A stretch of 64,000 bases of DNA, from IMG/VR virus record IMGVR_UViG_3300032047_002388, positions 64,140-128,139 of that record. The stretch is one strand, 5' to 3'. Source of the DNA: a virus. Shown here in pieces: positions 1-64,000 of this stretch. The position numbers and the translations under genes were made by a program. Position 1 is the stretch's first letter. The number at the start of each line of letters is the position of its first letter. The notes below the pieces were generated by a model. The model ran no database searches. It was not told the DNA's origin and worked only from the letters and a program-made list of their open reading frames with translations.

Positions 1-1
1 A

Positions 2-316
2 AATTCTGAGATGAAACAATTTAAAAAATTGATGTTAGAATATTGGGATAAAAATTTAACTAAAGTATTCACTAAGAAAAGAGATATTCAAATTGCAGAT
101 GCCGTACTAGAGTTATTTAGAAGAGCAGAACATATTGAAAACTTTAACAAAAAACATCTTTACTTATTGATTAGAGAAATGACAGATGTTAAAACACATT
201 ACATAACAAAAGTAGTTAACGTAATGAAACAACATCAGAGAAAGATTTTAAATGAATACCTAGAAGTAGGAGAATTTACAACCGATAGTAGAGATGAGTT
301 TAGTTGGGAAGGGTAA
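2..316 (+). CDS. Partial (5' truncated) gene, probably the C-terminus of a phage late-transcription sigma-factor-like protein
   Basis: Frame is open upstream of the ATG at 11 to the window edge. The helical segment DIQIADAVLELFRR..NFNKKHLYLLIREMT..T..ITKVV resembles C-termini of sigma-like proteins in large uncultured myoviruses (recalled, not searched). Confidence 0.4.
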   Translation, partial: NSEMKQFKKLMLEYWDKNLTKVFTKKRDIQIADAVLELFRRAEHIENFNKKHLYLLIREMTDVKTHYITKVVNVMKQHQRKILNEYLEVGEFTTDSRDEFSWEG

Positions 317-2012
317 ATATGTAATCGGATTATCATTTGGATATCACGATTCTGCTGCTGCATTAATGAAAGATGGACACATCTTATCTGCAGTAGAAGA
401 AGAAAGATTTACTGGTATCAAGCACGATAACTCGTTTCCCTCTAACTCTATTGACTGGATTTTAGAAAGTAATAATCTAACAATACATGATATAGAAATT
501 GTTTGTTATTATGAGAATCCATCTGAAAAAAAGAATAGAATAAAAGATGTTGCCAAAAGAACATTTTTTAAAAATCCAATAGGTAATAGTAAGATATTAA
601 TAAATTCACTTTTTTCAAAAGATGATGTTTATAATAGTATCAGAAAATACTTTCATAAAAATATAGAAGTAGTATATGGAGACCATCACTTATCTCATAA
701 AGCATATGCTTATTATACTTCTACATTTAAAGATTCTGCAGTACTTACTGTTGACGGTGTTGGGGAATATGAAACAACTACACTTTCAGTTTTCAATGGT
801 AACCAAAACATTCCAATACAATCGATTGAGTTTCCACATTCTTTAGGATTATTATATTCTACAATAACAGCATTCTTAGGATTTAAACCAAACGAGGGTG
901 AATATAAAGTTATGGGATTGGCACCATATGGTACACATTTATTTCATCACAAAAAGTTTCAAAAATTATTTTACTTAACTGATGATGGTGGGTTTAGATT
1001 AAACATGAAATATTTTACATACGAATATTCAGATAAGACAATGTTTAATTCTAAATTATCAGAGTTATTTGAAATTCCAAATAGATTACCAGAAGAACCA
1101 ATAAATGATATACACAGAAATATAGCAGCAGCATTGCAAAATACATATGAATTTTTATTCTTTAGATTATTAGATAAACTACAAGTTGAATCTAAATCTA
1201 ATAATTTATGTTTAAGTGGTGGTTGTGCATATAATGGAACTGCAAATGGAAAGATTTTAGAAAGAACAAAATTTAAACAATTATGGATTCCACCAGCTCC
1301 TTCTGATGCCGGTTCTGCAATTGGTGCACTTTTAGCGTTTCATTACAATAGAAGTAATAATAAACGAGTTTCAAACAAAACACCATTCTTAGGACCAGAA
1401 CAAACAAATAAAGATTTTATTGAATTATGTAAAAATGATAAAAGAGTTCATTGGGAAGTTATACCTGATAATACTTTATTTAAAAAAGTTTCTAAACTAA
1501 TATCTGAAGGAAATATTATTGGATGGGTTCAAGGTAGGTTAGAGTTTGGTGCAAGAGCGTTGGGTAATCGTTCTATCTTAGCAGACCCAAGAGACCCACA
1601 AATGAAGAAGAGGGTAAACATGGTTGTAAAAAAACGAGAAGGATTTAGACCGTTTGCACCAATGGTAACCTTAGAACATAGAACTAAATTTTTTAATCCA
1701 CCATATCATATACCTTATATGAATCAAATCATACGAGTAAATGATGAACACCAAGATAAACTTCCAGCAATAACACATACTGATGGTTCTGCAAGAGTAC
1801 AAACAGTTACCAATAAATTTAATCCAAGAATACATCGATTGTTACAAGAGTATGGAAAACTGACTGGATATCCAATACTACTTAATACTTCATTCAATCT
1901 AAAAGACCAAACTATGGTTAGAGATGGACAAGAGGCCATTGATACGTTTATGAAATGTGATATGGATTATTTAGTATTAGGGAACGTATTTCTTACAAAA
2001 AAAATACAATAA
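294..2012 (+). CDS. O-carbamoyltransferase (NodU/CmcH/TobZ family)
   Basis: Motifs YHDSAAAL, EEERF, HHLSH, DGVGE, SLGLLY, EYKVMGLAPYG, LSGGCAYN, PSDAG, EFGARALGNRSILADPR, KRE.FRPFAP, H.DGSARVQTV and LNTSFN. Confidence 0.95.
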   Translation: MSLVGKGKYVIGLSFGYHDSAAALMKDGHILSAVEEERFTGIKHDNSFPSNSIDWILESNNLTIHDIEIVCYYENPSEKKNRIKDVAKRTFFKNPIGNSKILINSLFSKDDVYNSIRKYFHKNIEVVYGDHHLSHKAYAYYTSTFKDSAVLTVDGVGEYETTTLSVFNGNQNIPIQSIEFPHSLGLLYSTITAFLGFKPNEGEYKVMGLAPYGTHLFHHKKFQKLFYLTDDGGFRLNMKYFTYEYSDKTMFNSKLSELFEIPNRLPEEPINDIHRNIAAALQNTYEFLFFRLLDKLQVESKSNNLCLSGGCAYNGTANGKILERTKFKQLWIPPAPSDAGSAIGALLAFHYNRSNNKRVSNKTPFLGPEQTNKDFIELCKNDKRVHWEVIPDNTLFKKVSKLISEGNIIGWVQGRLEFGARALGNRSILADPRDPQMKKRVNMVVKKREGFRPFAPMVTLEHRTKFFNPPYHIPYMNQIIRVNDEHQDKLPAITHTDGSARVQTVTNKFNPRIHRLLQEYGKLTGYPILLNTSFNLKDQTMVRDGQEAIDTFMKCDMDYLVLGNVFLTKKIQ

Positions 2013-2047
2013 TTTTACATTTACATAACAATTTCTTAACATTGGTA

Positions 2048-2055
2048 TATTTATA
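2048..2055 (+). promoter_or_regulatory. Putative late promoter TATTTATA
   Basis: Recurrent intergenic motif, 14 nt upstream of ATG 2070 and followed by GGAGG. Confidence 0.7.
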
Positions 2056-2069
2056 CTAAAGGAGGAATT

Positions 2070-2441
2070 ATGAAAGAACAATTACCAAAAGTAAAGATTG
2101 TTCAAATAATAGCAATCCTAGTATTATCTCTGTGTTCACTATCCCTCTTTGGTCAAACCAAAGTTATTACACAGATAGACAACAATCTTTACGAGTATAG
2201 AGCTTACAACGAAGATGGTTCTATACATCAAAAGGGAACATACATCGGAACAGAAGATGGCAAACTATTAGTCCACTCTTATTGGAGTGATGATGTAGGT
2301 ACAAAGGCGTTGTATAAGAGAGGAAAGTTGGTTTGGATTAAACCAAAAGGACAACCTCGTTATACTTATGAACAGATAGAGTACGAACAAATGAAGGCTG
2401 AAATCAAAAGATTGAAGGCGATTGTGGCTCTAAATGACTAA
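2070..2441 (+). CDS. Hypothetical exported protein with N-terminal signal peptide
   Basis: Hydrophobic leader ending SLSLFGQ, MORN-like segment YNEDGSIHQKGTY, and a GGAGG RBS. Confidence 0.7.
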   Translation: MKEQLPKVKIVQIIAILVLSLCSLSLFGQTKVITQIDNNLYEYRAYNEDGSIHQKGTYIGTEDGKLLVHSYWSDDVGTKALYKRGKLVWIKPKGQPRYTYEQIEYEQMKAEIKRLKAIVALND

Positions 2442-2465
2442 TCGTAATTCAAAGTGATTAGATAG

Positions 2466-2492
2466 AAACCCAACCCCGTAAGGTTGGGTTTT
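2466..2492 (+). terminator. Rho-independent terminator
   Basis: AAACCCAACC-ccgtaa-GGTTGGGTTTT hairpin after the stop at 2441. Confidence 0.8.
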
Positions 2493-2639
2493 CTTATTGA
2501 CACCTGATATAGTTCACACAATCGGTGTGAAATTCTAAAACATACTTTTTACTTCATATATACCATAGTTATTACTGACATGTCCGACGTTTTGTAATAT
2601 GAGAAAGTTATTTTTCTAATTAAAACAAAGGAGAAGCAT

Positions 2640-2870
2640 ATGGAATTTTTGAAAAAAATCGGCTCTTGGGCTGAAGAACTTACAAAAATTGGTATTAGTA
2701 TCATAGCCTTAGGAGTTGTACTTGAAGTACTCTTCAAAGGTGCAGACATCCCATTCTGGCCAGAGGTATCAGTAGTTGATAACATCATGGGCATTTTAGG
2801 AGGTTTGAGTGCTGAAGGTCTATTAGGACTTGTTGGTGCTTTCGTACTTTACCACATAATCAAAAAGTAA
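2640..2870 (+). CDS. Small membrane protein (two hydrophobic segments)
   Basis: 76 aa with hydrophobic stretches IGISIIALGVVLEVLF and GLLGLVGAFVLYHII, and an AAGGAG RBS. Confidence 0.75.
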   Translation: MEFLKKIGSWAEELTKIGISIIALGVVLEVLFKGADIPFWPEVSVVDNIMGILGGLSAEGLLGLVGAFVLYHIIKK

Positions 2871-2903
2871 TAACTATTGATTAACATAACGCGTTTAAGA
2901 ACT

Positions 2904-2931
2904 AACCTCACTTGAAAAAGTGAGGTTTTTT
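2904..2931 (+). terminator. Rho-independent terminator
   Basis: AACCTCACTT-gaaa-AAGTGAGGTT followed by a T run. Confidence 0.85.
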
Positions 2932-2940
2932 CGTTTATGA

Positions 2941-2948
2941 TATTTATA
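2941..2948 (+). promoter_or_regulatory. Putative late promoter TATTTATA
   Basis: Recurrent motif directly after the terminator and upstream of ATG 2971. Confidence 0.7.
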
Positions 2949-2970
2949 TATGAGATAATGTATAAAAATT

Positions 2971-3387
2971 ATGAGTACAAACTTTGAATTATTTCCTGGT
3001 AAAGATTTAAGTGGATTGTTTAAAGACATCTACGATAACCAGCAAAATAAAAAATCAAGAATATCAGAATTGATTGCCGAAATGAAGAAGGTAATTAGAC
3101 ATTCTGGTGATATGGCAGTAATTGGACCAATCATAAAAGATTTAGTTGATACTTCAGTTCGAAATGATGAATCATTAATCAAAATGGCAGCAATTGCACA
3201 AAGAATGATTGGAGCTCAAAACAAAGCAGAAGGAGATAGCGGATTCTTAACAGATAAAGAAAAAGAACAATTACTATCACAACTAGAAGATACCATTGCA
3301 GAAGTTTCCGATGAACACGATACAAAGGTTGATGAACTAACAAACGAAGTTGAAGAATTAAAACAGAAGGTAAATAAAAATGTTTAA
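2971..3387 (+). CDS. Hypothetical helical/coiled-coil phage protein
   Basis: 138-aa ORF with normal codon usage, coupled to the next gene. Confidence 0.75.
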   Translation: MSTNFELFPGKDLSGLFKDIYDNQQNKKSRISELIAEMKKVIRHSGDMAVIGPIIKDLVDTSVRNDESLIKMAAIAQRMIGAQNKAEGDSGFLTDKEKEQLLSQLEDTIAEVSDEHDTKVDELTNEVEELKQKVNKNV

Positions 3388-4663
3388 ATTTAGTGACAAC
3401 AACGTACAAACATCTAAACAAAGAACACAATCCAAAAGTAGAAGTGATACTGGTATTGTAATAGATGTAATTTTAGATGAAACTAATAAATCATTACCTA
3501 AGTTCAAAGAAGTAGGACAGGTAGATGGCATTGACGCATCAGATATACATACTGGTAAGATAGGTGGGGTTAGAGTAAGAACATTATCTAATTCAGAAGT
3601 TCAAGACGAAGACCTTCCAATAGTATATCCACTTGACGCAACAATTAGAACTCTTCCAGTCTTGGGAGAAGAAGTTCAGATAATTAGAATGGCAGGTAAA
3701 AAGTTTTATCGTCAATTTAATATTGCAGGTACACCAAACGTATCAAACGAAGGTTTAGTTCTTTATAGAGAAACATTTGGTAGTTCAGATAAAAGTGGTG
3801 GTGGAGGTGGTTATGGTGATAATTCATCTACTGGTGTATCACAACCACAAGGAGGTAGTACTAGTAATCAAGGAGATTATGGTGATTATTTTGAGGCAGA
3901 TGCCAAGATACATAGATTAAAATTATTTGAAGGTGATACTATAATAGAATCTCGTTTTGGTCAATCACTAAGATTTAGTGGATACAACAACGATGATAAT
4001 AAATTCTCACCAACAACTATTATACGAAACAGAGAATCAGACCCATCAAGAGAATCTCAAGGAGAGTTTTCATCACAAAAAATCGGTGGAACAACACTAG
4101 AAGATGTCAATAGAGATGGTTCTACAATAGTAATGGGTTCACGAGATTATCAACTACCCTTCATACCAGGTACTGTTGATGATAAAGGTACTTCTGATTT
4201 TGAAACAACACCTGATACATTTAAAGATTATCCTTCTGCAGATGATTTAACAGGTGACCAAATTTTAATTAGTAGTGGAAGATTAATCTTTTCATCAAAA
4301 AATGCTGAAATGATTTTTTATTCTAAAGGTAACTATGGATTTATATCAGATAAAGGAATGTCAATTGATAATGCACTTGGAATTGATATTACAACTGGTG
4401 ATAATATAAACATAGTAACCACCGATAATGATTTTAATTTATTCGCAGGTTCAGGTGAAATACACATTGGAGATGATTCTAATGAACAACTTGTAAGAGG
4501 AAATGAATTGGTAAAGTTATTAGATGAATTACTTACAGAATTAGCATCTGAAACACATCCAACTCCTGCAGGCCCATCTGGTCCACCTGTAAATGCACCA
4601 AAATATAATTCTATAAAAAGTAAATTAAAAAATATATTATCACCTGCTAATTTCACAAACTAA
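3380..4663 (+). CDS. Baseplate hub/spike protein (gp5/gpV-like)
   Basis: OB-fold-like N-terminus (G.VIDV...LPVLGEEV), EGDTIIESRFGQSLRF, beta-helix-like region and C-terminal HPTPAGPSGPP spike tip. Lies upstream of the gp25/gp6-like genes. Confidence 0.65.
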   Translation: MFKFSDNNVQTSKQRTQSKSRSDTGIVIDVILDETNKSLPKFKEVGQVDGIDASDIHTGKIGGVRVRTLSNSEVQDEDLPIVYPLDATIRTLPVLGEEVQIIRMAGKKFYRQFNIAGTPNVSNEGLVLYRETFGSSDKSGGGGGYGDNSSTGVSQPQGGSTSNQGDYGDYFEADAKIHRLKLFEGDTIIESRFGQSLRFSGYNNDDNKFSPTTIIRNRESDPSRESQGEFSSQKIGGTTLEDVNRDGSTIVMGSRDYQLPFIPGTVDDKGTSDFETTPDTFKDYPSADDLTGDQILISSGRLIFSSKNAEMIFYSKGNYGFISDKGMSIDNALGIDITTGDNINIVTTDNDFNLFAGSGEIHIGDDSNEQLVRGNELVKLLDELLTELASETHPTPAGPSGPPVNAPKYNSIKSKLKNILSPANFTN

Positions 4664-5220
4664 TGTCACTAAATCTATTTAAAAGTAATTTAATAAGATA
4701 CATGAGTACTGAACCAGACTCAAGTGATGATTTTGCTGAATACTTAACATCACAATATGATGGAGCAGTAAAACGAGGAACTGACCTTTTAAATGCAGTA
4801 CCACTTCAGACGGGAAATACTGCAACAATGGAATTAATATTAAAAGGTTTCTTTAGAATGAATAACTTTAAACAGAGTGGTACATTAAACATTCAAGATT
4901 GGGGCCCTGCGTTTAAGGCATATTGGTTAGGTGCACAAGGAGGATTATTTCCACCACCTGCTATTCCTGCAGATGGAACAATACAAAATATATCATCACA
5001 AGTTCACTTAATTATAAATCCAGGTCAATGGTCAACAAATATTCCAACACCACCAACTAACTCAGTAAAATCATTCGTAGATGTATTAGCTTTGGCAATA
5101 GTTGCACACTTAATGACAGTAGAGGGAATTATTATAACAACATCATTGTATCCAACAGCACCTACTCCTTTGCCAGGGCCAGGTGTTAGAACTTGGAAAG
5201 GATACCAAATTCCTGGATAA
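4663..5220 (+). CDS. Hypothetical baseplate-associated protein
   Basis: 185-aa Pro-rich ORF translationally coupled to the spike gene. Confidence 0.65.
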   Translation: MSLNLFKSNLIRYMSTEPDSSDDFAEYLTSQYDGAVKRGTDLLNAVPLQTGNTATMELILKGFFRMNNFKQSGTLNIQDWGPAFKAYWLGAQGGLFPPPAIPADGTIQNISSQVHLIINPGQWSTNIPTPPTNSVKSFVDVLALAIVAHLMTVEGIIITTSLYPTAPTPLPGPGVRTWKGYQIPG

Positions 5221-5242
5221 TATCCAAAAAATAAAGAATCAA

Positions 5243-5250
5243 TATTTATA
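5243..5250 (+). promoter_or_regulatory. Putative late promoter TATTTATA
   Basis: Recurrent intergenic motif upstream of ATG 5288. Confidence 0.7.
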
Positions 5251-5287
5251 TAAAGAGAAAACTTAGTTTAAACAAACTTAATTAATT

Positions 5288-5815
5288 ATGGAAGCGAAAA
5301 AATTAGCTAAATTGGTGAAGGTATTGGTAGAGGCAGAGGTTGCAAAACAACAAGAAAAGTTTTTGAGTAAAACCTTTCCCAAGATTCTTAAAGAAGAAAT
5401 AAAAAGAATTCAAGAATCAAAACAACCAATAACAAATCAACAAGATGTTGACCCATTCTCCCTTGCAACAGCTGCATTGGAAGATGATAGACAACAAACA
5501 AATACTAAAACGTATTCCAACAATCCAGCGTTAAATGAGGCGTTACAAAATACTAAACCATTTGAACAAATGGATAAAACAGTAGGATTCGGAGGACATA
5601 ACGTTGCGATGGGAGGAGGTGTACCACCGAACCTGCAACATTCAATGGCAGCACAAATGGGGTATGGTAATATGAATATGGGTGGTGCATCTAAATCAAC
5701 AGGTTTAGGAGTTCAGACAGGATTGGCTGGATTGGATAGAGTTTTAAACAGAGATAATAGTTCTTTGGTAAAAGCATTTGATAAAAAGAAAAATTGGAGA
5801 CCTGGTCAGGAATAA
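5288..5815 (+). CDS. Hypothetical protein
   Basis: 175-aa ORF with several [ILV]-x-E motifs in an amphipathic N-terminus. Confidence 0.7.
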   Translation: MEAKKLAKLVKVLVEAEVAKQQEKFLSKTFPKILKEEIKRIQESKQPITNQQDVDPFSLATAALEDDRQQTNTKTYSNNPALNEALQNTKPFEQMDKTVGFGGHNVAMGGGVPPNLQHSMAAQMGYGNMNMGGASKSTGLGVQTGLAGLDRVLNRDNSSLVKAFDKKKNWRPGQE

Positions 5816-5818
5816 TAA

Positions 5819-6250
5819 ATGGCTTACGAGATTTCAAAGAAAGTAGTAATTGATACTGAAGAATTTAACGATTATGCAGTAGGATTATCTTTGCCAATTA
5901 AAAATGGTAATGGTGGTTTCTTTGAACAAAATTTCAATACATTTGACCAAGCAAAAAGTAATTTAAGAAATCTATTGTTAACTAAAAAGGGAGAAAGATT
6001 TTTACAACCAGAGTTTGGTAGTGGATTACAAACTCTTTTATTTGAACCAATAGATGAAACATTTGAAACACGAGTTTCTGATACAATTACTGAATCAGTT
6101 TCTCAATGGTTACCATATATAACAATTGACGATATATTTATAGATATATCTGATAGTAATAAAGACAGAAATAAAGTAGGTGTTGAAATTAAATTTAAAG
6201 TAGGGGAAACTTTAGATTTACAAACAGTAACATTTACGTTGGGTACATAA
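5819..6250 (+). CDS. Baseplate wedge subunit (T4 gp25/GPW-like)
   Basis: NLRNLLLTKKGER..QPEFGSGL..LLFEP and WLPYI motifs typical of the gp25 family. Confidence 0.9.
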   Translation: MAYEISKKVVIDTEEFNDYAVGLSLPIKNGNGGFFEQNFNTFDQAKSNLRNLLLTKKGERFLQPEFGSGLQTLLFEPIDETFETRVSDTITESVSQWLPYITIDDIFIDISDSNKDRNKVGVEIKFKVGETLDLQTVTFTLGT

Positions 6251-6251
6251 A

Positions 6252-8279
6252 ATGGCAATAAATAATAATGTAAATTCGAACTTTAAGGATAAAGGTAAAT
6301 CATTAAAATACCTTAACAAGGACTTTGGGTCTTTTAGACAAAATCTTATAGAATTTGCTAAAACTTATTTTCCAAAAACTCATGCAGATTTTAATGAATC
6401 ATCACCAGGTATGATGTTCATTGAAATGGCATCGTATATTGGAGATGTTTTAGGATACTATATTGATGATACCTTAAAAGAATCCTTAATGCCGTATGCA
6501 GAGGATAAGAGAAACGTTTTATCACTTGCCAAGTACTTAGGATATAAAACAAAAGTAACTTCCCCAGCGGTTACCGAATTAACTATATATCAACTTGTAC
6601 CATCAAAATATAAAGCTGGTTCTGCAAATGATTATGAACCAGATACAAAATTTTATCTTAGAGTTCAACAAGGTATGGTTGCAACATCGGTAGATGGAAT
6701 ACAATTTGTAACTCAAGAGTTATTAGATTTCAACGAATCTGCTAATAGAGAAATTACAGTATATTCAAGAAATACTAGTACTAATGACCCAGAGTTCTAT
6801 TTGGTTAAGAAAAAAGTAAAAGCAATGTCTGCAACTCTAAAAGAAATTGATATTGACTTCGGCCCTCGTGCAGATTTTGCCAAAATAGATTTAAAAGATA
6901 CAAATGTAATATCAATATATGATGTTAGAGATGCAAACGCAAACAAATATTATGAAGTACCTTATCTTGGACAAGAACTTGTTTATATAGATTATCCAAA
7001 TACAGCAGCAAACGAACCTGATTTATTTCAGTTTAGAGAAGATGTACCATCAATATTAAAAACATTAAGAACACCAAGAAGATTTACAACAGTAGTTAAT
7101 GAAGATTTTACAACTACAATTCAATTTGGTTCTGGTGATTCTAACGTTAGTGATGAGTTGATAGTACCAAACTTTGATAATATAGGATTAGGGTTAACTA
7201 ATTCAAATAATAGATTATCTGAATACTATGACCCTGCAAACTTCTTAAAAACAAAATCATATGGACAATCACCAACCAACACAACAGTTACAGTTAAGTA
7301 CTTTGTAGGTGGTGGAATTCAATCAAATGTTAAGAAAGGTGATGTAAAACAAATAACAGATATTCAGTATGATACTGATATCGCATCATTCACCGATGCA
7401 GAAAAACAATTATATAGTACTGTAATTAACTCAGTTGCTTGTGAAAACGAAATTCCAGCAACAGGAGGTAGAGGTGCAGAAACTATAAAAGAAATAAAAG
7501 AAAACGCATTGGCTTACTTTGGAGCTCAGAACAGAGCCGTAACTGCTCAAGATTATGTAGTTAGATGTTTGGCAATGCCGGCAAAGTTTGGTTCTGTTGC
7601 AAAGGCGTTTGTTATACAAGATAACAAATTAGATGCCAACTCACCAGCTTCAGTTATTGCAGCACCAGAATCACAAAAAGAATTTGTAGATTTGGTTGAT
7701 AAAAACAGAACCTTACAACGAAGTGAGATAAAAAGAAATGTTGATTTATTCTTAGCAGGTAAGAAGAACAGAGCAAATGATAAATCAAATCCATTTAGTA
7801 TTAACATCTATACTCTTGGATATAACTCAAGTAAAAACTTAACAATCCTAAACTCTGCAGTTAAAGAGAACTTAAAAAGATATCTAAACAATTATAAGAT
7901 GATTACAGATGGTATTAATATCATTGATGGGTATGTTATCAATTTTGCGATAGAGTTCGATGTAACTGCTCTGACGGGGTACAACAGAAGAGAAGTTCTT
8001 ACTAATTGTAACCTTGCATTACAAGATTACTTTAATATTGATAATTGGACATTCAACGATACAATCAACATAAATGAAGTAGAATTAATTCTTGCAAACA
8101 TAGAAGGAGTTGTTTCTGTTTCAAAATTAGAATTTAAAAATAAATGTGGAGGAAACTATTCTGCACGTTCATATAACTTTGAAGAGGCAACAAGGAGCAA
8201 CATCATATATCCTTCGTTAGACCCATCAGTATTTGAACTGAAGTATCCAAACCAAGATATAAAAGGGAGAATCATATAA
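6252..8279 (+). CDS. Baseplate wedge subunit (T4 gp6/baseplate J-like)
   Basis: KDF..FRQNL, DFNESSPG, MASYIGDVL.YYID, LGYK, IQFG.G, GG...ETIKEIK, QNRAVTAQDY. Confidence 0.9.
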   Translation: MAINNNVNSNFKDKGKSLKYLNKDFGSFRQNLIEFAKTYFPKTHADFNESSPGMMFIEMASYIGDVLGYYIDDTLKESLMPYAEDKRNVLSLAKYLGYKTKVTSPAVTELTIYQLVPSKYKAGSANDYEPDTKFYLRVQQGMVATSVDGIQFVTQELLDFNESANREITVYSRNTSTNDPEFYLVKKKVKAMSATLKEIDIDFGPRADFAKIDLKDTNVISIYDVRDANANKYYEVPYLGQELVYIDYPNTAANEPDLFQFREDVPSILKTLRTPRRFTTVVNEDFTTTIQFGSGDSNVSDELIVPNFDNIGLGLTNSNNRLSEYYDPANFLKTKSYGQSPTNTTVTVKYFVGGGIQSNVKKGDVKQITDIQYDTDIASFTDAEKQLYSTVINSVACENEIPATGGRGAETIKEIKENALAYFGAQNRAVTAQDYVVRCLAMPAKFGSVAKAFVIQDNKLDANSPASVIAAPESQKEFVDLVDKNRTLQRSEIKRNVDLFLAGKKNRANDKSNPFSINIYTLGYNSSKNLTILNSAVKENLKRYLNNYKMITDGINIIDGYVINFAIEFDVTALTGYNRREVLTNCNLALQDYFNIDNWTFNDTININEVELILANIEGVVSVSKLEFKNKCGGNYSARSYNFEEATRSNIIYPSLDPSVFELKYPNQDIKGRII

Positions 8280-9337
8280 TGTATTATTTCGTTACATCAT
8301 CGAAGGACGCGAGTTTATATTTACAACAACCAACTCAAAATACAGGTTTGGATGAAGTACTTGAAGTGTCCAAAGTATATTATGGTTCTTTAAAAGATAC
8401 AGCACGTTCATTGATTAAATTTGATATTAATGGATTATCATCATCACTTGCAAGTGGTGCAGTAACAATGAGTTCTGCAGAACTTATTCTTAGAGAATGT
8501 GAATCAACCGAGATTCCTCTTGAATATACAATTGAGGCATATCCAGTTTCACAATCTTGGGAAATGGGTATAGGTACTAGGTTTGATGATATTACAACTG
8601 ATGGTGTAACATGGAATCAGAGAACAGATGGTAGTGATTGGTTAGTAGGTGATATGAGTCCAGAATCAAGTGGTTCTTACAATGGTAAGGGAGGTACTTG
8701 GTTTACTGGTTCTGCTGCAACTCAATCTTTTGCATATGAATCTAGTGATATTAATATGGATGTTCTTTCTGCAGTAGATTCATGGATTAGTGGTTCTCTA
8801 ACAAACGAAGGGTTTATTCTTAAACATACAAGTGCATTTGAGAATGATAATAATGATTATGGCCAACTTAAGTTCTTTAGTAAAGAAACTCATACGATTC
8901 ATCAACCAAAAATAAAAATAGGTTGGGATGATTCAGTATTCGAAACAGGTTCATTATCAGCATTAACTCTTACAGAAGATATTAAGTTAAATACAAAACG
9001 ATTAAAAAAATCATACAAAGTAGGTACAACTCCAAAAATTGAAGTTCATGGTAGGGAATTATATCCTGCTAGAACTTTCTCAAATACTTTTGCATACAAC
9101 GATGTAAATTATTTACCAACTTCATCATATTATCAAATATCTGATTTAAACAGTAACGATATTATAATTCCATTTGGTGATTATTCAAAACTATCATGTG
9201 ATGCAAATGGTAATTATTTTAAAATAAATCTTACAAACTTTGAAATTAACAGAGAATATAAAGTTGAATTTAAAGTTGAAAGAAGTGGTACTGTTGAATA
9301 TTTTGATGATGATATAACATTTGAAGTGGTTAAATAA
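8279..9337 (+). CDS. Virion structural protein (DNRLRE-like beta domain)
   Basis: KDASLY..P.QNTGLDE.LE, RSLIKFD, W..G.G, NEGFILK and FFSKET...PKI; sits in the baseplate operon. Confidence 0.55.
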   Translation: MYYFVTSSKDASLYLQQPTQNTGLDEVLEVSKVYYGSLKDTARSLIKFDINGLSSSLASGAVTMSSAELILRECESTEIPLEYTIEAYPVSQSWEMGIGTRFDDITTDGVTWNQRTDGSDWLVGDMSPESSGSYNGKGGTWFTGSAATQSFAYESSDINMDVLSAVDSWISGSLTNEGFILKHTSAFENDNNDYGQLKFFSKETHTIHQPKIKIGWDDSVFETGSLSALTLTEDIKLNTKRLKKSYKVGTTPKIEVHGRELYPARTFSNTFAYNDVNYLPTSSYYQISDLNSNDIIIPFGDYSKLSCDANGNYFKINLTNFEINREYKVEFKVERSGTVEYFDDDITFEVVK

Positions 9338-10482
9338 TGGCATTAGGAGATAAAGAAAGAGCACAAGAATTAATCGAAAAGAATAGTTCGGAAACTGTCA
9401 AGTATTACGAAGAGAATACTAGACAAATCCATCTTGCAGCAAATAAGAAGGATGGAGAATCTGTTGCCTTTCTCGAAGTACCCAAGTATATACCAGAAGA
9501 GATTGAAAAAGCAATTGATATTGGTGTTGATGAACTTGTAAGAAATAGAAAAGATTTACCGGCAGTTGTTCTAAAATCAGTATATGATGAAGTAGTTGCA
9601 GATTTAGCAACTGCAAATGCAAGAATTACAGAACTAGAAACAAACGTTCAAGATTTAACTTCTCAGTTAATAGCAATGACTGCAGATAGAGATACACAAT
9701 TAGAACAAAGAATTGCTGCAGAAACAGCATTGGCAGAACTAGAAAACTTATATATCGCATTATCAGACCAATTTAGAGAAACTGTATTAGAACTTCAAAA
9801 AGCAATTGAACGTTCAACTCAAGAGGCAGTTGAAAGAGTATCACTTGAAGCAAGATTTGAAGCACTACGAGCTCGATTAGAAGCATCTCTATTAGCGATT
9901 GAGGCACAACAAGCTCAAATAGAAGCTGAGATAGAAACTAACTACTTGAACTCATCACTACAACAAGAAAAAAATAATTTTGCATATAAGATTCCTGCAC
10001 TGAATATTACAAATCCTCAAAAAGGTGGATTGTTTATCAATTGGGATTATGGTAACTATAAAAAGGTTAATGGTGGAGAGTTGGTATTCTATAACTTTAC
10101 TGAACAACCAATGACAGTTAGTGTAAGTAAAGTACACCCACAAGGACATAGCGGACAACCTGGTACAATATCTTTACCGAGTTCATTCTCAATCCCTGCG
10201 GGTATTGGGTACAATGAAGATTTAGGAAAAACAGCAACACCTGGTGCCACATCAATCAATTGTGGATTTAAAAGACCTGGTGGATGGAAAGAAGATAATA
10301 CAACTGGTTGGAGAAGATACCCAACTTTAGATATAACGTTTACAAATAACAAGGGTGATTCATTAGAATTATTCTACTCATACTCAAGAGATTACAAGGT
10401 TAAGGCTTATGCACAAGATAATCCAGGTCCAAGAGTACATACAGTAGAAGAGGGAGTTGATGTATCAGCAACAGGTAATTAA
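9337..10482 (+). CDS. Coiled-coil structural protein with C-terminal beta domain
   Basis: Long heptad-rich region at about aa 80-205, in baseplate operon context. Confidence 0.6.
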   Translation: MALGDKERAQELIEKNSSETVKYYEENTRQIHLAANKKDGESVAFLEVPKYIPEEIEKAIDIGVDELVRNRKDLPAVVLKSVYDEVVADLATANARITELETNVQDLTSQLIAMTADRDTQLEQRIAAETALAELENLYIALSDQFRETVLELQKAIERSTQEAVERVSLEARFEALRARLEASLLAIEAQQAQIEAEIETNYLNSSLQQEKNNFAYKIPALNITNPQKGGLFINWDYGNYKKVNGGELVFYNFTEQPMTVSVSKVHPQGHSGQPGTISLPSSFSIPAGIGYNEDLGKTATPGATSINCGFKRPGGWKEDNTTGWRRYPTLDITFTNNKGDSLELFYSYSRDYKVKAYAQDNPGPRVHTVEEGVDVSATGN

Positions 10483-10484
10483 TA

Positions 10485-11843
10485 ATGGCAGTAGAAGATT
10501 TTAAAAATATAGATAAACGCACGGCGTTTAGAGTGTTAGATAAAGATAGAGCTATTATCGAAAGAGGTAAGAAGCTTTCTAGGTTTGGCTCTGGTAAAGA
10601 AGATTTTTTAGAGTTTACACTTTATGATGCATCTGATAACCAATTACCACAAGGAGATAGTGGTGAATTAACACGTCATATATCTTTGAATCAATTAAAC
10701 ATAACTGAATACTTTCTAGTAAAAGATTCAGGTGATGATATCGTAGAATATTTTGTAGATGTAGAAAAATTAATTAGAGAAGCTGGATATAATCAAGGAT
10801 TATTTAAAACACAATTTCAATTACTAAATAATAGAGTAGGTAGATATAATACTGAAAAACTATATATCCATGAAATTGCACCATCACGAACTGAGGTTAG
10901 ATTAGTACCAGTTACAAATCCAGATGGTACAGTTGATGAGGATTTATTTAAAAGATATGATGGATTTACATCAGGTAAAACATTTAGAGATGATGTAGTT
11001 TATTATATAGATGAATTTTTAGATAGTATAAAGTTCAATGATGTAATTGAAAAAATGATAAGTAGATTTGGTAGAGCATATGTAGACCAAATAAAAAAAG
11101 AATTTAATGTACAAAACTTTGAACAACTTATACAAAATGTAACTCTAAAGGTTAGAGAGGCAGTAAGGTATTATGTGGATGGTAAAGATTACAATCCAAA
11201 ATCAATAAATTATGGGAAACCACTTCCTGCAGACCAAGTTGATGATGTGTTTTTAGATATTAATGATATCTTAAAAAATATCCTAAGAATAACTTGTGAT
11301 ATTGTTGATATGTTATTACCTAAGAGAAATGTACAAGATGATAACTTTGTAACTACAGCGTTTGACCCATCGGTTGATGTAAGAGAATTTATAACAGAAC
11401 TTACAAATGACACCACATATGAACCAGTAGTTACTGAAGAAGATAATACAGTTGATGATTATACAGAAGAAGAAACTGAAGAGGAAGAGGATGAGATTGT
11501 AGATGCACCATCTAGTTTAAAGGTGACACCTGTACAAATGACTGTTGGTATTGAAGGAGGACGGAAACAATTTAATGTTGAATCAACATCACCAGTTACA
11601 ATAAGAATAGACCTATTAGATGAAGGTGGATATTATGGTAGTGCTTGGGCTAAATCACTAGTAACAAGTTTACCAGCTGGTAGTACATTATTCCCAATAA
11701 AGTTTAATGGACAACCTTCACCTAGAATAGATGATGGGCCACCACCACCACCACCACGAGGTGGAGGAGGAGGAGGCGGAAGTAGACCTTTACCTGAAGA
11801 AGAAAGATTTAGATTACCAAAACAGTTCGAACAATTAAGGTAG
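10485..11843 (+). CDS. Baseplate/tail-associated protein ending in an incomplete BACON-like domain and a P6-R-G7 tract
   Basis: LYIHEIAPSRTEVRL motif, an acidic linker, then LKVTPVQMTVGIEGG..FNVEST...W...SPR. Confidence 0.6.
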   Translation: MAVEDFKNIDKRTAFRVLDKDRAIIERGKKLSRFGSGKEDFLEFTLYDASDNQLPQGDSGELTRHISLNQLNITEYFLVKDSGDDIVEYFVDVEKLIREAGYNQGLFKTQFQLLNNRVGRYNTEKLYIHEIAPSRTEVRLVPVTNPDGTVDEDLFKRYDGFTSGKTFRDDVVYYIDEFLDSIKFNDVIEKMISRFGRAYVDQIKKEFNVQNFEQLIQNVTLKVREAVRYYVDGKDYNPKSINYGKPLPADQVDDVFLDINDILKNILRITCDIVDMLLPKRNVQDDNFVTTAFDPSVDVREFITELTNDTTYEPVVTEEDNTVDDYTEEETEEEEDEIVDAPSSLKVTPVQMTVGIEGGRKQFNVESTSPVTIRIDLLDEGGYYGSAWAKSLVTSLPAGSTLFPIKFNGQPSPRIDDGPPPPPPRGGGGGGGSRPLPEEERFRLPKQFEQLR

Positions 11844-11848
11844 TGAGA

Positions 11849-11856
11849 TATTTATA
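11849..11856 (+). promoter_or_regulatory. Putative late promoter TATTTATA
   Basis: Motif sits in a 19-nt intergenic gap before ATG 11863. Confidence 0.65.
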
Positions 11857-11862
11857 TAAGAG

Positions 11863-12219
11863 ATGATTGCACCAACTAACATAATAAAAAATTTTAGAAG
11901 AGTAAAGATAACATTTACGAATCAAGAGGGGGATACCAAATCTATCGTGGTTAAACAAACACTTACACCACAACTAGATGATATTAGAATAGATGATACT
12001 CCACCTGACCCAATTGATTTAGGTCCAATTGATTTTGATGATATCGTAATAAAACCATTTGACTTAGGTGATTTGGATTTTAATTTCGATTTTGATTTCG
12101 ATTTCGGGCCTATTGATTTAGGATTTAACAATGTACTTGGTGATATAGGATATACAGGCACAGGTCTTAAACTACCAGGTTCTGCAAGAGGAAGTAGTAA
12201 CAGATGGGGTACATATTAG
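11863..12219 (+). CDS. Small protein with BACON-like terminal strands and Asp/Phe-rich low-complexity repeats
   Basis: RRVKITFTNQEGDTKSIVVKQ followed by IDLGPIDFDD...DFNFDFDFDFGPIDLG. Confidence 0.6.
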   Translation: MIAPTNIIKNFRRVKITFTNQEGDTKSIVVKQTLTPQLDDIRIDDTPPDPIDLGPIDFDDIVIKPFDLGDLDFNFDFDFDFGPIDLGFNNVLGDIGYTGTGLKLPGSARGSSNRWGTY

Positions 12220-12231
12220 TAGGAAGTAAGG

Positions 12232-18714
<6,483 letters not shown>

Positions 18715-18736
18715 TATTTAAAATTAAAAAATGTTA

Positions 18737-18744
18737 TATTTATA
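18737..18744 (+). promoter_or_regulatory. Putative late promoter TATTTATA
   Basis: Recurrent intergenic motif upstream of ATG 18773. Confidence 0.7.
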
Positions 18745-18772
18745 TACTGAAAGGTAAAAGGAAAAACAAACT

Positions 18773-19396
18773 ATGGCTTACTTAGACAATACTTCGATAA
18801 CAGTAGATGCAATCCTAACAAAGAAAGGTAGAGAGAAATTAGCTGCCGGACAAGGATTGAACATTACACAATTTGCGTTGGCCGATGACGAGATTGATTA
18901 TGGTTTATACGAACCAGCTCATCCAAAAGGCTCAGCGTTTTATGATTCAGCAATTAAAGCAATACCAGTACTTGAAGCTTCACCAGATGAAACTCAAGTA
19001 ATGAGATATAAATTGGTAACACTACCAAAGAATACAACTCGTATTCCAAAAGTTTCTTTTGGTGTACCTAACATTTCTGTTAGTCAAGATGAGGGAGAAG
19101 TTGCATTAACACCAACTACTTCACCAAGTGGTAACACAACTGCAGGTTATACTGTTGTATTGGCAAACAAAGAAGCTGGAAGTATTATCGGAAGTGGTAC
19201 AACAACTTCTGCTGGAACTTCACCAATCTTCTTAGGAGATGAAGTAACAACAACAGCAGCCGTAGTTACGGGTAGAGTATTTAAGTTTATACCAAACCCT
19301 AATTTAACATCAACTATTCAAACTACTATTACTGTTTATGGTAATGAGACCGGAGGGTCACAAACAATACCAGTCACAGTAAAATATGTAGCATAA
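18773..19396 (+). CDS. Tail/baseplate structural protein resembling the N-terminal half of DUF3751 (tail-collar fibre)
   Basis: AILTKKGREKLA...LNITQFALADDEIDY. Confidence 0.55.
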   Translation: MAYLDNTSITVDAILTKKGREKLAAGQGLNITQFALADDEIDYGLYEPAHPKGSAFYDSAIKAIPVLEASPDETQVMRYKLVTLPKNTTRIPKVSFGVPNISVSQDEGEVALTPTTSPSGNTTAGYTVVLANKEAGSIIGSGTTTSAGTSPIFLGDEVTTTAAVVTGRVFKFIPNPNLTSTIQTTITVYGNETGGSQTIPVTVKYVA

Positions 19397-19413
19397 AAGG
19401 AAAAATATAAGAT

Positions 19414-20607
19414 ATGGCCACAGTAACAGGACAAGACGGAAGAAATCTAACATCAGCAATTCAAAATTATTTGAATCAGACTGGTGGTGCAGTTGCATCT
19501 GAACAGTTAGTTAACATTTTAAATCAATACCTACAAGGTGGTGATAAAATCTCAACCGCAGGTGGGAACATCAACAATGGTATCTTCAAGAAATTTGGAG
19601 AGTTCGATACAGTATCGGGTAAGATAGAAGTAGTAACAACTGGTCTTTGGACTGGCGATACTGGTTCGTTAACATCTTTCTTTACTGCATCTAATCAAAC
19701 AACTGCTGCAAGTGGTGATTATTACTACAACGTATATAATTCAGCTGCCACTTCATCTAATCAGTTTGCTGTAGCATATGGACACGTTAGTGGTAGTGGT
19801 TCTATTTCCTTGGCCAATAGTGATGACGCAACCTTTCCTTCAAAAGCTACTTACAACCAATATAGAAGTGTACTACTTGACCAAACAGATACTTTATTTA
19901 CAGTATTAGGTTCTGATGGTACAGATTCAGTAGATATTCCAGATATCTATGTAATCAATGTTGCAAGAGCAAGATATAAAGAATCTATGGATGCTGGTAA
20001 CTGGTCATTGAAACTTAGTGGTTCACATGCACCATTCGTTACAACACTTATAGATAATAGTGGAAAGAAATTTTCGGATAAAGTTGGAAAAGCCGGTAGA
20101 GTATTTGATGTAGTAAGTGGTTCTCTTAACTTAGGAACTGATGTAGCTGCAACAGTACATTCTACAACTGCTTCAAATGGACAAGGATTTGGTAAATTTT
20201 ATCCAGACCAAGGGTTAATTATTCTTAACCCAACTGCAGTATCTGCTTCAATTGGTGTTGAACCAAACTTGGCAGTAAATGCTGAATATGAAAATCATGG
20301 ACAATTATATAACGCAATCGTTAGTGGAGGAGATTTCGAAGCAAGAAGAACAGAAAACGTTTCTACCTCACATTACTTCGTAAGAGCAACTAACAGAGAG
20401 TTTAACTACTCTAATAACCCAACATTCATAAGTGGTTCAGATAGTTCAATTAAATACGAGGCATTCAAGAAAGACCCTAAAGTATTTATTACTTCAGTAG
20501 GTTTATATAACGATGCATCTGAATTACTTGCAATTGCAAAAACATCAAAGCCGATTGCTAAATCATTCGACAAAGAAGTTCTAATCAAAGTAAAACTTGA
20601 TTTCTAA
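19414..20607 (+). CDS. Tail/baseplate structural protein with DUF3751-like C-terminal motif
   Basis: C-terminal EFNYSNNP...FITSVGLYNDASELLAIAK.SKPI.K...IKVKLDF. Confidence 0.6.
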   Translation: MATVTGQDGRNLTSAIQNYLNQTGGAVASEQLVNILNQYLQGGDKISTAGGNINNGIFKKFGEFDTVSGKIEVVTTGLWTGDTGSLTSFFTASNQTTAASGDYYYNVYNSAATSSNQFAVAYGHVSGSGSISLANSDDATFPSKATYNQYRSVLLDQTDTLFTVLGSDGTDSVDIPDIYVINVARARYKESMDAGNWSLKLSGSHAPFVTTLIDNSGKKFSDKVGKAGRVFDVVSGSLNLGTDVAATVHSTTASNGQGFGKFYPDQGLIILNPTAVSASIGVEPNLAVNAEYENHGQLYNAIVSGGDFEARRTENVSTSHYFVRATNREFNYSNNPTFISGSDSSIKYEAFKKDPKVFITSVGLYNDASELLAIAKTSKPIAKSFDKEVLIKVKLDF

Positions 20608-20627
20608 AAGTAACTTCTCAAACTACT

Positions 20628-20652
20628 AACCCCACCACGAGTGGGGTTTTTT
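20628..20652 (+). terminator. Rho-independent terminator
   Basis: AACCCCAC-cacga-GTGGGGTT followed by a T run. Confidence 0.85.
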
Positions 20653-20661
20653 ATTTCTACA

Positions 20662-20669
20662 TATTTATA
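20662..20669 (+). promoter_or_regulatory. Putative late promoter TATTTATA
   Basis: Follows the terminator and precedes ATG 20685. Confidence 0.7.
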
Positions 20670-20684
20670 TAGAGGGATAACTAT

Positions 20685-21842
20685 ATGTTTAAAAAAATAC
20701 CACAAGACCAAGTAGTTCGTAGAACATTTCAAGTTAACAAGGAAGTAAAGTTAACTCAAGATGATGTTGATGTATATCAAGTACATGATGTTGCTGGTGC
20801 ATATGATGTAGATACAGACCCGGTCGTTGGAGCGAGTGGAAGTTTTGTTGGATTCTCTAAACGAGCAATTTACAATTCAACAAAAGCTAGATATTATAAT
20901 CTATCTGCTTCATTATTTGAACACGCAGGAGGATTTACAAGTAAACAAGTATATGTAACTGAGGCACCAACAACAATGAGTGTTCTTTCCTTTTCACAAT
21001 GTGTAAGGGGTGAGGCAATATTACCTGGTTCATTTGAGTTAGTAGATAGTGGTAGTGGATTAACTATCGTTGATAACGAAGATAGTAGTACAATAACAAA
21101 TACTTCACCAGAATACAATTACACATCGTTTGATTTTTCAACTGGTATTATGATATTAGATGATGATGACAATACAGAAATATTAATTGAATCTATTGAT
21201 TTTAACACTGGCGAGGTTGAGGTATCTTATGATGGTGTAAGTGAATCACCAAATCCAACATTGGTAACGTTAAATCAAGGTTCTAATAAAATCTCATTTT
21301 CTACACCATTAACAATATTAGACCAAGTAGATGGTGCAACAGAAACCTATGGACAGTTATTCCAACAAAGTGGTGATTTAATTCTTGATACTGGTACTAA
21401 TCCAGATATGTTACAAGAATTCGAATTAAAATTTAAATCAACAACAACAATATCAGAACTAGAAGTATTAGTTAGTATAGATGCTGGAGAGTTTACAACA
21501 TCAACAAACCCAACAGCAGTAGATTATTTTAACATAACAACTCAATCTTTTGAACATACACAAACAGATGAAAGAGGTAATCCTTATGTTGAAAATATAA
21601 AAAACTTTACTCCTAGAAAAAAATCCTATATTTATAGTAGCTATGGAAATGCAACAGGTAGTTTTGATGACTACAATGCAAGTAGTTCATATGACCCAAC
21701 CGGTTCGTATTTAACAACTTATGTTACATCCATAGGGTTATATAATGATGATTCGGAGTTATTGGCAATTGCAAAAGTTGCAAGACCTGTAAAAATACTT
21801 CCTGATTATCCAATTAATTTTTTAATAAAACTGGACACATAA
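20685..21842 (+). CDS. Structural protein, paralog of 19414-20607
   Basis: C-terminal EF..STNPT...YVTSIGLYNDDSELLAIAK..RPVK...IKLD matches the preceding gene. Confidence 0.65.
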   Translation: MFKKIPQDQVVRRTFQVNKEVKLTQDDVDVYQVHDVAGAYDVDTDPVVGASGSFVGFSKRAIYNSTKARYYNLSASLFEHAGGFTSKQVYVTEAPTTMSVLSFSQCVRGEAILPGSFELVDSGSGLTIVDNEDSSTITNTSPEYNYTSFDFSTGIMILDDDDNTEILIESIDFNTGEVEVSYDGVSESPNPTLVTLNQGSNKISFSTPLTILDQVDGATETYGQLFQQSGDLILDTGTNPDMLQEFELKFKSTTTISELEVLVSIDAGEFTTSTNPTAVDYFNITTQSFEHTQTDERGNPYVENIKNFTPRKKSYIYSSYGNATGSFDDYNASSSYDPTGSYLTTYVTSIGLYNDDSELLAIAKVARPVKILPDYPINFLIKLDT

Positions 21843-21844
21843 TT

Positions 21845-22018
21845 ATGGCTTATCAAATTTTAGACAAAGACCAAAACGTATTAGAAACTGTTGAAAATAT
21901 CGAGGAGTGGATTACTTCACAAGGTGAAGGACAAATCTATGCTTATGATGATGGAATTTTTGACGCAGAGTACATCTCAGGTAACGCAGACGCAAAAGTA
22001 TTTAAACTCGTAGAATAA
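21845..22018 (+). CDS. Small acidic hypothetical protein (57 aa, not in the ORF track)
   Basis: MAYQILDKDQNVLETVENIEEW...VFKLVE*; fills the gap between neighbouring genes almost exactly. Confidence 0.7.
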   Translation: MAYQILDKDQNVLETVENIEEWITSQGEGQIYAYDDGIFDAEYISGNADAKVFKLVE

Positions 22019-22020
22019 TC

Positions 22021-22203
22021 ATGGCATCAATAGAAGATTTATATAAAGGCTCAGATTACTCAAAATATCCACTAGGTAAAGATAAGGATAAAACTCCTAT
22101 CGAACTTGATGGTGGTAAAGAATTGAGAAAAGAGTCAAACCTAGAAAGAGCTAGAGGCGGTAAAGTAAACCTCAGCAAATACTCCGATTCAGTAAAAAGA
22201 TAA
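22021..22203 (+). CDS. Small hypothetical protein
   Basis: 60-aa ORF tightly packed in the operon. Confidence 0.65.
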   Translation: MASIEDLYKGSDYSKYPLGKDKDKTPIELDGGKELRKESNLERARGGKVNLSKYSDSVKR

Positions 22204-22206
22204 TAC

Positions 22207-22770
22207 TTGGCACTTTTATCATCGGATAAATGGTTATACGTTCATGTACCCAAAACAGGAGGTACATCGTTGTCTCACATTTTACAAAAGTATAAATGTG
22301 ATTTTCTTTCAACACATGGACGTTTAAACTCTCAAAGGAACTTGGGGAACAAATTTGTATTTGGATTCGTTAGAAACCCATTTACACGATTTGCATCATT
22401 GTTTTATTCACATATTCGTGAACATGGAAAGATTCCTATTGAGCAATTTATAGAAAACCATCAAGAATGGGATTACTTTTTTGATACTCAAACTGATTGG
22501 TTGGAATATAATGGAAAGTTAGATAGAATAGATTATGTTGGAAAGTATGAAAATCTTGATTCAAGTTTAAAATATATTTTTGACAAGATTGATATAGAAC
22601 CAACAACTCTACCATATCTAAATCAGAATACTATAAAAGATACATTTCCAAATATGGATATGTATGATTATTACAAAAAAAGATGTTACACAAATCCTAA
22701 AGTTGTACAATTCGTAAGAAATAAATACAGAAAGGATTTCCAAAATTTTGACTATGGCATGGCACTATAA
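22207..22770 (+). CDS. PAPS-dependent sulfotransferase (Sulfotransfer_2-like)
   Basis: 5'-PSB motif YVHVPKTGGTS, 3'-PB motif FVRNPF.R..S, YVGKYENL and Y..DF..F.Y; TTG start. Confidence 0.85.
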   Translation: MALLSSDKWLYVHVPKTGGTSLSHILQKYKCDFLSTHGRLNSQRNLGNKFVFGFVRNPFTRFASLFYSHIREHGKIPIEQFIENHQEWDYFFDTQTDWLEYNGKLDRIDYVGKYENLDSSLKYIFDKIDIEPTTLPYLNQNTIKDTFPNMDMYDYYKKRCYTNPKVVQFVRNKYRKDFQNFDYGMAL

Positions 22771-23149
22771 TGGTAAACCAGTAAATGAACTTTCAGATAT
22801 GCCAGATGGTACTATCGGATTCATATACAAAATTACAAACAAAGAAACTGGCCAATTCTATATTGGTAAAAAATCTTTATATTCACATAGAACACTACCA
22901 CCATTAAAAGGATATAAAAGAAAAAGAAAAGTTATAAAAGAATCTAAATGGGTTGATTACAACTCTTCTAATAAAGAAGTACAAGGGTGGTTAGAGACAC
23001 ACAAACAAATTCTAAAATACTGTACTACTAAAAAATCACTAACATATTACGAACTAAAAGAACAATTTAGACATGATTGTTTAGAAAGAGAAGAATCATT
23101 AAATGATAATCTACTAGGTAAGTTTTTTAGAAAGGATTTAGAATTTTAG
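22748..23149 (+). CDS. GIY-YIG family nuclease
   Basis: GFIYKITN....YIGKK motif with the conserved downstream Glu and Asn (LTYYE, LNDN). The start may be 22754. Confidence 0.7.
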   Translation: MTMAWHYNGKPVNELSDMPDGTIGFIYKITNKETGQFYIGKKSLYSHRTLPPLKGYKRKRKVIKESKWVDYNSSNKEVQGWLETHKQILKYCTTKKSLTYYELKEQFRHDCLEREESLNDNLLGKFFRKDLEF

Positions 23150-23170
23150 CAAAAAAAATTAAAAATGCCA

Positions 23171-23200
23171 TTGAGCTTTCAAATATTTTTATTATATTAG
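23171..23200 (+). promoter_or_regulatory. Putative Bacteroidota-type housekeeping-sigma promoter (TTG-N19-TATATTAG)
   Basis: Matches the Flavobacterium -33 TTG / -7 TAnnTTTG consensus with a 19-nt spacer and one mismatch. Lies upstream of primase, where the TATTTATA motif is absent. Confidence 0.5.
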
Positions 23201-23220
23201 CTCTGTAAATTGTACAAATA

Positions 23221-24165
23221 ATGCTATCACAACGAGATAAGTCGGTTATAATTAACATATTGGATGATATATTAGGAGTAGGTACTTCTATGAAGGGTGA
23301 TGAACAAGCACATCATTGTCCATTCTGTCATCATCATAAAAAGAAATTACAAATAAACTTAAATACACAACAATGGCATTGTTGGGTTTGTGATGCAAAA
23401 GGTAAAAAGATTCAAACTCTCTTAAAACGATTGCATGTTGATTCTAAGAGAATTAGAAAAGTTTACGAAATATATGGTGATGATTATATTATTTCATCAA
23501 CATCTACCAAAGAAGAAAAGGTAGAACTAAGGTTACCCTCAGAGTTTAAATCTCTACTAGAAAAACCAAAAGGATTATTCAATCCTACATACAAAAAGGC
23601 TATTCAGTATGCAAAGGAGAGAGGTATTACTAAGGAAGATATTATTCGTTATAATATTGGTTATTGTGATAGTGGTATTTACACCAATCGTATTATTATT
23701 CCGAGTTATGATGGAGATAGTAGACTCAATTACTTCATCGCAAGGTCTGTATTCTCTGAGGAAAAGTTTAAATACAAAAATCCGCCAGTATCGAAGAATG
23801 TTACCATATTCGAAAATCAAATCAACTGGCAAGAACCTATTACACTTTGTGAAGGAGTTTTTGATGCAATAGCAATCAAAAGAAATGCTATTCCTTTATT
23901 AGGTAAATTTATACCAAAAACCCTAATGGATAGTATATATAAAAAGGGGATAAAAGAAATAAAAATTCTATTAGATAAAGATGCACAAAACCAAGCACTT
24001 TATTATGTAAATTATTTTATGAACAATGGAATTACAGTTACAAATGTACTACCTACCGAAAAAGATGCAGGAGAAATGGGATTCTCTGACGTTAATAAAA
24101 TACTAAAAGATACTAAAAAAACCATGTTTGAAGATGTGGTGTTACAGAAACTAAAAGGTTTATGA
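23221..24165 (+). CDS. DNA primase (zinc finger + TOPRIM)
   Basis: CPFC...WHCWVC zinc finger, RG I, RIIIP, KYKN, LCEGVFDA and LD.DA. Confidence 0.9.
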   Translation: MLSQRDKSVIINILDDILGVGTSMKGDEQAHHCPFCHHHKKKLQINLNTQQWHCWVCDAKGKKIQTLLKRLHVDSKRIRKVYEIYGDDYIISSTSTKEEKVELRLPSEFKSLLEKPKGLFNPTYKKAIQYAKERGITKEDIIRYNIGYCDSGIYTNRIIIPSYDGDSRLNYFIARSVFSEEKFKYKNPPVSKNVTIFENQINWQEPITLCEGVFDAIAIKRNAIPLLGKFIPKTLMDSIYKKGIKEIKILLDKDAQNQALYYVNYFMNNGITVTNVLPTEKDAGEMGFSDVNKILKDTKKTMFEDVVLQKLKGL

Positions 24166-25415
24166 TATACATTATAGATAAACCATACAATCAAGGGTTG
24201 TATGTACAATGGGTAGATATGTTAAAAGCAACTAATTTACCCTACGAATCAATTGTGATTGATAATTTAGAAATAGATATGAACTTTGATGAATATCTTT
24301 CAAAACAAAAACAAATTGATTATATCAACTCTAAGTGTAAACCAGAGGATACACTAATAATAGATTCATCATTTACAAGAAAAGCTAATGGTGAACACTT
24401 ACCATATCCTCAGTTGTATGAGTTTTCAAAAAAGTTAAATTCTGAAAATATTATTGTAATGCATCCCGATACTGGTTACAGTGCTAATGATGCATATAGT
24501 AAAAACAAATTAAAAATAATATCTCCAACATACTCTTTAAAAAATTGGAGTGATGATACAATAAAAGATTCTTACAATTTTTATTTGTTCAATGGTGGTT
24601 ATCAAGATATACGATGGTTATCTAAAATGGTTTTCCATAGATATGAACAAATGTTAAGAGCAAAGAAGTTTTTATCACATAATGGAGTATATAAAATACA
24701 GAGGACTCTAATTCAAAAAACATTAGAAGATAATGATTTAATGAAAGATTCTTTCTTCTCATATAATGCATACAATATCTTCGATGAAAATTGTAATCAT
24801 AACAAAGATTGGGAAATTGATTATAAAAACTTTACACAAATACTTTTTAATAGAGATGTGAATCCATCACTTAGATTAGATGAGTTCATCGAACAAGATA
24901 TAAAACCATATTATACTAACGAAGAACATGAAGCTCTCTTAAAACAACTGCCAGTGGTTTTAGATTATATTCCTAATTTATCCAATGTAGACCAATATGC
25001 ATTTACACTACCATACACTTCTAATTCGTATGTAGAAATAATTGGATGTACTAGTTTGAGTGGTGATGGAGATGAGATATATACATCTGAAAAAATATTT
25101 AAACCATTTATGGCTTTCTTAATACCAATCTTTATAGGTCAAAAAGGATTGATTGAAGTATTACAAAAACTTGGATTCAAATTAGATTTCGATGGGTTGA
25201 TAGATTTAAGTTATGATAAAATAGATTGTCATCTTACACGAACAAAGATGGCATTAGAAAACGTAAAAGAAATAGGAAAACTTTCCATAAAACAATTACA
25301 CAGCAGATATTGGAGATGTAGAGAAGATTTACAACACAATCAAGAATTAATGAAATCTTTATCTCATAGACAAGTAAGTGCTTTCAGAGAAATAATAAAC
25401 AAACAAGTTATATGA
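24162..25415 (+). CDS. Putative GT-B glycosyltransferase-like protein (GT10-like SEK..KP motif)
   Basis: KFLSHN...R, SEKIFKPF...PIFIG, LGFK and SYD; paralogous to 43828 and 49811. Confidence 0.5.
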   Translation: MIYIIDKPYNQGLYVQWVDMLKATNLPYESIVIDNLEIDMNFDEYLSKQKQIDYINSKCKPEDTLIIDSSFTRKANGEHLPYPQLYEFSKKLNSENIIVMHPDTGYSANDAYSKNKLKIISPTYSLKNWSDDTIKDSYNFYLFNGGYQDIRWLSKMVFHRYEQMLRAKKFLSHNGVYKIQRTLIQKTLEDNDLMKDSFFSYNAYNIFDENCNHNKDWEIDYKNFTQILFNRDVNPSLRLDEFIEQDIKPYYTNEEHEALLKQLPVVLDYIPNLSNVDQYAFTLPYTSNSYVEIIGCTSLSGDGDEIYTSEKIFKPFMAFLIPIFIGQKGLIEVLQKLGFKLDFDGLIDLSYDKIDCHLTRTKMALENVKEIGKLSIKQLHSRYWRCREDLQHNQELMKSLSHRQVSAFREIINKQVI

Positions 25416-28400
25416 TAATTAATAAAGTTTATCATTTGGCAGATTTACATATCAGAAATCTCCAAAGACACAAAGAATATAAAATCATATTCAAGAATTT
25501 TTTAAAACAAGTTAAAGAAGATAATATAGAGGATTCTCTCATCTATATTGCGGGTGATATTGCTCATGCCAAAACAGAGATGTCACCTGAACTTGTACAT
25601 GAAATAAGTTGGTTCTTATCAGAATGTGCAAAGTTAAGAGAGGTAGTATTAATCACAGGTAACCATGATTGTAACCTAAATAATTCCCATAGACTCGATG
25701 TACTCACACCTATTATCGAAAACCTTCGAAATAATCGAATTCATTATCTTCGTGATACTGGTGTCTATAATATCCATAATCTTACTTTCTGCGTTTATTC
25801 TATATTGGATAACAAGGAAAATTGGCCTAAAGGAGATACCATTGATGGAGAAAATAAAATCGTTTTATTTCATGGACCAGTAAACAAAGCCCAAACTGAT
25901 ATCGGCTATACCGTATCATCAAACTCATTTCATGTAGATATGTTTGATGGATTCGATATGGCCATGTTGGGTGATATTCATAAGAGACAAACGTTTGGTG
26001 AAGGATATGAGCACGTTGCATATGCTGGTTCTATGGTTCAACAAAATCATGGTGAGTTACTAGAGAATCATGGATACTTACTTTGGGATATTCCAACACG
26101 AACATTTACAGAACATCACATTCATAATGATTATGGGTTCTTAACTGTTGATGTAGTTGATGGTAAGATACCACAATGGGTTTATGATGAGATTGGTACA
26201 AAACTTCCAAAACACCCAAGATTACGTTTACGTTTCACTAAAACAGAAGCTAGTGATATGAAACGTTGTATTACTGAATTAAAGAAATTATTCAAGGTAC
26301 AAGAGGTTACAGTAACAAGAACTGATACAATAGGACAATTAAAAACAAACACTAAGATAAATAAAAATATTGTTGGTAATGTTAGAGAAGAGACCTTTCA
26401 GAATCAGTTAATCAGAGATTACCTACAAAGACAATATTTACTAGAACCAGAAGAACTAGATAAGATACAAGAAATAAATACAGAACTAAATTCTCAGTTC
26501 TCAAATCACGAATTTGCTGAAAACATTTTATGGACACCAAAGGATTTTCAGTTTTCTAATATGTTCTCATATGGTGAAAATAACCTAGTTAGATTCGATA
26601 GAGGACAAGGAATCATCGGAATCTTTGCACCAAACGCAAGTGGTAAATCATCGTTATTTGATGCACTCTGTTTCTGTATTTACGATAAAACATCTCGTAC
26701 TGCCTCATCAAAAAACATCCTAAACAATCGTAAGGATAAGTTCTATTGTAAGTTTAATTTTGAAATAGATGGTGTAAACTTCTATATTGAGAGAACTGCT
26801 AAATGGACACGAAGAGGTACTAATTTAAAAGTTGATGTAAACTTTTGGAAAGAAGATGCGGGTATAATCGAATCTCTTAATGGTGAACAACGTAGAGAAA
26901 CTAATAAGAATATTGAGAAGTATTTAGGTAAATTCGAGGACTTTGTACTAACAACACTTTCACTACAAGGTAACAACGCATTGTTCATTGATAAATCACA
27001 ATCGGAAAGAAAAGAAACTCTTTCTCAATTTATTGGTGTAGATATCTTCGATAAACTATATCAACTAGCAAGTGATGAAAACAGAGATAATGCAACACTT
27101 ATCAGAAAATTTAAGAGTGATGATTTCACTCAAAAACTTGCCGACATCGATACTCGATTAAAAGAAAACAAAAACGATTATAAACTTTTAGAGTTAAATC
27201 AAAAGGCATTAAACGAGGAGGATGAACTACTGAATAAACGACTTTTATCACTAAATGAGAAGATTGTTAAACTAAATTCTGATAGTGGTGTATCGATTGA
27301 AGAATTAGAAAAAAGATTAAATAATTTAAAAAATAAAAAAGAATCTGTTGAAAAACAGAAAACATCTCTACAAGAACGATTAGACCATAGAGAAAAATTA
27401 CACATAGATTTAGATGAAATTCTTGATAAATTTGATGAAGAAGATTTAGAAGAAGGAATCACAAAATTAAAAAGATTACAAACAGATTTAACGCATGTTG
27501 ATACAGAAATAGAAAAAGTTAACATTAAACTAGAATCTTTGTATGAAAGAAAACAACACCTAGATTCACATAAATACAATGAAGAATGTGATATTTGTAT
27601 GGAAAATTCTAAATCTATTTTAGAAACAAAATCAGAGGTAGAAACAAAAATAAAAGATGGTGAAGGTTATTTACAAGATTTTGAAAAACAAAAGTTAGAT
27701 TTGAATATCGAAATCGATTCTTTAAAAAGTTACGAAAAAGAGTGGGAAAACTTAAAAGAGGCAAAAGAAAAAGAAGATAAGATTGATAGAGAAATAAGTA
27801 CACTTATTAACAAGTTATCAACAACAGAAACCGAAGAATACAAGCTTCAATCACAAATCTCCCAGCAAGAGTATCTTGTACAAGAGTACTACAAACACGA
27901 AAAACAGATACAAAAGAACAAAGAAATACGAAATGATATATCTGGTGTTAGAGAAAAAATTACAATTGTAAAAGATGAACTTAAAGGATACAATACAGAT
28001 ATTCTAAAATTAAATGGTAAAATATCTGCACTTCAAAATCAAAAAGAAACAATCGAAGATAGGATAAATGAGGTTAAAAACCTTGAATCTCAAAGTAAGT
28101 TGTATGATTACTATTTAAATGCATTAAGTAGAGATGGTGTATCATATGAGTTGATTGAAAAGGCTTTACCTATGTTAGAAGGTGAAGTAAACAATATCTT
28201 AGGACAGATTGTAGATTTCGGAATGCAACTAGAAATCGATGGTAAGAACATTAATGCATATCTTGTGTATGGTGACCAAAGATGGAGTTTGGAAATGTGT
28301 AGTGGTATGGAAAGGTTTATTAGTGGTTTGGCAATCAGAGTTGCTCTAATCAACGTATGTAACCTTCCAAGACCAAATTTCCTTGTTATAGATGAAGGAT

Positions 28401-28570
28401 TTGGTACACTAGATAGTGAGAACCTACAATCCCTATTTATGTTATTTACATACCTCAAAACTCAATTTGATTTCGTAATGGTAATCTCACACATTGACTC
28501 GATGAGAGACGTAGTTGATGATTTAGTAGAGATTAAGAAAGAAAAAGGGTTCTCAAACGTTAAGTATTAA
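25412..28570 (+). CDS. Fused Mre11(SbcD/gp47)-Rad50(SbcC/gp46) nuclease-ATPase
   Basis: ADLH, GDIAH, GNHD, FHG and GDIH phosphoesterase motifs; Walker A PNASGKS; coiled coil with CDIC zinc hook; CSGME signature; IDEGFGTLD; ISH. Confidence 0.93.
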   Translation: MIINKVYHLADLHIRNLQRHKEYKIIFKNFLKQVKEDNIEDSLIYIAGDIAHAKTEMSPELVHEISWFLSECAKLREVVLITGNHDCNLNNSHRLDVLTPIIENLRNNRIHYLRDTGVYNIHNLTFCVYSILDNKENWPKGDTIDGENKIVLFHGPVNKAQTDIGYTVSSNSFHVDMFDGFDMAMLGDIHKRQTFGEGYEHVAYAGSMVQQNHGELLENHGYLLWDIPTRTFTEHHIHNDYGFLTVDVVDGKIPQWVYDEIGTKLPKHPRLRLRFTKTEASDMKRCITELKKLFKVQEVTVTRTDTIGQLKTNTKINKNIVGNVREETFQNQLIRDYLQRQYLLEPEELDKIQEINTELNSQFSNHEFAENILWTPKDFQFSNMFSYGENNLVRFDRGQGIIGIFAPNASGKSSLFDALCFCIYDKTSRTASSKNILNNRKDKFYCKFNFEIDGVNFYIERTAKWTRRGTNLKVDVNFWKEDAGIIESLNGEQRRETNKNIEKYLGKFEDFVLTTLSLQGNNALFIDKSQSERKETLSQFIGVDIFDKLYQLASDENRDNATLIRKFKSDDFTQKLADIDTRLKENKNDYKLLELNQKALNEEDELLNKRLLSLNEKIVKLNSDSGVSIEELEKRLNNLKNKKESVEKQKTSLQERLDHREKLHIDLDEILDKFDEEDLEEGITKLKRLQTDLTHVDTEIEKVNIKLESLYERKQHLDSHKYNEECDICMENSKSILETKSEVETKIKDGEGYLQDFEKQKLDLNIEIDSLKSYEKEWENLKEAKEKEDKIDREISTLINKLSTTETEEYKLQSQISQQEYLVQEYYKHEKQIQKNKEIRNDISGVREKITIVKDELKGYNTDILKLNGKISALQNQKETIEDRINEVKNLESQSKLYDYYLNALSRDGVSYELIEKALPMLEGEVNNILGQIVDFGMQLEIDGKNINAYLVYGDQRWSLEMCSGMERFISGLAIRVALINVCNLPRPNFLVIDEGFGTLDSENLQSLFMLFTYLKTQFDFVMVISHIDSMRDVVDDLVEIKKEKGFSNVKY

Positions 28571-28724
28571 CTCGTAACACATTAGTGTTAGGTAGAGGTT
28601 TTTTAACCTTATCTTTGATTAGTTTTTCAACCAACCCACTTTTTGAGTATCCATGTTCCGCACAATAATCATTCAACAATTTTAGTGTTTCTTTGGTAAT
28701 TTGTATTGTAGAATATTTTCCCAT
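28560..28724 (-). CDS. Ribbon-helix-helix DNA-binding protein (54 aa)
   Basis: MGKYSTIQITKETLKLLNDYCAEHGYSKSGLVEKLI fits the RHH pattern. The ATG at 28724 is preferred over the longer ORF call. Confidence 0.7.
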   Translation of the reverse strand: MGKYSTIQITKETLKLLNDYCAEHGYSKSGLVEKLIKDKVKKPLPNTNVLRVNT

Positions 28725-28765
28725 AGGTTTCCATAGAATATATATACAATTTCTCAAAACCACCA

Positions 28766-28773
28766 TATTTATT
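28766..28773 (+). promoter_or_regulatory. Late promoter variant TATTTATT
   Basis: One mismatch to the recurrent motif, 5 nt before ATG 28779. Confidence 0.55.
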
Positions 28774-28778
28774 GCTGT

Positions 28779-31700
28779 ATGGCTATAATCAAAAAATTTT
28801 CATCACTAGAGAATTTGAGTAGATATGGTGTATTTTTGAATGATACCAATCCAAACTCAGATTACTTTAGAATTACAGAATTAGGAGAAAATCTTACTGG
28901 TGGTAAGAATGGTTTCCTTATAGAAGGTTCTGAATGTCTTAAAGAAACTACTGATATAAAAATTGAAATATTGGATGTAAATGGTAATCCAGTATATTTC
29001 GAACCAGGTCAAGGTATTCCTCAATATTACGAAGGATTATCTAAAGTAGTAGGAATTTATGTTTACGAAGATACCCCAATCGGACTTGGTAAAATTACTA
29101 TTCTCGGTGAATTAAAATCATATTTTGATAAAAACGATGCAGGAAATAAACTTGATATACCTGAGGAATGGAGGGGTGTATATAATGTTAAGTGGGAACG
29201 AACAATAAACATAAATAAAAATCTTGCAAACGAAACTAGAGTTCGTTTTTACAAAAGACCAAAGATTTCCATAGAAGAAATTTCCAAACCTATTTTTACA
29301 AAAACAATTCCAATTGCAATCCATTCTGGTAGTATTGAAGGACAAGCATTTACTCCACCAGAAGGTCAAGATTATAATTCTTATGCAGGTGGAGTATTAT
29401 ATAAATTGATTCATGATGGAGGGCCTTTGTTTAGTTCCTCTATGGATGAAACTCAATTATTTATTGAAGATTTAAATTTTAATCCAACTGTAAAAGAAGT
29501 ATTAAGTGAAACAGAATTATTAGTTGATTCTGCATATACAAGTTCAGATGGAACAGTTAGTGGGTTTGGTCCAAAAGCATACAATACTTCATTTGAAAAT
29601 AACGATGGAGTAGTTACAGTTGAATCGGCATTGACTGGTTCATTTGCAAAAATAAAACTTACAAACTTAAAAACTTTTGTTGGAGATGTTGCAAGAGTAA
29701 AAGTATTTAGAAAATCAAGAAACGAAGCTGGTGATTTTACATTAGTACAAGAACAAAAATTAGAATCAACTGAGTTGTTAAAAGATATAACAACCCAAAC
29801 AGATACAGAATTATCATATGGAATATTCAATGATTACAACTTAAGTAATTATTGGATTACATCATCCAACTCACCAGTTACAGTTAATAACACACAACTT
29901 CTTAATTCTATAAAAGTAGATTATGTAGGAAGTGGTACACAATTAATTTATACATCAGAATCAATTGAAGTTGGTAGTGATATAGAATATAACTTATCAT
30001 TCAAAACTAAATTGAGTGGTTCTGCAAGTGATTCTAAACAAATAAACGCATATCTAAGTTCATCTGAATTTACACAATCAATCGTAACAGTTAGTGGTTC
30101 TAATGATACACTTCAAAAATTTGATGTTAATAAAAATATTATATCAACAAATTCAGGTAGTGCAAGATTAGTATTTGAGGTAAATGGAGATGATTGGTAC
30201 ATATCAAATGTATCATTTAGAAATGCAGAAGAAACTGCGTTTTCACCTGATGAGTTTACATTAGTACAACAAGTACCTAGAAAACTTGATTCTGAGTTTT
30301 TTGATTTTAAATTTGAGTTCTATGATATAAACAATAACTTTATACCAGTAGAAATCGGTACATCAAAAGAATTTAGTGGAGGTAATTTAACAACAACATC
30401 AAATGTTAGATTGTTAGAATTTGAAACTGATAGAACTGCATTTAGATTTTCAAGTGGTTCATTAGGTAATCCACCATTTCAACAATCAAGATTTAGAGTA
30501 ACATCAAATGGATTGACAGGTTCAATTACGTTTGCATCTGCTGCGTTTGATAAAAATGGTGTTTATATAGACCCATCATCTTATGGTGGAGATTATCCAG
30601 GTGGATTAACAAGTAACAACGTTTTAACGTTAGCATCTTTTAGTGGTTCTGATGATGGAGTTATCGTAGGTTCGATTACTTATACTGCATCAATTGAAGA
30701 TAAAGAAGAAATAGAAACAATAACAAGATTTGAAGATGGTGAACCTGCATCGGCACTTATTGTAACATCAAATCAAAATCAGTTCTTTTACAAAGCAACT
30801 GATTTATCAGTAGAACCAAGTGGACAACAGATACAGATTCAAGCACAAAGAAAAAATCTTGCATCTGATACAACAACAATTACAGTAAATAGTGGAAGTG
30901 GTAAGCCTGGTCTTACACAAGGTTCAACTGTAAATGGTATAACTTCATTTACTTTAAATGCAAGTGATTATTCATTTGGGACAGGAAATACTACATATGA
31001 GTTCAGCGGTTCAGATGAATTCGGTTCACAATTTGTAGATAGAATATCAATAGCACCAGTCAAAAAATTCGATGGTGTTTCATTACAACTTACAAATAAC
31101 AATCAAACTTTTAACGCAACTTCACAAAGTGCTGTATCTTCGTTAGAACAGAGTAGTGGTTCAGTAACATTTAGAATAGGTACAGAACTTATTCAATTCC
31201 AAAATGGATTATCATCAAATAATAGATTTGATATTGCAGGAATTACTGGTTCTGGTTGTGTACCAACTAGTACAACTCCAAGTAAAAATGAATACTCACT
31301 TTCTTCATTTAATTCAGATAGTGGTTCGTTAACAATTAACATTGATTATAAAGATGGTAGTGGAGATATATCAGAATTTCAACAAATTGTAAATTACACA
31401 AAAGCGGTTGCAGGTGTTACAGGACAAGATGGACAAGATGGACAAGATGGTGAAGATGGACAAGATGGAACTAACGGCCCACCTGGACCTGGTGTAACAT
31501 ATAGAGGATTGTGGAGTGTACTAACAGAATATGTTTCATCATCATTAAGAAGGGATGTTGTAGAGGGTACTGATGGAAGTTATTACTTGGCAAAATCATC
31601 ACACACTGCAAGTAATCTAAATCAAAGACCAGTTGATGGTGGTTCATATACAACATATTGGGAATCATTTGGTGCAGAATTTAGTTCAGTAGCAACTGAT

Positions 31701-34700
31701 ATTTTATTTTCTCAAGATGTTTATGCAAACAGAACTGTAAACATAGGTTCGAGTGGTTCTGGTCACCCAGTCATAGCATTGAACGCAGATAGTTCAAATG
31801 CAGGAACGGGTCAAGACCCATATATTGCAATTGGAGGAATTACTCAATATGCTGCTAACAATGGAATTTTTATTGGATATGATGGTGGGGATAAAAAATT
31901 AAGTTTAAAAGGTGGTGCATCTGATGGATTCCTTACATGGGATGGTAGTAGTCTAAACATACAAGGTTCAATTAATATAACAGGTGGTGCAACTGCAGAT
32001 TCTTTATCTGCATTAAATTCAGAAACAAGTTCACTACAAAGTGGTGTAAATAATTCTATATTGAGTGGTTCAGCAGCTGCATCGGCAGCTCAAACAAACG
32101 CTCAAAGTTTCGCTAGTACTGCAGCAGCTAACTCTGTAACAAGTGGTTCAAACGCAGCATCAACCGCTCAATCAAACGCTCAAAACTTTGCTAGTACCGC
32201 AGCAGGAAACGCAGCAACTTCGGCATCAAATGCTCAATCAACCGCGAATACGGCTCAATCAACTGCCAATTCTGCATTAACCGCAGCAGCAAGTAGTGGT
32301 TCGGTAGACCCAACAACACAAAGAGTAACTAAAAACGCATCACCGAGTGGAGCTGGATTATATTTCGGTGCAAATAATTTAGGATATTATAATTCATCCG
32401 ATTGGAAAGCTTATTTAAGTTCGAGTGGTGAATTCTTTTTAGGTAGTCCTTCAGATTCAAACTATTTAGAATGGAATGGAAGTTCTTTAAATATTGCTGG
32501 TTCAATTACGATTACTGCTGGACCAACTGCAGCTCAACTAAGTTCTCTGAATAGTGCAACTAGTTCTTTATCTAGTGATATCAGTACAGCTCAAACAAAC
32601 GCTCAAAACTTTGCAAGTACCGCAGCAGCTAATTCTGTAACAAGTGGTTCAAATGCAGCATCAACTGCCCAAACAAACGCCCAAAACTTTGCAAGTACCG
32701 CAGCAGCTAATTCTGTAACAAGTGGTTCAAATGCAGCATCAACCGCTCAATCAAACGCTCAAAACTTTGCTAGTACGGCAGCAGGAAATGCTGCAACTTC
32801 GGCATCAAATGCTCAATCAACCGCAAATACTGCAAATAGTTTAGCAACTAACGCCAGTTCATCCGCGGGAACTGCACTTCAAAACGCAGCAACTGCTTTA
32901 TCAACCGCTAACACTAACGCTGGTTTAATACCGAATACTTCTACCGGTCTTATTGATTTCTCACCAACTCCAAGTGGAGCTGGATTATATTTCGGTGCAA
33001 ATAATATAGGATATTATGCATCAGGTAATTGGGATGCATTCCTATCATCTAGTGGAGCATTTTATTTAGGTGGAGAAGATGGGGCATTACAATGGAATGG
33101 TAGTAATTTAACAATCTCAGGAGATGGTACATTCACTGGAACTCTATCTGGTGGTACTGTGGTTGGAGGTACAATGTTCGTGCCTAGTGCAACTAATCCA
33201 AAATTCCAAGTAGATGCAGATGGGATTGTTACAGCTGATGAAGCAAAAATAGAAGGTGAAATAACTGCATCTGCTGGTTTAATAGGTAGTTGGAAAATTG
33301 ATGATGTAAATGTGGGTGGTTCGTTAAAAGATTCCGAAGGTAGAATGGTTTTAAACCCAACAGATAAAAAAATACAATTGTATAATTCTTCTTTGGAATT
33401 AAAAGCACAGATTAATTCCGATGATAGTTTAACATCACCAGGTTTAGGAAATATTTACATTGCTAGTTATTACAATAACCAACCAGGTAGTACATTGAAT
33501 AATCCAAGTGGTCCAACATCCTCAACTACTTCAACTTCACTTCAAAGTGGAACACCTACCTATACTACTAATGATGGTGAATTTACTGTTAGTGGTTCTA
33601 ATGGTGGTGATTATCAGTTATCAGGTCTTGATACAATACCAACATGGGGATATGGAAGTAGTGTGGCGATTGTAAGTGAAACTATATCATCAGGTACTGG
33701 TAATCCATCTGGTAATCTTACACCAAACATGGGCCCTAGCACAATTTATCAATCTGGTGTTACTTATAAACAATCATATGATTACATTTATTTAGTTATA
33801 GAAAAAACTTCTGATAATTCAGAAGTTGCAGAAATATTTCTTGGATATGCATATGCTAGAAGTGGATATTCAATTAGTAATTATTATCAAGCAACTGGTA
33901 CTGGTATATATGATTGGCAATACAACAGTGGTTATTCAGTTTCCGGTCATAGAGGTCTATATACAGTAAACACACCAATCACAACTACTGTAACTCTTGA
34001 AAATAATACCACTTATAGAGTAAGATATAAAAGATTTATAAAAAATAGTTCAGGTAGAAAATCATATTTAAATGGTAGTAGTTATACACCAACAAATACT
34101 TATTATACTCATAATACTGGTGGGACTAATGCTATTTATTCAGGTCTTGATGAAACTTTTCAATTGAACCAACCATCAAACTTTGTTGAAATATCAGGTG
34201 GAGGAATTCAAGCAGTAACAAACTCAGACCAGTTTGTAAAAATGTTTAGAGTATCACCTGGTACTTATTCATCTACTTTATTTCAAGTAAGAGGTGGTCA
34301 AACCATGTTAAGTAGTGATAGTGATACAGAAACTAATTTATATTCTCATACTGGTAGGAATCTTTTAGTTGGTAGAAACACATTAGGATATAGTTGGTAT
34401 GGTGGTGATTTTTATAACCCACTAGCTAATAATCACAATAGTAATATAATGAAGGGTATTGTTATGCAATCAGATACCAGTGAATCTCCTGGCTCATCTA
34501 GTTCACCCAAAAACCTTGCATACAATATTGCACAAGGATATATGCATATATGGTTACAGCATAGTAGTAGTACGAATAGGTATTATGAATTACCAAATCA
34601 ATTAGATGGTGGTACTTATAATCCTGCATCAACAATTTATATACCAGTAGGATATCAATTGTGGTTGTTTAACGAATCAGATGGTGATAGTGTATTTGTA

Positions 34701-34859
34701 AGAGGGTTATTACATGGTGCTAGTAGTAGTAATAATTACCACACACTACAAGGTGGTGGTGCTTTACTATGTGTATATATGGGAAGTTCTAGTGCACAAG
34801 ACCCTACCGAAAGCCACAAATGGATAGTTTACTCAGAATACGATAATACTTGGAGTTAA
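28779..34859 (+). CDS. Long tail fibre / receptor-binding protein
   Basis: 2026 aa with collagen-like G-X-Y triplets, Ala/Ser/Asn coiled-coil repeats and duplicated beta modules, followed by a fibre-assembly chaperone gene. Confidence 0.75.
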   Translation: MAIIKKFSSLENLSRYGVFLNDTNPNSDYFRITELGENLTGGKNGFLIEGSECLKETTDIKIEILDVNGNPVYFEPGQGIPQYYEGLSKVVGIYVYEDTPIGLGKITILGELKSYFDKNDAGNKLDIPEEWRGVYNVKWERTININKNLANETRVRFYKRPKISIEEISKPIFTKTIPIAIHSGSIEGQAFTPPEGQDYNSYAGGVLYKLIHDGGPLFSSSMDETQLFIEDLNFNPTVKEVLSETELLVDSAYTSSDGTVSGFGPKAYNTSFENNDGVVTVESALTGSFAKIKLTNLKTFVGDVARVKVFRKSRNEAGDFTLVQEQKLESTELLKDITTQTDTELSYGIFNDYNLSNYWITSSNSPVTVNNTQLLNSIKVDYVGSGTQLIYTSESIEVGSDIEYNLSFKTKLSGSASDSKQINAYLSSSEFTQSIVTVSGSNDTLQKFDVNKNIISTNSGSARLVFEVNGDDWYISNVSFRNAEETAFSPDEFTLVQQVPRKLDSEFFDFKFEFYDINNNFIPVEIGTSKEFSGGNLTTTSNVRLLEFETDRTAFRFSSGSLGNPPFQQSRFRVTSNGLTGSITFASAAFDKNGVYIDPSSYGGDYPGGLTSNNVLTLASFSGSDDGVIVGSITYTASIEDKEEIETITRFEDGEPASALIVTSNQNQFFYKATDLSVEPSGQQIQIQAQRKNLASDTTTITVNSGSGKPGLTQGSTVNGITSFTLNASDYSFGTGNTTYEFSGSDEFGSQFVDRISIAPVKKFDGVSLQLTNNNQTFNATSQSAVSSLEQSSGSVTFRIGTELIQFQNGLSSNNRFDIAGITGSGCVPTSTTPSKNEYSLSSFNSDSGSLTINIDYKDGSGDISEFQQIVNYTKAVAGVTGQDGQDGQDGEDGQDGTNGPPGPGVTYRGLWSVLTEYVSSSLRRDVVEGTDGSYYLAKSSHTASNLNQRPVDGGSYTTYWESFGAEFSSVATDILFSQDVYANRTVNIGSSGSGHPVIALNADSSNAGTGQDPYIAIGGITQYAANNGIFIGYDGGDKKLSLKGGASDGFLTWDGSSLNIQGSINITGGATADSLSALNSETSSLQSGVNNSILSGSAAASAAQTNAQSFASTAAANSVTSGSNAASTAQSNAQNFASTAAGNAATSASNAQSTANTAQSTANSALTAAASSGSVDPTTQRVTKNASPSGAGLYFGANNLGYYNSSDWKAYLSSSGEFFLGSPSDSNYLEWNGSSLNIAGSITITAGPTAAQLSSLNSATSSLSSDISTAQTNAQNFASTAAANSVTSGSNAASTAQTNAQNFASTAAANSVTSGSNAASTAQSNAQNFASTAAGNAATSASNAQSTANTANSLATNASSSAGTALQNAATALSTANTNAGLIPNTSTGLIDFSPTPSGAGLYFGANNIGYYASGNWDAFLSSSGAFYLGGEDGALQWNGSNLTISGDGTFTGTLSGGTVVGGTMFVPSATNPKFQVDADGIVTADEAKIEGEITASAGLIGSWKIDDVNVGGSLKDSEGRMVLNPTDKKIQLYNSSLELKAQINSDDSLTSPGLGNIYIASYYNNQPGSTLNNPSGPTSSTTSTSLQSGTPTYTTNDGEFTVSGSNGGDYQLSGLDTIPTWGYGSSVAIVSETISSGTGNPSGNLTPNMGPSTIYQSGVTYKQSYDYIYLVIEKTSDNSEVAEIFLGYAYARSGYSISNYYQATGTGIYDWQYNSGYSVSGHRGLYTVNTPITTTVTLENNTTYRVRYKRFIKNSSGRKSYLNGSSYTPTNTYYTHNTGGTNAIYSGLDETFQLNQPSNFVEISGGGIQAVTNSDQFVKMFRVSPGTYSSTLFQVRGGQTMLSSDSDTETNLYSHTGRNLLVGRNTLGYSWYGGDFYNPLANNHNSNIMKGIVMQSDTSESPGSSSSPKNLAYNIAQGYMHIWLQHSSSTNRYYELPNQLDGGTYNPASTIYIPVGYQLWLFNESDGDSVFVRGLLHGASSSNNYHTLQGGGALLCVYMGSSSAQDPTESHKWIVYSEYDNTWS
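31422..31493 (+). repeat. 9-nt GGACAAGAT repeats encoding collagen-like GQD triplets
   Basis: GQDGQDGQDGEDGQDGTNGPPGPG. Confidence 0.9.
32088..32830 (+). repeat. Intragenic 78-nt-period direct repeats (AQTNAQNFASTAAANSVTSGSNAAST)
   Basis: Near-identical DNA blocks at about 32088-32246 and 32589-32830. Confidence 0.9.
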
Positions 34860-34860
34860 T

Positions 34861-35328
34861 ATGAATATAGAATTTAATAAAGGATATGTATATGAAAGTG
34901 GTTCAACAGTAGAGTGGCCACTTCATTCACAAATAGTTGAACAAAGATTAAACCTAACCTCTTCAATTAATGAAGTCGGTGATGAATATTTAGTATCACA
35001 TAGTTATTTTCCATTAGTTGAACTTTTACCTACTTCACATTCTGAAGAACAAATACCAGACCCTTCAACAGATGTAGAAAAAAGTGGTTCAACTTATTAT
35101 ATAAACTATACACTTAGAGATAAAACTTCTGATGAACTTACTATACATTATAATCATGGTTGGCAAGATGTTAGAACCAAAAGAACACGACTGTTAGACC
35201 AGAGTGATTATATGGGAAATAGTGATTACCCAATTACAGAAGAATGGAGAACATATAGACAGGCATTAAGAGATATTACAAATCAATCATCTCCATTTAC
35301 TATTACATGGCCAACTAAACCAGAATAA
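34861..35328 (+). CDS. Tail fibre assembly chaperone
   Basis: W..VR..R..LL.QSD...D.P....WRTYRQALRDIT.Q...I.WP.KP motif. Confidence 0.88.
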   Translation: MNIEFNKGYVYESGSTVEWPLHSQIVEQRLNLTSSINEVGDEYLVSHSYFPLVELLPTSHSEEQIPDPSTDVEKSGSTYYINYTLRDKTSDELTIHYNHGWQDVRTKRTRLLDQSDYMGNSDYPITEEWRTYRQALRDITNQSSPFTITWPTKPE

Positions 35329-35329
35329 A

Positions 35330-35557
35330 ATGACAGAATTAAAAGTAGAAGTTACAAATAATAATAACCAAACAGTAACTCACTTCATTACTAATGAATC
35401 AGAAATGTGGCAACCACAAATTCAAGATGAAATAGATTCATATATGATGCAGTATGTAAACAAATTTAATGAGACTAATGAAAAACATAATATTTATTTA
35501 AAATCATTAAAAATTTATTATGGGGATGACCTTATAAGAAATATCACTAAAAATTAA
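35330..35557 (+). CDS. Hypothetical protein
   Basis: 75-aa ORF tightly packed in the operon. Confidence 0.6.
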   Translation: MTELKVEVTNNNNQTVTHFITNESEMWQPQIQDEIDSYMMQYVNKFNETNEKHNIYLKSLKIYYGDDLIRNITKN

Positions 35558-35561
35558 TACA

Positions 35562-36551
35562 TTGAAATTATTAGTAACAACTGGTTTTGGAAATATTATA
35601 CAAGGTGGTGCAGATATTTGGGTAAATCATTTTATCAATTTAATACTACCACAACTTTCCGATGATTATTTTATATTTGTAGATGGGAGGAGACCCGAAG
35701 GATTTGAAACGTCACTAACAAACTACCACTTTCATTACGATGATTGGATTAAATCAGAAAAGTTATTAGAAGATTGTGAAGAAATTCACTTCTTACATGC
35801 AAACTATCACAAAAGAGAACACTTTTGGAAACATAAAGATAAGTGGGGTAATATATTTGTACATGCATATTTACCTGATATGTTAAAATATGGAGACTCA
35901 GTAAAACAATTCAATACTAATGTAAATGAAGATGATTTCTATGAACTACTTCATTATTGTAAAAAAAGAATTTGGATAGGAAATAACGATTCTCAATTAT
36001 TTAAAGATTATCCAACAAATACACACACAGTAACTAACTTTTATGAATTCAAACAAGATAAACTAATAAATGTTAATAGTAAGAAAGTTGCATTTACATC
36101 ACGAATTGAATCAAGAAAAAACGTACATTATTTAGATGGTATTGAGGGATTGGTATTATCAAATCAATATGATTGGAAAAATATAACAGAAACAACAGAT
36201 TATGATTTTTCAAAAATAAAATTTTATCAATGGGATATAAACATTCATGAAAACTTTATGAATTTAGATTGGGGAATTGCACATTGTTGTCATACTAACG
36301 AACCTTTTGGATATAATATATTTCAAGCAGTAGATTGGGGTAAATTACCAATCATACATACTGATTGGGGTGATGTAGATTATCGATATAAAGCAAATGA
36401 TAAACAAAGTTTTGGATATGCATATGGAAATATTCTAAGAGATACTCCAATGCAAAGAACAAAAGAATTTATGAAATTGAAAAAATATCTTAAAAAGTTC
36501 GATAATAAAGAAACTTGGACAAAAAAAATTATCGTTTTCTTTAATTCGTAA
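35562..36551 (+). CDS. Glycosyltransferase, GT-B (GT4-like)
   Basis: N-terminal GGADIWV, R.E.RKN and EPFGY.IFQAVD.GKLPI (EX7E-like region); TTG start. Confidence 0.7.
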   Translation: MKLLVTTGFGNIIQGGADIWVNHFINLILPQLSDDYFIFVDGRRPEGFETSLTNYHFHYDDWIKSEKLLEDCEEIHFLHANYHKREHFWKHKDKWGNIFVHAYLPDMLKYGDSVKQFNTNVNEDDFYELLHYCKKRIWIGNNDSQLFKDYPTNTHTVTNFYEFKQDKLINVNSKKVAFTSRIESRKNVHYLDGIEGLVLSNQYDWKNITETTDYDFSKIKFYQWDINIHENFMNLDWGIAHCCHTNEPFGYNIFQAVDWGKLPIIHTDWGDVDYRYKANDKQSFGYAYGNILRDTPMQRTKEFMKLKKYLKKFDNKETWTKKIIVFFNS

Positions 36552-36555
36552 TATA

Positions 36556-36563
36556 TATTTATA
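36556..36563 (+). promoter_or_regulatory. Putative late promoter TATTTATA heading the glycan cluster
   Basis: Recurrent motif upstream of ATG 36579. Confidence 0.7.
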
Positions 36564-36578
36564 TACGAACATTGTTAC

Positions 36579-37361
36579 ATGGGTCTTATAAATTATAATT
36601 TGGTAAAAGATTTTTTTACCAACAATCAATCAAACAAACTTGATAAGGACGGTAAATCATATACCGAACTTACACCTGTTAAATATAGGTGGACACATGG
36701 TGCAACAGATAAATATCTTGGAGATGGTTTACTAGTGTATTCGATAATCCAATTTATGAAGTATAAAACATGCGTGTGTTTGGGAAGTGGTGGTGGATTT
36801 ATTCCAAGAATTATTTCTCAGGCAAGACTTGATTTACACGATGTAGATATATTTGATGGTTCTAAGGCTATGGAATATGGTGATTGTGGTACAACTATTT
36901 TAGTTGATGCCAACAATGGAGTAAATGGAAAACCAGATTGGATTGATAATGATTCATTCTTTAGAAAAAGTTTTCCATGTAGAATCATATTAGAAACTAC
37001 TGAAACTGCATATTACAATTATTTTGTTAAAGAAGATATAAAGATAGATTATTTACATATCGATGCAGGACATTCATTTGAAGATGTTGAACGAGATTTC
37101 AATTTATACTCTAAAAGGTTAAACGAAGGGGGTATGATTGCAATACATGATACAGATAAATCATATGAAGTAAATCATATTATACCAAATGATATAGATG
37201 AAAAATATCATCAAACATATTCTTTTGGCCCTAACATGCTTATAAAAGAATTACAAAAAAATAAAGAATGGGAAGTTTTCAATTTCTTCAATCACAAACC
37301 AAAGGCGAACCATCCATCATCGACGGGTCTAACTTTTTTACAGAAGAGGAAGATAAGATAA
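36579..37361 (+). CDS. Class I SAM-dependent methyltransferase (Methyltransf_24-like)
   Basis: VCLGSGGG, IDYLHIDAGHSFEDV..DF and GG.IAIHD. Confidence 0.85.
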   Translation: MGLINYNLVKDFFTNNQSNKLDKDGKSYTELTPVKYRWTHGATDKYLGDGLLVYSIIQFMKYKTCVCLGSGGGFIPRIISQARLDLHDVDIFDGSKAMEYGDCGTTILVDANNGVNGKPDWIDNDSFFRKSFPCRIILETTETAYYNYFVKEDIKIDYLHIDAGHSFEDVERDFNLYSKRLNEGGMIAIHDTDKSYEVNHIIPNDIDEKYHQTYSFGPNMLIKELQKNKEWEVFNFFNHKPKANHPSSTGLTFLQKRKIR

Positions 37362-38203
37362 ATTTGGTTACTGTTGTTGGTCATAACATTACGATGTTAC
37401 CTCATATGCTAAATCACTACAAAGATATAGTAGATGATGTATATGTAGTTGTTTACAGACAGCATGAAGATGATGGTATATTAGAAGAGATTGAGAAACT
37501 AGGAATAACTCCATATAAAATTGTTACTGAACCAAAATTTAATTGGCAGAAAGTAACTGATTTATATAATGAAGTTAAAATGACCAAACCAGAAAGTTGG
37601 TGGGTAGTATCAGATGATGATGAGATTCATGTATATCCCAAACCTCTCAGAGAAATGATTGAAGAGTGTGAAGAAAATGGATGGGAGTTTATAACTGGTG
37701 GTTTTTTAGATAGAATTGGAGAAGATGGAACTTTTCCAAAAATAGATAATACAACTAATATATGGGAAAGTTTTCCATATAGTGGTTTTTTTAGGTATCC
37801 ACTTAGTGGGGCCTGTCCCAATAAATGTTGTGTAATGAAGGGGAAAATTCATGTAACAAATGGCCAACATTATGCAATCGTAGATGGGAATCATGTGTGG
37901 GGTGAAGAGGGTGCAAAACATCCTCTTCGTTACCCACCTGGTAGAGGTGAAGGATTTATACAAGTTCATCACTTCAAATGGGATTCAACTGTTTTAGAAC
38001 GATTAAAAGAAGTTTCAGAAACAGAAGAAGATTACACTTTTTGGAAAGAATACAAAAAGATGTATGAGGCAATCAGAGATACTGATTGGAAAATAAATAT
38101 TGATGAACCAAAGTTTGGTTTGGTAAAACAAGTACCATTCGAAAATGAACATTGGGATTATCAATATTGGAATAGATTAACAAAAGGAATAATTAAAGTT
38201 TAA
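37268..38203 (+). CDS. GT-A fold glycosyltransferase (GT2-like); true start probably near 37358-37364
   Basis: LPHMLNHY, WWVVSDDDE (DxD), G.FLDR and VHHFKW. Confidence 0.7.
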   Translation: MGSFQFLQSQTKGEPSIIDGSNFFTEEEDKINLVTVVGHNITMLPHMLNHYKDIVDDVYVVVYRQHEDDGILEEIEKLGITPYKIVTEPKFNWQKVTDLYNEVKMTKPESWWVVSDDDEIHVYPKPLREMIEECEENGWEFITGGFLDRIGEDGTFPKIDNTTNIWESFPYSGFFRYPLSGACPNKCCVMKGKIHVTNGQHYAIVDGNHVWGEEGAKHPLRYPPGRGEGFIQVHHFKWDSTVLERLKEVSETEEDYTFWKEYKKMYEAIRDTDWKINIDEPKFGLVKQVPFENEHWDYQYWNRLTKGIIKV

Positions 38204-38207
38204 AATT

Positions 38208-38387
38208 ATGGCAAAGAACGAAACAGAAAAAGTACTTGAAGAAAGAAAAATTAAGGCGTTAGAAAAAATTGCTAACTCTTTAGATGCACTTACTCTATGG
38301 TTTGAAGAAATCGATAAAGATGAGTGGGGGCCAAGAATCGAGTGGTATCTTTCAATGTGGAAAGAGAAGTTTATAGATGAGGAGTAA
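38208..38387 (+). CDS. Small hypothetical protein (59 aa, not in the ORF track)
   Basis: MAKNETEKVLEERKIKALEKIANSLDALTLWFEE...FIDEE*; fills the gap and overlaps the next start. Confidence 0.7.
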   Translation: MAKNETEKVLEERKIKALEKIANSLDALTLWFEEIDKDEWGPRIEWYLSMWKEKFIDEE

Positions 38388-39810
38388 ACTAGGTGTAATA
38401 GTACCATATAGAAATAGGTCAACACATCTTGATAAGTTTTTAAAACAAACACCAAAAAAGTTAAAAGAACAAGAAATCGATTTTGAAATTATCGTTGTTG
38501 AACAAGCAGATGATAAACCATTTAATCGAGGAAAGTTACTTAACATTGGTGTAAAAGAAGCAAAAGAAAGAGGTTGTACCTATGTTGCTCTACATGATGT
38601 GGATATGATACCATTACGCGTTGATTACTCATCAGTTGATAGACCAACTCACCTTGCAACACATTTTACATCATATCATGGAGAAAAAAGAATTATATTC
38701 GATGAATATTTCGGAGGTGTAACTCTTTTTCCTATCCTAGATTACTACAAAGTAAATGGATACTCAAATAATTATTGGGGATGGGGATATGAAGATGATG
38801 ATTTGATGTATCGTTGTAGAGAAAACTATATGGATTTTAACACCAAACAAATACCAATCAAAACAACTAATTCAGCTGGATTAGTTTTTAATGGAGTTGA
38901 CTCTCATGTAAAAATTCCAAAACCATATCAATTCGATAACTATACAATATTATTAACATTTGAACCTGATGCAATAGAATGTGATGATGAACGAGCAATA
39001 GATGAATATTCTATTTTATCAGTAGCTGGTTACGATATGGGGTTTTCATATAACTCATTTAAAAGATACAAATTTGAAACATTTACAACAAAGAAAGAAT
39101 GTATAAGTTTAAAATCTGTAATCACAGAACCTAAGAGAACTACTCTAATGGTTGTGGTAGACCAGTATAATAAATTTTTAAAATTTTATCAAGATGGTGA
39201 GTTAATTGATGAAGCCGAATACGATGGAAGATTACTTCAGTATAATAAACAAAAATTTATACATCTTGGACAAACTCCTCAAGCAAATCACAATAATAGG
39301 AGACCATTTAAGGGTAGAATTGATTATCTTGCTATTTGGAATCATTCTTTAGAAGAAGGACAAGTAGATTCAATTTATAAAAACCTACCTCTTGGTGTAC
39401 TTGAAAACTTTGATGGATATACAACTTCACATTGTTTAGAAGCTGTTTATGATGCAAAGGCATCTACATATCACAAACTTATTGATTTAAGTGATAATAA
39501 TAGACATGGAAAAATTCATCATTGTGATAGAAAACCTATTTATCATGAAGAAGATTTTACTGAAATTGCAGTGCCATGGAGAAGAGAAGGTACATTTTTA
39601 TTATTACCTCATGCAGATAATGGATTTTATGAAAACAAATGGATTTATACCGAAACTAGAAAAAATCAAGTTAGATTTTACAATAAAGTTTTAAAAGGAA
39701 AAACAAATTGGAGAAGAGATGGTATGGATATGTTAAAATATAAATTAATGAGTAACACCGATATAGGAGGAGAAGATTATAGTGGAGTTATGTTATCTTG
39801 TGTATTATGA
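38377..39810 (+). CDS. GT7 (beta-1,4-galactosyltransferase-like) glycosyltransferase with inserted LamG domain
   Basis: IVPYRNR..HL, FNRG.L.N.G, HDVD, YFGGV and NGYSN.YWGWG.EDDD, then LamG-like FNG...F.GRID.LAIWN..L. Confidence 0.85.
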   Translation: MRSKLGVIVPYRNRSTHLDKFLKQTPKKLKEQEIDFEIIVVEQADDKPFNRGKLLNIGVKEAKERGCTYVALHDVDMIPLRVDYSSVDRPTHLATHFTSYHGEKRIIFDEYFGGVTLFPILDYYKVNGYSNNYWGWGYEDDDLMYRCRENYMDFNTKQIPIKTTNSAGLVFNGVDSHVKIPKPYQFDNYTILLTFEPDAIECDDERAIDEYSILSVAGYDMGFSYNSFKRYKFETFTTKKECISLKSVITEPKRTTLMVVVDQYNKFLKFYQDGELIDEAEYDGRLLQYNKQKFIHLGQTPQANHNNRRPFKGRIDYLAIWNHSLEEGQVDSIYKNLPLGVLENFDGYTTSHCLEAVYDAKASTYHKLIDLSDNNRHGKIHHCDRKPIYHEEDFTEIAVPWRREGTFLLLPHADNGFYENKWIYTETRKNQVRFYNKVLKGKTNWRRDGMDMLKYKLMSNTDIGGEDYSGVMLSCVL

Positions 39811-40217
39811 TGAGTATGTATAAAACAGGTGTAATTGCAGGTAACTTCGATGTTATACATCCAGGTTATATAAAAATGTTTAAAGAATGTAAATCATATT
39901 GTCAACAATTTATAATTCTTCTACATACAGACCCATCAATTGAAAGGCCGGAAAAATTAAAACCAATTCTTACTAAAGAAGAAAGAACAGAAGTTCTAAC
40001 TTCAATAAAGTATATAGATGGAATTGCATATTATACTTATGAAAAGGAGTTGGTAGAACTATTAAAAAGATTATCACCAGATATCAGATTTTTAGGAGAT
40101 GATTATCGAGGTAGAACCTACACTGGTTTTGAATTAGATATTCCAGTCCACTATCTAAACAGAGACCATGGGTGGAGTACAACCAAGTTTAAAAAACTAA
40201 TTGCAGATACGATATGA
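39798..40217 (+). CDS. Cytidylyl/adenylyltransferase (TagD/RfaE-II-like, HxGH superfamily)
   Basis: AGNFDVIHPGY, KP....ER, GDDY and R.HGWSTT. Confidence 0.85.
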   Translation: MCIMMSMYKTGVIAGNFDVIHPGYIKMFKECKSYCQQFIILLHTDPSIERPEKLKPILTKEERTEVLTSIKYIDGIAYYTYEKELVELLKRLSPDIRFLGDDYRGRTYTGFELDIPVHYLNRDHGWSTTKFKKLIADTI

Positions 40218-41680
40218 AACTAGGTGTATGTGTACCATATAGAAACAGAGAAGCTCACTTAAAAGAGTTTATACCAACGATTGGAGAGTATTTAGAATCA
40301 CAAGGTATTGAGTATGGAATTTACTTAGGACATCAATGTGATGAACATTTATTCAATAGAGGTGCTATGAAAAATGTTGCAGCAAAACACGCATTTGAAG
40401 ATGGTTGTGATTATATTGTTTGGCATGATATCGATATGATACCAGAAGAAGGATGTGATTATTCTTTTCCAAAAGAACATCCTATACATATTGCAACAAG
40501 TATATCTCAAATGGATTACAAATTAAAATATCAAGAATACTTTGGTGGAGCAGTTTTATTTTCAAAAGAACAAGTAGAGGCAACAAATGGATACTCAAAT
40601 GATTATTGGGATTGGGGTATGGAAGATGATGATTTATTTTGGAGATGTGTTCTTGAAGGATATGCAAACGATTCTTATATGAAATATACTTCTGCAGAAC
40701 AAAATTATTTTCACTTTAATGGAAAAAATTCTTTCATAGATATTGAAACAACTCCTACTTTACGAAACTTAACATCCAAATCACATACAGTTTCAGTATT
40801 AGTTAGAGCAAATCAACAAGAAGAAAAAGTTCCTATTTGGTTAGTTGGTGATGAAGATAGAAGATTTTGTGAATATCCAATACTTCGTAGACCTGGTTAC
40901 GATTGGGGATTAAGTTATAACAACTCAAGAGCATACACAGGTATATTGTGGAATCATAAAGTTGAAAATTATTATCAATGGATGAAACGATATGAAAACC
41001 AATGGAGTTGGGTAACACTATCAGTAGATACAGTTAATAATAAAATACATTTTTACTTAAATGGTAAAGAATCAGATGCAAGACATGGCCATGGTACTCA
41101 TTCACCACAATCATTTGAAGGTAAATTAAAAAGATATGGTTCTGCACCTTATTTTATTGGAACAACAACTTCTGCTAAAGAAAACGATGTAAATAAATTC
41201 TTCAAAGGTGATATTGCTAAAGTAATGATGTGGGATAGAAAATTAGAAGAAAGTGAAATTCAAAATATATATAAAAGACCAATAAGAGATGGTTTAAAAC
41301 TATTCTATGATTTTAATTCTGGTACTGCAAAAGATTTGAGTGGTAATGATAATCATGGAAGAATTGTTAATTGTCAAAAAAACAGAGGTGTAATAAAAAT
41401 ACCTTACACAATTATACCTCATAGAACACCTGGTAGATTAAAATGTTTACCTCATAAAGATGAAGGATTGACAAAAGATGAAAATGGAAATCAAATATGG
41501 GCAAAGGGTGAAACAACTGCAAGAAACGAAAGAAGATATGTTTTACAAATGCAACAAGGTACATGGGATTATAAATCAGATGGTATTAAACAACTAGAAT
41601 ATGAATTACTAGAAGTTAAACATATTAATGCAAAGTACAACGCAAAACTTATAAATGTTAAATTAGATGGCAGAAAATAA
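40214..41680 (+). CDS. Second GT7-like glycosyltransferase with inserted LamG domain
   Basis: VPYRNRE.HL, FNRG..KN, HDID, YFGG and NGYSNDYWDWGMEDDD; LamG-like W..VT....FYLNG, FKG.I..V..WDR.L and DLSGN.NHG. Confidence 0.85.
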   Translation: MKLGVCVPYRNREAHLKEFIPTIGEYLESQGIEYGIYLGHQCDEHLFNRGAMKNVAAKHAFEDGCDYIVWHDIDMIPEEGCDYSFPKEHPIHIATSISQMDYKLKYQEYFGGAVLFSKEQVEATNGYSNDYWDWGMEDDDLFWRCVLEGYANDSYMKYTSAEQNYFHFNGKNSFIDIETTPTLRNLTSKSHTVSVLVRANQQEEKVPIWLVGDEDRRFCEYPILRRPGYDWGLSYNNSRAYTGILWNHKVENYYQWMKRYENQWSWVTLSVDTVNNKIHFYLNGKESDARHGHGTHSPQSFEGKLKRYGSAPYFIGTTTSAKENDVNKFFKGDIAKVMMWDRKLEESEIQNIYKRPIRDGLKLFYDFNSGTAKDLSGNDNHGRIVNCQKNRGVIKIPYTIIPHRTPGRLKCLPHKDEGLTKDENGNQIWAKGETTARNERRYVLQMQQGTWDYKSDGIKQLEYELLEVKHINAKYNAKLINVKLDGRK

Positions 41681-43121
41681 CGAAACAAAATTAGAACAAG
41701 AAAAAGAGGTTAAAGGAACAATCGGTGGAGATAATCCTTTTTATCTTGGTGTACGAGATAAATTAAATTCAACTGGTTGTGGAATGTGTTTAGCAAAATG
41801 GACACAAGTTACACTTCATTTACAGTTAGGACATACTCATTCTTGTCACCACCCGAAAACACACCCTATTTCTACAAAAGAAATAAAAAGAAATCCATCT
41901 GCACTTCATAATACAAGGTATAAAAAACTTCGTAGAAAAGAAATGTTAGAAGGTGAAAGACCTGAAGAATGTGATTACTGTTGGGGAGTAGAGGATAACT
42001 CTGATAGATTTTCAGATAGAACTTTTAAATCTGGTGAATCATGGAGTTGGCCATTTGCTGATGAAATTCAAGCTTTAGATTGGAGAGCAGATTACAATCC
42101 AAAATATGTTGAGGTTGCATTCTCAAATGCTTGTAACTTTAAATGTTCGTATTGTGGCCCTGCGTTTTCAACACAACACATGCAAGAAATTGAAAAGTTT
42201 GGACCATATCCAACAACAGATAATTTTAATTCATTAGAGTGGGCAAGACAAGAAAACAAAATGCCAATTCCACAATCACAAGAAAATCCTTATGTAGAAG
42301 CTTTTTGGAAATGGTGGCCAGAATTATATAGAGATTTACATACCTTTAGAATTACTGGTGGTGAACCTTTAATGAGTAAAGATACATGGGAGGTATTAGA
42401 TTATATTATTAACGAACCAAACCCAAATAGAAACCTTAAACTAGCAATTAACTCAAATTTAGGTATACCTGATAAATTAGTTGATAGATTCATAGAAAAA
42501 ATTCAGAGAATATGTGATGAGGATAGAGTTGATGAGTTTATTATCTTTACTTCAGTTGATGGGTGGGGAGAACAAGCAGAATATGCAAGAAATGGATTGG
42601 TATTTAATAAGTTTTGGGATAATGTAAATAAACTTCTTACTAAATGTCCAAGAATTAATCTTACATTTATGGTTACTTATAATGCATTATCAGTACCAAC
42701 CTATGATAAGTTAATAGATGGGGTTTATGATTTAAAAAGAGAATATGGAACTTCAGATAGATATTGGAAATCAGCTGCATTCTTAGATACATCATATTTA
42801 AGATATCCTACACATCAAACAGTTCAAGTTTTACCAAAAGGATGGGAAAAGGCAGTTTATCAACAAGCAAAACAGGCAGATTTCTTGGGAGTACCTGTAT
42901 TTGATTATAGTTACATTGGATATTCTGATATTGAAATTCAAAAGATTAAAAGAACATATGATTGGATGAAGGCACCAGTCGATGAAAAGAGATTAAAAAC
43001 TCAGAGAAGAAACTTTGGACATTATTTTAGAGCACACGATGAAAGAAGAGGAACAGATTTTTGTAAAACGTTTCCAGAGTTTGCAGATTTTTACCACGAA
43101 TGTTTAGAAATTAAGTTATGA
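41667..43121 (+). CDS. Radical SAM protein with N-terminal twitch/SPASM-like Cys cluster
   Basis: CNFKCSYC and ITGGEPL; N-terminal C..KW...SCHH...CDYCW. Confidence 0.88.
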   Translation: MAENNETKLEQEKEVKGTIGGDNPFYLGVRDKLNSTGCGMCLAKWTQVTLHLQLGHTHSCHHPKTHPISTKEIKRNPSALHNTRYKKLRRKEMLEGERPEECDYCWGVEDNSDRFSDRTFKSGESWSWPFADEIQALDWRADYNPKYVEVAFSNACNFKCSYCGPAFSTQHMQEIEKFGPYPTTDNFNSLEWARQENKMPIPQSQENPYVEAFWKWWPELYRDLHTFRITGGEPLMSKDTWEVLDYIINEPNPNRNLKLAINSNLGIPDKLVDRFIEKIQRICDEDRVDEFIIFTSVDGWGEQAEYARNGLVFNKFWDNVNKLLTKCPRINLTFMVTYNALSVPTYDKLIDGVYDLKREYGTSDRYWKSAAFLDTSYLRYPTHQTVQVLPKGWEKAVYQQAKQADFLGVPVFDYSYIGYSDIEIQKIKRTYDWMKAPVDEKRLKTQRRNFGHYFRAHDERRGTDFCKTFPEFADFYHECLEIKL

Positions 43122-43843
43122 TAGAATTTAAAGGAGATAGTTGTTATTTCGTTGTACCAGAAAGTAAATACGGTCTTTCGGAAATAATACCAAAATATGT
43201 TACTGAAAACAACTTTACTTTTTGTATAGGTTGTAAACCAGATTGGAAAAATATGAAAGAAGGAGAGAATTCTGCAGAAGGAGGACTCCTAATGAAAAAT
43301 GGTCAACATATGGGATTATCTTGTTTTGTAAGTGGAGGAAAAAGATACTTTAGAGCAACTCTATGGGTGCAAGATAGAAAAGGATTCGTGAGTTGTGTAG
43401 AAAAACAATTACCAGTAACACATGAAGATGAAGATAAAGAATACTTCATATCGTTCAGACATGATTTAAGAAAAAAGAAAATTGTTATTGGTAACTATAA
43501 TCACTATGAAGAATTAGAATATCCTGCTGCATCACCAATCGATTATTCAAACTCTTGGTTGTGGGTTGGAGCAGCAAATGCATTTAATAGTTGTGCACCT
43601 GAACATAGACAATACTTTAGAGGTAGTATTAGTTACGTTAGTGTACATGCTGAATACTTAAGTAACTTAGATATCAAAAAGATGTATGGAAATATTACAT
43701 CCATATCAGAACTTAAAAAATTACAAAACGATAAAACAGTATTATTTTCAGATTTAAAAATAAAAACACCATATAAAGTGTTTGATAATAGTGATAATGG
43801 AAATCACTTAATTGTATATGATGAAGCATGGCTAGAGAGTTAA
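43118..43843 (+). CDS. Stand-alone LamG/concanavalin A-like domain protein
   Basis: F.G...., LWVG, FRGSI..V.V...YLS and D.SDNGNH resemble the LamG inserts in the neighbouring GT7 genes. Confidence 0.55.
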   Translation: MIEFKGDSCYFVVPESKYGLSEIIPKYVTENNFTFCIGCKPDWKNMKEGENSAEGGLLMKNGQHMGLSCFVSGGKRYFRATLWVQDRKGFVSCVEKQLPVTHEDEDKEYFISFRHDLRKKKIVIGNYNHYEELEYPAASPIDYSNSWLWVGAANAFNSCAPEHRQYFRGSISYVSVHAEYLSNLDIKKMYGNITSISELKKLQNDKTVLFSDLKIKTPYKVFDNSDNGNHLIVYDEAWLES

Positions 43844-45201
43844 ATGATATAAAGTTTTTGTTCGATTATAAAACTCCTGCTGGATTTTTATCATTCGGTT
43901 ACAAGAAAAATCAATTACCAGAAGTATTTGAGTTACTACAACGAGAATCTTTGGAACTACAACCCTGCTCAACCATACGAAGAAATCGTGATACTCAAGA
44001 AACTGTATGGGTAAATGGACAATATGTTCCACAACTTATGGACCCTCCATATAATGTTGAAGGAATTCTAACTGGTGATATACTTGATTGGGGACAATGG
44101 GAATCAAATAGTTTTTTCTTAATTCCAATTGAATCGGTTTGGCATGAAAACCCATTTCTCAAATTTATAGAGGATACTACCTTTGAAATATCAGATATGT
44201 TTTCTAACAATCTAATGGAGTTGATAAAAAGACACGATAATGTTAGATTATTTTTTGTAGATTCAAGAGAAGGTGATTATTTAATAAGTCAAAATGTTTA
44301 TTCTAAACTAACCAAGTGGTTAGATGATAATAACATTCATGGTAATGGAAAAATTATTATTTCAACTTTAAATGAATTAGAAAAATACAATATACCAAAA
44401 GATGGTAGGTTCGTGTTTTTCAATAATGAACATTATATTACTCTTGCAGGTTCTCATGTAACTTCATGTTTAAAAAATGATGGTGCAATACAAAGTGATA
44501 GAAAAAGAGATAACTACAATTACGATATTAGACATAATTGGGAAGATAGAGATGTAAAAAAACATTTCAATATGATGAATAGAAATACCACTAGATTGCA
44601 TAGACCATATTTTGTTGGTAGAATGATTCAAGAAGGTATTATAGATAAAGGATTAGTATCATTGTTTCAATCAGATGATTTTGATAATCAAATATTCGAA
44701 TCTGATGTTTATAAATCTGTACAACAAAATTACCCATTTTACATTGATGAAGATGATGCCGAAAGAGTTTCTGCATTTCACAACTATCTATCTGTTAATA
44801 CACCATATATAGAATCATTGTTTACTATTGTTGGTGAAACAAATGCAGATGATACTTCAATATTCATAACAGAAAAGACACTAAAACCAATTATGAATTT
44901 ACATCCATTTTTTGTAGTAGGAAATCCAAACACATTAAAAAAATTACAAGAATTAGGATTTAAAACGTTCAGTTCTATTTGGGATGAATCATATGATTCT
45001 GAATTAAATTTAGAAAACAGAATTGAAATGATTATATCAGAAGTAAAAAAACTTACTGATTTAACATTGGAACAGCTTGATGAAAAAATTCAGAAAATAA
45101 AAAATATATGTATATATAATAGGGAACTGTTAGTAAAACTAAACTACAAAAATTTAAAGTACCAAAATTTAAAAGAATGTTTAAAAACAAAAGTTATATA
45201 A
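43828..45201 (+). CDS. Putative GT-B glycosyltransferase-like protein (paralog of 24162 and 49811)
   Basis: FNMMNR...HR, SLF.IVGET, FITEKTLKPI...HPF and GFKTFS..WDESYD. Confidence 0.55.
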   Translation: MARELNDIKFLFDYKTPAGFLSFGYKKNQLPEVFELLQRESLELQPCSTIRRNRDTQETVWVNGQYVPQLMDPPYNVEGILTGDILDWGQWESNSFFLIPIESVWHENPFLKFIEDTTFEISDMFSNNLMELIKRHDNVRLFFVDSREGDYLISQNVYSKLTKWLDDNNIHGNGKIIISTLNELEKYNIPKDGRFVFFNNEHYITLAGSHVTSCLKNDGAIQSDRKRDNYNYDIRHNWEDRDVKKHFNMMNRNTTRLHRPYFVGRMIQEGIIDKGLVSLFQSDDFDNQIFESDVYKSVQQNYPFYIDEDDAERVSAFHNYLSVNTPYIESLFTIVGETNADDTSIFITEKTLKPIMNLHPFFVVGNPNTLKKLQELGFKTFSSIWDESYDSELNLENRIEMIISEVKKLTDLTLEQLDEKIQKIKNICIYNRELLVKLNYKNLKYQNLKECLKTKVI

Positions 45202-46184
45202 AAGTATTAATTACAGGTGGAGCTGGTTATTTAGGGTCTGTACTTACCGAATATCTTTACCAATATGGTAAACAATATCATTTTGGTGGAATTGAAAAAC
45301 TTACAATATATGATAATCTGATGTACAATCAAACATCAGTTATAAATCAAGTACATAGAAAGAATTTTGAATTTGTTCATGGAGATGTTAGAAATCATGA
45401 ACAATTACTTCCTTATATAGAGGATGCCGATGTAATTATTCCACTTGCAGCAATCGTTGGATTTCCTGCATGTGAAAGAGATAAAGACCTTGCAACAGCA
45501 ATAAACTTTACTCATGTAAAATTTATATGTGATAATTTAAAAGAAGGTCAAAGAATAATTTATCCAAATACAAATAGTGGATATGGAATAGGAGAGAATG
45601 GTGAGTGTACTGAGGAGAGTCCACTTAATCCCATTTCACACTATGGGGTAACCAAAGTAAATGCCGAGAAAGAGGTATTAAAAGCCGGTGGTATATCATT
45701 GAGATTAGCCACCGTCTTTGGTTCATCACCAAGAATGAGAATGGATTTGTTAGTAAACGAGTTTGTTTACAAAGCATTAACTGATAAATACATAACAATA
45801 TTTGAAAAGAATTTTGTTAGAAATTATATTCACATTAGAGATGTTGCACATGCATTTTACTTTAGTTTAACTAACTATGATAAAATGGGTGGAAATGCTT
45901 TTAATGTAGGATTATCAGATGCAAATTTATCAAAACAACAATTGGTAGAGAAGATAAAAGAATATGTACCAGATTTCGCAATCACATATTCAGATTATTA
46001 TGAGGACCCAGATAAACGAGATTATATCGTATCAAATAAAAAAATTGAAAATCTAGGTTGGCAACCAAGATACTCATTAGATGATGGTATTGAAGAATTA
46101 ATTAAAACTTATACCATTCTAATTTCAGATTTAAGTTCAAAATATAGAAATGGATTCCCTTTAGGTTATGGCAATAGGACGTAG
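45177..46184 (+). CDS. NAD-dependent nucleotide-sugar epimerase/dehydratase (extended SDR)
   Basis: TGGAGYLG, LAAIVG, YGVTK (YxxxK), LRLATVFG and R.YIHI.D. Confidence 0.9.
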   Translation: MFKNKSYIKVLITGGAGYLGSVLTEYLYQYGKQYHFGGIEKLTIYDNLMYNQTSVINQVHRKNFEFVHGDVRNHEQLLPYIEDADVIIPLAAIVGFPACERDKDLATAINFTHVKFICDNLKEGQRIIYPNTNSGYGIGENGECTEESPLNPISHYGVTKVNAEKEVLKAGGISLRLATVFGSSPRMRMDLLVNEFVYKALTDKYITIFEKNFVRNYIHIRDVAHAFYFSLTNYDKMGGNAFNVGLSDANLSKQQLVEKIKEYVPDFAITYSDYYEDPDKRDYIVSNKKIENLGWQPRYSLDDGIEELIKTYTILISDLSSKYRNGFPLGYGNRT

Positions 46185-46773
46185 TGTATATTATAAAGAA
46201 AGAAGTTGGAATGATTTCCACATATACTCATCAAAAGTTTTAACTGGTGGGGTTAAGATTGTACAACCATCTGTTTATCATGAACAAAGAGGTGAAATAT
46301 CTACAACATATCATTCTGATTACTATGATAGATTGATACCAGTTGAAGAAAGACAAGATGGAGTAAACTTTAAACACGATAGATATTCAAAATCAGAAGA
46401 GGGAGTACTTAGAGGGTTACACTATGATGATAAAACATGGAAACTTGTATCATGTTTGACTGGTAAAATTTATTTAGTAGTTTTAGATGTAAGAGGTGGT
46501 AATACAACTAGAAATCCACAATATGGAAGTTGGGAAACCTATATACTTTCACCCTCAACACAATCACAAGTACTTATACCACCTGGATTTGCTAATGGAC
46601 ATTATGTAATGGAAAAAAATTCTATATTCTATTACAAATTAGCTTACAAAGGTGAGTTTAACGATGTAGATAAACAACAAACAATAAAATGGAATAGTAA
46701 GAAGTTCAATATAGAATGGCCTTGTACTAATCCGATAATTTCTAAAAGAGATGCAAATGGAAAAGATTCTTAA
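46168..46773 (+). CDS. rmlC: dTDP-4-dehydrorhamnose 3,5-epimerase (cupin)
   Basis: S..GVLRGLHY, KLV.C..G.I..V..D.R, IPPGFANGH and I.WP..NPIIS.RD. Confidence 0.88.
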   Translation: MAIGRSVYYKERSWNDFHIYSSKVLTGGVKIVQPSVYHEQRGEISTTYHSDYYDRLIPVEERQDGVNFKHDRYSKSEEGVLRGLHYDDKTWKLVSCLTGKIYLVVLDVRGGNTTRNPQYGSWETYILSPSTQSQVLIPPGFANGHYVMEKNSIFYYKLAYKGEFNDVDKQQTIKWNSKKFNIEWPCTNPIISKRDANGKDS

Positions 46774-47398
46774 TTTAGATTATCATGAAGATAGATGGAC
46801 TGCTAGTAACTTATCAGTTCAAGAACTAATTGATTTCGAAGATGACATAATAACACATTGGTCAAATGGAGAAATCAGAGGACCAGTTCACTTATCAAAT
46901 GGTAATGAAGAACAATTAATAAAAATATTTAATAAAATAGCAGTTGAGGATTGGGTATTTTCAACTTGGAGGTCTCATTATCATGCACTATTACATGGTG
47001 TAGAACCTGAAGTATTAAAAAAAGATATATTAGATGGAAAATCTATAACTATTGTAAACAAAGAATGTAAATTTTATTCATCAGCAATTGTAACTGGTAC
47101 TTTACCAATAGCACTCGGAGTTGCTAGAGGATTAAAACAACAAGGAAGTAAAGATAAAGTTTGGGTTTTCTTAGGGGATATGGCATTTGAAAGTGGTATC
47201 TTCTATGAAGTTCACAAATATGCTAGAAACTATGATTTACCACTTCACTTTGTGGTGGAAGATAATGGTGTAAGTACAAATACCCCAACATTAGATACAT
47301 GGGGTGGTATTCAAAGAGAAATACCAGAAGATGTAATCTATTATAAGTATGAATCAAAATATCCCCACTATGGGACAGGAAAATGGGTAGTATTTTAG
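46751..47398 (+). CDS. ThDP-dependent enzyme, shortened E1 alpha-like subunit
   Basis: GPVHLS.GNE, STWRSHYH, SAIV.G and GDMAFE.G.FYE...VVEDN (variant of the GDG-X26-N motif). Confidence 0.85.
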   Translation: MQMEKILNLDYHEDRWTASNLSVQELIDFEDDIITHWSNGEIRGPVHLSNGNEEQLIKIFNKIAVEDWVFSTWRSHYHALLHGVEPEVLKKDILDGKSITIVNKECKFYSSAIVTGTLPIALGVARGLKQQGSKDKVWVFLGDMAFESGIFYEVHKYARNYDLPLHFVVEDNGVSTNTPTLDTWGGIQREIPEDVIYYKYESKYPHYGTGKWVVF

Positions 47399-48318
47399 TA
47401 ACAGGTTGTAGCGGATTAGTTGGAACTCACTTAGTTCACAAACTATTAGAAAAAGGACACAAGGTAGTTGGTGTAGATATTAAACATTCAACTGCATTAC
47501 CAGAAATATCTGAAAATTTTACATTTGATGATATGGATTTAAGAGATGCAGATGATGTAAACATATTGTTCAACGAATTTAAGTTTGATGGAGTTATAAA
47601 TGCGTTTGGTATCAAAGGTTCTCCAATCAGAGCAAAGGAATCACCCTTAGATTTTTTAGAACCATCGATTAAAGTAAACACAAACGTAATTGAAAACTCA
47701 CATAAACATAATTGTTGGTTAGTATTTATGAGTTCGGTTGGAGTTTATGAACCAGCAGAAGTATTTGTAGAAGATACTGTTTGGAAAACACTTCCATCAC
47801 CAAATGATTGGTTTCCATCTTGGAGTAAAAGAATACCAGAGTTATATTTAGAAGCACACAAAGTACAACATGGATATGATAGATGGACAATTGTAAGACC
47901 TGCAAATATTTTTGGAGAATACGATAACTTTGGTGAAGGTGCAACTGTAATCGGAGCAACTTGTAGAAAAGTGTACGATTCTGATGGAGAAATTGAGGCA
48001 TGGGGAGATGGAACACCAACAAGAGATTTTATATACGCTGGAGATGTTGCTGATGGGTGTATAAAGTGTTTAGAGAAAGAATTACACATTACTACTAACT
48101 TAGGTAGTGGTGAAGAGATATCAATCAAAAGAATGATTGAAACAGTTGCTAAAGTTAGTGACAAAAAAATAAAAATTAATTGGGATACTTCAAAACCCAA
48201 TGGTGATATGAGAAGAAAGATGAGTACTAAGGTACAAGAAGAATTTGGTCTATTACCAAAACTAGGATTTGAAGAAGGAATAAAAAATACATACAAATAT
48301 TATGAAAAAAACAGATAA
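47383..48318 (+). CDS. Extended SDR, GDP-fucose synthase-like
   Basis: TGCSGLVG, VRPANIFG, WGDGTPTRDFIY..D and NLGSG.EISI. Confidence 0.8.
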   Translation: MGSILVTGCSGLVGTHLVHKLLEKGHKVVGVDIKHSTALPEISENFTFDDMDLRDADDVNILFNEFKFDGVINAFGIKGSPIRAKESPLDFLEPSIKVNTNVIENSHKHNCWLVFMSSVGVYEPAEVFVEDTVWKTLPSPNDWFPSWSKRIPELYLEAHKVQHGYDRWTIVRPANIFGEYDNFGEGATVIGATCRKVYDSDGEIEAWGDGTPTRDFIYAGDVADGCIKCLEKELHITTNLGSGEEISIKRMIETVAKVSDKKIKINWDTSKPNGDMRRKMSTKVQEEFGLLPKLGFEEGIKNTYKYYEKNR

Positions 48319-49294
48319 GATATTAGTTACTGGTGCAAGTGGGTTCATCGGCTCAAGATTAATCAAGATGTTATATGAAAGTGGTTATACTAACCTAAGG
48401 TCAACTAGTTGGTCGAGGGAGTTACGCAAAGATTTTGATGGTTACGAGAATGTTGAGCACACTAATGGAGATTTAAGAGATGCATCTTTTTGTGAGTTAA
48501 TCTCAAAAGATGTGGATGTCGTTTTCCATTGTGCCGCGAACACGTCCAATGCTTTGGATACTAAAGTGAACCCGCTTCTCCATGTAACTCCTAATGTAGA
48601 GATGAATACAAATCTTATGGAACAAAGTTGGAGAAACAAAGTTCGTAAGTTTATGTTTATATCATCAAATACTACTTATCCAGATGTGGGTGATGAATAT
48701 TGTACAGAAGATATGGAAGTACAAACACCTAACATATACCCAGTCTACAAGGCAGTAGGTTGGATGAAGAGATATGGGGAAACACTATGTGAGTTTTTCT
48801 CAAATCAAATACATGACCCTATGCAATGTGTAATTATCAGACCATCTAACTCATTTGGACCGAATGATAAATACGATTTTGAGAAATGTCATGTAACACC
48901 TGCAAATATTAGAAAAGTTGCAGATAACTTAAATCCAATCCCACTATGGGGAGATGGAACTGAGGTTCGAGATATCATTCATGTTGATGATATGGTAAAT
49001 GGTTTCATGACAGTAGCAGAAAATGTAGATGAATACGATATTTACAACGTATGCTATGGAAAAGGATATACTGTGATGGAAGTGTTAGAACTTATCAAAG
49101 AAATAGAGGGGAACGACAATCCTATTGAGTTTGTAAACAACAAAGCCCCTATGATTCCAAAGAGATTATTATCAAATGAGAAACTACTCAAACTTGGATG
49201 GAAACCTAAGTACGATTTAGAAAGTGGATTGAGAGATGCACTTAAATGGTATAAAGAAAACAAACACCAATTTGACCCTAATTCAAAACCATAA
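48302..49294 (+). CDS. Extended SDR, GDP-fucose synthase-like
   Basis: TGASGFIG, FHCAA, RPSN.FGP.D, HV.PA.IRK and WGDGTEVRD..HVDD. Confidence 0.82.
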   Translation: MKKTDKILVTGASGFIGSRLIKMLYESGYTNLRSTSWSRELRKDFDGYENVEHTNGDLRDASFCELISKDVDVVFHCAANTSNALDTKVNPLLHVTPNVEMNTNLMEQSWRNKVRKFMFISSNTTYPDVGDEYCTEDMEVQTPNIYPVYKAVGWMKRYGETLCEFFSNQIHDPMQCVIIRPSNSFGPNDKYDFEKCHVTPANIRKVADNLNPIPLWGDGTEVRDIIHVDDMVNGFMTVAENVDEYDIYNVCYGKGYTVMEVLELIKEIEGNDNPIEFVNNKAPMIPKRLLSNEKLLKLGWKPKYDLESGLRDALKWYKENKHQFDPNSKP

Positions 49295-49839
49295 TGGCAA
49301 ATCCAGAATTTACACCTTATTTAGATGCTTTAACAGAAGCTATGAAACTTACAATGGAAGATGATAAAACAATATTCATCGGACAACAAATAGTTTACTA
49401 TGGTAACCCAATGAGTAAAACAATTGAAGGTTTACCAAAAGAAAGAATGATAGAAACACCAGTAATGGAAGAAACCCAAATGGGAATGACTATGGGATTG
49501 GCTATGACAGGTCATCAAGTTGTTACATTTTATCCAAGATGGGATTTCTTAATTCTAGCATGTAATCAATTAATAAATCATTTAGATAAATTAGAGGCAA
49601 TGTCTGATGGTGAATGGAGACCAAACGTAATTGTACGAGTTGGTAAAGGTTCTGATAAACCATTAGACCCTGGTCATCAACACAAGGCTGATTATACCGA
49701 TGCATTTGAACAGATGGTTACAAATTGTACTATTCATAAATTAGATAAAGTAGAAAAGATTGTACCTGCATACGAACAAGCATTATCAGAAGGGGGAGTA
49801 CATATTATAGTTGAATATCCAGAACTATATTATGTTTAA
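49294..49839 (+). CDS. ThDP-dependent enzyme, E1 beta-like pyrimidine-binding subunit (no C-terminal domain)
   Basis: FIGQ, ETPVMEE...G...GLA..G, NQL.N and G.QH. Confidence 0.82.
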   Translation: MANPEFTPYLDALTEAMKLTMEDDKTIFIGQQIVYYGNPMSKTIEGLPKERMIETPVMEETQMGMTMGLAMTGHQVVTFYPRWDFLILACNQLINHLDKLEAMSDGEWRPNVIVRVGKGSDKPLDPGHQHKADYTDAFEQMVTNCTIHKLDKVEKIVPAYEQALSEGGVHIIVEYPELYYV

Positions 49840-51271
49840 ACTTGAAAGTGATAAACTAAATAGGGTTTTTGATTATTTTGGACCAAGTGGGATAATCCCT
49901 AATGGTTTAAATTACAATTTCTTAGATTCCTATATCTTAAACGATTTCCAACAAGGAAAAAGTATAGAACACTTCATAAAAAAATACGAACAAGTTGCAA
50001 CTTACGATTGTAACCACAATATTCCAGCTGACGTTTGTAATGATATTAGTGTTAAAGATTTTTCTTTACTTAATAGTAACGAACATACAACATTTTATCC
50101 CATAACTCCATTTGGTAGTGTATTATGTGGATTAGGTGAAGATTTTACCTTTCATGAGAATGCAACCTTCTTTGATTTCATATCTAAAACAGCAAAACAA
50201 CAAATTATAGATAAAAACCTACACATCTTATTTGATTATAGTAGTGAGGGTGATATTAGAGAAGTGGTATTTGAAAGAATTCATGAGGGATTAAAAAAAC
50301 ACGATATTCCAGCAGATAGATTAGTATTTGTTTGTTCTGCTGTAAACACACACGATATTTATTCTAATTGGTTACAAGAAAATCCACAAGAAGTAAAAAT
50401 TAAAACTGCGGTTTATCCATGGGCTGTATATGCAAAATCTAGGGAACTAAAACAAATCCTTGAATCTGGTAATTTTGAATTTAAAGGTGGAACTTCAACA
50501 TATGCAAGTACTGATAGTATAGATTTTGATTCTAAGCGAACTCATAAGTTTTTATGTTTGAATAGAAGATTAAAACCTCATAGAATTATATTACTGGCAT
50601 TACTTGAAAATCATGGATTGGTAAAAGATAACTTAGTATCCTATGATATCAATATGTTATATTGTAATGATGCACAAATACCATTTCAAGTAGATTTACA
50701 ACAACAACAATACACTTCAGATAAAGAACAGATTAAAGATATATTGAAAGGATATCATACTTTAAGGAAAAGAAAGAAACAAGTAGTTGATAATGATGAT
50801 ATACATTCTGTATGGGGGTTTGGTTATGAAAATGCAAGTGATTATCAGAACACTTATTTTAGTATTGTAAGTGAAACACTATTTTACGAGTTTGCAACAT
50901 ATATTAGTGAAAAAACATTTAAACCATTTGCACATTGTCATCCATTTGTTATGGTATCGAAACAAGGTACTTTAAAATACTTAAAAGAAATAGGATTTAA
51001 AACATTTGGTGATTTTTGGGATGAAAGTTATGATGATGAAGAAGATAATGAAATCAGAATGAAAAAAATTGCTAAATTAGTTAAAGAGTTAGCAGAAAAA
51101 ACCGATGAAGAATGGTTGGAGTTATATAAAAAAATGAAACCTGTATTATTATATAACAGAGAGAAGTTACTTGAGTTTGGAAACAATACAGATGGGTTAG
51201 CAAAAAATTATTTAACAAAACTTAAAAAACTAGTACATGGGGATTATCAAGAAAATTATTCTTTACTTTAA
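49811..51271 (+). CDS. Putative GT-B glycosyltransferase-like protein (third paralog); start probably 49832
   Basis: KFLCLNRR.KPHR, YFSIVSET, ISEKTFKPF...HPF and GFKTF..FWDESYD. Confidence 0.55.
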   Translation: MNIQNYIMFKLESDKLNRVFDYFGPSGIIPNGLNYNFLDSYILNDFQQGKSIEHFIKKYEQVATYDCNHNIPADVCNDISVKDFSLLNSNEHTTFYPITPFGSVLCGLGEDFTFHENATFFDFISKTAKQQIIDKNLHILFDYSSEGDIREVVFERIHEGLKKHDIPADRLVFVCSAVNTHDIYSNWLQENPQEVKIKTAVYPWAVYAKSRELKQILESGNFEFKGGTSTYASTDSIDFDSKRTHKFLCLNRRLKPHRIILLALLENHGLVKDNLVSYDINMLYCNDAQIPFQVDLQQQQYTSDKEQIKDILKGYHTLRKRKKQVVDNDDIHSVWGFGYENASDYQNTYFSIVSETLFYEFATYISEKTFKPFAHCHPFVMVSKQGTLKYLKEIGFKTFGDFWDESYDDEEDNEIRMKKIAKLVKELAEKTDEEWLELYKKMKPVLLYNREKLLEFGNNTDGLAKNYLTKLKKLVHGDYQENYSLL

Positions 51272-51365
51272 AAAAAGAAAAGAAGAGAAGGAACGAAAAG
51301 AATTGTATAAAAAGAAATTAGCGGAACTTAGAAAACGAGACCCGTTCATTTATAAAAACAAATAG
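51237..51365 (+). CDS. Small basic protein (42 aa, not in the ORF track)
   Basis: MGIIKKIILYFKKRKEEKERKELYKKKLAELRKRDPFIYKNK*; ends the glycan operon before the next promoter. Confidence 0.6.
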   Translation: MGIIKKIILYFKKRKEEKERKELYKKKLAELRKRDPFIYKNK

Positions 51366-51392
51366 ATTTTAGTACCTTATTATAAAACTTTA

Positions 51393-51400
51393 TATTTATA
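51393..51400 (+). promoter_or_regulatory. Putative late promoter TATTTATA
   Basis: Recurrent motif upstream of ATG 51422. Confidence 0.7.
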
Positions 51401-51421
51401 TACTGACAAGGTATATCCAGT

Positions 51422-54400
51422 ATGAACGAACTTTCGCAATATTTAGTAGAACAAGTACTGTTAGAGGATGAGAATCCTATTAAAAAAACAGTAGTAGTAT
51501 TTGTGGGTAGGTTTCAACCTATGCATAAAGGACATTATGGTACTTATCAACATCTTGTCAAAAAGTTCGGTAAGAATAATGTGTACATAGGTACATCTGA
51601 TAAAGTACAATTACCTAAATCACCTTTTAACTTCAAAGAGAAGGTGAAAATTGCAACTTCAATGTTTGGAATCCCCAAATCCAAAATATTCAAAGTTAAA
51701 AATCCATACAAACCAACAGAAATCCTTAAAAAGTTTGATGAAAAAACAACTGCATTCATAACAGTAGTTGGAATGAAGGATAAGGATAGATTAAAACCAG
51801 ATAGTGGTAAATACTTTCAATCATACAAAGGAGAACCATCTGTGGGATATCGAGATGGTGGGTACGTTTATGCTGCACCCCAAAGTGGTGGTGGTATAAG
51901 TGGAACTGAAACTCGTAATGGGTTATCAGTTGGTTCGGACGAACAAAAACAAAATTTCTTTAAGAAAAGAGCATATGGTAAGTTCAACGCCACAATATTC
52001 AAAATGATTACCGATAAACTTAACGAAGATTTAGAAGTTAAGAAGGAATGGATATATGATTCATTAACTGAAATATCATCAACAACTATTGGTGGAGGTG
52101 ATGTGGATGATGGACCAAATATCGTTTATCCATCTGCAGATTTATTCAAAAAGATGTCAATCGAAAGAGCTGCACAAATCGGATTTGATGTTGTAGGTGA
52201 TATTCTTGGTGGAGAGGAATCAATTGATAAAACAGATTACAGAGTATATGGAGATGGACCAGTAGGAGCAGTATCATTCTTTCCAGCTGGTATCATTGGT
52301 ACTATGACCCCAAACAACCAAGTAGATATCTACTCAAGAGGTGCATATTCACAATGGTTTAAACATGCAACAAGAGCAGCATCACTTGTAGGATATGAAT
52401 TAGTTAGAGGATTGGGTATAAATAAAGATGATGCTCAAAAATCTGGTGATGATGCAAAAGGAGCTAAGGAGTTAGAGAAAGAATTCGAACAAAACCTACA
52501 AGAAAACATAGTACTACCTGTTAAAGTTGGTGATACCATTATGACTGGTAGATTTAAGAACAAAAAGACAGTTGTAAAAACTATTGGTAAGGATGAACAT
52601 GGAATGCCAACTATCAATGGTAGAAAAGTAGTAACTTTTCGACTGATGAAAGAAGGATTTATTGCAGAAATCGCAGGAACAGAAATAGATTGCCCTAAGT
52701 GTAATCATTCATGGGAGTTAGAATCGGATGATGATGAAAAATACCTTTGTCATAATTGTGGATATGATTCACAACAACAAGAATACGATTTTGATGCATT
52801 TGATTCGTGGCAAGAAAAAAATGGAATGTTGGATGAGAGAGGTAAACTAAGACCATCTCAAAAACTTGCTAGAAAAAGAGCAATGGCTGGAAAGGCCAGA
52901 CAGATTGCAAGAAAAAGAAAAAGAACAATGATGAGAAGAAAATCATTTGATAAACTAAAAAAGATTGCATACAAACAAGCATATAGACAAGTTTATGATG
53001 AATTCCATCAAGATTTATTTCCAGGTATCAAGAAATCAGATTTATCTATCAAACAATCGAAAGTAATTCATAAAAATGTAGTAAGAAAAAAAGGTAGAGT
53101 AATGAAACGTGCAAAATTCAAATTCTTACCTGCATTAAGGGCCAAAGAAGCCGAAAAGTTTGGACAAAAGGAAGATTCAAATCCAAAGGCACATCCACAA
53201 GGTAGTAAGAAAATATCAGGTCGTACAACTGTAATGGATATGTTGGATGTAATTTCTCATAAAGAATTTGGACCTGATTTTGAAAAACTATCAGTTTCTC
53301 AAAAGAAAAAAGTAATTAAGATTGCAAAAAAACATAAATTTGTAACTGAGAATAAAAAGATGATATCAGAAGGTGGTGCGTATGGACACATGTCTCACCC
53401 ATTTGATACTGATATCAATTTAACCTTTGGACAACTTAAAGATATCGTAAATCGTGCACTCGAAGGTTCACTTGAATTCACTAGAGAGAAAACTGATGGT
53501 CAAGCATTGGCAATTTCATGGAGAGATGGAAGATTAGTTGCAGCAAGAAACAAAGGACACCTAAAAAACAAAGGTGAGAACGCTTTAGATATCAAAGGTG
53601 TATCAGATAAGTTTCAAGGTAGGGGTGGATTGAGTGATGCATACAATTATGCGATGAAAGACCTTTCAACTGCAATCAAATCTCTTTCAGATAAACAAAG
53701 AGATAAGATTTTTAAACAAGGTGCATGTTTTATGAACCTTGAAGTAATATATCCAACATCAGTTAACGTAATTCCTTATGGACAAGCGTTACTTGTGTTC
53801 CATGGCACTATGGAATTCAATGAAGAAGGTGTTGCGATTGGAGAGAATGGTGAAGCAGCAAGAATATTAGCTGGTATGATTAAACAAGTCAACAAAGATG
53901 TACAAGATAATTACACAATTCAAGGACCACCTATCGTAAAATTACCAAAATCACAAGATTTATCAAAAAAACGTAGTAAATACTCATCACAGATATCTAA
54001 ATTACAAAAAGAGTTTGGATTAAAGGATACAGATGGTGTTGCAAACTACCATCAAGCGTGGTGGGAACAATGGGTTGATAAGAATTCTCCATCAACACTC
54101 GATAACAAAACCAAAATGGGGTTAGTTAAGAGATGGGCGTTCTTTGATAAGAAGTTTAGATTAGATAAAAAGAACATTACTGATGAAAAAACATTAGAAT
54201 GGGCTAAAAAGATAGATAAAGATGACCAAAAGAAGATTGGTAAGAAGAACTTAATGAAGTTCGAACAGATATTCTTAGGTTTAGGTGCTGAAGTATTAGA
54301 ATTTACTTCATCTGCCCTTACTGTTAATCCTGATAAGGCAGTTCGTGATATGAAAAAACGAATTGATAAAACAATCAAAGATGTTAAGAAATCAGCTGAC

Positions 54401-54568
54401 CCTAAAAAGATAGAAAAACTAAAATTAGAGTTAGGTAGATTGAATTCTATTGGTGGGACTAAAAAAATAGTTCCAAATGAAGGTATAGTATTTCTATATA
54501 ATGGTAAAACATTCAAACTTACAGGCACATTTGCATCAGTAAACCAAATACTTGGTATTTTCTTCTAA
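51422..54568 (+). CDS. Multi-module protein: HxGH nucleotidyltransferase, KOW-like module, Zn ribbon, basic module and C-terminal ligase-like (KxDG) domain
   Basis: GRFQPMHKGH and ISGTETR; VKVGDTI..G; CPKC...CHNC; Arg/Lys-rich segment; GH(M)SHPFD...EKTDG...ARNKG...EGIVF...FKLTG. Confidence 0.75.
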   Translation: MNELSQYLVEQVLLEDENPIKKTVVVFVGRFQPMHKGHYGTYQHLVKKFGKNNVYIGTSDKVQLPKSPFNFKEKVKIATSMFGIPKSKIFKVKNPYKPTEILKKFDEKTTAFITVVGMKDKDRLKPDSGKYFQSYKGEPSVGYRDGGYVYAAPQSGGGISGTETRNGLSVGSDEQKQNFFKKRAYGKFNATIFKMITDKLNEDLEVKKEWIYDSLTEISSTTIGGGDVDDGPNIVYPSADLFKKMSIERAAQIGFDVVGDILGGEESIDKTDYRVYGDGPVGAVSFFPAGIIGTMTPNNQVDIYSRGAYSQWFKHATRAASLVGYELVRGLGINKDDAQKSGDDAKGAKELEKEFEQNLQENIVLPVKVGDTIMTGRFKNKKTVVKTIGKDEHGMPTINGRKVVTFRLMKEGFIAEIAGTEIDCPKCNHSWELESDDDEKYLCHNCGYDSQQQEYDFDAFDSWQEKNGMLDERGKLRPSQKLARKRAMAGKARQIARKRKRTMMRRKSFDKLKKIAYKQAYRQVYDEFHQDLFPGIKKSDLSIKQSKVIHKNVVRKKGRVMKRAKFKFLPALRAKEAEKFGQKEDSNPKAHPQGSKKISGRTTVMDMLDVISHKEFGPDFEKLSVSQKKKVIKIAKKHKFVTENKKMISEGGAYGHMSHPFDTDINLTFGQLKDIVNRALEGSLEFTREKTDGQALAISWRDGRLVAARNKGHLKNKGENALDIKGVSDKFQGRGGLSDAYNYAMKDLSTAIKSLSDKQRDKIFKQGACFMNLEVIYPTSVNVIPYGQALLVFHGTMEFNEEGVAIGENGEAARILAGMIKQVNKDVQDNYTIQGPPIVKLPKSQDLSKKRSKYSSQISKLQKEFGLKDTDGVANYHQAWWEQWVDKNSPSTLDNKTKMGLVKRWAFFDKKFRLDKKNITDEKTLEWAKKIDKDDQKKIGKKNLMKFEQIFLGLGAEVLEFTSSALTVNPDKAVRDMKKRIDKTIKDVKKSADPKKIEKLKLELGRLNSIGGTKKIVPNEGIVFLYNGKTFKLTGTFASVNQILGIFF

Positions 54569-54592
54569 ATTTTCGGTTTCTCTATTTTTATA

Positions 54593-54600
54593 TATTTATA
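54593..54600 (+). promoter_or_regulatory. Putative late promoter TATTTATA
   Basis: Recurrent motif upstream of ATG 54628. Confidence 0.7.
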
Positions 54601-54627
54601 TACAATAACATAACCTAATGTATAATA

Positions 54628-55290
54628 ATGGGTAAAGAATTTAAGAAAAAGTTTATGCACCCAACTCGTAGAAAGTTGGTGGATATGGTTCAGACAGGTA
54701 AGTATGATAAAAAAACTACTGTTGGATATACAAAAGCAAAAGAAACCCACAATGTAGGGGATAAGTGGGAAGATGAAACTCACAAATACGAAAAAAAGGA
54801 AGGATATACCATAAAAACTGGTAAGAATAGTGAAACCTTCCAAGCAATAAGAAAATATTTATCAAAACTTAATACTTGTAACAATAAAGAGTGTCCAAAT
54901 GTTGGAAACTACACTTCTAATCATCTAAAATCTATAAAACAGTTTGGTTACTGTATAGATTGTATGTCAAAACTAGAATTGGATTTAAAAGAACATGGAT
55001 TACTTGAATCATTTGCTGCATATCATATTTATACAAACAGAATTAAAGAGGGAAGGATGGTTATCGATAAAATTGAGGCCGATATCTCTGAATTAAAACA
55101 ACAATATGATGAAATCGATGATAAAGGGAAAGTAGTTAACTCATATGTGTTACCTAGACCCGTTGAAGAGATGAAACAAGAGATGAGAGATTTTGTTGCA
55201 AAAAGTAAAAAAGAAATTGAAGAAATTGTAGAGGCCAGGGAAGAGCATTTTACAAAATTAAAGGAGAAAAACTATGAGCATTATATTTAG
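54628..55290 (+). CDS. Hypothetical protein with Cys cluster (C-x4-C...CxxC)
   Basis: H.VGDKWED, CNNKEC and CIDC. Confidence 0.7.
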   Translation: MGKEFKKKFMHPTRRKLVDMVQTGKYDKKTTVGYTKAKETHNVGDKWEDETHKYEKKEGYTIKTGKNSETFQAIRKYLSKLNTCNNKECPNVGNYTSNHLKSIKQFGYCIDCMSKLELDLKEHGLLESFAAYHIYTNRIKEGRMVIDKIEADISELKQQYDEIDDKGKVVNSYVLPRPVEEMKQEMRDFVAKSKKEIEEIVEAREEHFTKLKEKNYEHYI

Positions 55291-55963
55291 TTTATTAATT
55301 AAAAGATGGAGAGAGATATTAATCCTTCTTTTAGTTGGTATTATACTATTTTTGCGAGGGTGTGGTTCGGATTACGGTGATAAAGAAATTGTAGAAATAG
55401 ATGGAGAGAAGTTTGAGTTGTTAGAACAAAAAACTGATACTGTATTTGTTGAAAAAGAAGTCAAAGTAACGAAGTACGTTCCAAAGTACATCACAAAAGA
55501 AGTAATCAAAGAAGTGGAAATACCAGTTGATATTGATTCACTTGCTGTTATCAAAGATTATTATGCAAAGTATGTGGTTAAAGATACATTAAATCTTACA
55601 TATGACTTTCCAGAGGTAGTTACCGATTCATTAGGTAATAAACCAAGTGGAGATTTAGGATTTGGTATTTTAACTGATGTGATTTCACAAAACGCAATAG
55701 AATCAAGAGAGATTGATTGGTTCTTCAAGATTCCAACAGTATATAACACAACAATTGTAAAAGAGTTACCAAAAAATGAATTTTATATTGGATTAGGTAC
55801 AGGTATAGACCAAACCAATGGTTTAAATAATCTTAGTGGTAATATTTTATTGAAAAACAAGAAACAAAACATCTATGGTTTAAATCTTGGGTTATCAAAT
55901 CAACTTGGTGAATATAAACCATTCATCGGTGGTTCTATATATTGGAAACTAGGAAAAAAATAA
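55274..55963 (+). CDS. Membrane-anchored protein, possible lysis/spanin-like
   Basis: N-terminal TM ending LRGC, DTVFVEK / DTL repeats and amphipathic C-terminal beta strands ending GGSIYWKL. Confidence 0.6.
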   Translation: MSIIFSLLIKRWREILILLLVGIILFLRGCGSDYGDKEIVEIDGEKFELLEQKTDTVFVEKEVKVTKYVPKYITKEVIKEVEIPVDIDSLAVIKDYYAKYVVKDTLNLTYDFPEVVTDSLGNKPSGDLGFGILTDVISQNAIESREIDWFFKIPTVYNTTIVKELPKNEFYIGLGTGIDQTNGLNNLSGNILLKNKKQNIYGLNLGLSNQLGEYKPFIGGSIYWKLGKK

Positions 55964-57559
55964 ATGAGTCAAAAAAAATCGCTAAAGGATATTATAAAAC
56001 TTGAGTATCAGAAATGTGCTCAAGACCCCATACACTTCATGAAGAAGTATTGTATGATACAACATCCTGTCCGCGGTAAAATTCCTTTTCATTTATTTCC
56101 ATTTCAAGAAAAAACACTTGATGGGTTTGCAGAAAACAGATATAATATTATTCTGAAATCAAGACAGACTGGTATATCAACTTTAACTGCAGGATTTGCA
56201 TTATGGAAGATGTTATTTAATCAAGATTTCAATGTATTAGTAATTGCAACCAAACAAGAAGTTGCTAAGAACCTTGTAACGAAGGTTCGTGTAATGAATG
56301 ATTTCTTACCTAACTGGTTGAAACAAACAACAGTAGAAGATAACAAATTATCTCTGAGATATTCAAATGGTTCTCAGATAAAGGCAACTTCATCAAGTGG
56401 AGATGCCGGTCGTTCTGAAGCATTATCACTTTTGGTGTTTGATGAGGCAGCGTTTATTGATAACATTGAAGATATTTGGATATCTGCACAATCAACACTA
56501 TCGACTGGTGGTAACGCGATTATTCTTTCTACTCCAAATGGTGTTGGAAACTTTTTTCACAAAACATGGGTAGAGGCAGAAGAAGAAGTTAATGGATTTA
56601 ACCCAATCAGATTACATTGGAGTGTACATCCAGAAAGAAACCAAGAGTGGAGGGATAAACAAGAAATATTACTAGGACCAAAAGGAGCAGCACAAGAATG
56701 TGATTGTGATTTCGTTTCTTCTGGTGATACTGTGATTGACCCTCAACTTTTAATGTTCTACAAAGAATCGTTTTGTCAAGAACCAGTTGAAAAGGGTGGA
56801 TTTGACGGAAACTTATGGAAATGGGAATATCCAAACTACAATAAAGGTTATATGGTAGTTGCCGATGTTGCTCGTGGTGATTCATCCGATTATTCTGCAT
56901 GTCATGTTATTGATATTGAAGAGGCATCTCAAGTAGCAGAATATAAAGGTAAATTAGATACAAAAGATTTTGGAAATTTCTTAGTTGGACTTGCTACCGA
57001 TTATAATAATGCATTACTAGTGATTGAGAATGCAAATATTGGATGGGCAGTTATACAACAAGTAATTGATAGAGGATATCAAAACTTATTCTACATGAGT
57101 AAGGATTTAAAATATGTAGATGTAGAAAATCAAATGACAAATAGATATCGTGCCGAGGAAAGAGGTATGGTTGCAGGATTTAGTACTACATCTAAAACAA
57201 GACCACTTATTATATCAAAGTTAGACGATTATTTCAGAGATAAATCTGTAACAGTTCGTTCTAGTAGATTAGTTGATGAATTATTCACTTTCATATGGAA
57301 TGGGAATAGAGCAGAAGCAATGAGAGGATATAATGATGATTTGGTTATGAGCTTTTCAATCGGATTATGGGTTAGAGATACCGCTTTGAGATTAAGACAA
57401 GAAGGTATTGATTTAACAAAAAAGGCCTTGGGTGGAATTGGAACAGCAACTCATGGTGCTGTTTATGGGGGTAGTTCTTTACCAGATGGTATGGAATCAA
57501 ACCCGTGGAAACAGAAAATTGGTGATTCAGAAGAAGATTTGACATGGTTAATTGGTTAA
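55964..57559 (+). CDS. terL: Terminase large subunit (T4 gp17-like)
   Basis: C..DP.HF...Y, L.PFQ, LKSRQTGIST, DEAAFI, STPNG..N.F, ADVARG...DYS and NDDLVM. Confidence 0.95.
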   Translation: MSQKKSLKDIIKLEYQKCAQDPIHFMKKYCMIQHPVRGKIPFHLFPFQEKTLDGFAENRYNIILKSRQTGISTLTAGFALWKMLFNQDFNVLVIATKQEVAKNLVTKVRVMNDFLPNWLKQTTVEDNKLSLRYSNGSQIKATSSSGDAGRSEALSLLVFDEAAFIDNIEDIWISAQSTLSTGGNAIILSTPNGVGNFFHKTWVEAEEEVNGFNPIRLHWSVHPERNQEWRDKQEILLGPKGAAQECDCDFVSSGDTVIDPQLLMFYKESFCQEPVEKGGFDGNLWKWEYPNYNKGYMVVADVARGDSSDYSACHVIDIEEASQVAEYKGKLDTKDFGNFLVGLATDYNNALLVIENANIGWAVIQQVIDRGYQNLFYMSKDLKYVDVENQMTNRYRAEERGMVAGFSTTSKTRPLIISKLDDYFRDKSVTVRSSRLVDELFTFIWNGNRAEAMRGYNDDLVMSFSIGLWVRDTALRLRQEGIDLTKKALGGIGTATHGAVYGGSSLPDGMESNPWKQKIGDSEEDLTWLIG

Positions 57560-57574
57560 TATATAAAAAGATTA

Positions 57575-57582
57575 TATTTATA
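57575..57582 (+). promoter_or_regulatory. Putative late promoter TATTTATA
   Basis: Recurrent motif followed by AAGGAG and ATG 57602. Confidence 0.7.
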
Positions 57583-57601
57583 AAGTAAGGAGTATAATAT
57601 T

Positions 57602-58009
57602 ATGGAAGATATAACAAAAGCACTTTATTCAAATTTCGTAAATACAATCAGAGAAACCGCTGATGAAATCGAAGAGTATGATTGTGAGAATGAACAAGAT
57701 GTAAAAGAGATTGTTGAGTTCTTAAAAGCATACAAACCAGAGGTCAACGAGGCTGAATATCAAGGTAGAAAAGTAAAATTGGGTAAACCAATGCAAGGTG
57801 ATGTTAAGAAGTTTAAAGTTTACGTTAAAAACCCACAAGGTAACGTAGTAAAAGTAAACTTCGGTCATGGAGGTAGTTCTGCAAAAGGAAAAACTATGAA
57901 AATTAGAAAATCTAATCCTAATGCAAGAAAAAACTTTAGAGCAAGACACAATTGTGATAATCCAGGACCAAGACACAAAGCTAGATACTGGTCTTGTAGA
58001 AAGTGGTAA
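57602..58009 (+). CDS. Head-associated hypothetical protein: acidic leader plus basic KVNFG...RARH.C...YWSC domain
   Basis: The acidic N-terminus ends at VNE, followed by a strongly basic domain. Confidence 0.7.
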   Translation: MEDITKALYSNFVNTIRETADEIEEYDCENEQDVKEIVEFLKAYKPEVNEAEYQGRKVKLGKPMQGDVKKFKVYVKNPQGNVVKVNFGHGGSSAKGKTMKIRKSNPNARKNFRARHNCDNPGPRHKARYWSCRKW

Positions 58010-58046
58010 AAATAAAATAAAGGTTATAATTTAAAATAGGAATAAA

Positions 58047-59798
58047 ATGGCAGATACTTCATTTTTTGGTAGGTTAACTCGACTGTTTTCAACACAGGCG
58101 ATTGTTCGTGTCGATAAAGATGGTAAAAGAAAGGTAGTTGATACTGATGATAGACAACGAACAAACCTTTCTTCACTAAGAGACAGATATACCAAACTAC
58201 AAAAGACACAATACGAAATGGCTGGCGGGGCTCAATCAATGGCCTACCAACAAGTTCGTAGAGAAATATTCAGAGATTATGATGCAATGGATAACGACCC
58301 AATAATGGCATCAGCTCTTGATATATTTGCAGATGAATCAACATTAAAGAATGAATTTGGAAATATATTAACTATTCGTTCCTCAAATGAGAACGTACAA
58401 GAAATACTTAACAACTTATTCTATGATATAATGAACGTAGAGTTCAATTTATGGCCATGGGTAAGAAATATGTGTAAGTATGGAGATTTTTTCTTAGGTT
58501 TAGAAATGGCTGAGGGTAAAGGTATCGTTAACGTAACACCTTACTCAGTATATAACACCGAAAGATTAGAAAGAACCGACCCTGAGAATCCTAATTACGT
58601 TAAATTCCATATAGAAGATGATATCAATGGAAAAGTTGATTATGAGAATTGGGAAATTGCACACTTTAGATTATTAGCAGATACCAATTGGTTACCATAT
58701 GGTAAATCAATGGTTGAAAATGCTAGAAGATTATGGAAACAATTATCTCTTATGGAAGATGCAATGTTGATTCACAGAATCATGAGAGCACCTGAGAAGA
58801 GAGTTTTCAAAATTGATATTGGTAACATTCCACCAAACGAAGTTGATAACTATATGCAAAGAATTATCAACAAGATGAAGAAAGTTCCTTTCTTAGATAG
58901 AAACACAGGTGAGTACAACTTAAAGTACAACATGCAAAACCTTACAGAAGATTTCTATCTACCAGTAAGGGGTGGAGATAGTGGAACTGCTATTGATAAC
59001 TTAAGTGGTTTAGAGTATTCATCTATTGATGATATCGATTATCTTAAAAATAAATTGTTTGCAGCTCTTAAGATTCCAAAAGCATATTTGGGATATGATG
59101 AAAATGTTAATGGTAAAGCAACACTTGCTGCTGAAGATGTAAGATTTGCAAGAACAATTGAAAGAATACAAAGAATTGTTGTATCTGAATTAAGTAAGAT
59201 TGCTATTGTTCATTTATATTCACAAGGTATCGAAGATTCAGAGATGACTAACTTCGAGTTGGCGTTAGTAAACCCATCTACAATTTACGAACAAGAAAAA
59301 GTAAATTTGTGGAGTGAGAAAATTAGATTGGCAACAGATATCAAAGATTTAAATATGTTATCTAAGGATTGGGTATATGAAAATATATTCAAAATGTCTG
59401 ACCAAGAGTTTGCTACACAAAAAACTAAAATTATAAATGATTTAAAAGATAGATTTAGACATCGTTCTATTGAAGATGAGGGTAATGACCCTGCTATGGA
59501 GGATGAACCAGAAGATGTAGAAGAATCATTAGAAAAAATAAAACAAGAAATTAAAGATAAAGGTGGTAGACCTAGAGAAGGGGGAACTTACAAAAAGGAT
59601 AAACATCCATATGGAAGAGACCCATTAGGTGATGACGACCGTACTAAAACCAACAAAAGACAAACCAGAGAGAGTAAGGTAAGAGTTTCTAATCAGAAAG
59701 CAAAGGAAATTGTAAATGGAGTTTCTTCAAAAAGAAAGTATTTAACTGAAAATGATATGTTAAATGAAGAAAATCTATTGGCTGATAGAGAAATTTAA
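58047..59798 (+). CDS. Portal protein (T4 gp20-like)
   Basis: YD.MD.DP....ALDI.ADE, QL.LMEDAMLI.RI.RAPE.RVF.IDIGN, EDFYLPVRGG, I..L.G, LKIPK and E..RF. Confidence 0.95.
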   Translation: MADTSFFGRLTRLFSTQAIVRVDKDGKRKVVDTDDRQRTNLSSLRDRYTKLQKTQYEMAGGAQSMAYQQVRREIFRDYDAMDNDPIMASALDIFADESTLKNEFGNILTIRSSNENVQEILNNLFYDIMNVEFNLWPWVRNMCKYGDFFLGLEMAEGKGIVNVTPYSVYNTERLERTDPENPNYVKFHIEDDINGKVDYENWEIAHFRLLADTNWLPYGKSMVENARRLWKQLSLMEDAMLIHRIMRAPEKRVFKIDIGNIPPNEVDNYMQRIINKMKKVPFLDRNTGEYNLKYNMQNLTEDFYLPVRGGDSGTAIDNLSGLEYSSIDDIDYLKNKLFAALKIPKAYLGYDENVNGKATLAAEDVRFARTIERIQRIVVSELSKIAIVHLYSQGIEDSEMTNFELALVNPSTIYEQEKVNLWSEKIRLATDIKDLNMLSKDWVYENIFKMSDQEFATQKTKIINDLKDRFRHRSIEDEGNDPAMEDEPEDVEESLEKIKQEIKDKGGRPREGGTYKKDKHPYGRDPLGDDDRTKTNKRQTRESKVRVSNQKAKEIVNGVSSKRKYLTENDMLNEENLLADREI

Positions 59799-59817
59799 GG
59801 TTAAATTAATATTTTTA

Positions 59818-59825
59818 TATTTATA
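59818..59825 (+). promoter_or_regulatory. Putative late promoter TATTTATA
   Basis: Recurrent motif upstream of ATG 59865. Confidence 0.7.
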
Positions 59826-59864
59826 TAAGAGTTTTAGTATGTATATCAAATTGTAGGACAAAAA

Positions 59865-60731
59865 ATGAAAAAAATAAAACATTCAAAATTTAAGAACACT
59901 GGTATTTTGTTTGAACTACTAGTTAGACAAATCACATTAGAGATTCTAAACGGAGGTGATGAGAAAGCTAAAAACATAATTAAAGAGTTCTTTAAGCAAG
60001 GTACAGAAATTTCTAAAGAGAAAAAGTTGTACGATTTACTACTAAAAGAAAAGTACAATTCAGAATCAAGAGCAGAAAAGTTCATTGATGTAGTACTAGA
60101 AGCACACTCTAAAATAGATACTCAAAAAATTCTAAAAGAAAAATATAATCTTATTAAAAAGATACAAGAATCATTTAATATAGATGAATTCTTAAACTCA
60201 CCTCTTACAAACTACAAAACTTATGCATCAATATACAAAATTTTTGAAGCTAAACAAGTAGAGCAATTTGATATTAAAGATAATTTGAACGCAAGATTCA
60301 CTTTAGTAGAACATATTATAAATGATTCTATCAAAAACAAACAAAAACTAGTTGAAGATAGAACAATTGAAATGTACAAAAAACAAGAGAAAGATATGAG
60401 AATGCTTTCTTATAGAATACTAATCGAATCTTTCAATAAAAAATACACAAAACTAGATTCTTCACAGAAATCATTGTTAAAAGAATATATTAACAATATT
60501 AACAATACTAGTAAGTTTAAAGAATATTTCAACTTAAGACTAAAAGAATTAGTTACTTCATTACACGAAGAATATACCAAAACTTCTGATAAAGTTACTA
60601 AAATTAAGTTAAAAGAAACTTTAAACCTTCTAAAAAGACAAAAAGTTAGAAAGAAAGTATCCGATTCACAAGTTTCAGCAATTATGATTGGATATGAATT
60701 AGTAAAGGAAATGAAGAATGTTAGAAAGTAA
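59865..60731 (+). CDS. Conserved hypothetical head-morphogenesis protein
   Basis: KIKHSKFKNTGILFELLVRQ; helical, located between portal and protease. Confidence 0.7.
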   Translation: MKKIKHSKFKNTGILFELLVRQITLEILNGGDEKAKNIIKEFFKQGTEISKEKKLYDLLLKEKYNSESRAEKFIDVVLEAHSKIDTQKILKEKYNLIKKIQESFNIDEFLNSPLTNYKTYASIYKIFEAKQVEQFDIKDNLNARFTLVEHIINDSIKNKQKLVEDRTIEMYKKQEKDMRMLSYRILIESFNKKYTKLDSSQKSLLKEYINNINNTSKFKEYFNLRLKELVTSLHEEYTKTSDKVTKIKLKETLNLLKRQKVRKKVSDSQVSAIMIGYELVKEMKNVRK

Positions 60732-61167
60732 GTATAAAGATTTTATTGCTGAACTTATAAAAGAAGTAGAAGAAGAGTTAGAAGAACAAACTACTACTGC
60801 TAATGTTGATGGGTATCAAACTCCTTATGCTTTTTCTGGTAAGGGAAAGAAAGATAGGAGAAAAAAGATTGCCCAACAAATGGGATATAAGATTGTAGGT
60901 GAAGCAAAAATTAAAACACCAGTTAATCGTTGGTTGGCATTGAAGAATGATGAAACTCGTTCTCCAAATCAAAAATTAGCTGTGGGTTTAAAAGAACTTA
61001 AATACCAATTGGCTGAAGTTGAAAAGTTCTTCAACTGGTATAATAAGATTAAAACGATGAATGAACTTGATAAAAATAATTATTGGAAGAGGACTCATCG
61101 TCATATTTATAATGTGAAGGAAAGATTAATTAATATAGCCAATAGTATAAAGGAGTTAGACCAATGA
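60718..61167 (+). CDS. Hypothetical head-associated protein
   Basis: 149 aa with a GYQTPYAF motif and [ILV]xE leader motifs. Confidence 0.7.
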   Translation: MLESKYKDFIAELIKEVEEELEEQTTTANVDGYQTPYAFSGKGKKDRRKKIAQQMGYKIVGEAKIKTPVNRWLALKNDETRSPNQKLAVGLKELKYQLAEVEKFFNWYNKIKTMNELDKNNYWKRTHRHIYNVKERLINIANSIKELDQ

Positions 61168-61436
61168 AAATAACAAAAAGTAGATTAAAAGAAATTATCG
61201 CAGATGTACTTAGAGAAGAATCTGAATATCAGACTTTCTTTAAGAAGGCACTAGAAAAAAGCGGTAAATCAATTCCATCCATGTCTGATGAAGAAAAGAA
61301 AGCGTTCTTCAACAAGATTCAGAAAGCATGGAAAGGTAAAGGAAAAAAGAATGAAGAATTAGCTTCATCTCAAATTGGTAAAGGTGATAACGCCAAACCA
61401 TCTAAAGATGCATCTGATTCATCTAAGATAAAGTAA
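61164..61436 (+). CDS. Small head-associated protein
   Basis: MKITKSRLKEII..VLREE leader, YQ.FFKKAL and KKAFFN.I...WK. Confidence 0.7.
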   Translation: MKITKSRLKEIIADVLREESEYQTFFKKALEKSGKSIPSMSDEEKKAFFNKIQKAWKGKGKKNEELASSQIGKGDNAKPSKDASDSSKIK

Positions 61437-61442
61437 AATAAT

Positions 61443-61631
61443 ATGACAAAGGAGAGATTGTTAGATATTATTAATGAGGAGGTTGATAACGTAAAATTTG
61501 GTATCAACCATTTTCTTATTAAAGAGGAAATCACTAACGAAGATGAAAAACAGATTCGTGAATTGATTAGACAAGAAGTATCTGCAATATTTTTTGATTT
61601 GTTTAAGAAAAGAAAAACTTGGGGAGCATAA
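61443..61631 (+). CDS. Small hypothetical protein
   Basis: 62 aa with RLLDIINEE leader and IRELIRQEV..IFFDLF. Confidence 0.65.
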   Translation: MTKERLLDIINEEVDNVKFGINHFLIKEEITNEDEKQIRELIRQEVSAIFFDLFKKRKTWGA

Positions 61632-62212
61632 TGGGACAATTACTAATAGAAACTAGATTATTTGAGGGAAGAGTTAACGAAGATTCCGAAGGAAGAACTA
61701 TCGTTAAGGGTGTTCTACAACGTGCAGAGGCTCCAAATCAAAACGAAAGAGTATATCCAAAGTCAATTCTAATGAGAGAAGCAAAAAAATATGAAACTCT
61801 TATTAAAGAAAGAAGAGCGTTGGGTGAATTAGACCATCCAGATTCTTCTGTAATAAACTTGAAGAATGTATCTCACAACGTTAGAGAAATTCATTGGGAA
61901 GGAAACGATTTAGTAGGTACAGTAGAAATCCTACCAACTCCTTCTGGTAATATATTAAAAGAATTATTAAAAGCAAATATTCTTCTAGGAATATCTTCAA
62001 GAGGTATGGGTTCAGTAGAACCTATCGGTAAAGGAAGAGTACAAGTAGGAGAAGATTTTGAATTACTTGGGTGGGATTTTGTATCCAATCCATCTACACA
62101 TGGTGCATTTATGACACCTGTTAACGAATCTAAACAAGTTATATCTGAGGTTTGTAATGAATATTGTAAAGCTCAAGATTTAATGAGAGAAATAATTACG
62201 GAGTTAAATTAA
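61631..62212 (+). CDS. Prohead core protease (T4 gp21-like)
   Basis: G.LQRA...NQN.RVYP, ALGELDHP, VSH, LPTPSG, GISSRG.GS and DFVSNPST..A. The start is taken as the TAATG-coupled ATG at 61631 (ORF track gives 61619). Confidence 0.93.
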   Translation: MGQLLIETRLFEGRVNEDSEGRTIVKGVLQRAEAPNQNERVYPKSILMREAKKYETLIKERRALGELDHPDSSVINLKNVSHNVREIHWEGNDLVGTVEILPTPSGNILKELLKANILLGISSRGMGSVEPIGKGRVQVGEDFELLGWDFVSNPSTHGAFMTPVNESKQVISEVCNEYCKAQDLMREIITELN

Positions 62213-63405
62213 TGATACAACTAGGACAAATAATAGGATTAAAACCAATTAACGAAGCAGAAGTATTTACTGCAACAAGTAAAGAAACTGGCACAACATC
62301 GGTATTTAAATCAAAAGCAGCAAGAGACGCAGCTATTAAGGCTGGAACTCATGAAAAAAGAAAAGGTGATAAAGATGGTGCCGTACAAGAACCTGGTAAA
62401 AAAGATACTCCTAAAGTAAACATATTTAAAAAAGATAAAGAAGAACCTAAGAGAGATTCTGCCACCGATGCACAGATAGATGATGTTCAAAATAATATTG
62501 GTGATTTAGATGGTGATGAAATAAGAGATTATGCAGAATCAGATATATTCCCATATCTTAAAGGAAAAGATTTGGAAATTGCAAAATCATTAGTAGGTGA
62601 TATTGAAGATTCTGGCTCAGATTTTGTTAGAAGTGCGGATGTAAGAAAAGATTTAAAAGATTTATTTGATAAGAAAATGACTTTAGATTCTCCAAAAGAA
62701 GAACCTAAAAAAGATGATAGTAATGATATTTCACAACCTAACTCAGTAGAAGGAACTGGTCAAGCAGACCCTAAGGTTAACAAACAAGTTCGTAAGATAG
62801 CTGATAAAATGGGAATCTCATCAAAAAAATTAGGTAAAGAAGAATACGAAAAGAAAATGGCACAAGCTGCGGTTGAAGCCTTAACTGATTCTAACTTTCA
62901 TACTGAGGCTAGATGGTTGGTTGCCGATTTAGAAGGTAAACCAGAATTGAGAGAAAGACCAAACTATCCTAAGTTTGATGACCCTGATTATGAAAAGAAG
63001 ATGGATGCAGTTAGAGAAAAATATGCATCTCAATACGCTGATGATGTTGATGATGACGCAAGAAACTTAGGTATCGAGGCATCACAGGCTGCTGGATGGG
63101 GTGGTGCTACTGCGATGGAGTCCATAGTATTTGATTTAAAAATGAGTGGTTCACATAAATTGGCAAATAAAATATTAAAATCTTTCAAAGATGCACAACA
63201 AAAACAAGAAGGAAGAATCTCAATAGGAGATATGATGGAAGATGTAATCAATGAAGGACCATCTACTGAAGAAAAAAGAATTGCAATGTTGGCTGTTAGA
63301 AAACAAGCTAAATACAGAAGTGTAAGTTTAGAACAGGCAATACAAGACCAAATCAATGCTCTCGAAGATTTAAAAAGAGATGCAAAGAGAGGTAAAATAA
63401 AATAA
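62212..63405 (+). CDS. Hypothetical charged internal-head-like protein
   Basis: 397 aa, Asp/Lys-rich, with PINE|A and VINE|G motifs. Confidence 0.65.
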   Translation: MIQLGQIIGLKPINEAEVFTATSKETGTTSVFKSKAARDAAIKAGTHEKRKGDKDGAVQEPGKKDTPKVNIFKKDKEEPKRDSATDAQIDDVQNNIGDLDGDEIRDYAESDIFPYLKGKDLEIAKSLVGDIEDSGSDFVRSADVRKDLKDLFDKKMTLDSPKEEPKKDDSNDISQPNSVEGTGQADPKVNKQVRKIADKMGISSKKLGKEEYEKKMAQAAVEALTDSNFHTEARWLVADLEGKPELRERPNYPKFDDPDYEKKMDAVREKYASQYADDVDDDARNLGIEASQAAGWGGATAMESIVFDLKMSGSHKLANKILKSFKDAQQKQEGRISIGDMMEDVINEGPSTEEKRIAMLAVRKQAKYRSVSLEQAIQDQINALEDLKRDAKRGKIK

Positions 63406-63414
63406 GGAGAGAAC

Positions 63415-64000
63415 ATGAAACTAAGAGATATACTTAAAGAATCCGAAGATAGAGGATTAACTAGTGAAGTTAAAAAACATTTCCTAGAAATCGTTTCTAC
63501 ATACAACAAATATCACGAATCAATGGATAGAAAATCTGATATCATTGAAGTTGCTGAAACTTTAGGTGGTATCACAGAAGCTGCTAGAGAACTTGCTCTA
63601 AGAGAAGCTGATGATTGGTTTGATAAACATACAGTAAAAAGAAACATGAGTGAACTAACTAAGTTAGGTTCTCAATTTGATAAAGTTGCCAAAGAGGCTA
63701 GAAACTTAGACCAAAGAATGCATGGTCTATATGAGGATATGGGTAATATCCTTTCAAGATACTACAAAATCGGTGAGATAACCGAAGATGAAATGAAACA
63801 ACGTTTAGGTATGAATGAATCTAAATCAGATTGTGGATGTGGATGTGGTGGAACAACAGTAGGTGGATGTAACGAATCTTTAAACGAAGAACCAGTTGCA
63901 GTATCAATGAGAAATGATGATGGTTCTATTACAACTACAATTAAAGAAGTTGCCGATTTAAACGAAGAAGAATCTAAACTATATGAGTTTGGATTAAAAG
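63415..64000 (+). CDS. Partial (3' truncated) head-associated protein
   Basis: AAGGAG RBS; MKLRDILKE...DWFD..TVKRNM...LYEDMGNILSRYY...CGCGC; open to the window end. Confidence 0.75.
   Translation, partial: MKLRDILKESEDRGLTSEVKKHFLEIVSTYNKYHESMDRKSDIIEVAETLGGITEAARELALREADDWFDKHTVKRNMSELTKLGSQFDKVAKEARNLDQRMHGLYEDMGNILSRYYKIGEITEDEMKQRLGMNESKSDCGCGCGGTTVGGCNESLNEEPVAVSMRNDDGSITTTIKEVADLNEEESKLYEFGLK

Follow-up and report, generated by a model that had tools for sequence, protein, structure and literature searches.

Polypeptide GalNAc-transferases (GT27) carry a C-terminal ricin-type lectin domain in addition to their GT-A domain, which steers them to already glycosylated substrates, and within GT7 the B4GALNT3/4 enzymes carry a PA14 domain as a carbohydrate-binding module. 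For the GT7 enzyme B4GALT1, PMC4202792 and PMC7565966 assign roles to Asp252/254 and Glu317/Asp318; the latter account also names the metal site with His347 of the bovine enzyme and assigns Arg359/Phe360/Ile363, the R-F-x-x-I segment, to the N-acetyl pocket. The same source describes lactose synthase, in which alpha-lactalbumin binds beside the B4GALT1 lid loop and re-specifies the acceptor. In mycobacteriophages, glycosyltransferases decorate the phages' own structural proteins (Freeman et al. 2023, as summarised in PMC12619734). Here we describe a large, uncultured phage that encodes, side by side, two GT7 enzymes with a LamG domain predicted to be nested inside the catalytic fold, an architecture that is apparently undescribed before.

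Domain architecture of the two GT7 enzymes

The window, that is, the whole stretch of 64,000 nucleotides that was analysed, is tailed phage DNA. The two GT7-LamG genes are single, unbroken frames on the + strand, located where the original prediction had placed them:

38377..39810, + strand: ORF A, GT7-LamG glycosyltransferase of the WGWG lineage, 477 aa
38377..38844, + strand: N-terminal GT-A core of ORF A, residues 1-156 (DVD 74-76, YFGG 111-114, WGWGYEDDD 134-142, helix 139-150)
38845..39573, + strand: inserted LamG/pentraxin-like domain of ORF A, residues about 157-399 (Pfam Laminin_G_3 and fold match)
39574..39807, + strand: resumed GT7 C-terminus of ORF A, residues 400-477 (profile and structure alignment)
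40214..41680, + strand: ORF B, GT7-LamG glycosyltransferase of the WDWG lineage, 488 aa (core 1-154; insert about 155-398, nt 40676-41407; tail from about residue 399)

ORF B is 35% identical to ORF A over residues 4-464. ORF A reads VPYRNR at residues 9-14, FNRG at 49-52, DVD at 74-76, YFGG at 111-114 and NGYSNNYWGWGYEDDD at 127-142, while ORF B carries VPYRNR, FNRG, DID, YFGG and NGYSNDYWDWGMEDDD; the motif series first listed for both proteins is readable in full in the translations. The Pfam family Glyco_transf_7N matches ORF A with E 4.9e-21 (75.2 bits) and ORF B with E 9.1e-17 (61.4 bits), Glyco_transf_7C with E 2.4e-16 (59.6 bits) and 2.3e-19 (69.3 bits), and Laminin_G_3 with E 9.5e-11 (42.5 bits, residues 173-330) and 4.6e-12 (46.8 bits), all above the respective gathering cut-offs of 27, 23 and 27.6 bits. 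As a single sequence, ORF A matches B4GALT1 with a phmmer E of 2.5e-28, and its core residues 1-156 match it over profile positions 3-153 (E 1.6e-42). Neither protein contains a hydrophobic segment (maximum KD(19) of 0.85 in ORF A and 0.30 in ORF B). These data show ORF A and ORF B to be paralogous, soluble phage glycosyltransferases of the GT7 / beta-1,4-galactosyltransferase GT-A family. Their initial description as 'eukaryote-like' was overstated, since bacteria and viruses supply the cores nearest in sequence: insert-less GT7 cores from bacteria and metagenomic viruses are 37-57% identical over residues 1-150, against about 30% for the animal enzymes.

The family insert profile spans residues 159-397 of ORF A and 155-398 of ORF B (E 5.2e-84 in ORF B), boundaries with which the LamG-like stretches proposed at the outset (residues ~167-385 and 165-388, respectively) agree. 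In an AlphaFold2 model of ORF A (pLDDT 92.3, pTM 0.87) the insert adopts a LamG/pentraxin jelly roll; residues 165..393 superimpose on the LamG-like domain of PAPP-A (8hgg_C, Z 21.8, 197 aligned), and further fold matches of the insert (164-393) are 4dqa (Z 21.3) and pentraxins (Z 18-19.8). The predicted structure shows the insert as a LamG/pentraxin-type beta-sandwich of about 235-240 residues, nested in one GT-A surface loop. The interrupted loop runs from the helix after WGWG-EDDD (139-150 in ORF A) to the beta-strand 406-409 preceding His412, and the insert lies 6-12 residues ahead of the strand that leads to this conserved histidine, which bears out the proposal that LamG is inserted in the GT-A fold just before the metal/acceptor loop.

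Beyond the insert the GT7 C-terminus resumes, as had also been proposed, with P400, R402-R403, strand 406-409, H412, R433-F434 and D448-G449 as landmarks in ORF A. VIA-align superimposed the ORF A model, a predicted rather than an experimental structure, over residues 1..477 on B4GALT7 (4irq_B 91..314; Z 26.8, rmsd 2.0, 209/240 aligned) and on B4GALT1 (1tvy_A 178..398; Z 26.6, 214 aligned). Since at most about 160 residues precede the insert, at least 50 of the aligned residues come from the tail. Of the two outcomes that the original prediction had named as refuting it, neither occurred: the confidently modelled tail matches the C-terminal part of B4GALT, and the insert has a LamG/pentraxin fold. 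Colinear with the first, another HMM stretch carries profile positions 433-473 onto the last 40 residues of the B4GALT1 chain (conditional E 2.4e-4), and R433, F434 and V438 of ORF A align with the R-F-x-x-I of B4GALT1. Searched against the PDB, a tail-only profile returned B4GALT1 at the top (12/14 matches), yet weakly (best E 0.15). The lid loop after H412, with residues W422, T427, R428, N430 and Q431, is the least confidently modelled part of the tail (pLDDT 71-81 at residues 411-430), as expected for a mobile loop.

The insertion point is fixed by insert-less GT7 proteins, whose C-termini the tail profile matches and which carry both sequence blocks joined directly, without LamG. The tail HMM (C-terminal 80 residues) matches the C-termini of 29 such short proteins of 213-225 aa, the best being P0211 (E 2.1e-9, HMM 6-79 on residues 149-215 of 215), and matched 0/2511 background ORFs; with this and the E of 2.5e-28 against B4GALT1, the observation of two GT7 enzymes with a nested LamG is far beyond chance. 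Were the insertion an artefact of annotation or assembly, or the C-terminal segment unrelated to GT7, one might expect what is seen in two respects: the Glyco_transf_7C match ends at profile position 63-67 of 78, and the tail as a single sequence finds no match in the PDB. The early end of the Pfam match is, however, due to the LamG insert, and the frames are unbroken. An artefact is contradicted by the confident alignment of the model on B4GALT over 1..477, by the homology of the tail to insert-less C-termini and by the recurrence of the same domain order in 116 of the best 120 database matches and in 739 IMG/VR stretches, and we give it virtually no credence. The GT7-LamG design is widespread in uncultured phages; among the cultured phages in a collection of 50,697 records, no homolog of these enzymes was found. 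A tree of the cores did not recover a single origin of the insert, and the insert-less P0156 and P0193 nest inside clade A with SH-aLRT 95-96.

Active site and divergence of the two lineages

Neither the 68 clade A nor the 67 clade B sequences show any substitution at D74, D76, E139, D140 or H412. The DVD/DID and EDDD motifs align onto those of B4GALT1, where the EDDD segment holds the catalytic base, and H412 appears to correspond to bovine His347, the metal-binding histidine at the hinge of the long flexible loop, judging by the alignment to insert-less relatives and by the G-x6-H spacing shared with B4GALT1. With the metal-binding DxD, EDDD and the loop histidine unchanged in either lineage, ORF A and ORF B are expected to be catalytically active as inverting, metal-dependent transferases.

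The difference between WGWG and WDWG that had been pointed out in the two paralogs separates two orthologous lineages, with WGWG in 68/68 clade A and WDWG in 63/67 clade B sequences. Residue 409, three before the histidine, is Cys in 67/67 clade B sequences and L or S in clade A; residue 438 is M in 66/67 clade B sequences and V or I in clade A, and it counts with 415, 428, 431 and 436 among the further lineage-specific positions. At the level of sequence, these motif and lid-loop changes fit different substrates for the two enzymes. The lineage-conserved differences fall in two mobile loops, from which the donor lid and the acceptor site are built in B4GALT1. The two enzymes would make different, successive sugar additions to a growing glycan. 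Taken as a whole, the original observation, the nested LamG and the lineage split stand, and the eukaryote-like label is overstated. Some relatives encode a third paralog, which is probably inactive.

The cassette and its putative substrate

The two genes lie in a cassette with the order methyltransferase, GT2-like gene, GT7-LamG A, GT7-LamG B, twitch radical SAM enzyme and stand-alone LamG. Its members and neighbors are as follows:

28779..35328, + strand: giant fibre-like protein (2026 aa, with a collagen-like G-x-x run and Ser/Thr/Ala-rich repeats) and phage tail assembly chaperone (34861-35328, + strand; Phage_tail_APC, E 4.9e-14), directly upstream of the cassette
35562..36551, + strand: 329-aa protein with no family match, between fibre and cassette in 38/80 loci
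36579..37361, + strand: Methyltransf_24-type methyltransferase, cassette member (Pfam E 8.7e-10)
37268..38203, + strand: GT2_4-like putative glycosyltransferase, cassette member (Pfam Glyco_tranf_2_4, E 4.3e-4, below cut-off); its true start is probably downstream of 37268, since orthologs have 278-313 aa
39798..40217, + strand: small cytidylyl/adenylyltransferase-like gene between the paralogs, 139 aa (Pfam CTP_transf_like, E 1.3e-11; NCBIfam rfaE_dom_II and g3p_cytidyltrns matches below cut-off), present in only 9/80 related loci
41667..43121, + strand: twitch-domain radical SAM enzyme, 484 aa, cassette member (NCBIfam NF033640 N_Twi_rSAM, E 3.3e-103)
43118..43843, + strand: stand-alone LamG protein, 241 aa, with a 4-nt overlap with the radical SAM gene

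At least two GT7-LamG paralogs are present in 78 of 80 related viral loci (two in 64, three in 14), together with the methyltransferase in 73/80, the GT2-like gene in 76/80 and the radical SAM enzyme in 76/80. The cassette usually lies downstream of a giant fibre gene, an ORF of at least 1000 aa being found within 8 kb upstream at 43 of the 58 loci where the upstream DNA was long enough, and genes of nucleotide-sugar pathways lie on its flanks. In the window these genes include an RmlC-like gene, several SDR epimerase/dehydratases, split E1-like TPP enzyme genes and cytidylyltransferases. The tailed phage context, the conserved multi-enzyme cassette and the third paralog of some relatives are additions to the original prediction.

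Gene order suggests a link between cassette and fibre, and the most likely substrate would be a glycan carried by the giant fibre or virion of the phage itself, with a host envelope glycan as the main alternative. The LamG module, which is part of the GT7 enzymes and would serve the radical SAM enzyme as a subunit of its own, would recognise or hold the acceptor, a glycan or glycosylated protein; we infer that the nested LamG helps the enzymes find what they glycosylate, and it may select the acceptor or confer processivity, as first proposed. The reading as a whole, in which a LamG-nested GT7 pair makes successive additions to a fibre or virion glycan with LamG recognising the acceptor, is one that we hold with moderate confidence.

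The stand-alone LamG at 43118, which had been flagged as such from the start, has no match in a Pfam search; the insert HMM detects it (E 2.3e-12 / 1.1e-13), positions 13-220 falling on its residues 3-235, so that it is homologous to and colinear with the GT7 insert. Its AlphaFold2 model (pLDDT 90.7) has the same predicted fold (PAPP-A LamG, Z 19.9, 192 aligned). Complex prediction pairs it with the radical SAM enzyme at a score of 0.75, against 0.01 for the best of 3 controls, and this binding mark was reached by 116/157 solved complexes and 2/215 mismatched pairs; the runs share at least 78% of contacts, with partner pLDDT of at least 87. The prediction supports binding of the stand-alone LamG to the radical SAM enzyme, and some relatives have up to several copies of such a pair. 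The predicted interface comprises the N-terminal strand (residues 16-20) and the C-terminal segment (217-238), which by profile-alignment position match the stretches of the insert closest to where it joins the GT core.

This predicted contact is between proteins and thus favors a scaffold role for LamG at least as much as a lectin role. It is possible, though in our estimate not probable, that the nested LamG is a protein-protein docking module rather than a lectin, which assembles the cassette enzymes (GT7 A and B, the radical SAM enzyme and others) into one complex or holds them on a protein substrate; in that case the GT-A loops alone would determine the substrate. The best structural matches, PAPP-A LamG-like and pentraxins, include protein-binding modules; the alignment revealed no residues of the LamG insert for binding sugar or calcium, and those conserved in it look structural. 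Carbohydrate-binding modules, however, match the fold as well, among them BACOVA_03559 (Z 21.3) and sialidase CBM40 / the NanC N-domain (profile E 2.3e-6). If attachment takes up the terminal face, the loop face on the other side would stay open to a ligand, so that docking and lectin roles are compatible.

Fibre or virion glycosylation, the reading that we prefer, has to be weighed against remodeling, in the infected cell, of an envelope glycan of the host (LPS/O-antigen, capsule or S-layer glycan), for example as a superinfection block, with the virion itself not glycosylated. The acceptors of the GT7-LamG enzymes would in that case be lipid-linked or polymeric. We consider this alternative conceivable but rather doubtful. 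Insert-less relatives sit in bacterial genomes at 71/78 loci (Azospirillum, Rhodoplanes, Pelagibacteraceae single-cell genomes and others), some of them named by JGI as 'predicted glycosyltransferase involved in capsule biosynthesis' or 'cell wall biosynthesis', and the window holds ~15 kb of nucleotide-sugar genes of the type usual for polysaccharide clusters. On the other hand, ORF A and ORF B are without a membrane segment, the scan of the ORFs turned up no recognisable flippase, polymerase or undecaprenyl-phosphate priming transferase, and the cassette directly follows the fibre and chaperone in the structural region.

That location also speaks against glycosylation of phage DNA with hypermodified bases. 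DNA modification is common among phage glycosyltransferases, according to the overview in PMC12619734, and the genome encodes a radical SAM enzyme and a carbamoyltransferase (294-2012); but GT7 enzymes act on sugar acceptors, and the only thymidylate-synthase-family gene in the 128 kb examined of this record, which is 67% complete, is an ordinary ThyA (TIGR03284, 354 bits, above cut-off) and not a hydroxymethylase. We judge this reading highly improbable.

A broader and more speculative view, which we think somewhat unlikely, is that, in a large and uncultured group of aquatic tailed phages, LamG serves as a portable substrate-targeting subunit for a set of glycan-building and glycan-tailoring enzymes that make a complex glycan on the giant tail fibre of the phage itself. 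It would be nested covalently in two (sometimes three) GT7 enzymes and act as the translationally coupled partner of the twitch-domain radical SAM enzyme, in a set that would also include the methyltransferase, further glycosyltransferases and an exotic nucleotide-sugar pathway. If true, phages would encode a virion glycosylation system comparable to the one of giant viruses.

Comparison with known glycosyltransferases

The phage enzymes share with animal B4GALT1 and B4GALT7 (CAZy GT7; 1tvy, 4irq) the GT-A fold (rmsd 2.0-2.3, ~30% identity), the DxD, YFGG and WGWG-EDDD motifs, the C-terminal R-F...DGL..L.Y motifs and, apparently, the histidine at the start of the lid loop. They differ in being phage-encoded and in the ~240-aa LamG nested ahead of the histidine-bearing strand; the membrane anchor and stem are missing, as are some 48 residues at the start of the animal catalytic domain (the alignment begins at bovine residue 178). 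Their lid loop is ~9 residues longer than in animal B4GALT, and the position of bovine Met344 is L/S in phage A and Cys in phage B. The closest cores are those of the insert-less bacterial and viral GT7-like proteins (213-330 aa), which have the same tail motif, R-x-G-x-[YF]-x-x-L-x-H...DGL..L.Y, but in which core and tail are contiguous, LamG is missing, and the setting is mostly a cellular genome rather than a phage cassette.

The virion glycosylation summarised for mycobacteriophages involves other enzyme families and other hosts, and the target in the GT7-LamG phages is putative. Lactose synthase, as described in PMC7565966, sets an example of a module beside residues 345-365 controlling the acceptor, although alpha-lactalbumin is a separate, unrelated protein, whereas the phage LamG is nested in the enzyme. 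GT27 and B4GALNT3/4 provide the working analogy for the LamG insert, as they too combine a GT-A domain with a carbohydrate-binding module, but there the module has another fold and is appended by a linker at one end of the catalytic domain, while LamG is nested in a loop of the fold. By this analogy the phage enzymes may work like GT27 enzymes, without being members of that family, given their nested LamG in place of an appended ricin B fold.

Architecture of the two GT7-LamG proteins

Two neighbouring genes of the window encode GT7 galactosyltransferase-type proteins with a LamG domain nested in the catalytic fold; in both, the Pfam domains Glyco_transf_7N, Glyco_transf_7C and Laminin_G_3 each score above the gathering score:

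38377-39810, + strand: ORF A, 477 aa
40214-41680, + strand: ORF B, 488 aa

The two proteins share 35% identity (residues 4-464), and every GT7 motif listed in the original prediction is present in both translations. Residues 4-165 of ORF A match B4GALT1 at E 2.5e-28 and B4GALT7 at E 4e-23. The Glyco_transf_7C match ends early in both proteins, at profile position 63-67 of 78, and the insertion spans residues ~157-399 in A and ~155-398 in B. In the AlphaFold2 model of ORF A, computed from a 60-sequence alignment (mean pLDDT 92.3, pTM 0.87), the secondary structure places it between the helix after the EDDD motif (139-150) and a strand (406-409) ahead of His412.

Profile, model, tail-HMM and tail-profile evidence agree that the GT7 C-terminus resumes after the insert, in a tail that comprises ORF A residues ~400-477. 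The 60-sequence ORF A profile matches B4GALT1 in two colinear stretches, with positions 3-153 at E ~1e-40 and positions 433-473 on the last 40 residues, the latter at a conditional E of 2.4e-4 that is not significant alone. Structural alignment of the full model (1..477) with VIA-align gave Z 26.8 and an rmsd of 2.0 over 209 of 240 residues for B4GALT7 (4irq_B), and Z 26.6 over 214 residues for B4GALT1 (1tvy_A). Both alignments extend to the chain C-termini; the part ahead of the insert is only ~160 residues long, which leaves the tail to supply 50 or more of those aligned. Database proteins of 213-225 aa have the GT7 core joined directly to the tail, and an HMM of ORF A residues 396-477 matches 29 insert-less proteins at their C-termini (P0211, E 2.1e-9, HMM 6-79 on residues 149-215 of 215; P0227, E 6.3e-7; P0239, E 9.9e-7), together with six C-terminal fragments of the insert family and none of 2511 unrelated ORFs of related loci. 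In the HMM alignment the phage 'RRxGxFxxLPH' pairs with 'RRNGRYISLPH' and like strings of the insert-less proteins; this alignment was relied on because MAFFT, applied to A, B and insert-less proteins including P0193 and P0156, misplaced the tails of the short proteins onto the start of the insert. The ORF A tail alone (99 aa) gave no phmmer match among PDB sequences at E up to 10. A single tail sequence being too weak, profiles were used instead, and a tail-only profile of 57 sequences searched against all PDB sequences placed B4GALT1 at the top, with 12 of 14 matches, on the last 41 residues of the chain, at a weak E of 0.15-0.6.

Residues 164-393 of the model align with the LamG-like domain of PAPP-A (8hgg_C; Z 21.8, 197 residues), a Bacteroides carbohydrate-binding protein (4dqa; Z 21.3) and pentraxins (Z 18-19.8), and the family profile also matches the N-domain of the sialidase NanC (E 2.3e-6). 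As modelled, the insert is a LamG/pentraxin jelly roll. The original prediction had placed a LamG-like insert ahead of a returning GT7 C-terminus, and the AlphaFold2 model agrees with it on both counts, the tail aligning onto the B4GALT C-termini and the insert adopting the LamG/pentraxin fold.

Catalytic residues and the two lineages

At least 739 of 759 IMG/VR pattern matches encode relatives, and the best 80 of these loci supplied 170 GT7-LamG ORFs with a minimum length of 440 aa. Together with the two window proteins they reduce to 145 distinct sequences: 68 of lineage A (WGWG form), 67 of lineage B (WDWG form) and 10 of a third paralog group, C. Residues D74, D76, E139, D140 and H412 are kept in 68/68 lineage A and 67/67 lineage B sequences. 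The WGWG/WDWG difference, previously noted between the two paralogs of the window, proves to be lineage-wide, with G135 in 68/68 A and Asp in 63/67 B. In the lid region the lineages differ, A against B, at positions 415 (N, E), 428 (R, A), 431 (Q, E), 436 (N, L/T) and 438 (V, M), and position 409, three residues ahead of the His, is L/S in A and Cys in 67/67 B. Tyr111 is the Tyr of YFGG, which we take to occupy the position of bovine Tyr289; Tyr289 confines the bovine enzyme to Gal, and not GalNAc, as donor. There is no hydrophobic segment in A or B (maximum Kyte-Doolittle(19) values 0.85 and 0.30), which argues that both are soluble cytoplasmic enzymes.

For bovine B4GALT1, published work gives the primary metal site as Asp254, His347 and Met344 (PMC7565966) and places UDP-Gal near Asp252, Glu317 and Asp318, beneath a long flexible loop whose closure, like a lid, creates the acceptor site (PMC4202792). 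R433, F434 and V438 of the phage protein align with the R-F-x-x-I segment of B4GALT1, described as the N-acetyl pocket of Arg359, Phe360 and Ile363 (PMC7565966). This alignment of pocket residues is a weak hint that the acceptor may be a HexNAc-like sugar.

A third GT7-LamG paralog, found outside the window, lies upstream of A in 14 of the 80 related loci (10 distinct sequences), for example:

L020, 8244-9692
L024, 2146-3597
L071, 8222-9700

It keeps the DxD motif and carries 'WGG.FHW.D' in place of the catalytic WGWGYEDDD; the loop His is replaced by N, G or D, and R12 and R51 are also lost. These substitutions make it a probable pseudo-glycosyltransferase, inactive but with its LamG domain still in place.

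The phage, the cassette and the radical SAM-LamG pair

The window covers the 3' half of an IMG/VR virus record of 128 kb with an estimated completeness of 67%; its long ORFs all lie on the + strand and its G+C content is ~31%. Matches to PHROGs and the neighbouring structural genes are as follows:

Within the window, + strand: baseplate wedge protein, primase and SbcC-like nuclease (PHROGs)
28779-34859, + strand: fibre-like ORF, 2026 aa, followed by a phage tail assembly chaperone
55964-57559, + strand: large terminase (PHROGs)
58047-59798, + strand: portal (PHROGs)

The nearest cultured terminases are those of Microcystis phage Mel-JY01 (55.8%) and the Flavobacterium 'immuto' myophages (54.7%). 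Taken together, the phage genes, the fibre and chaperone pair and the terminase relatives indicate a large uncultured tailed phage. Two giant ORFs, 12232-18714 (2160 aa) and 28779-34859, belong to no PHROG or Pfam family; the product of the latter combines a short collagen-like G-x-x run with long Ser/Thr/Ala-rich repeats ('SNAQ.FASTAA.NS.TSGSNAAS'). Both giant ORFs are candidate glycosylation targets.

Cassette genes were scored as present by phmmer at E <=1e-5. Of the best 80 loci, 64 carry two GT7-LamG ORFs, 14 carry three and two carry one, which makes 78 with at least a pair. A Methyltransf_24 gene is present in 73/80, a GT2_4-like gene in 76/80, a radical SAM gene in 76/80 (more than one copy in 33), the gene for a 329-aa protein in 38/80, and a stand-alone LamG in 24/80 by direct similarity and in more by profile; the small cytidylyltransferase lying between A and B in the window occurs in only 9/80. 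The order methyltransferase, GT2-like, A, B, radical SAM and ~245-aa protein is almost invariant, and an ORF of at least 1000 aa ends within 8 kb upstream in 43 of the 58 loci with at least 8 kb of upstream sequence. In the window, the listed frames of the methyltransferase (36579-37361) and the GT2-like gene (37268-38203) overlap by 94 nt; since GT2-like orthologs are 278-313 aa long, mostly 279-290, the GT2-like start probably lies 20-30 codons downstream of 37268. The radical SAM protein is a 'twitch domain-containing radical SAM protein' (NCBIfam NF033640, E 3.3e-103). A homologous radical SAM protein of Ralstonia phage RsoM2USA (38% identity) was considered as a functional lead and rejected, because profiles detected no LamG, methyltransferase or GT2-like gene among its neighbours.

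Downstream in the window lie an RmlC-like 3,5-epimerase and three SDR epimerase/dehydratase/reductase genes, and further genes of this region include:

46751-47398 and 49294-49839: split E1-like TPP-dependent enzyme, alpha-like (215 aa) and beta-like (181 aa), within the nucleotide-sugar cluster
51422-54568, + strand: 1048-aa protein, with a cytidylyl/adenylyltransferase domain at the N-terminus and, at ~416-450, a zinc-ribbon-like segment

Family searches matched none of the other ~900 residues of the 1048-aa protein. E1-like TPP pairs add two-carbon branches onto deoxysugars in some antibiotic pathways, and the pair encoded here, beside the RmlC-like epimerase and the SDR genes, suggests an unusual branched sugar. 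A NodU/Nol-like carbamoyltransferase (294-2012; phrog_1601, E 1.5e-117) lies far upstream of the cassette, and a homolog occurs within the cassette neighbourhood in two related loci (L042 and L044). Cassette and sugar genes add up to a substantial phage-borne glycan pathway.

The ORF at 43118-43843, which had been proposed to encode a stand-alone LamG protein after the GT7 pair, is missed by Pfam even when the E cut-off is relaxed to 1, and its LamG character is seen only by family-specific profile and fold. GT7-insert profiles recognise its product over a colinear stretch (HMM 13-220 on residues 3-235; E 2.3e-12 and 1.1e-13), and the top fold matches of its AlphaFold2 model (pLDDT 90.7) repeat those of the insert, with PAPP-A LamG (Z 19.9, 192 aligned) and 4dqa (Z 19.4) followed by pentraxins (Z 15-17) and laminin/neurexin LG domains (~Z 14). 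The proposal therefore stands. The radical SAM gene (from 41667) and the LamG gene (to 43843) share 4 nt, and relatives show up to five alternations of radical SAM genes with LamG-like genes for 200-260 aa (for example L030, L054 and L075); for these reasons the pair was tested as a complex. Three runs of the prediction gave a median score of 0.75, and the highest-scoring of three controls reached 0.01; at least 78% of contacts agree between runs and the partner pLDDT is at least 87. The 0.75 mark is reached by 116/157 solved complexes and 2/215 mismatched pairs, a calibration that holds only roughly here because our own alignments were used. The predicted complex supports binding of the radical SAM protein to the stand-alone LamG, with a modelled interface in which segments 16-20 and 217-238 of LamG contact residues 398-428 of the radical SAM protein; judged by their place in the profile alignment, these LamG segments would be the parts of the GT7 insert nearest the core junctions. 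Mean column identity is 63% for the radical SAM protein against 31% for its LamG partner.

In some loci, small LamG proteins encoded upstream of the cassette match the insert profile as circular permutants, with HMM 185-225 at the N-terminus followed by HMM 10-183. Examples, among others, are:

L077, 5346-6137
L050, 6036-6749
L029, 3459-4277

Comparison with these permutants places the 'D-x-S-x-N-x-x-H-G' strand of the GT7 insert and the downstream LamG at the C-terminal, not the N-terminal, end.

Distribution, substrate and comparison with known galactosyltransferases

The GT7 pair had been described as eukaryote-like, which is overstated, as the core (the N-terminal GT-A part) is nearest to prokaryotic and viral GT7 proteins. 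Relatives are encoded by 111 stretches of GTDB species genomes, from which 78 loci were kept. In 71 of these the gene is insert-less, with 32-53% identity over residues ~1-150, in bacteria including many Azospirillum, Rhodoplanes, Roseomonas, Simkania and Pelagibacteraceae single-cell genomes. Insert-bearing genes occur in only seven (L083-L088, L090), all on MAG contigs binned as Flavobacteriales, Pelagibacterales, Anaeromicropila or Spirochaetaceae; five of the seven have the order methyltransferase, GT2-like, A, B, radical SAM, and these contigs are therefore probably binned phage contigs. At least 28 of 30 ESM Atlas matches are clusters of at least 50 members with the same Pfam families; every row listed is labelled 100% Viruses, and Uroviricota leads among the phyla assigned. 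The insert-bearing form thus appears to be phage-specific.

A quick LG+G4 tree of the core (156 columns) comprised 124 rows: 56 insert-bearing proteins (23 A and 23 B subsampled, all 10 C), 27 metagenomic insert-less proteins, 40 of 72 bacterial sequences and one protein from an ostracod assembly; N-terminal fragments of insert-bearing proteins had been filtered from the insert-less set. The backbone is without resolution. B (SH-aLRT 100) and C (99) form clades, and lineage A (94) takes in the insert-less P0156 and P0193 (95-96). On this tree six changes of the insert label are needed, of which well-supported branches force at least three. The tree is compatible with a single gain of the insert, sometimes followed by loss, and equally with more than one origin. 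P0156 and P0193 (222 and 225 aa) come from single short contigs and have tails like those of the insert-less group; LamG loss, recombination or a tree artefact are possible reasons for their placement. The ostracod-assembly protein, P0068 (NCBI CAG0899472.1, Cyprideis torosa), is a 506-aa 'unnamed protein product' of three tandem GT7 cores (residues 1-150, 168-316 and 337-478) without inserts or tails, most likely a eukaryotic gene model spliced over three adjacent phage paralogs on a contaminant contig and no true animal protein.

Among 6154 near-length candidates, 1600 database clusters reach E <=1e-3, and 116 of the 120 best matches contain all three Pfam domains; they are unnamed, 'hypothetical' or automatically named 'beta-1,4-galactosyltransferase 1'. 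PHROGs holds no family for ORF A, and neither ORF A (tblastn) nor positions 36000-44000 (megablast) matched any of 50,697 deposited phage records, so that no cultured phage with this system was found. Open-access and bioRxiv literature yielded no description of the GT7-LamG architecture or of this cassette. A 2025 'moraphage' paper describes large aquatic Bacteroidota phages with four core glycosyltransferase orthogroups (PMC12619734), and the portion of its text available does not mention 'galactosyltransferase', GT7, laminin or radical SAM.

Beyond the architecture, fold, catalytic residues, lineage-specific loop residues, cassette and LamG homology established here, we propose that A and B would both be active as inverting, metal-dependent transferases, extending a sugar acceptor by two different sugars, one after the other. 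The LamG domain would act as a targeting module joined to its enzyme through its terminal face, covalently in the GT7 proteins and non-covalently in the radical SAM enzyme, leaving the loop face free to hold the acceptor. Gene order, the soluble nature of the enzymes and the absence of a recognisable flippase or polymerase make a glycan on the giant fibre or virion the most likely substrate, with a glycan of the host envelope a serious alternative. Glycosylation of phage DNA by the cassette enzymes is unlikely, as the only thymidylate-synthase-family gene in the 128 kb of this incomplete record is an ordinary ThyA. The conserved cassette, with its paired GT7-LamG enzymes, a twitch radical SAM protein and LamG partner, a methyltransferase and branched- or deoxy-sugar genes beside a giant fibre gene, suggests that aquatic myoviruses have a phage glycan system not studied so far.

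GT7-LamG proteins offer a compact, soluble system amenable to bacterial expression for asking how the gain of a binding module redirects a GT-A enzyme, with the insert-less relatives as a ready comparison, and might also yield new tools for glycosylation. In animals, GT7 enzymes are textbook enzymes of the Golgi. By prediction, the phage proteins differ from these in being soluble and cytoplasmic; their core also starts later, without the initial ~48 residues of the animal domain, the chain alignment beginning at bovine residue 178. The enzyme type, a GT7 of the GT-A fold, is known; the novel part is the LamG domain nested within it, in a conserved phage glycan cassette. Acceptor choice in the animal enzymes is set by the mobile lid loop and, in lactose synthase, also by a separate specifier protein; the phage proteins are a natural, abundant and sequence-diverse family in which a lectin-like domain is built in a few residues ahead of that loop.
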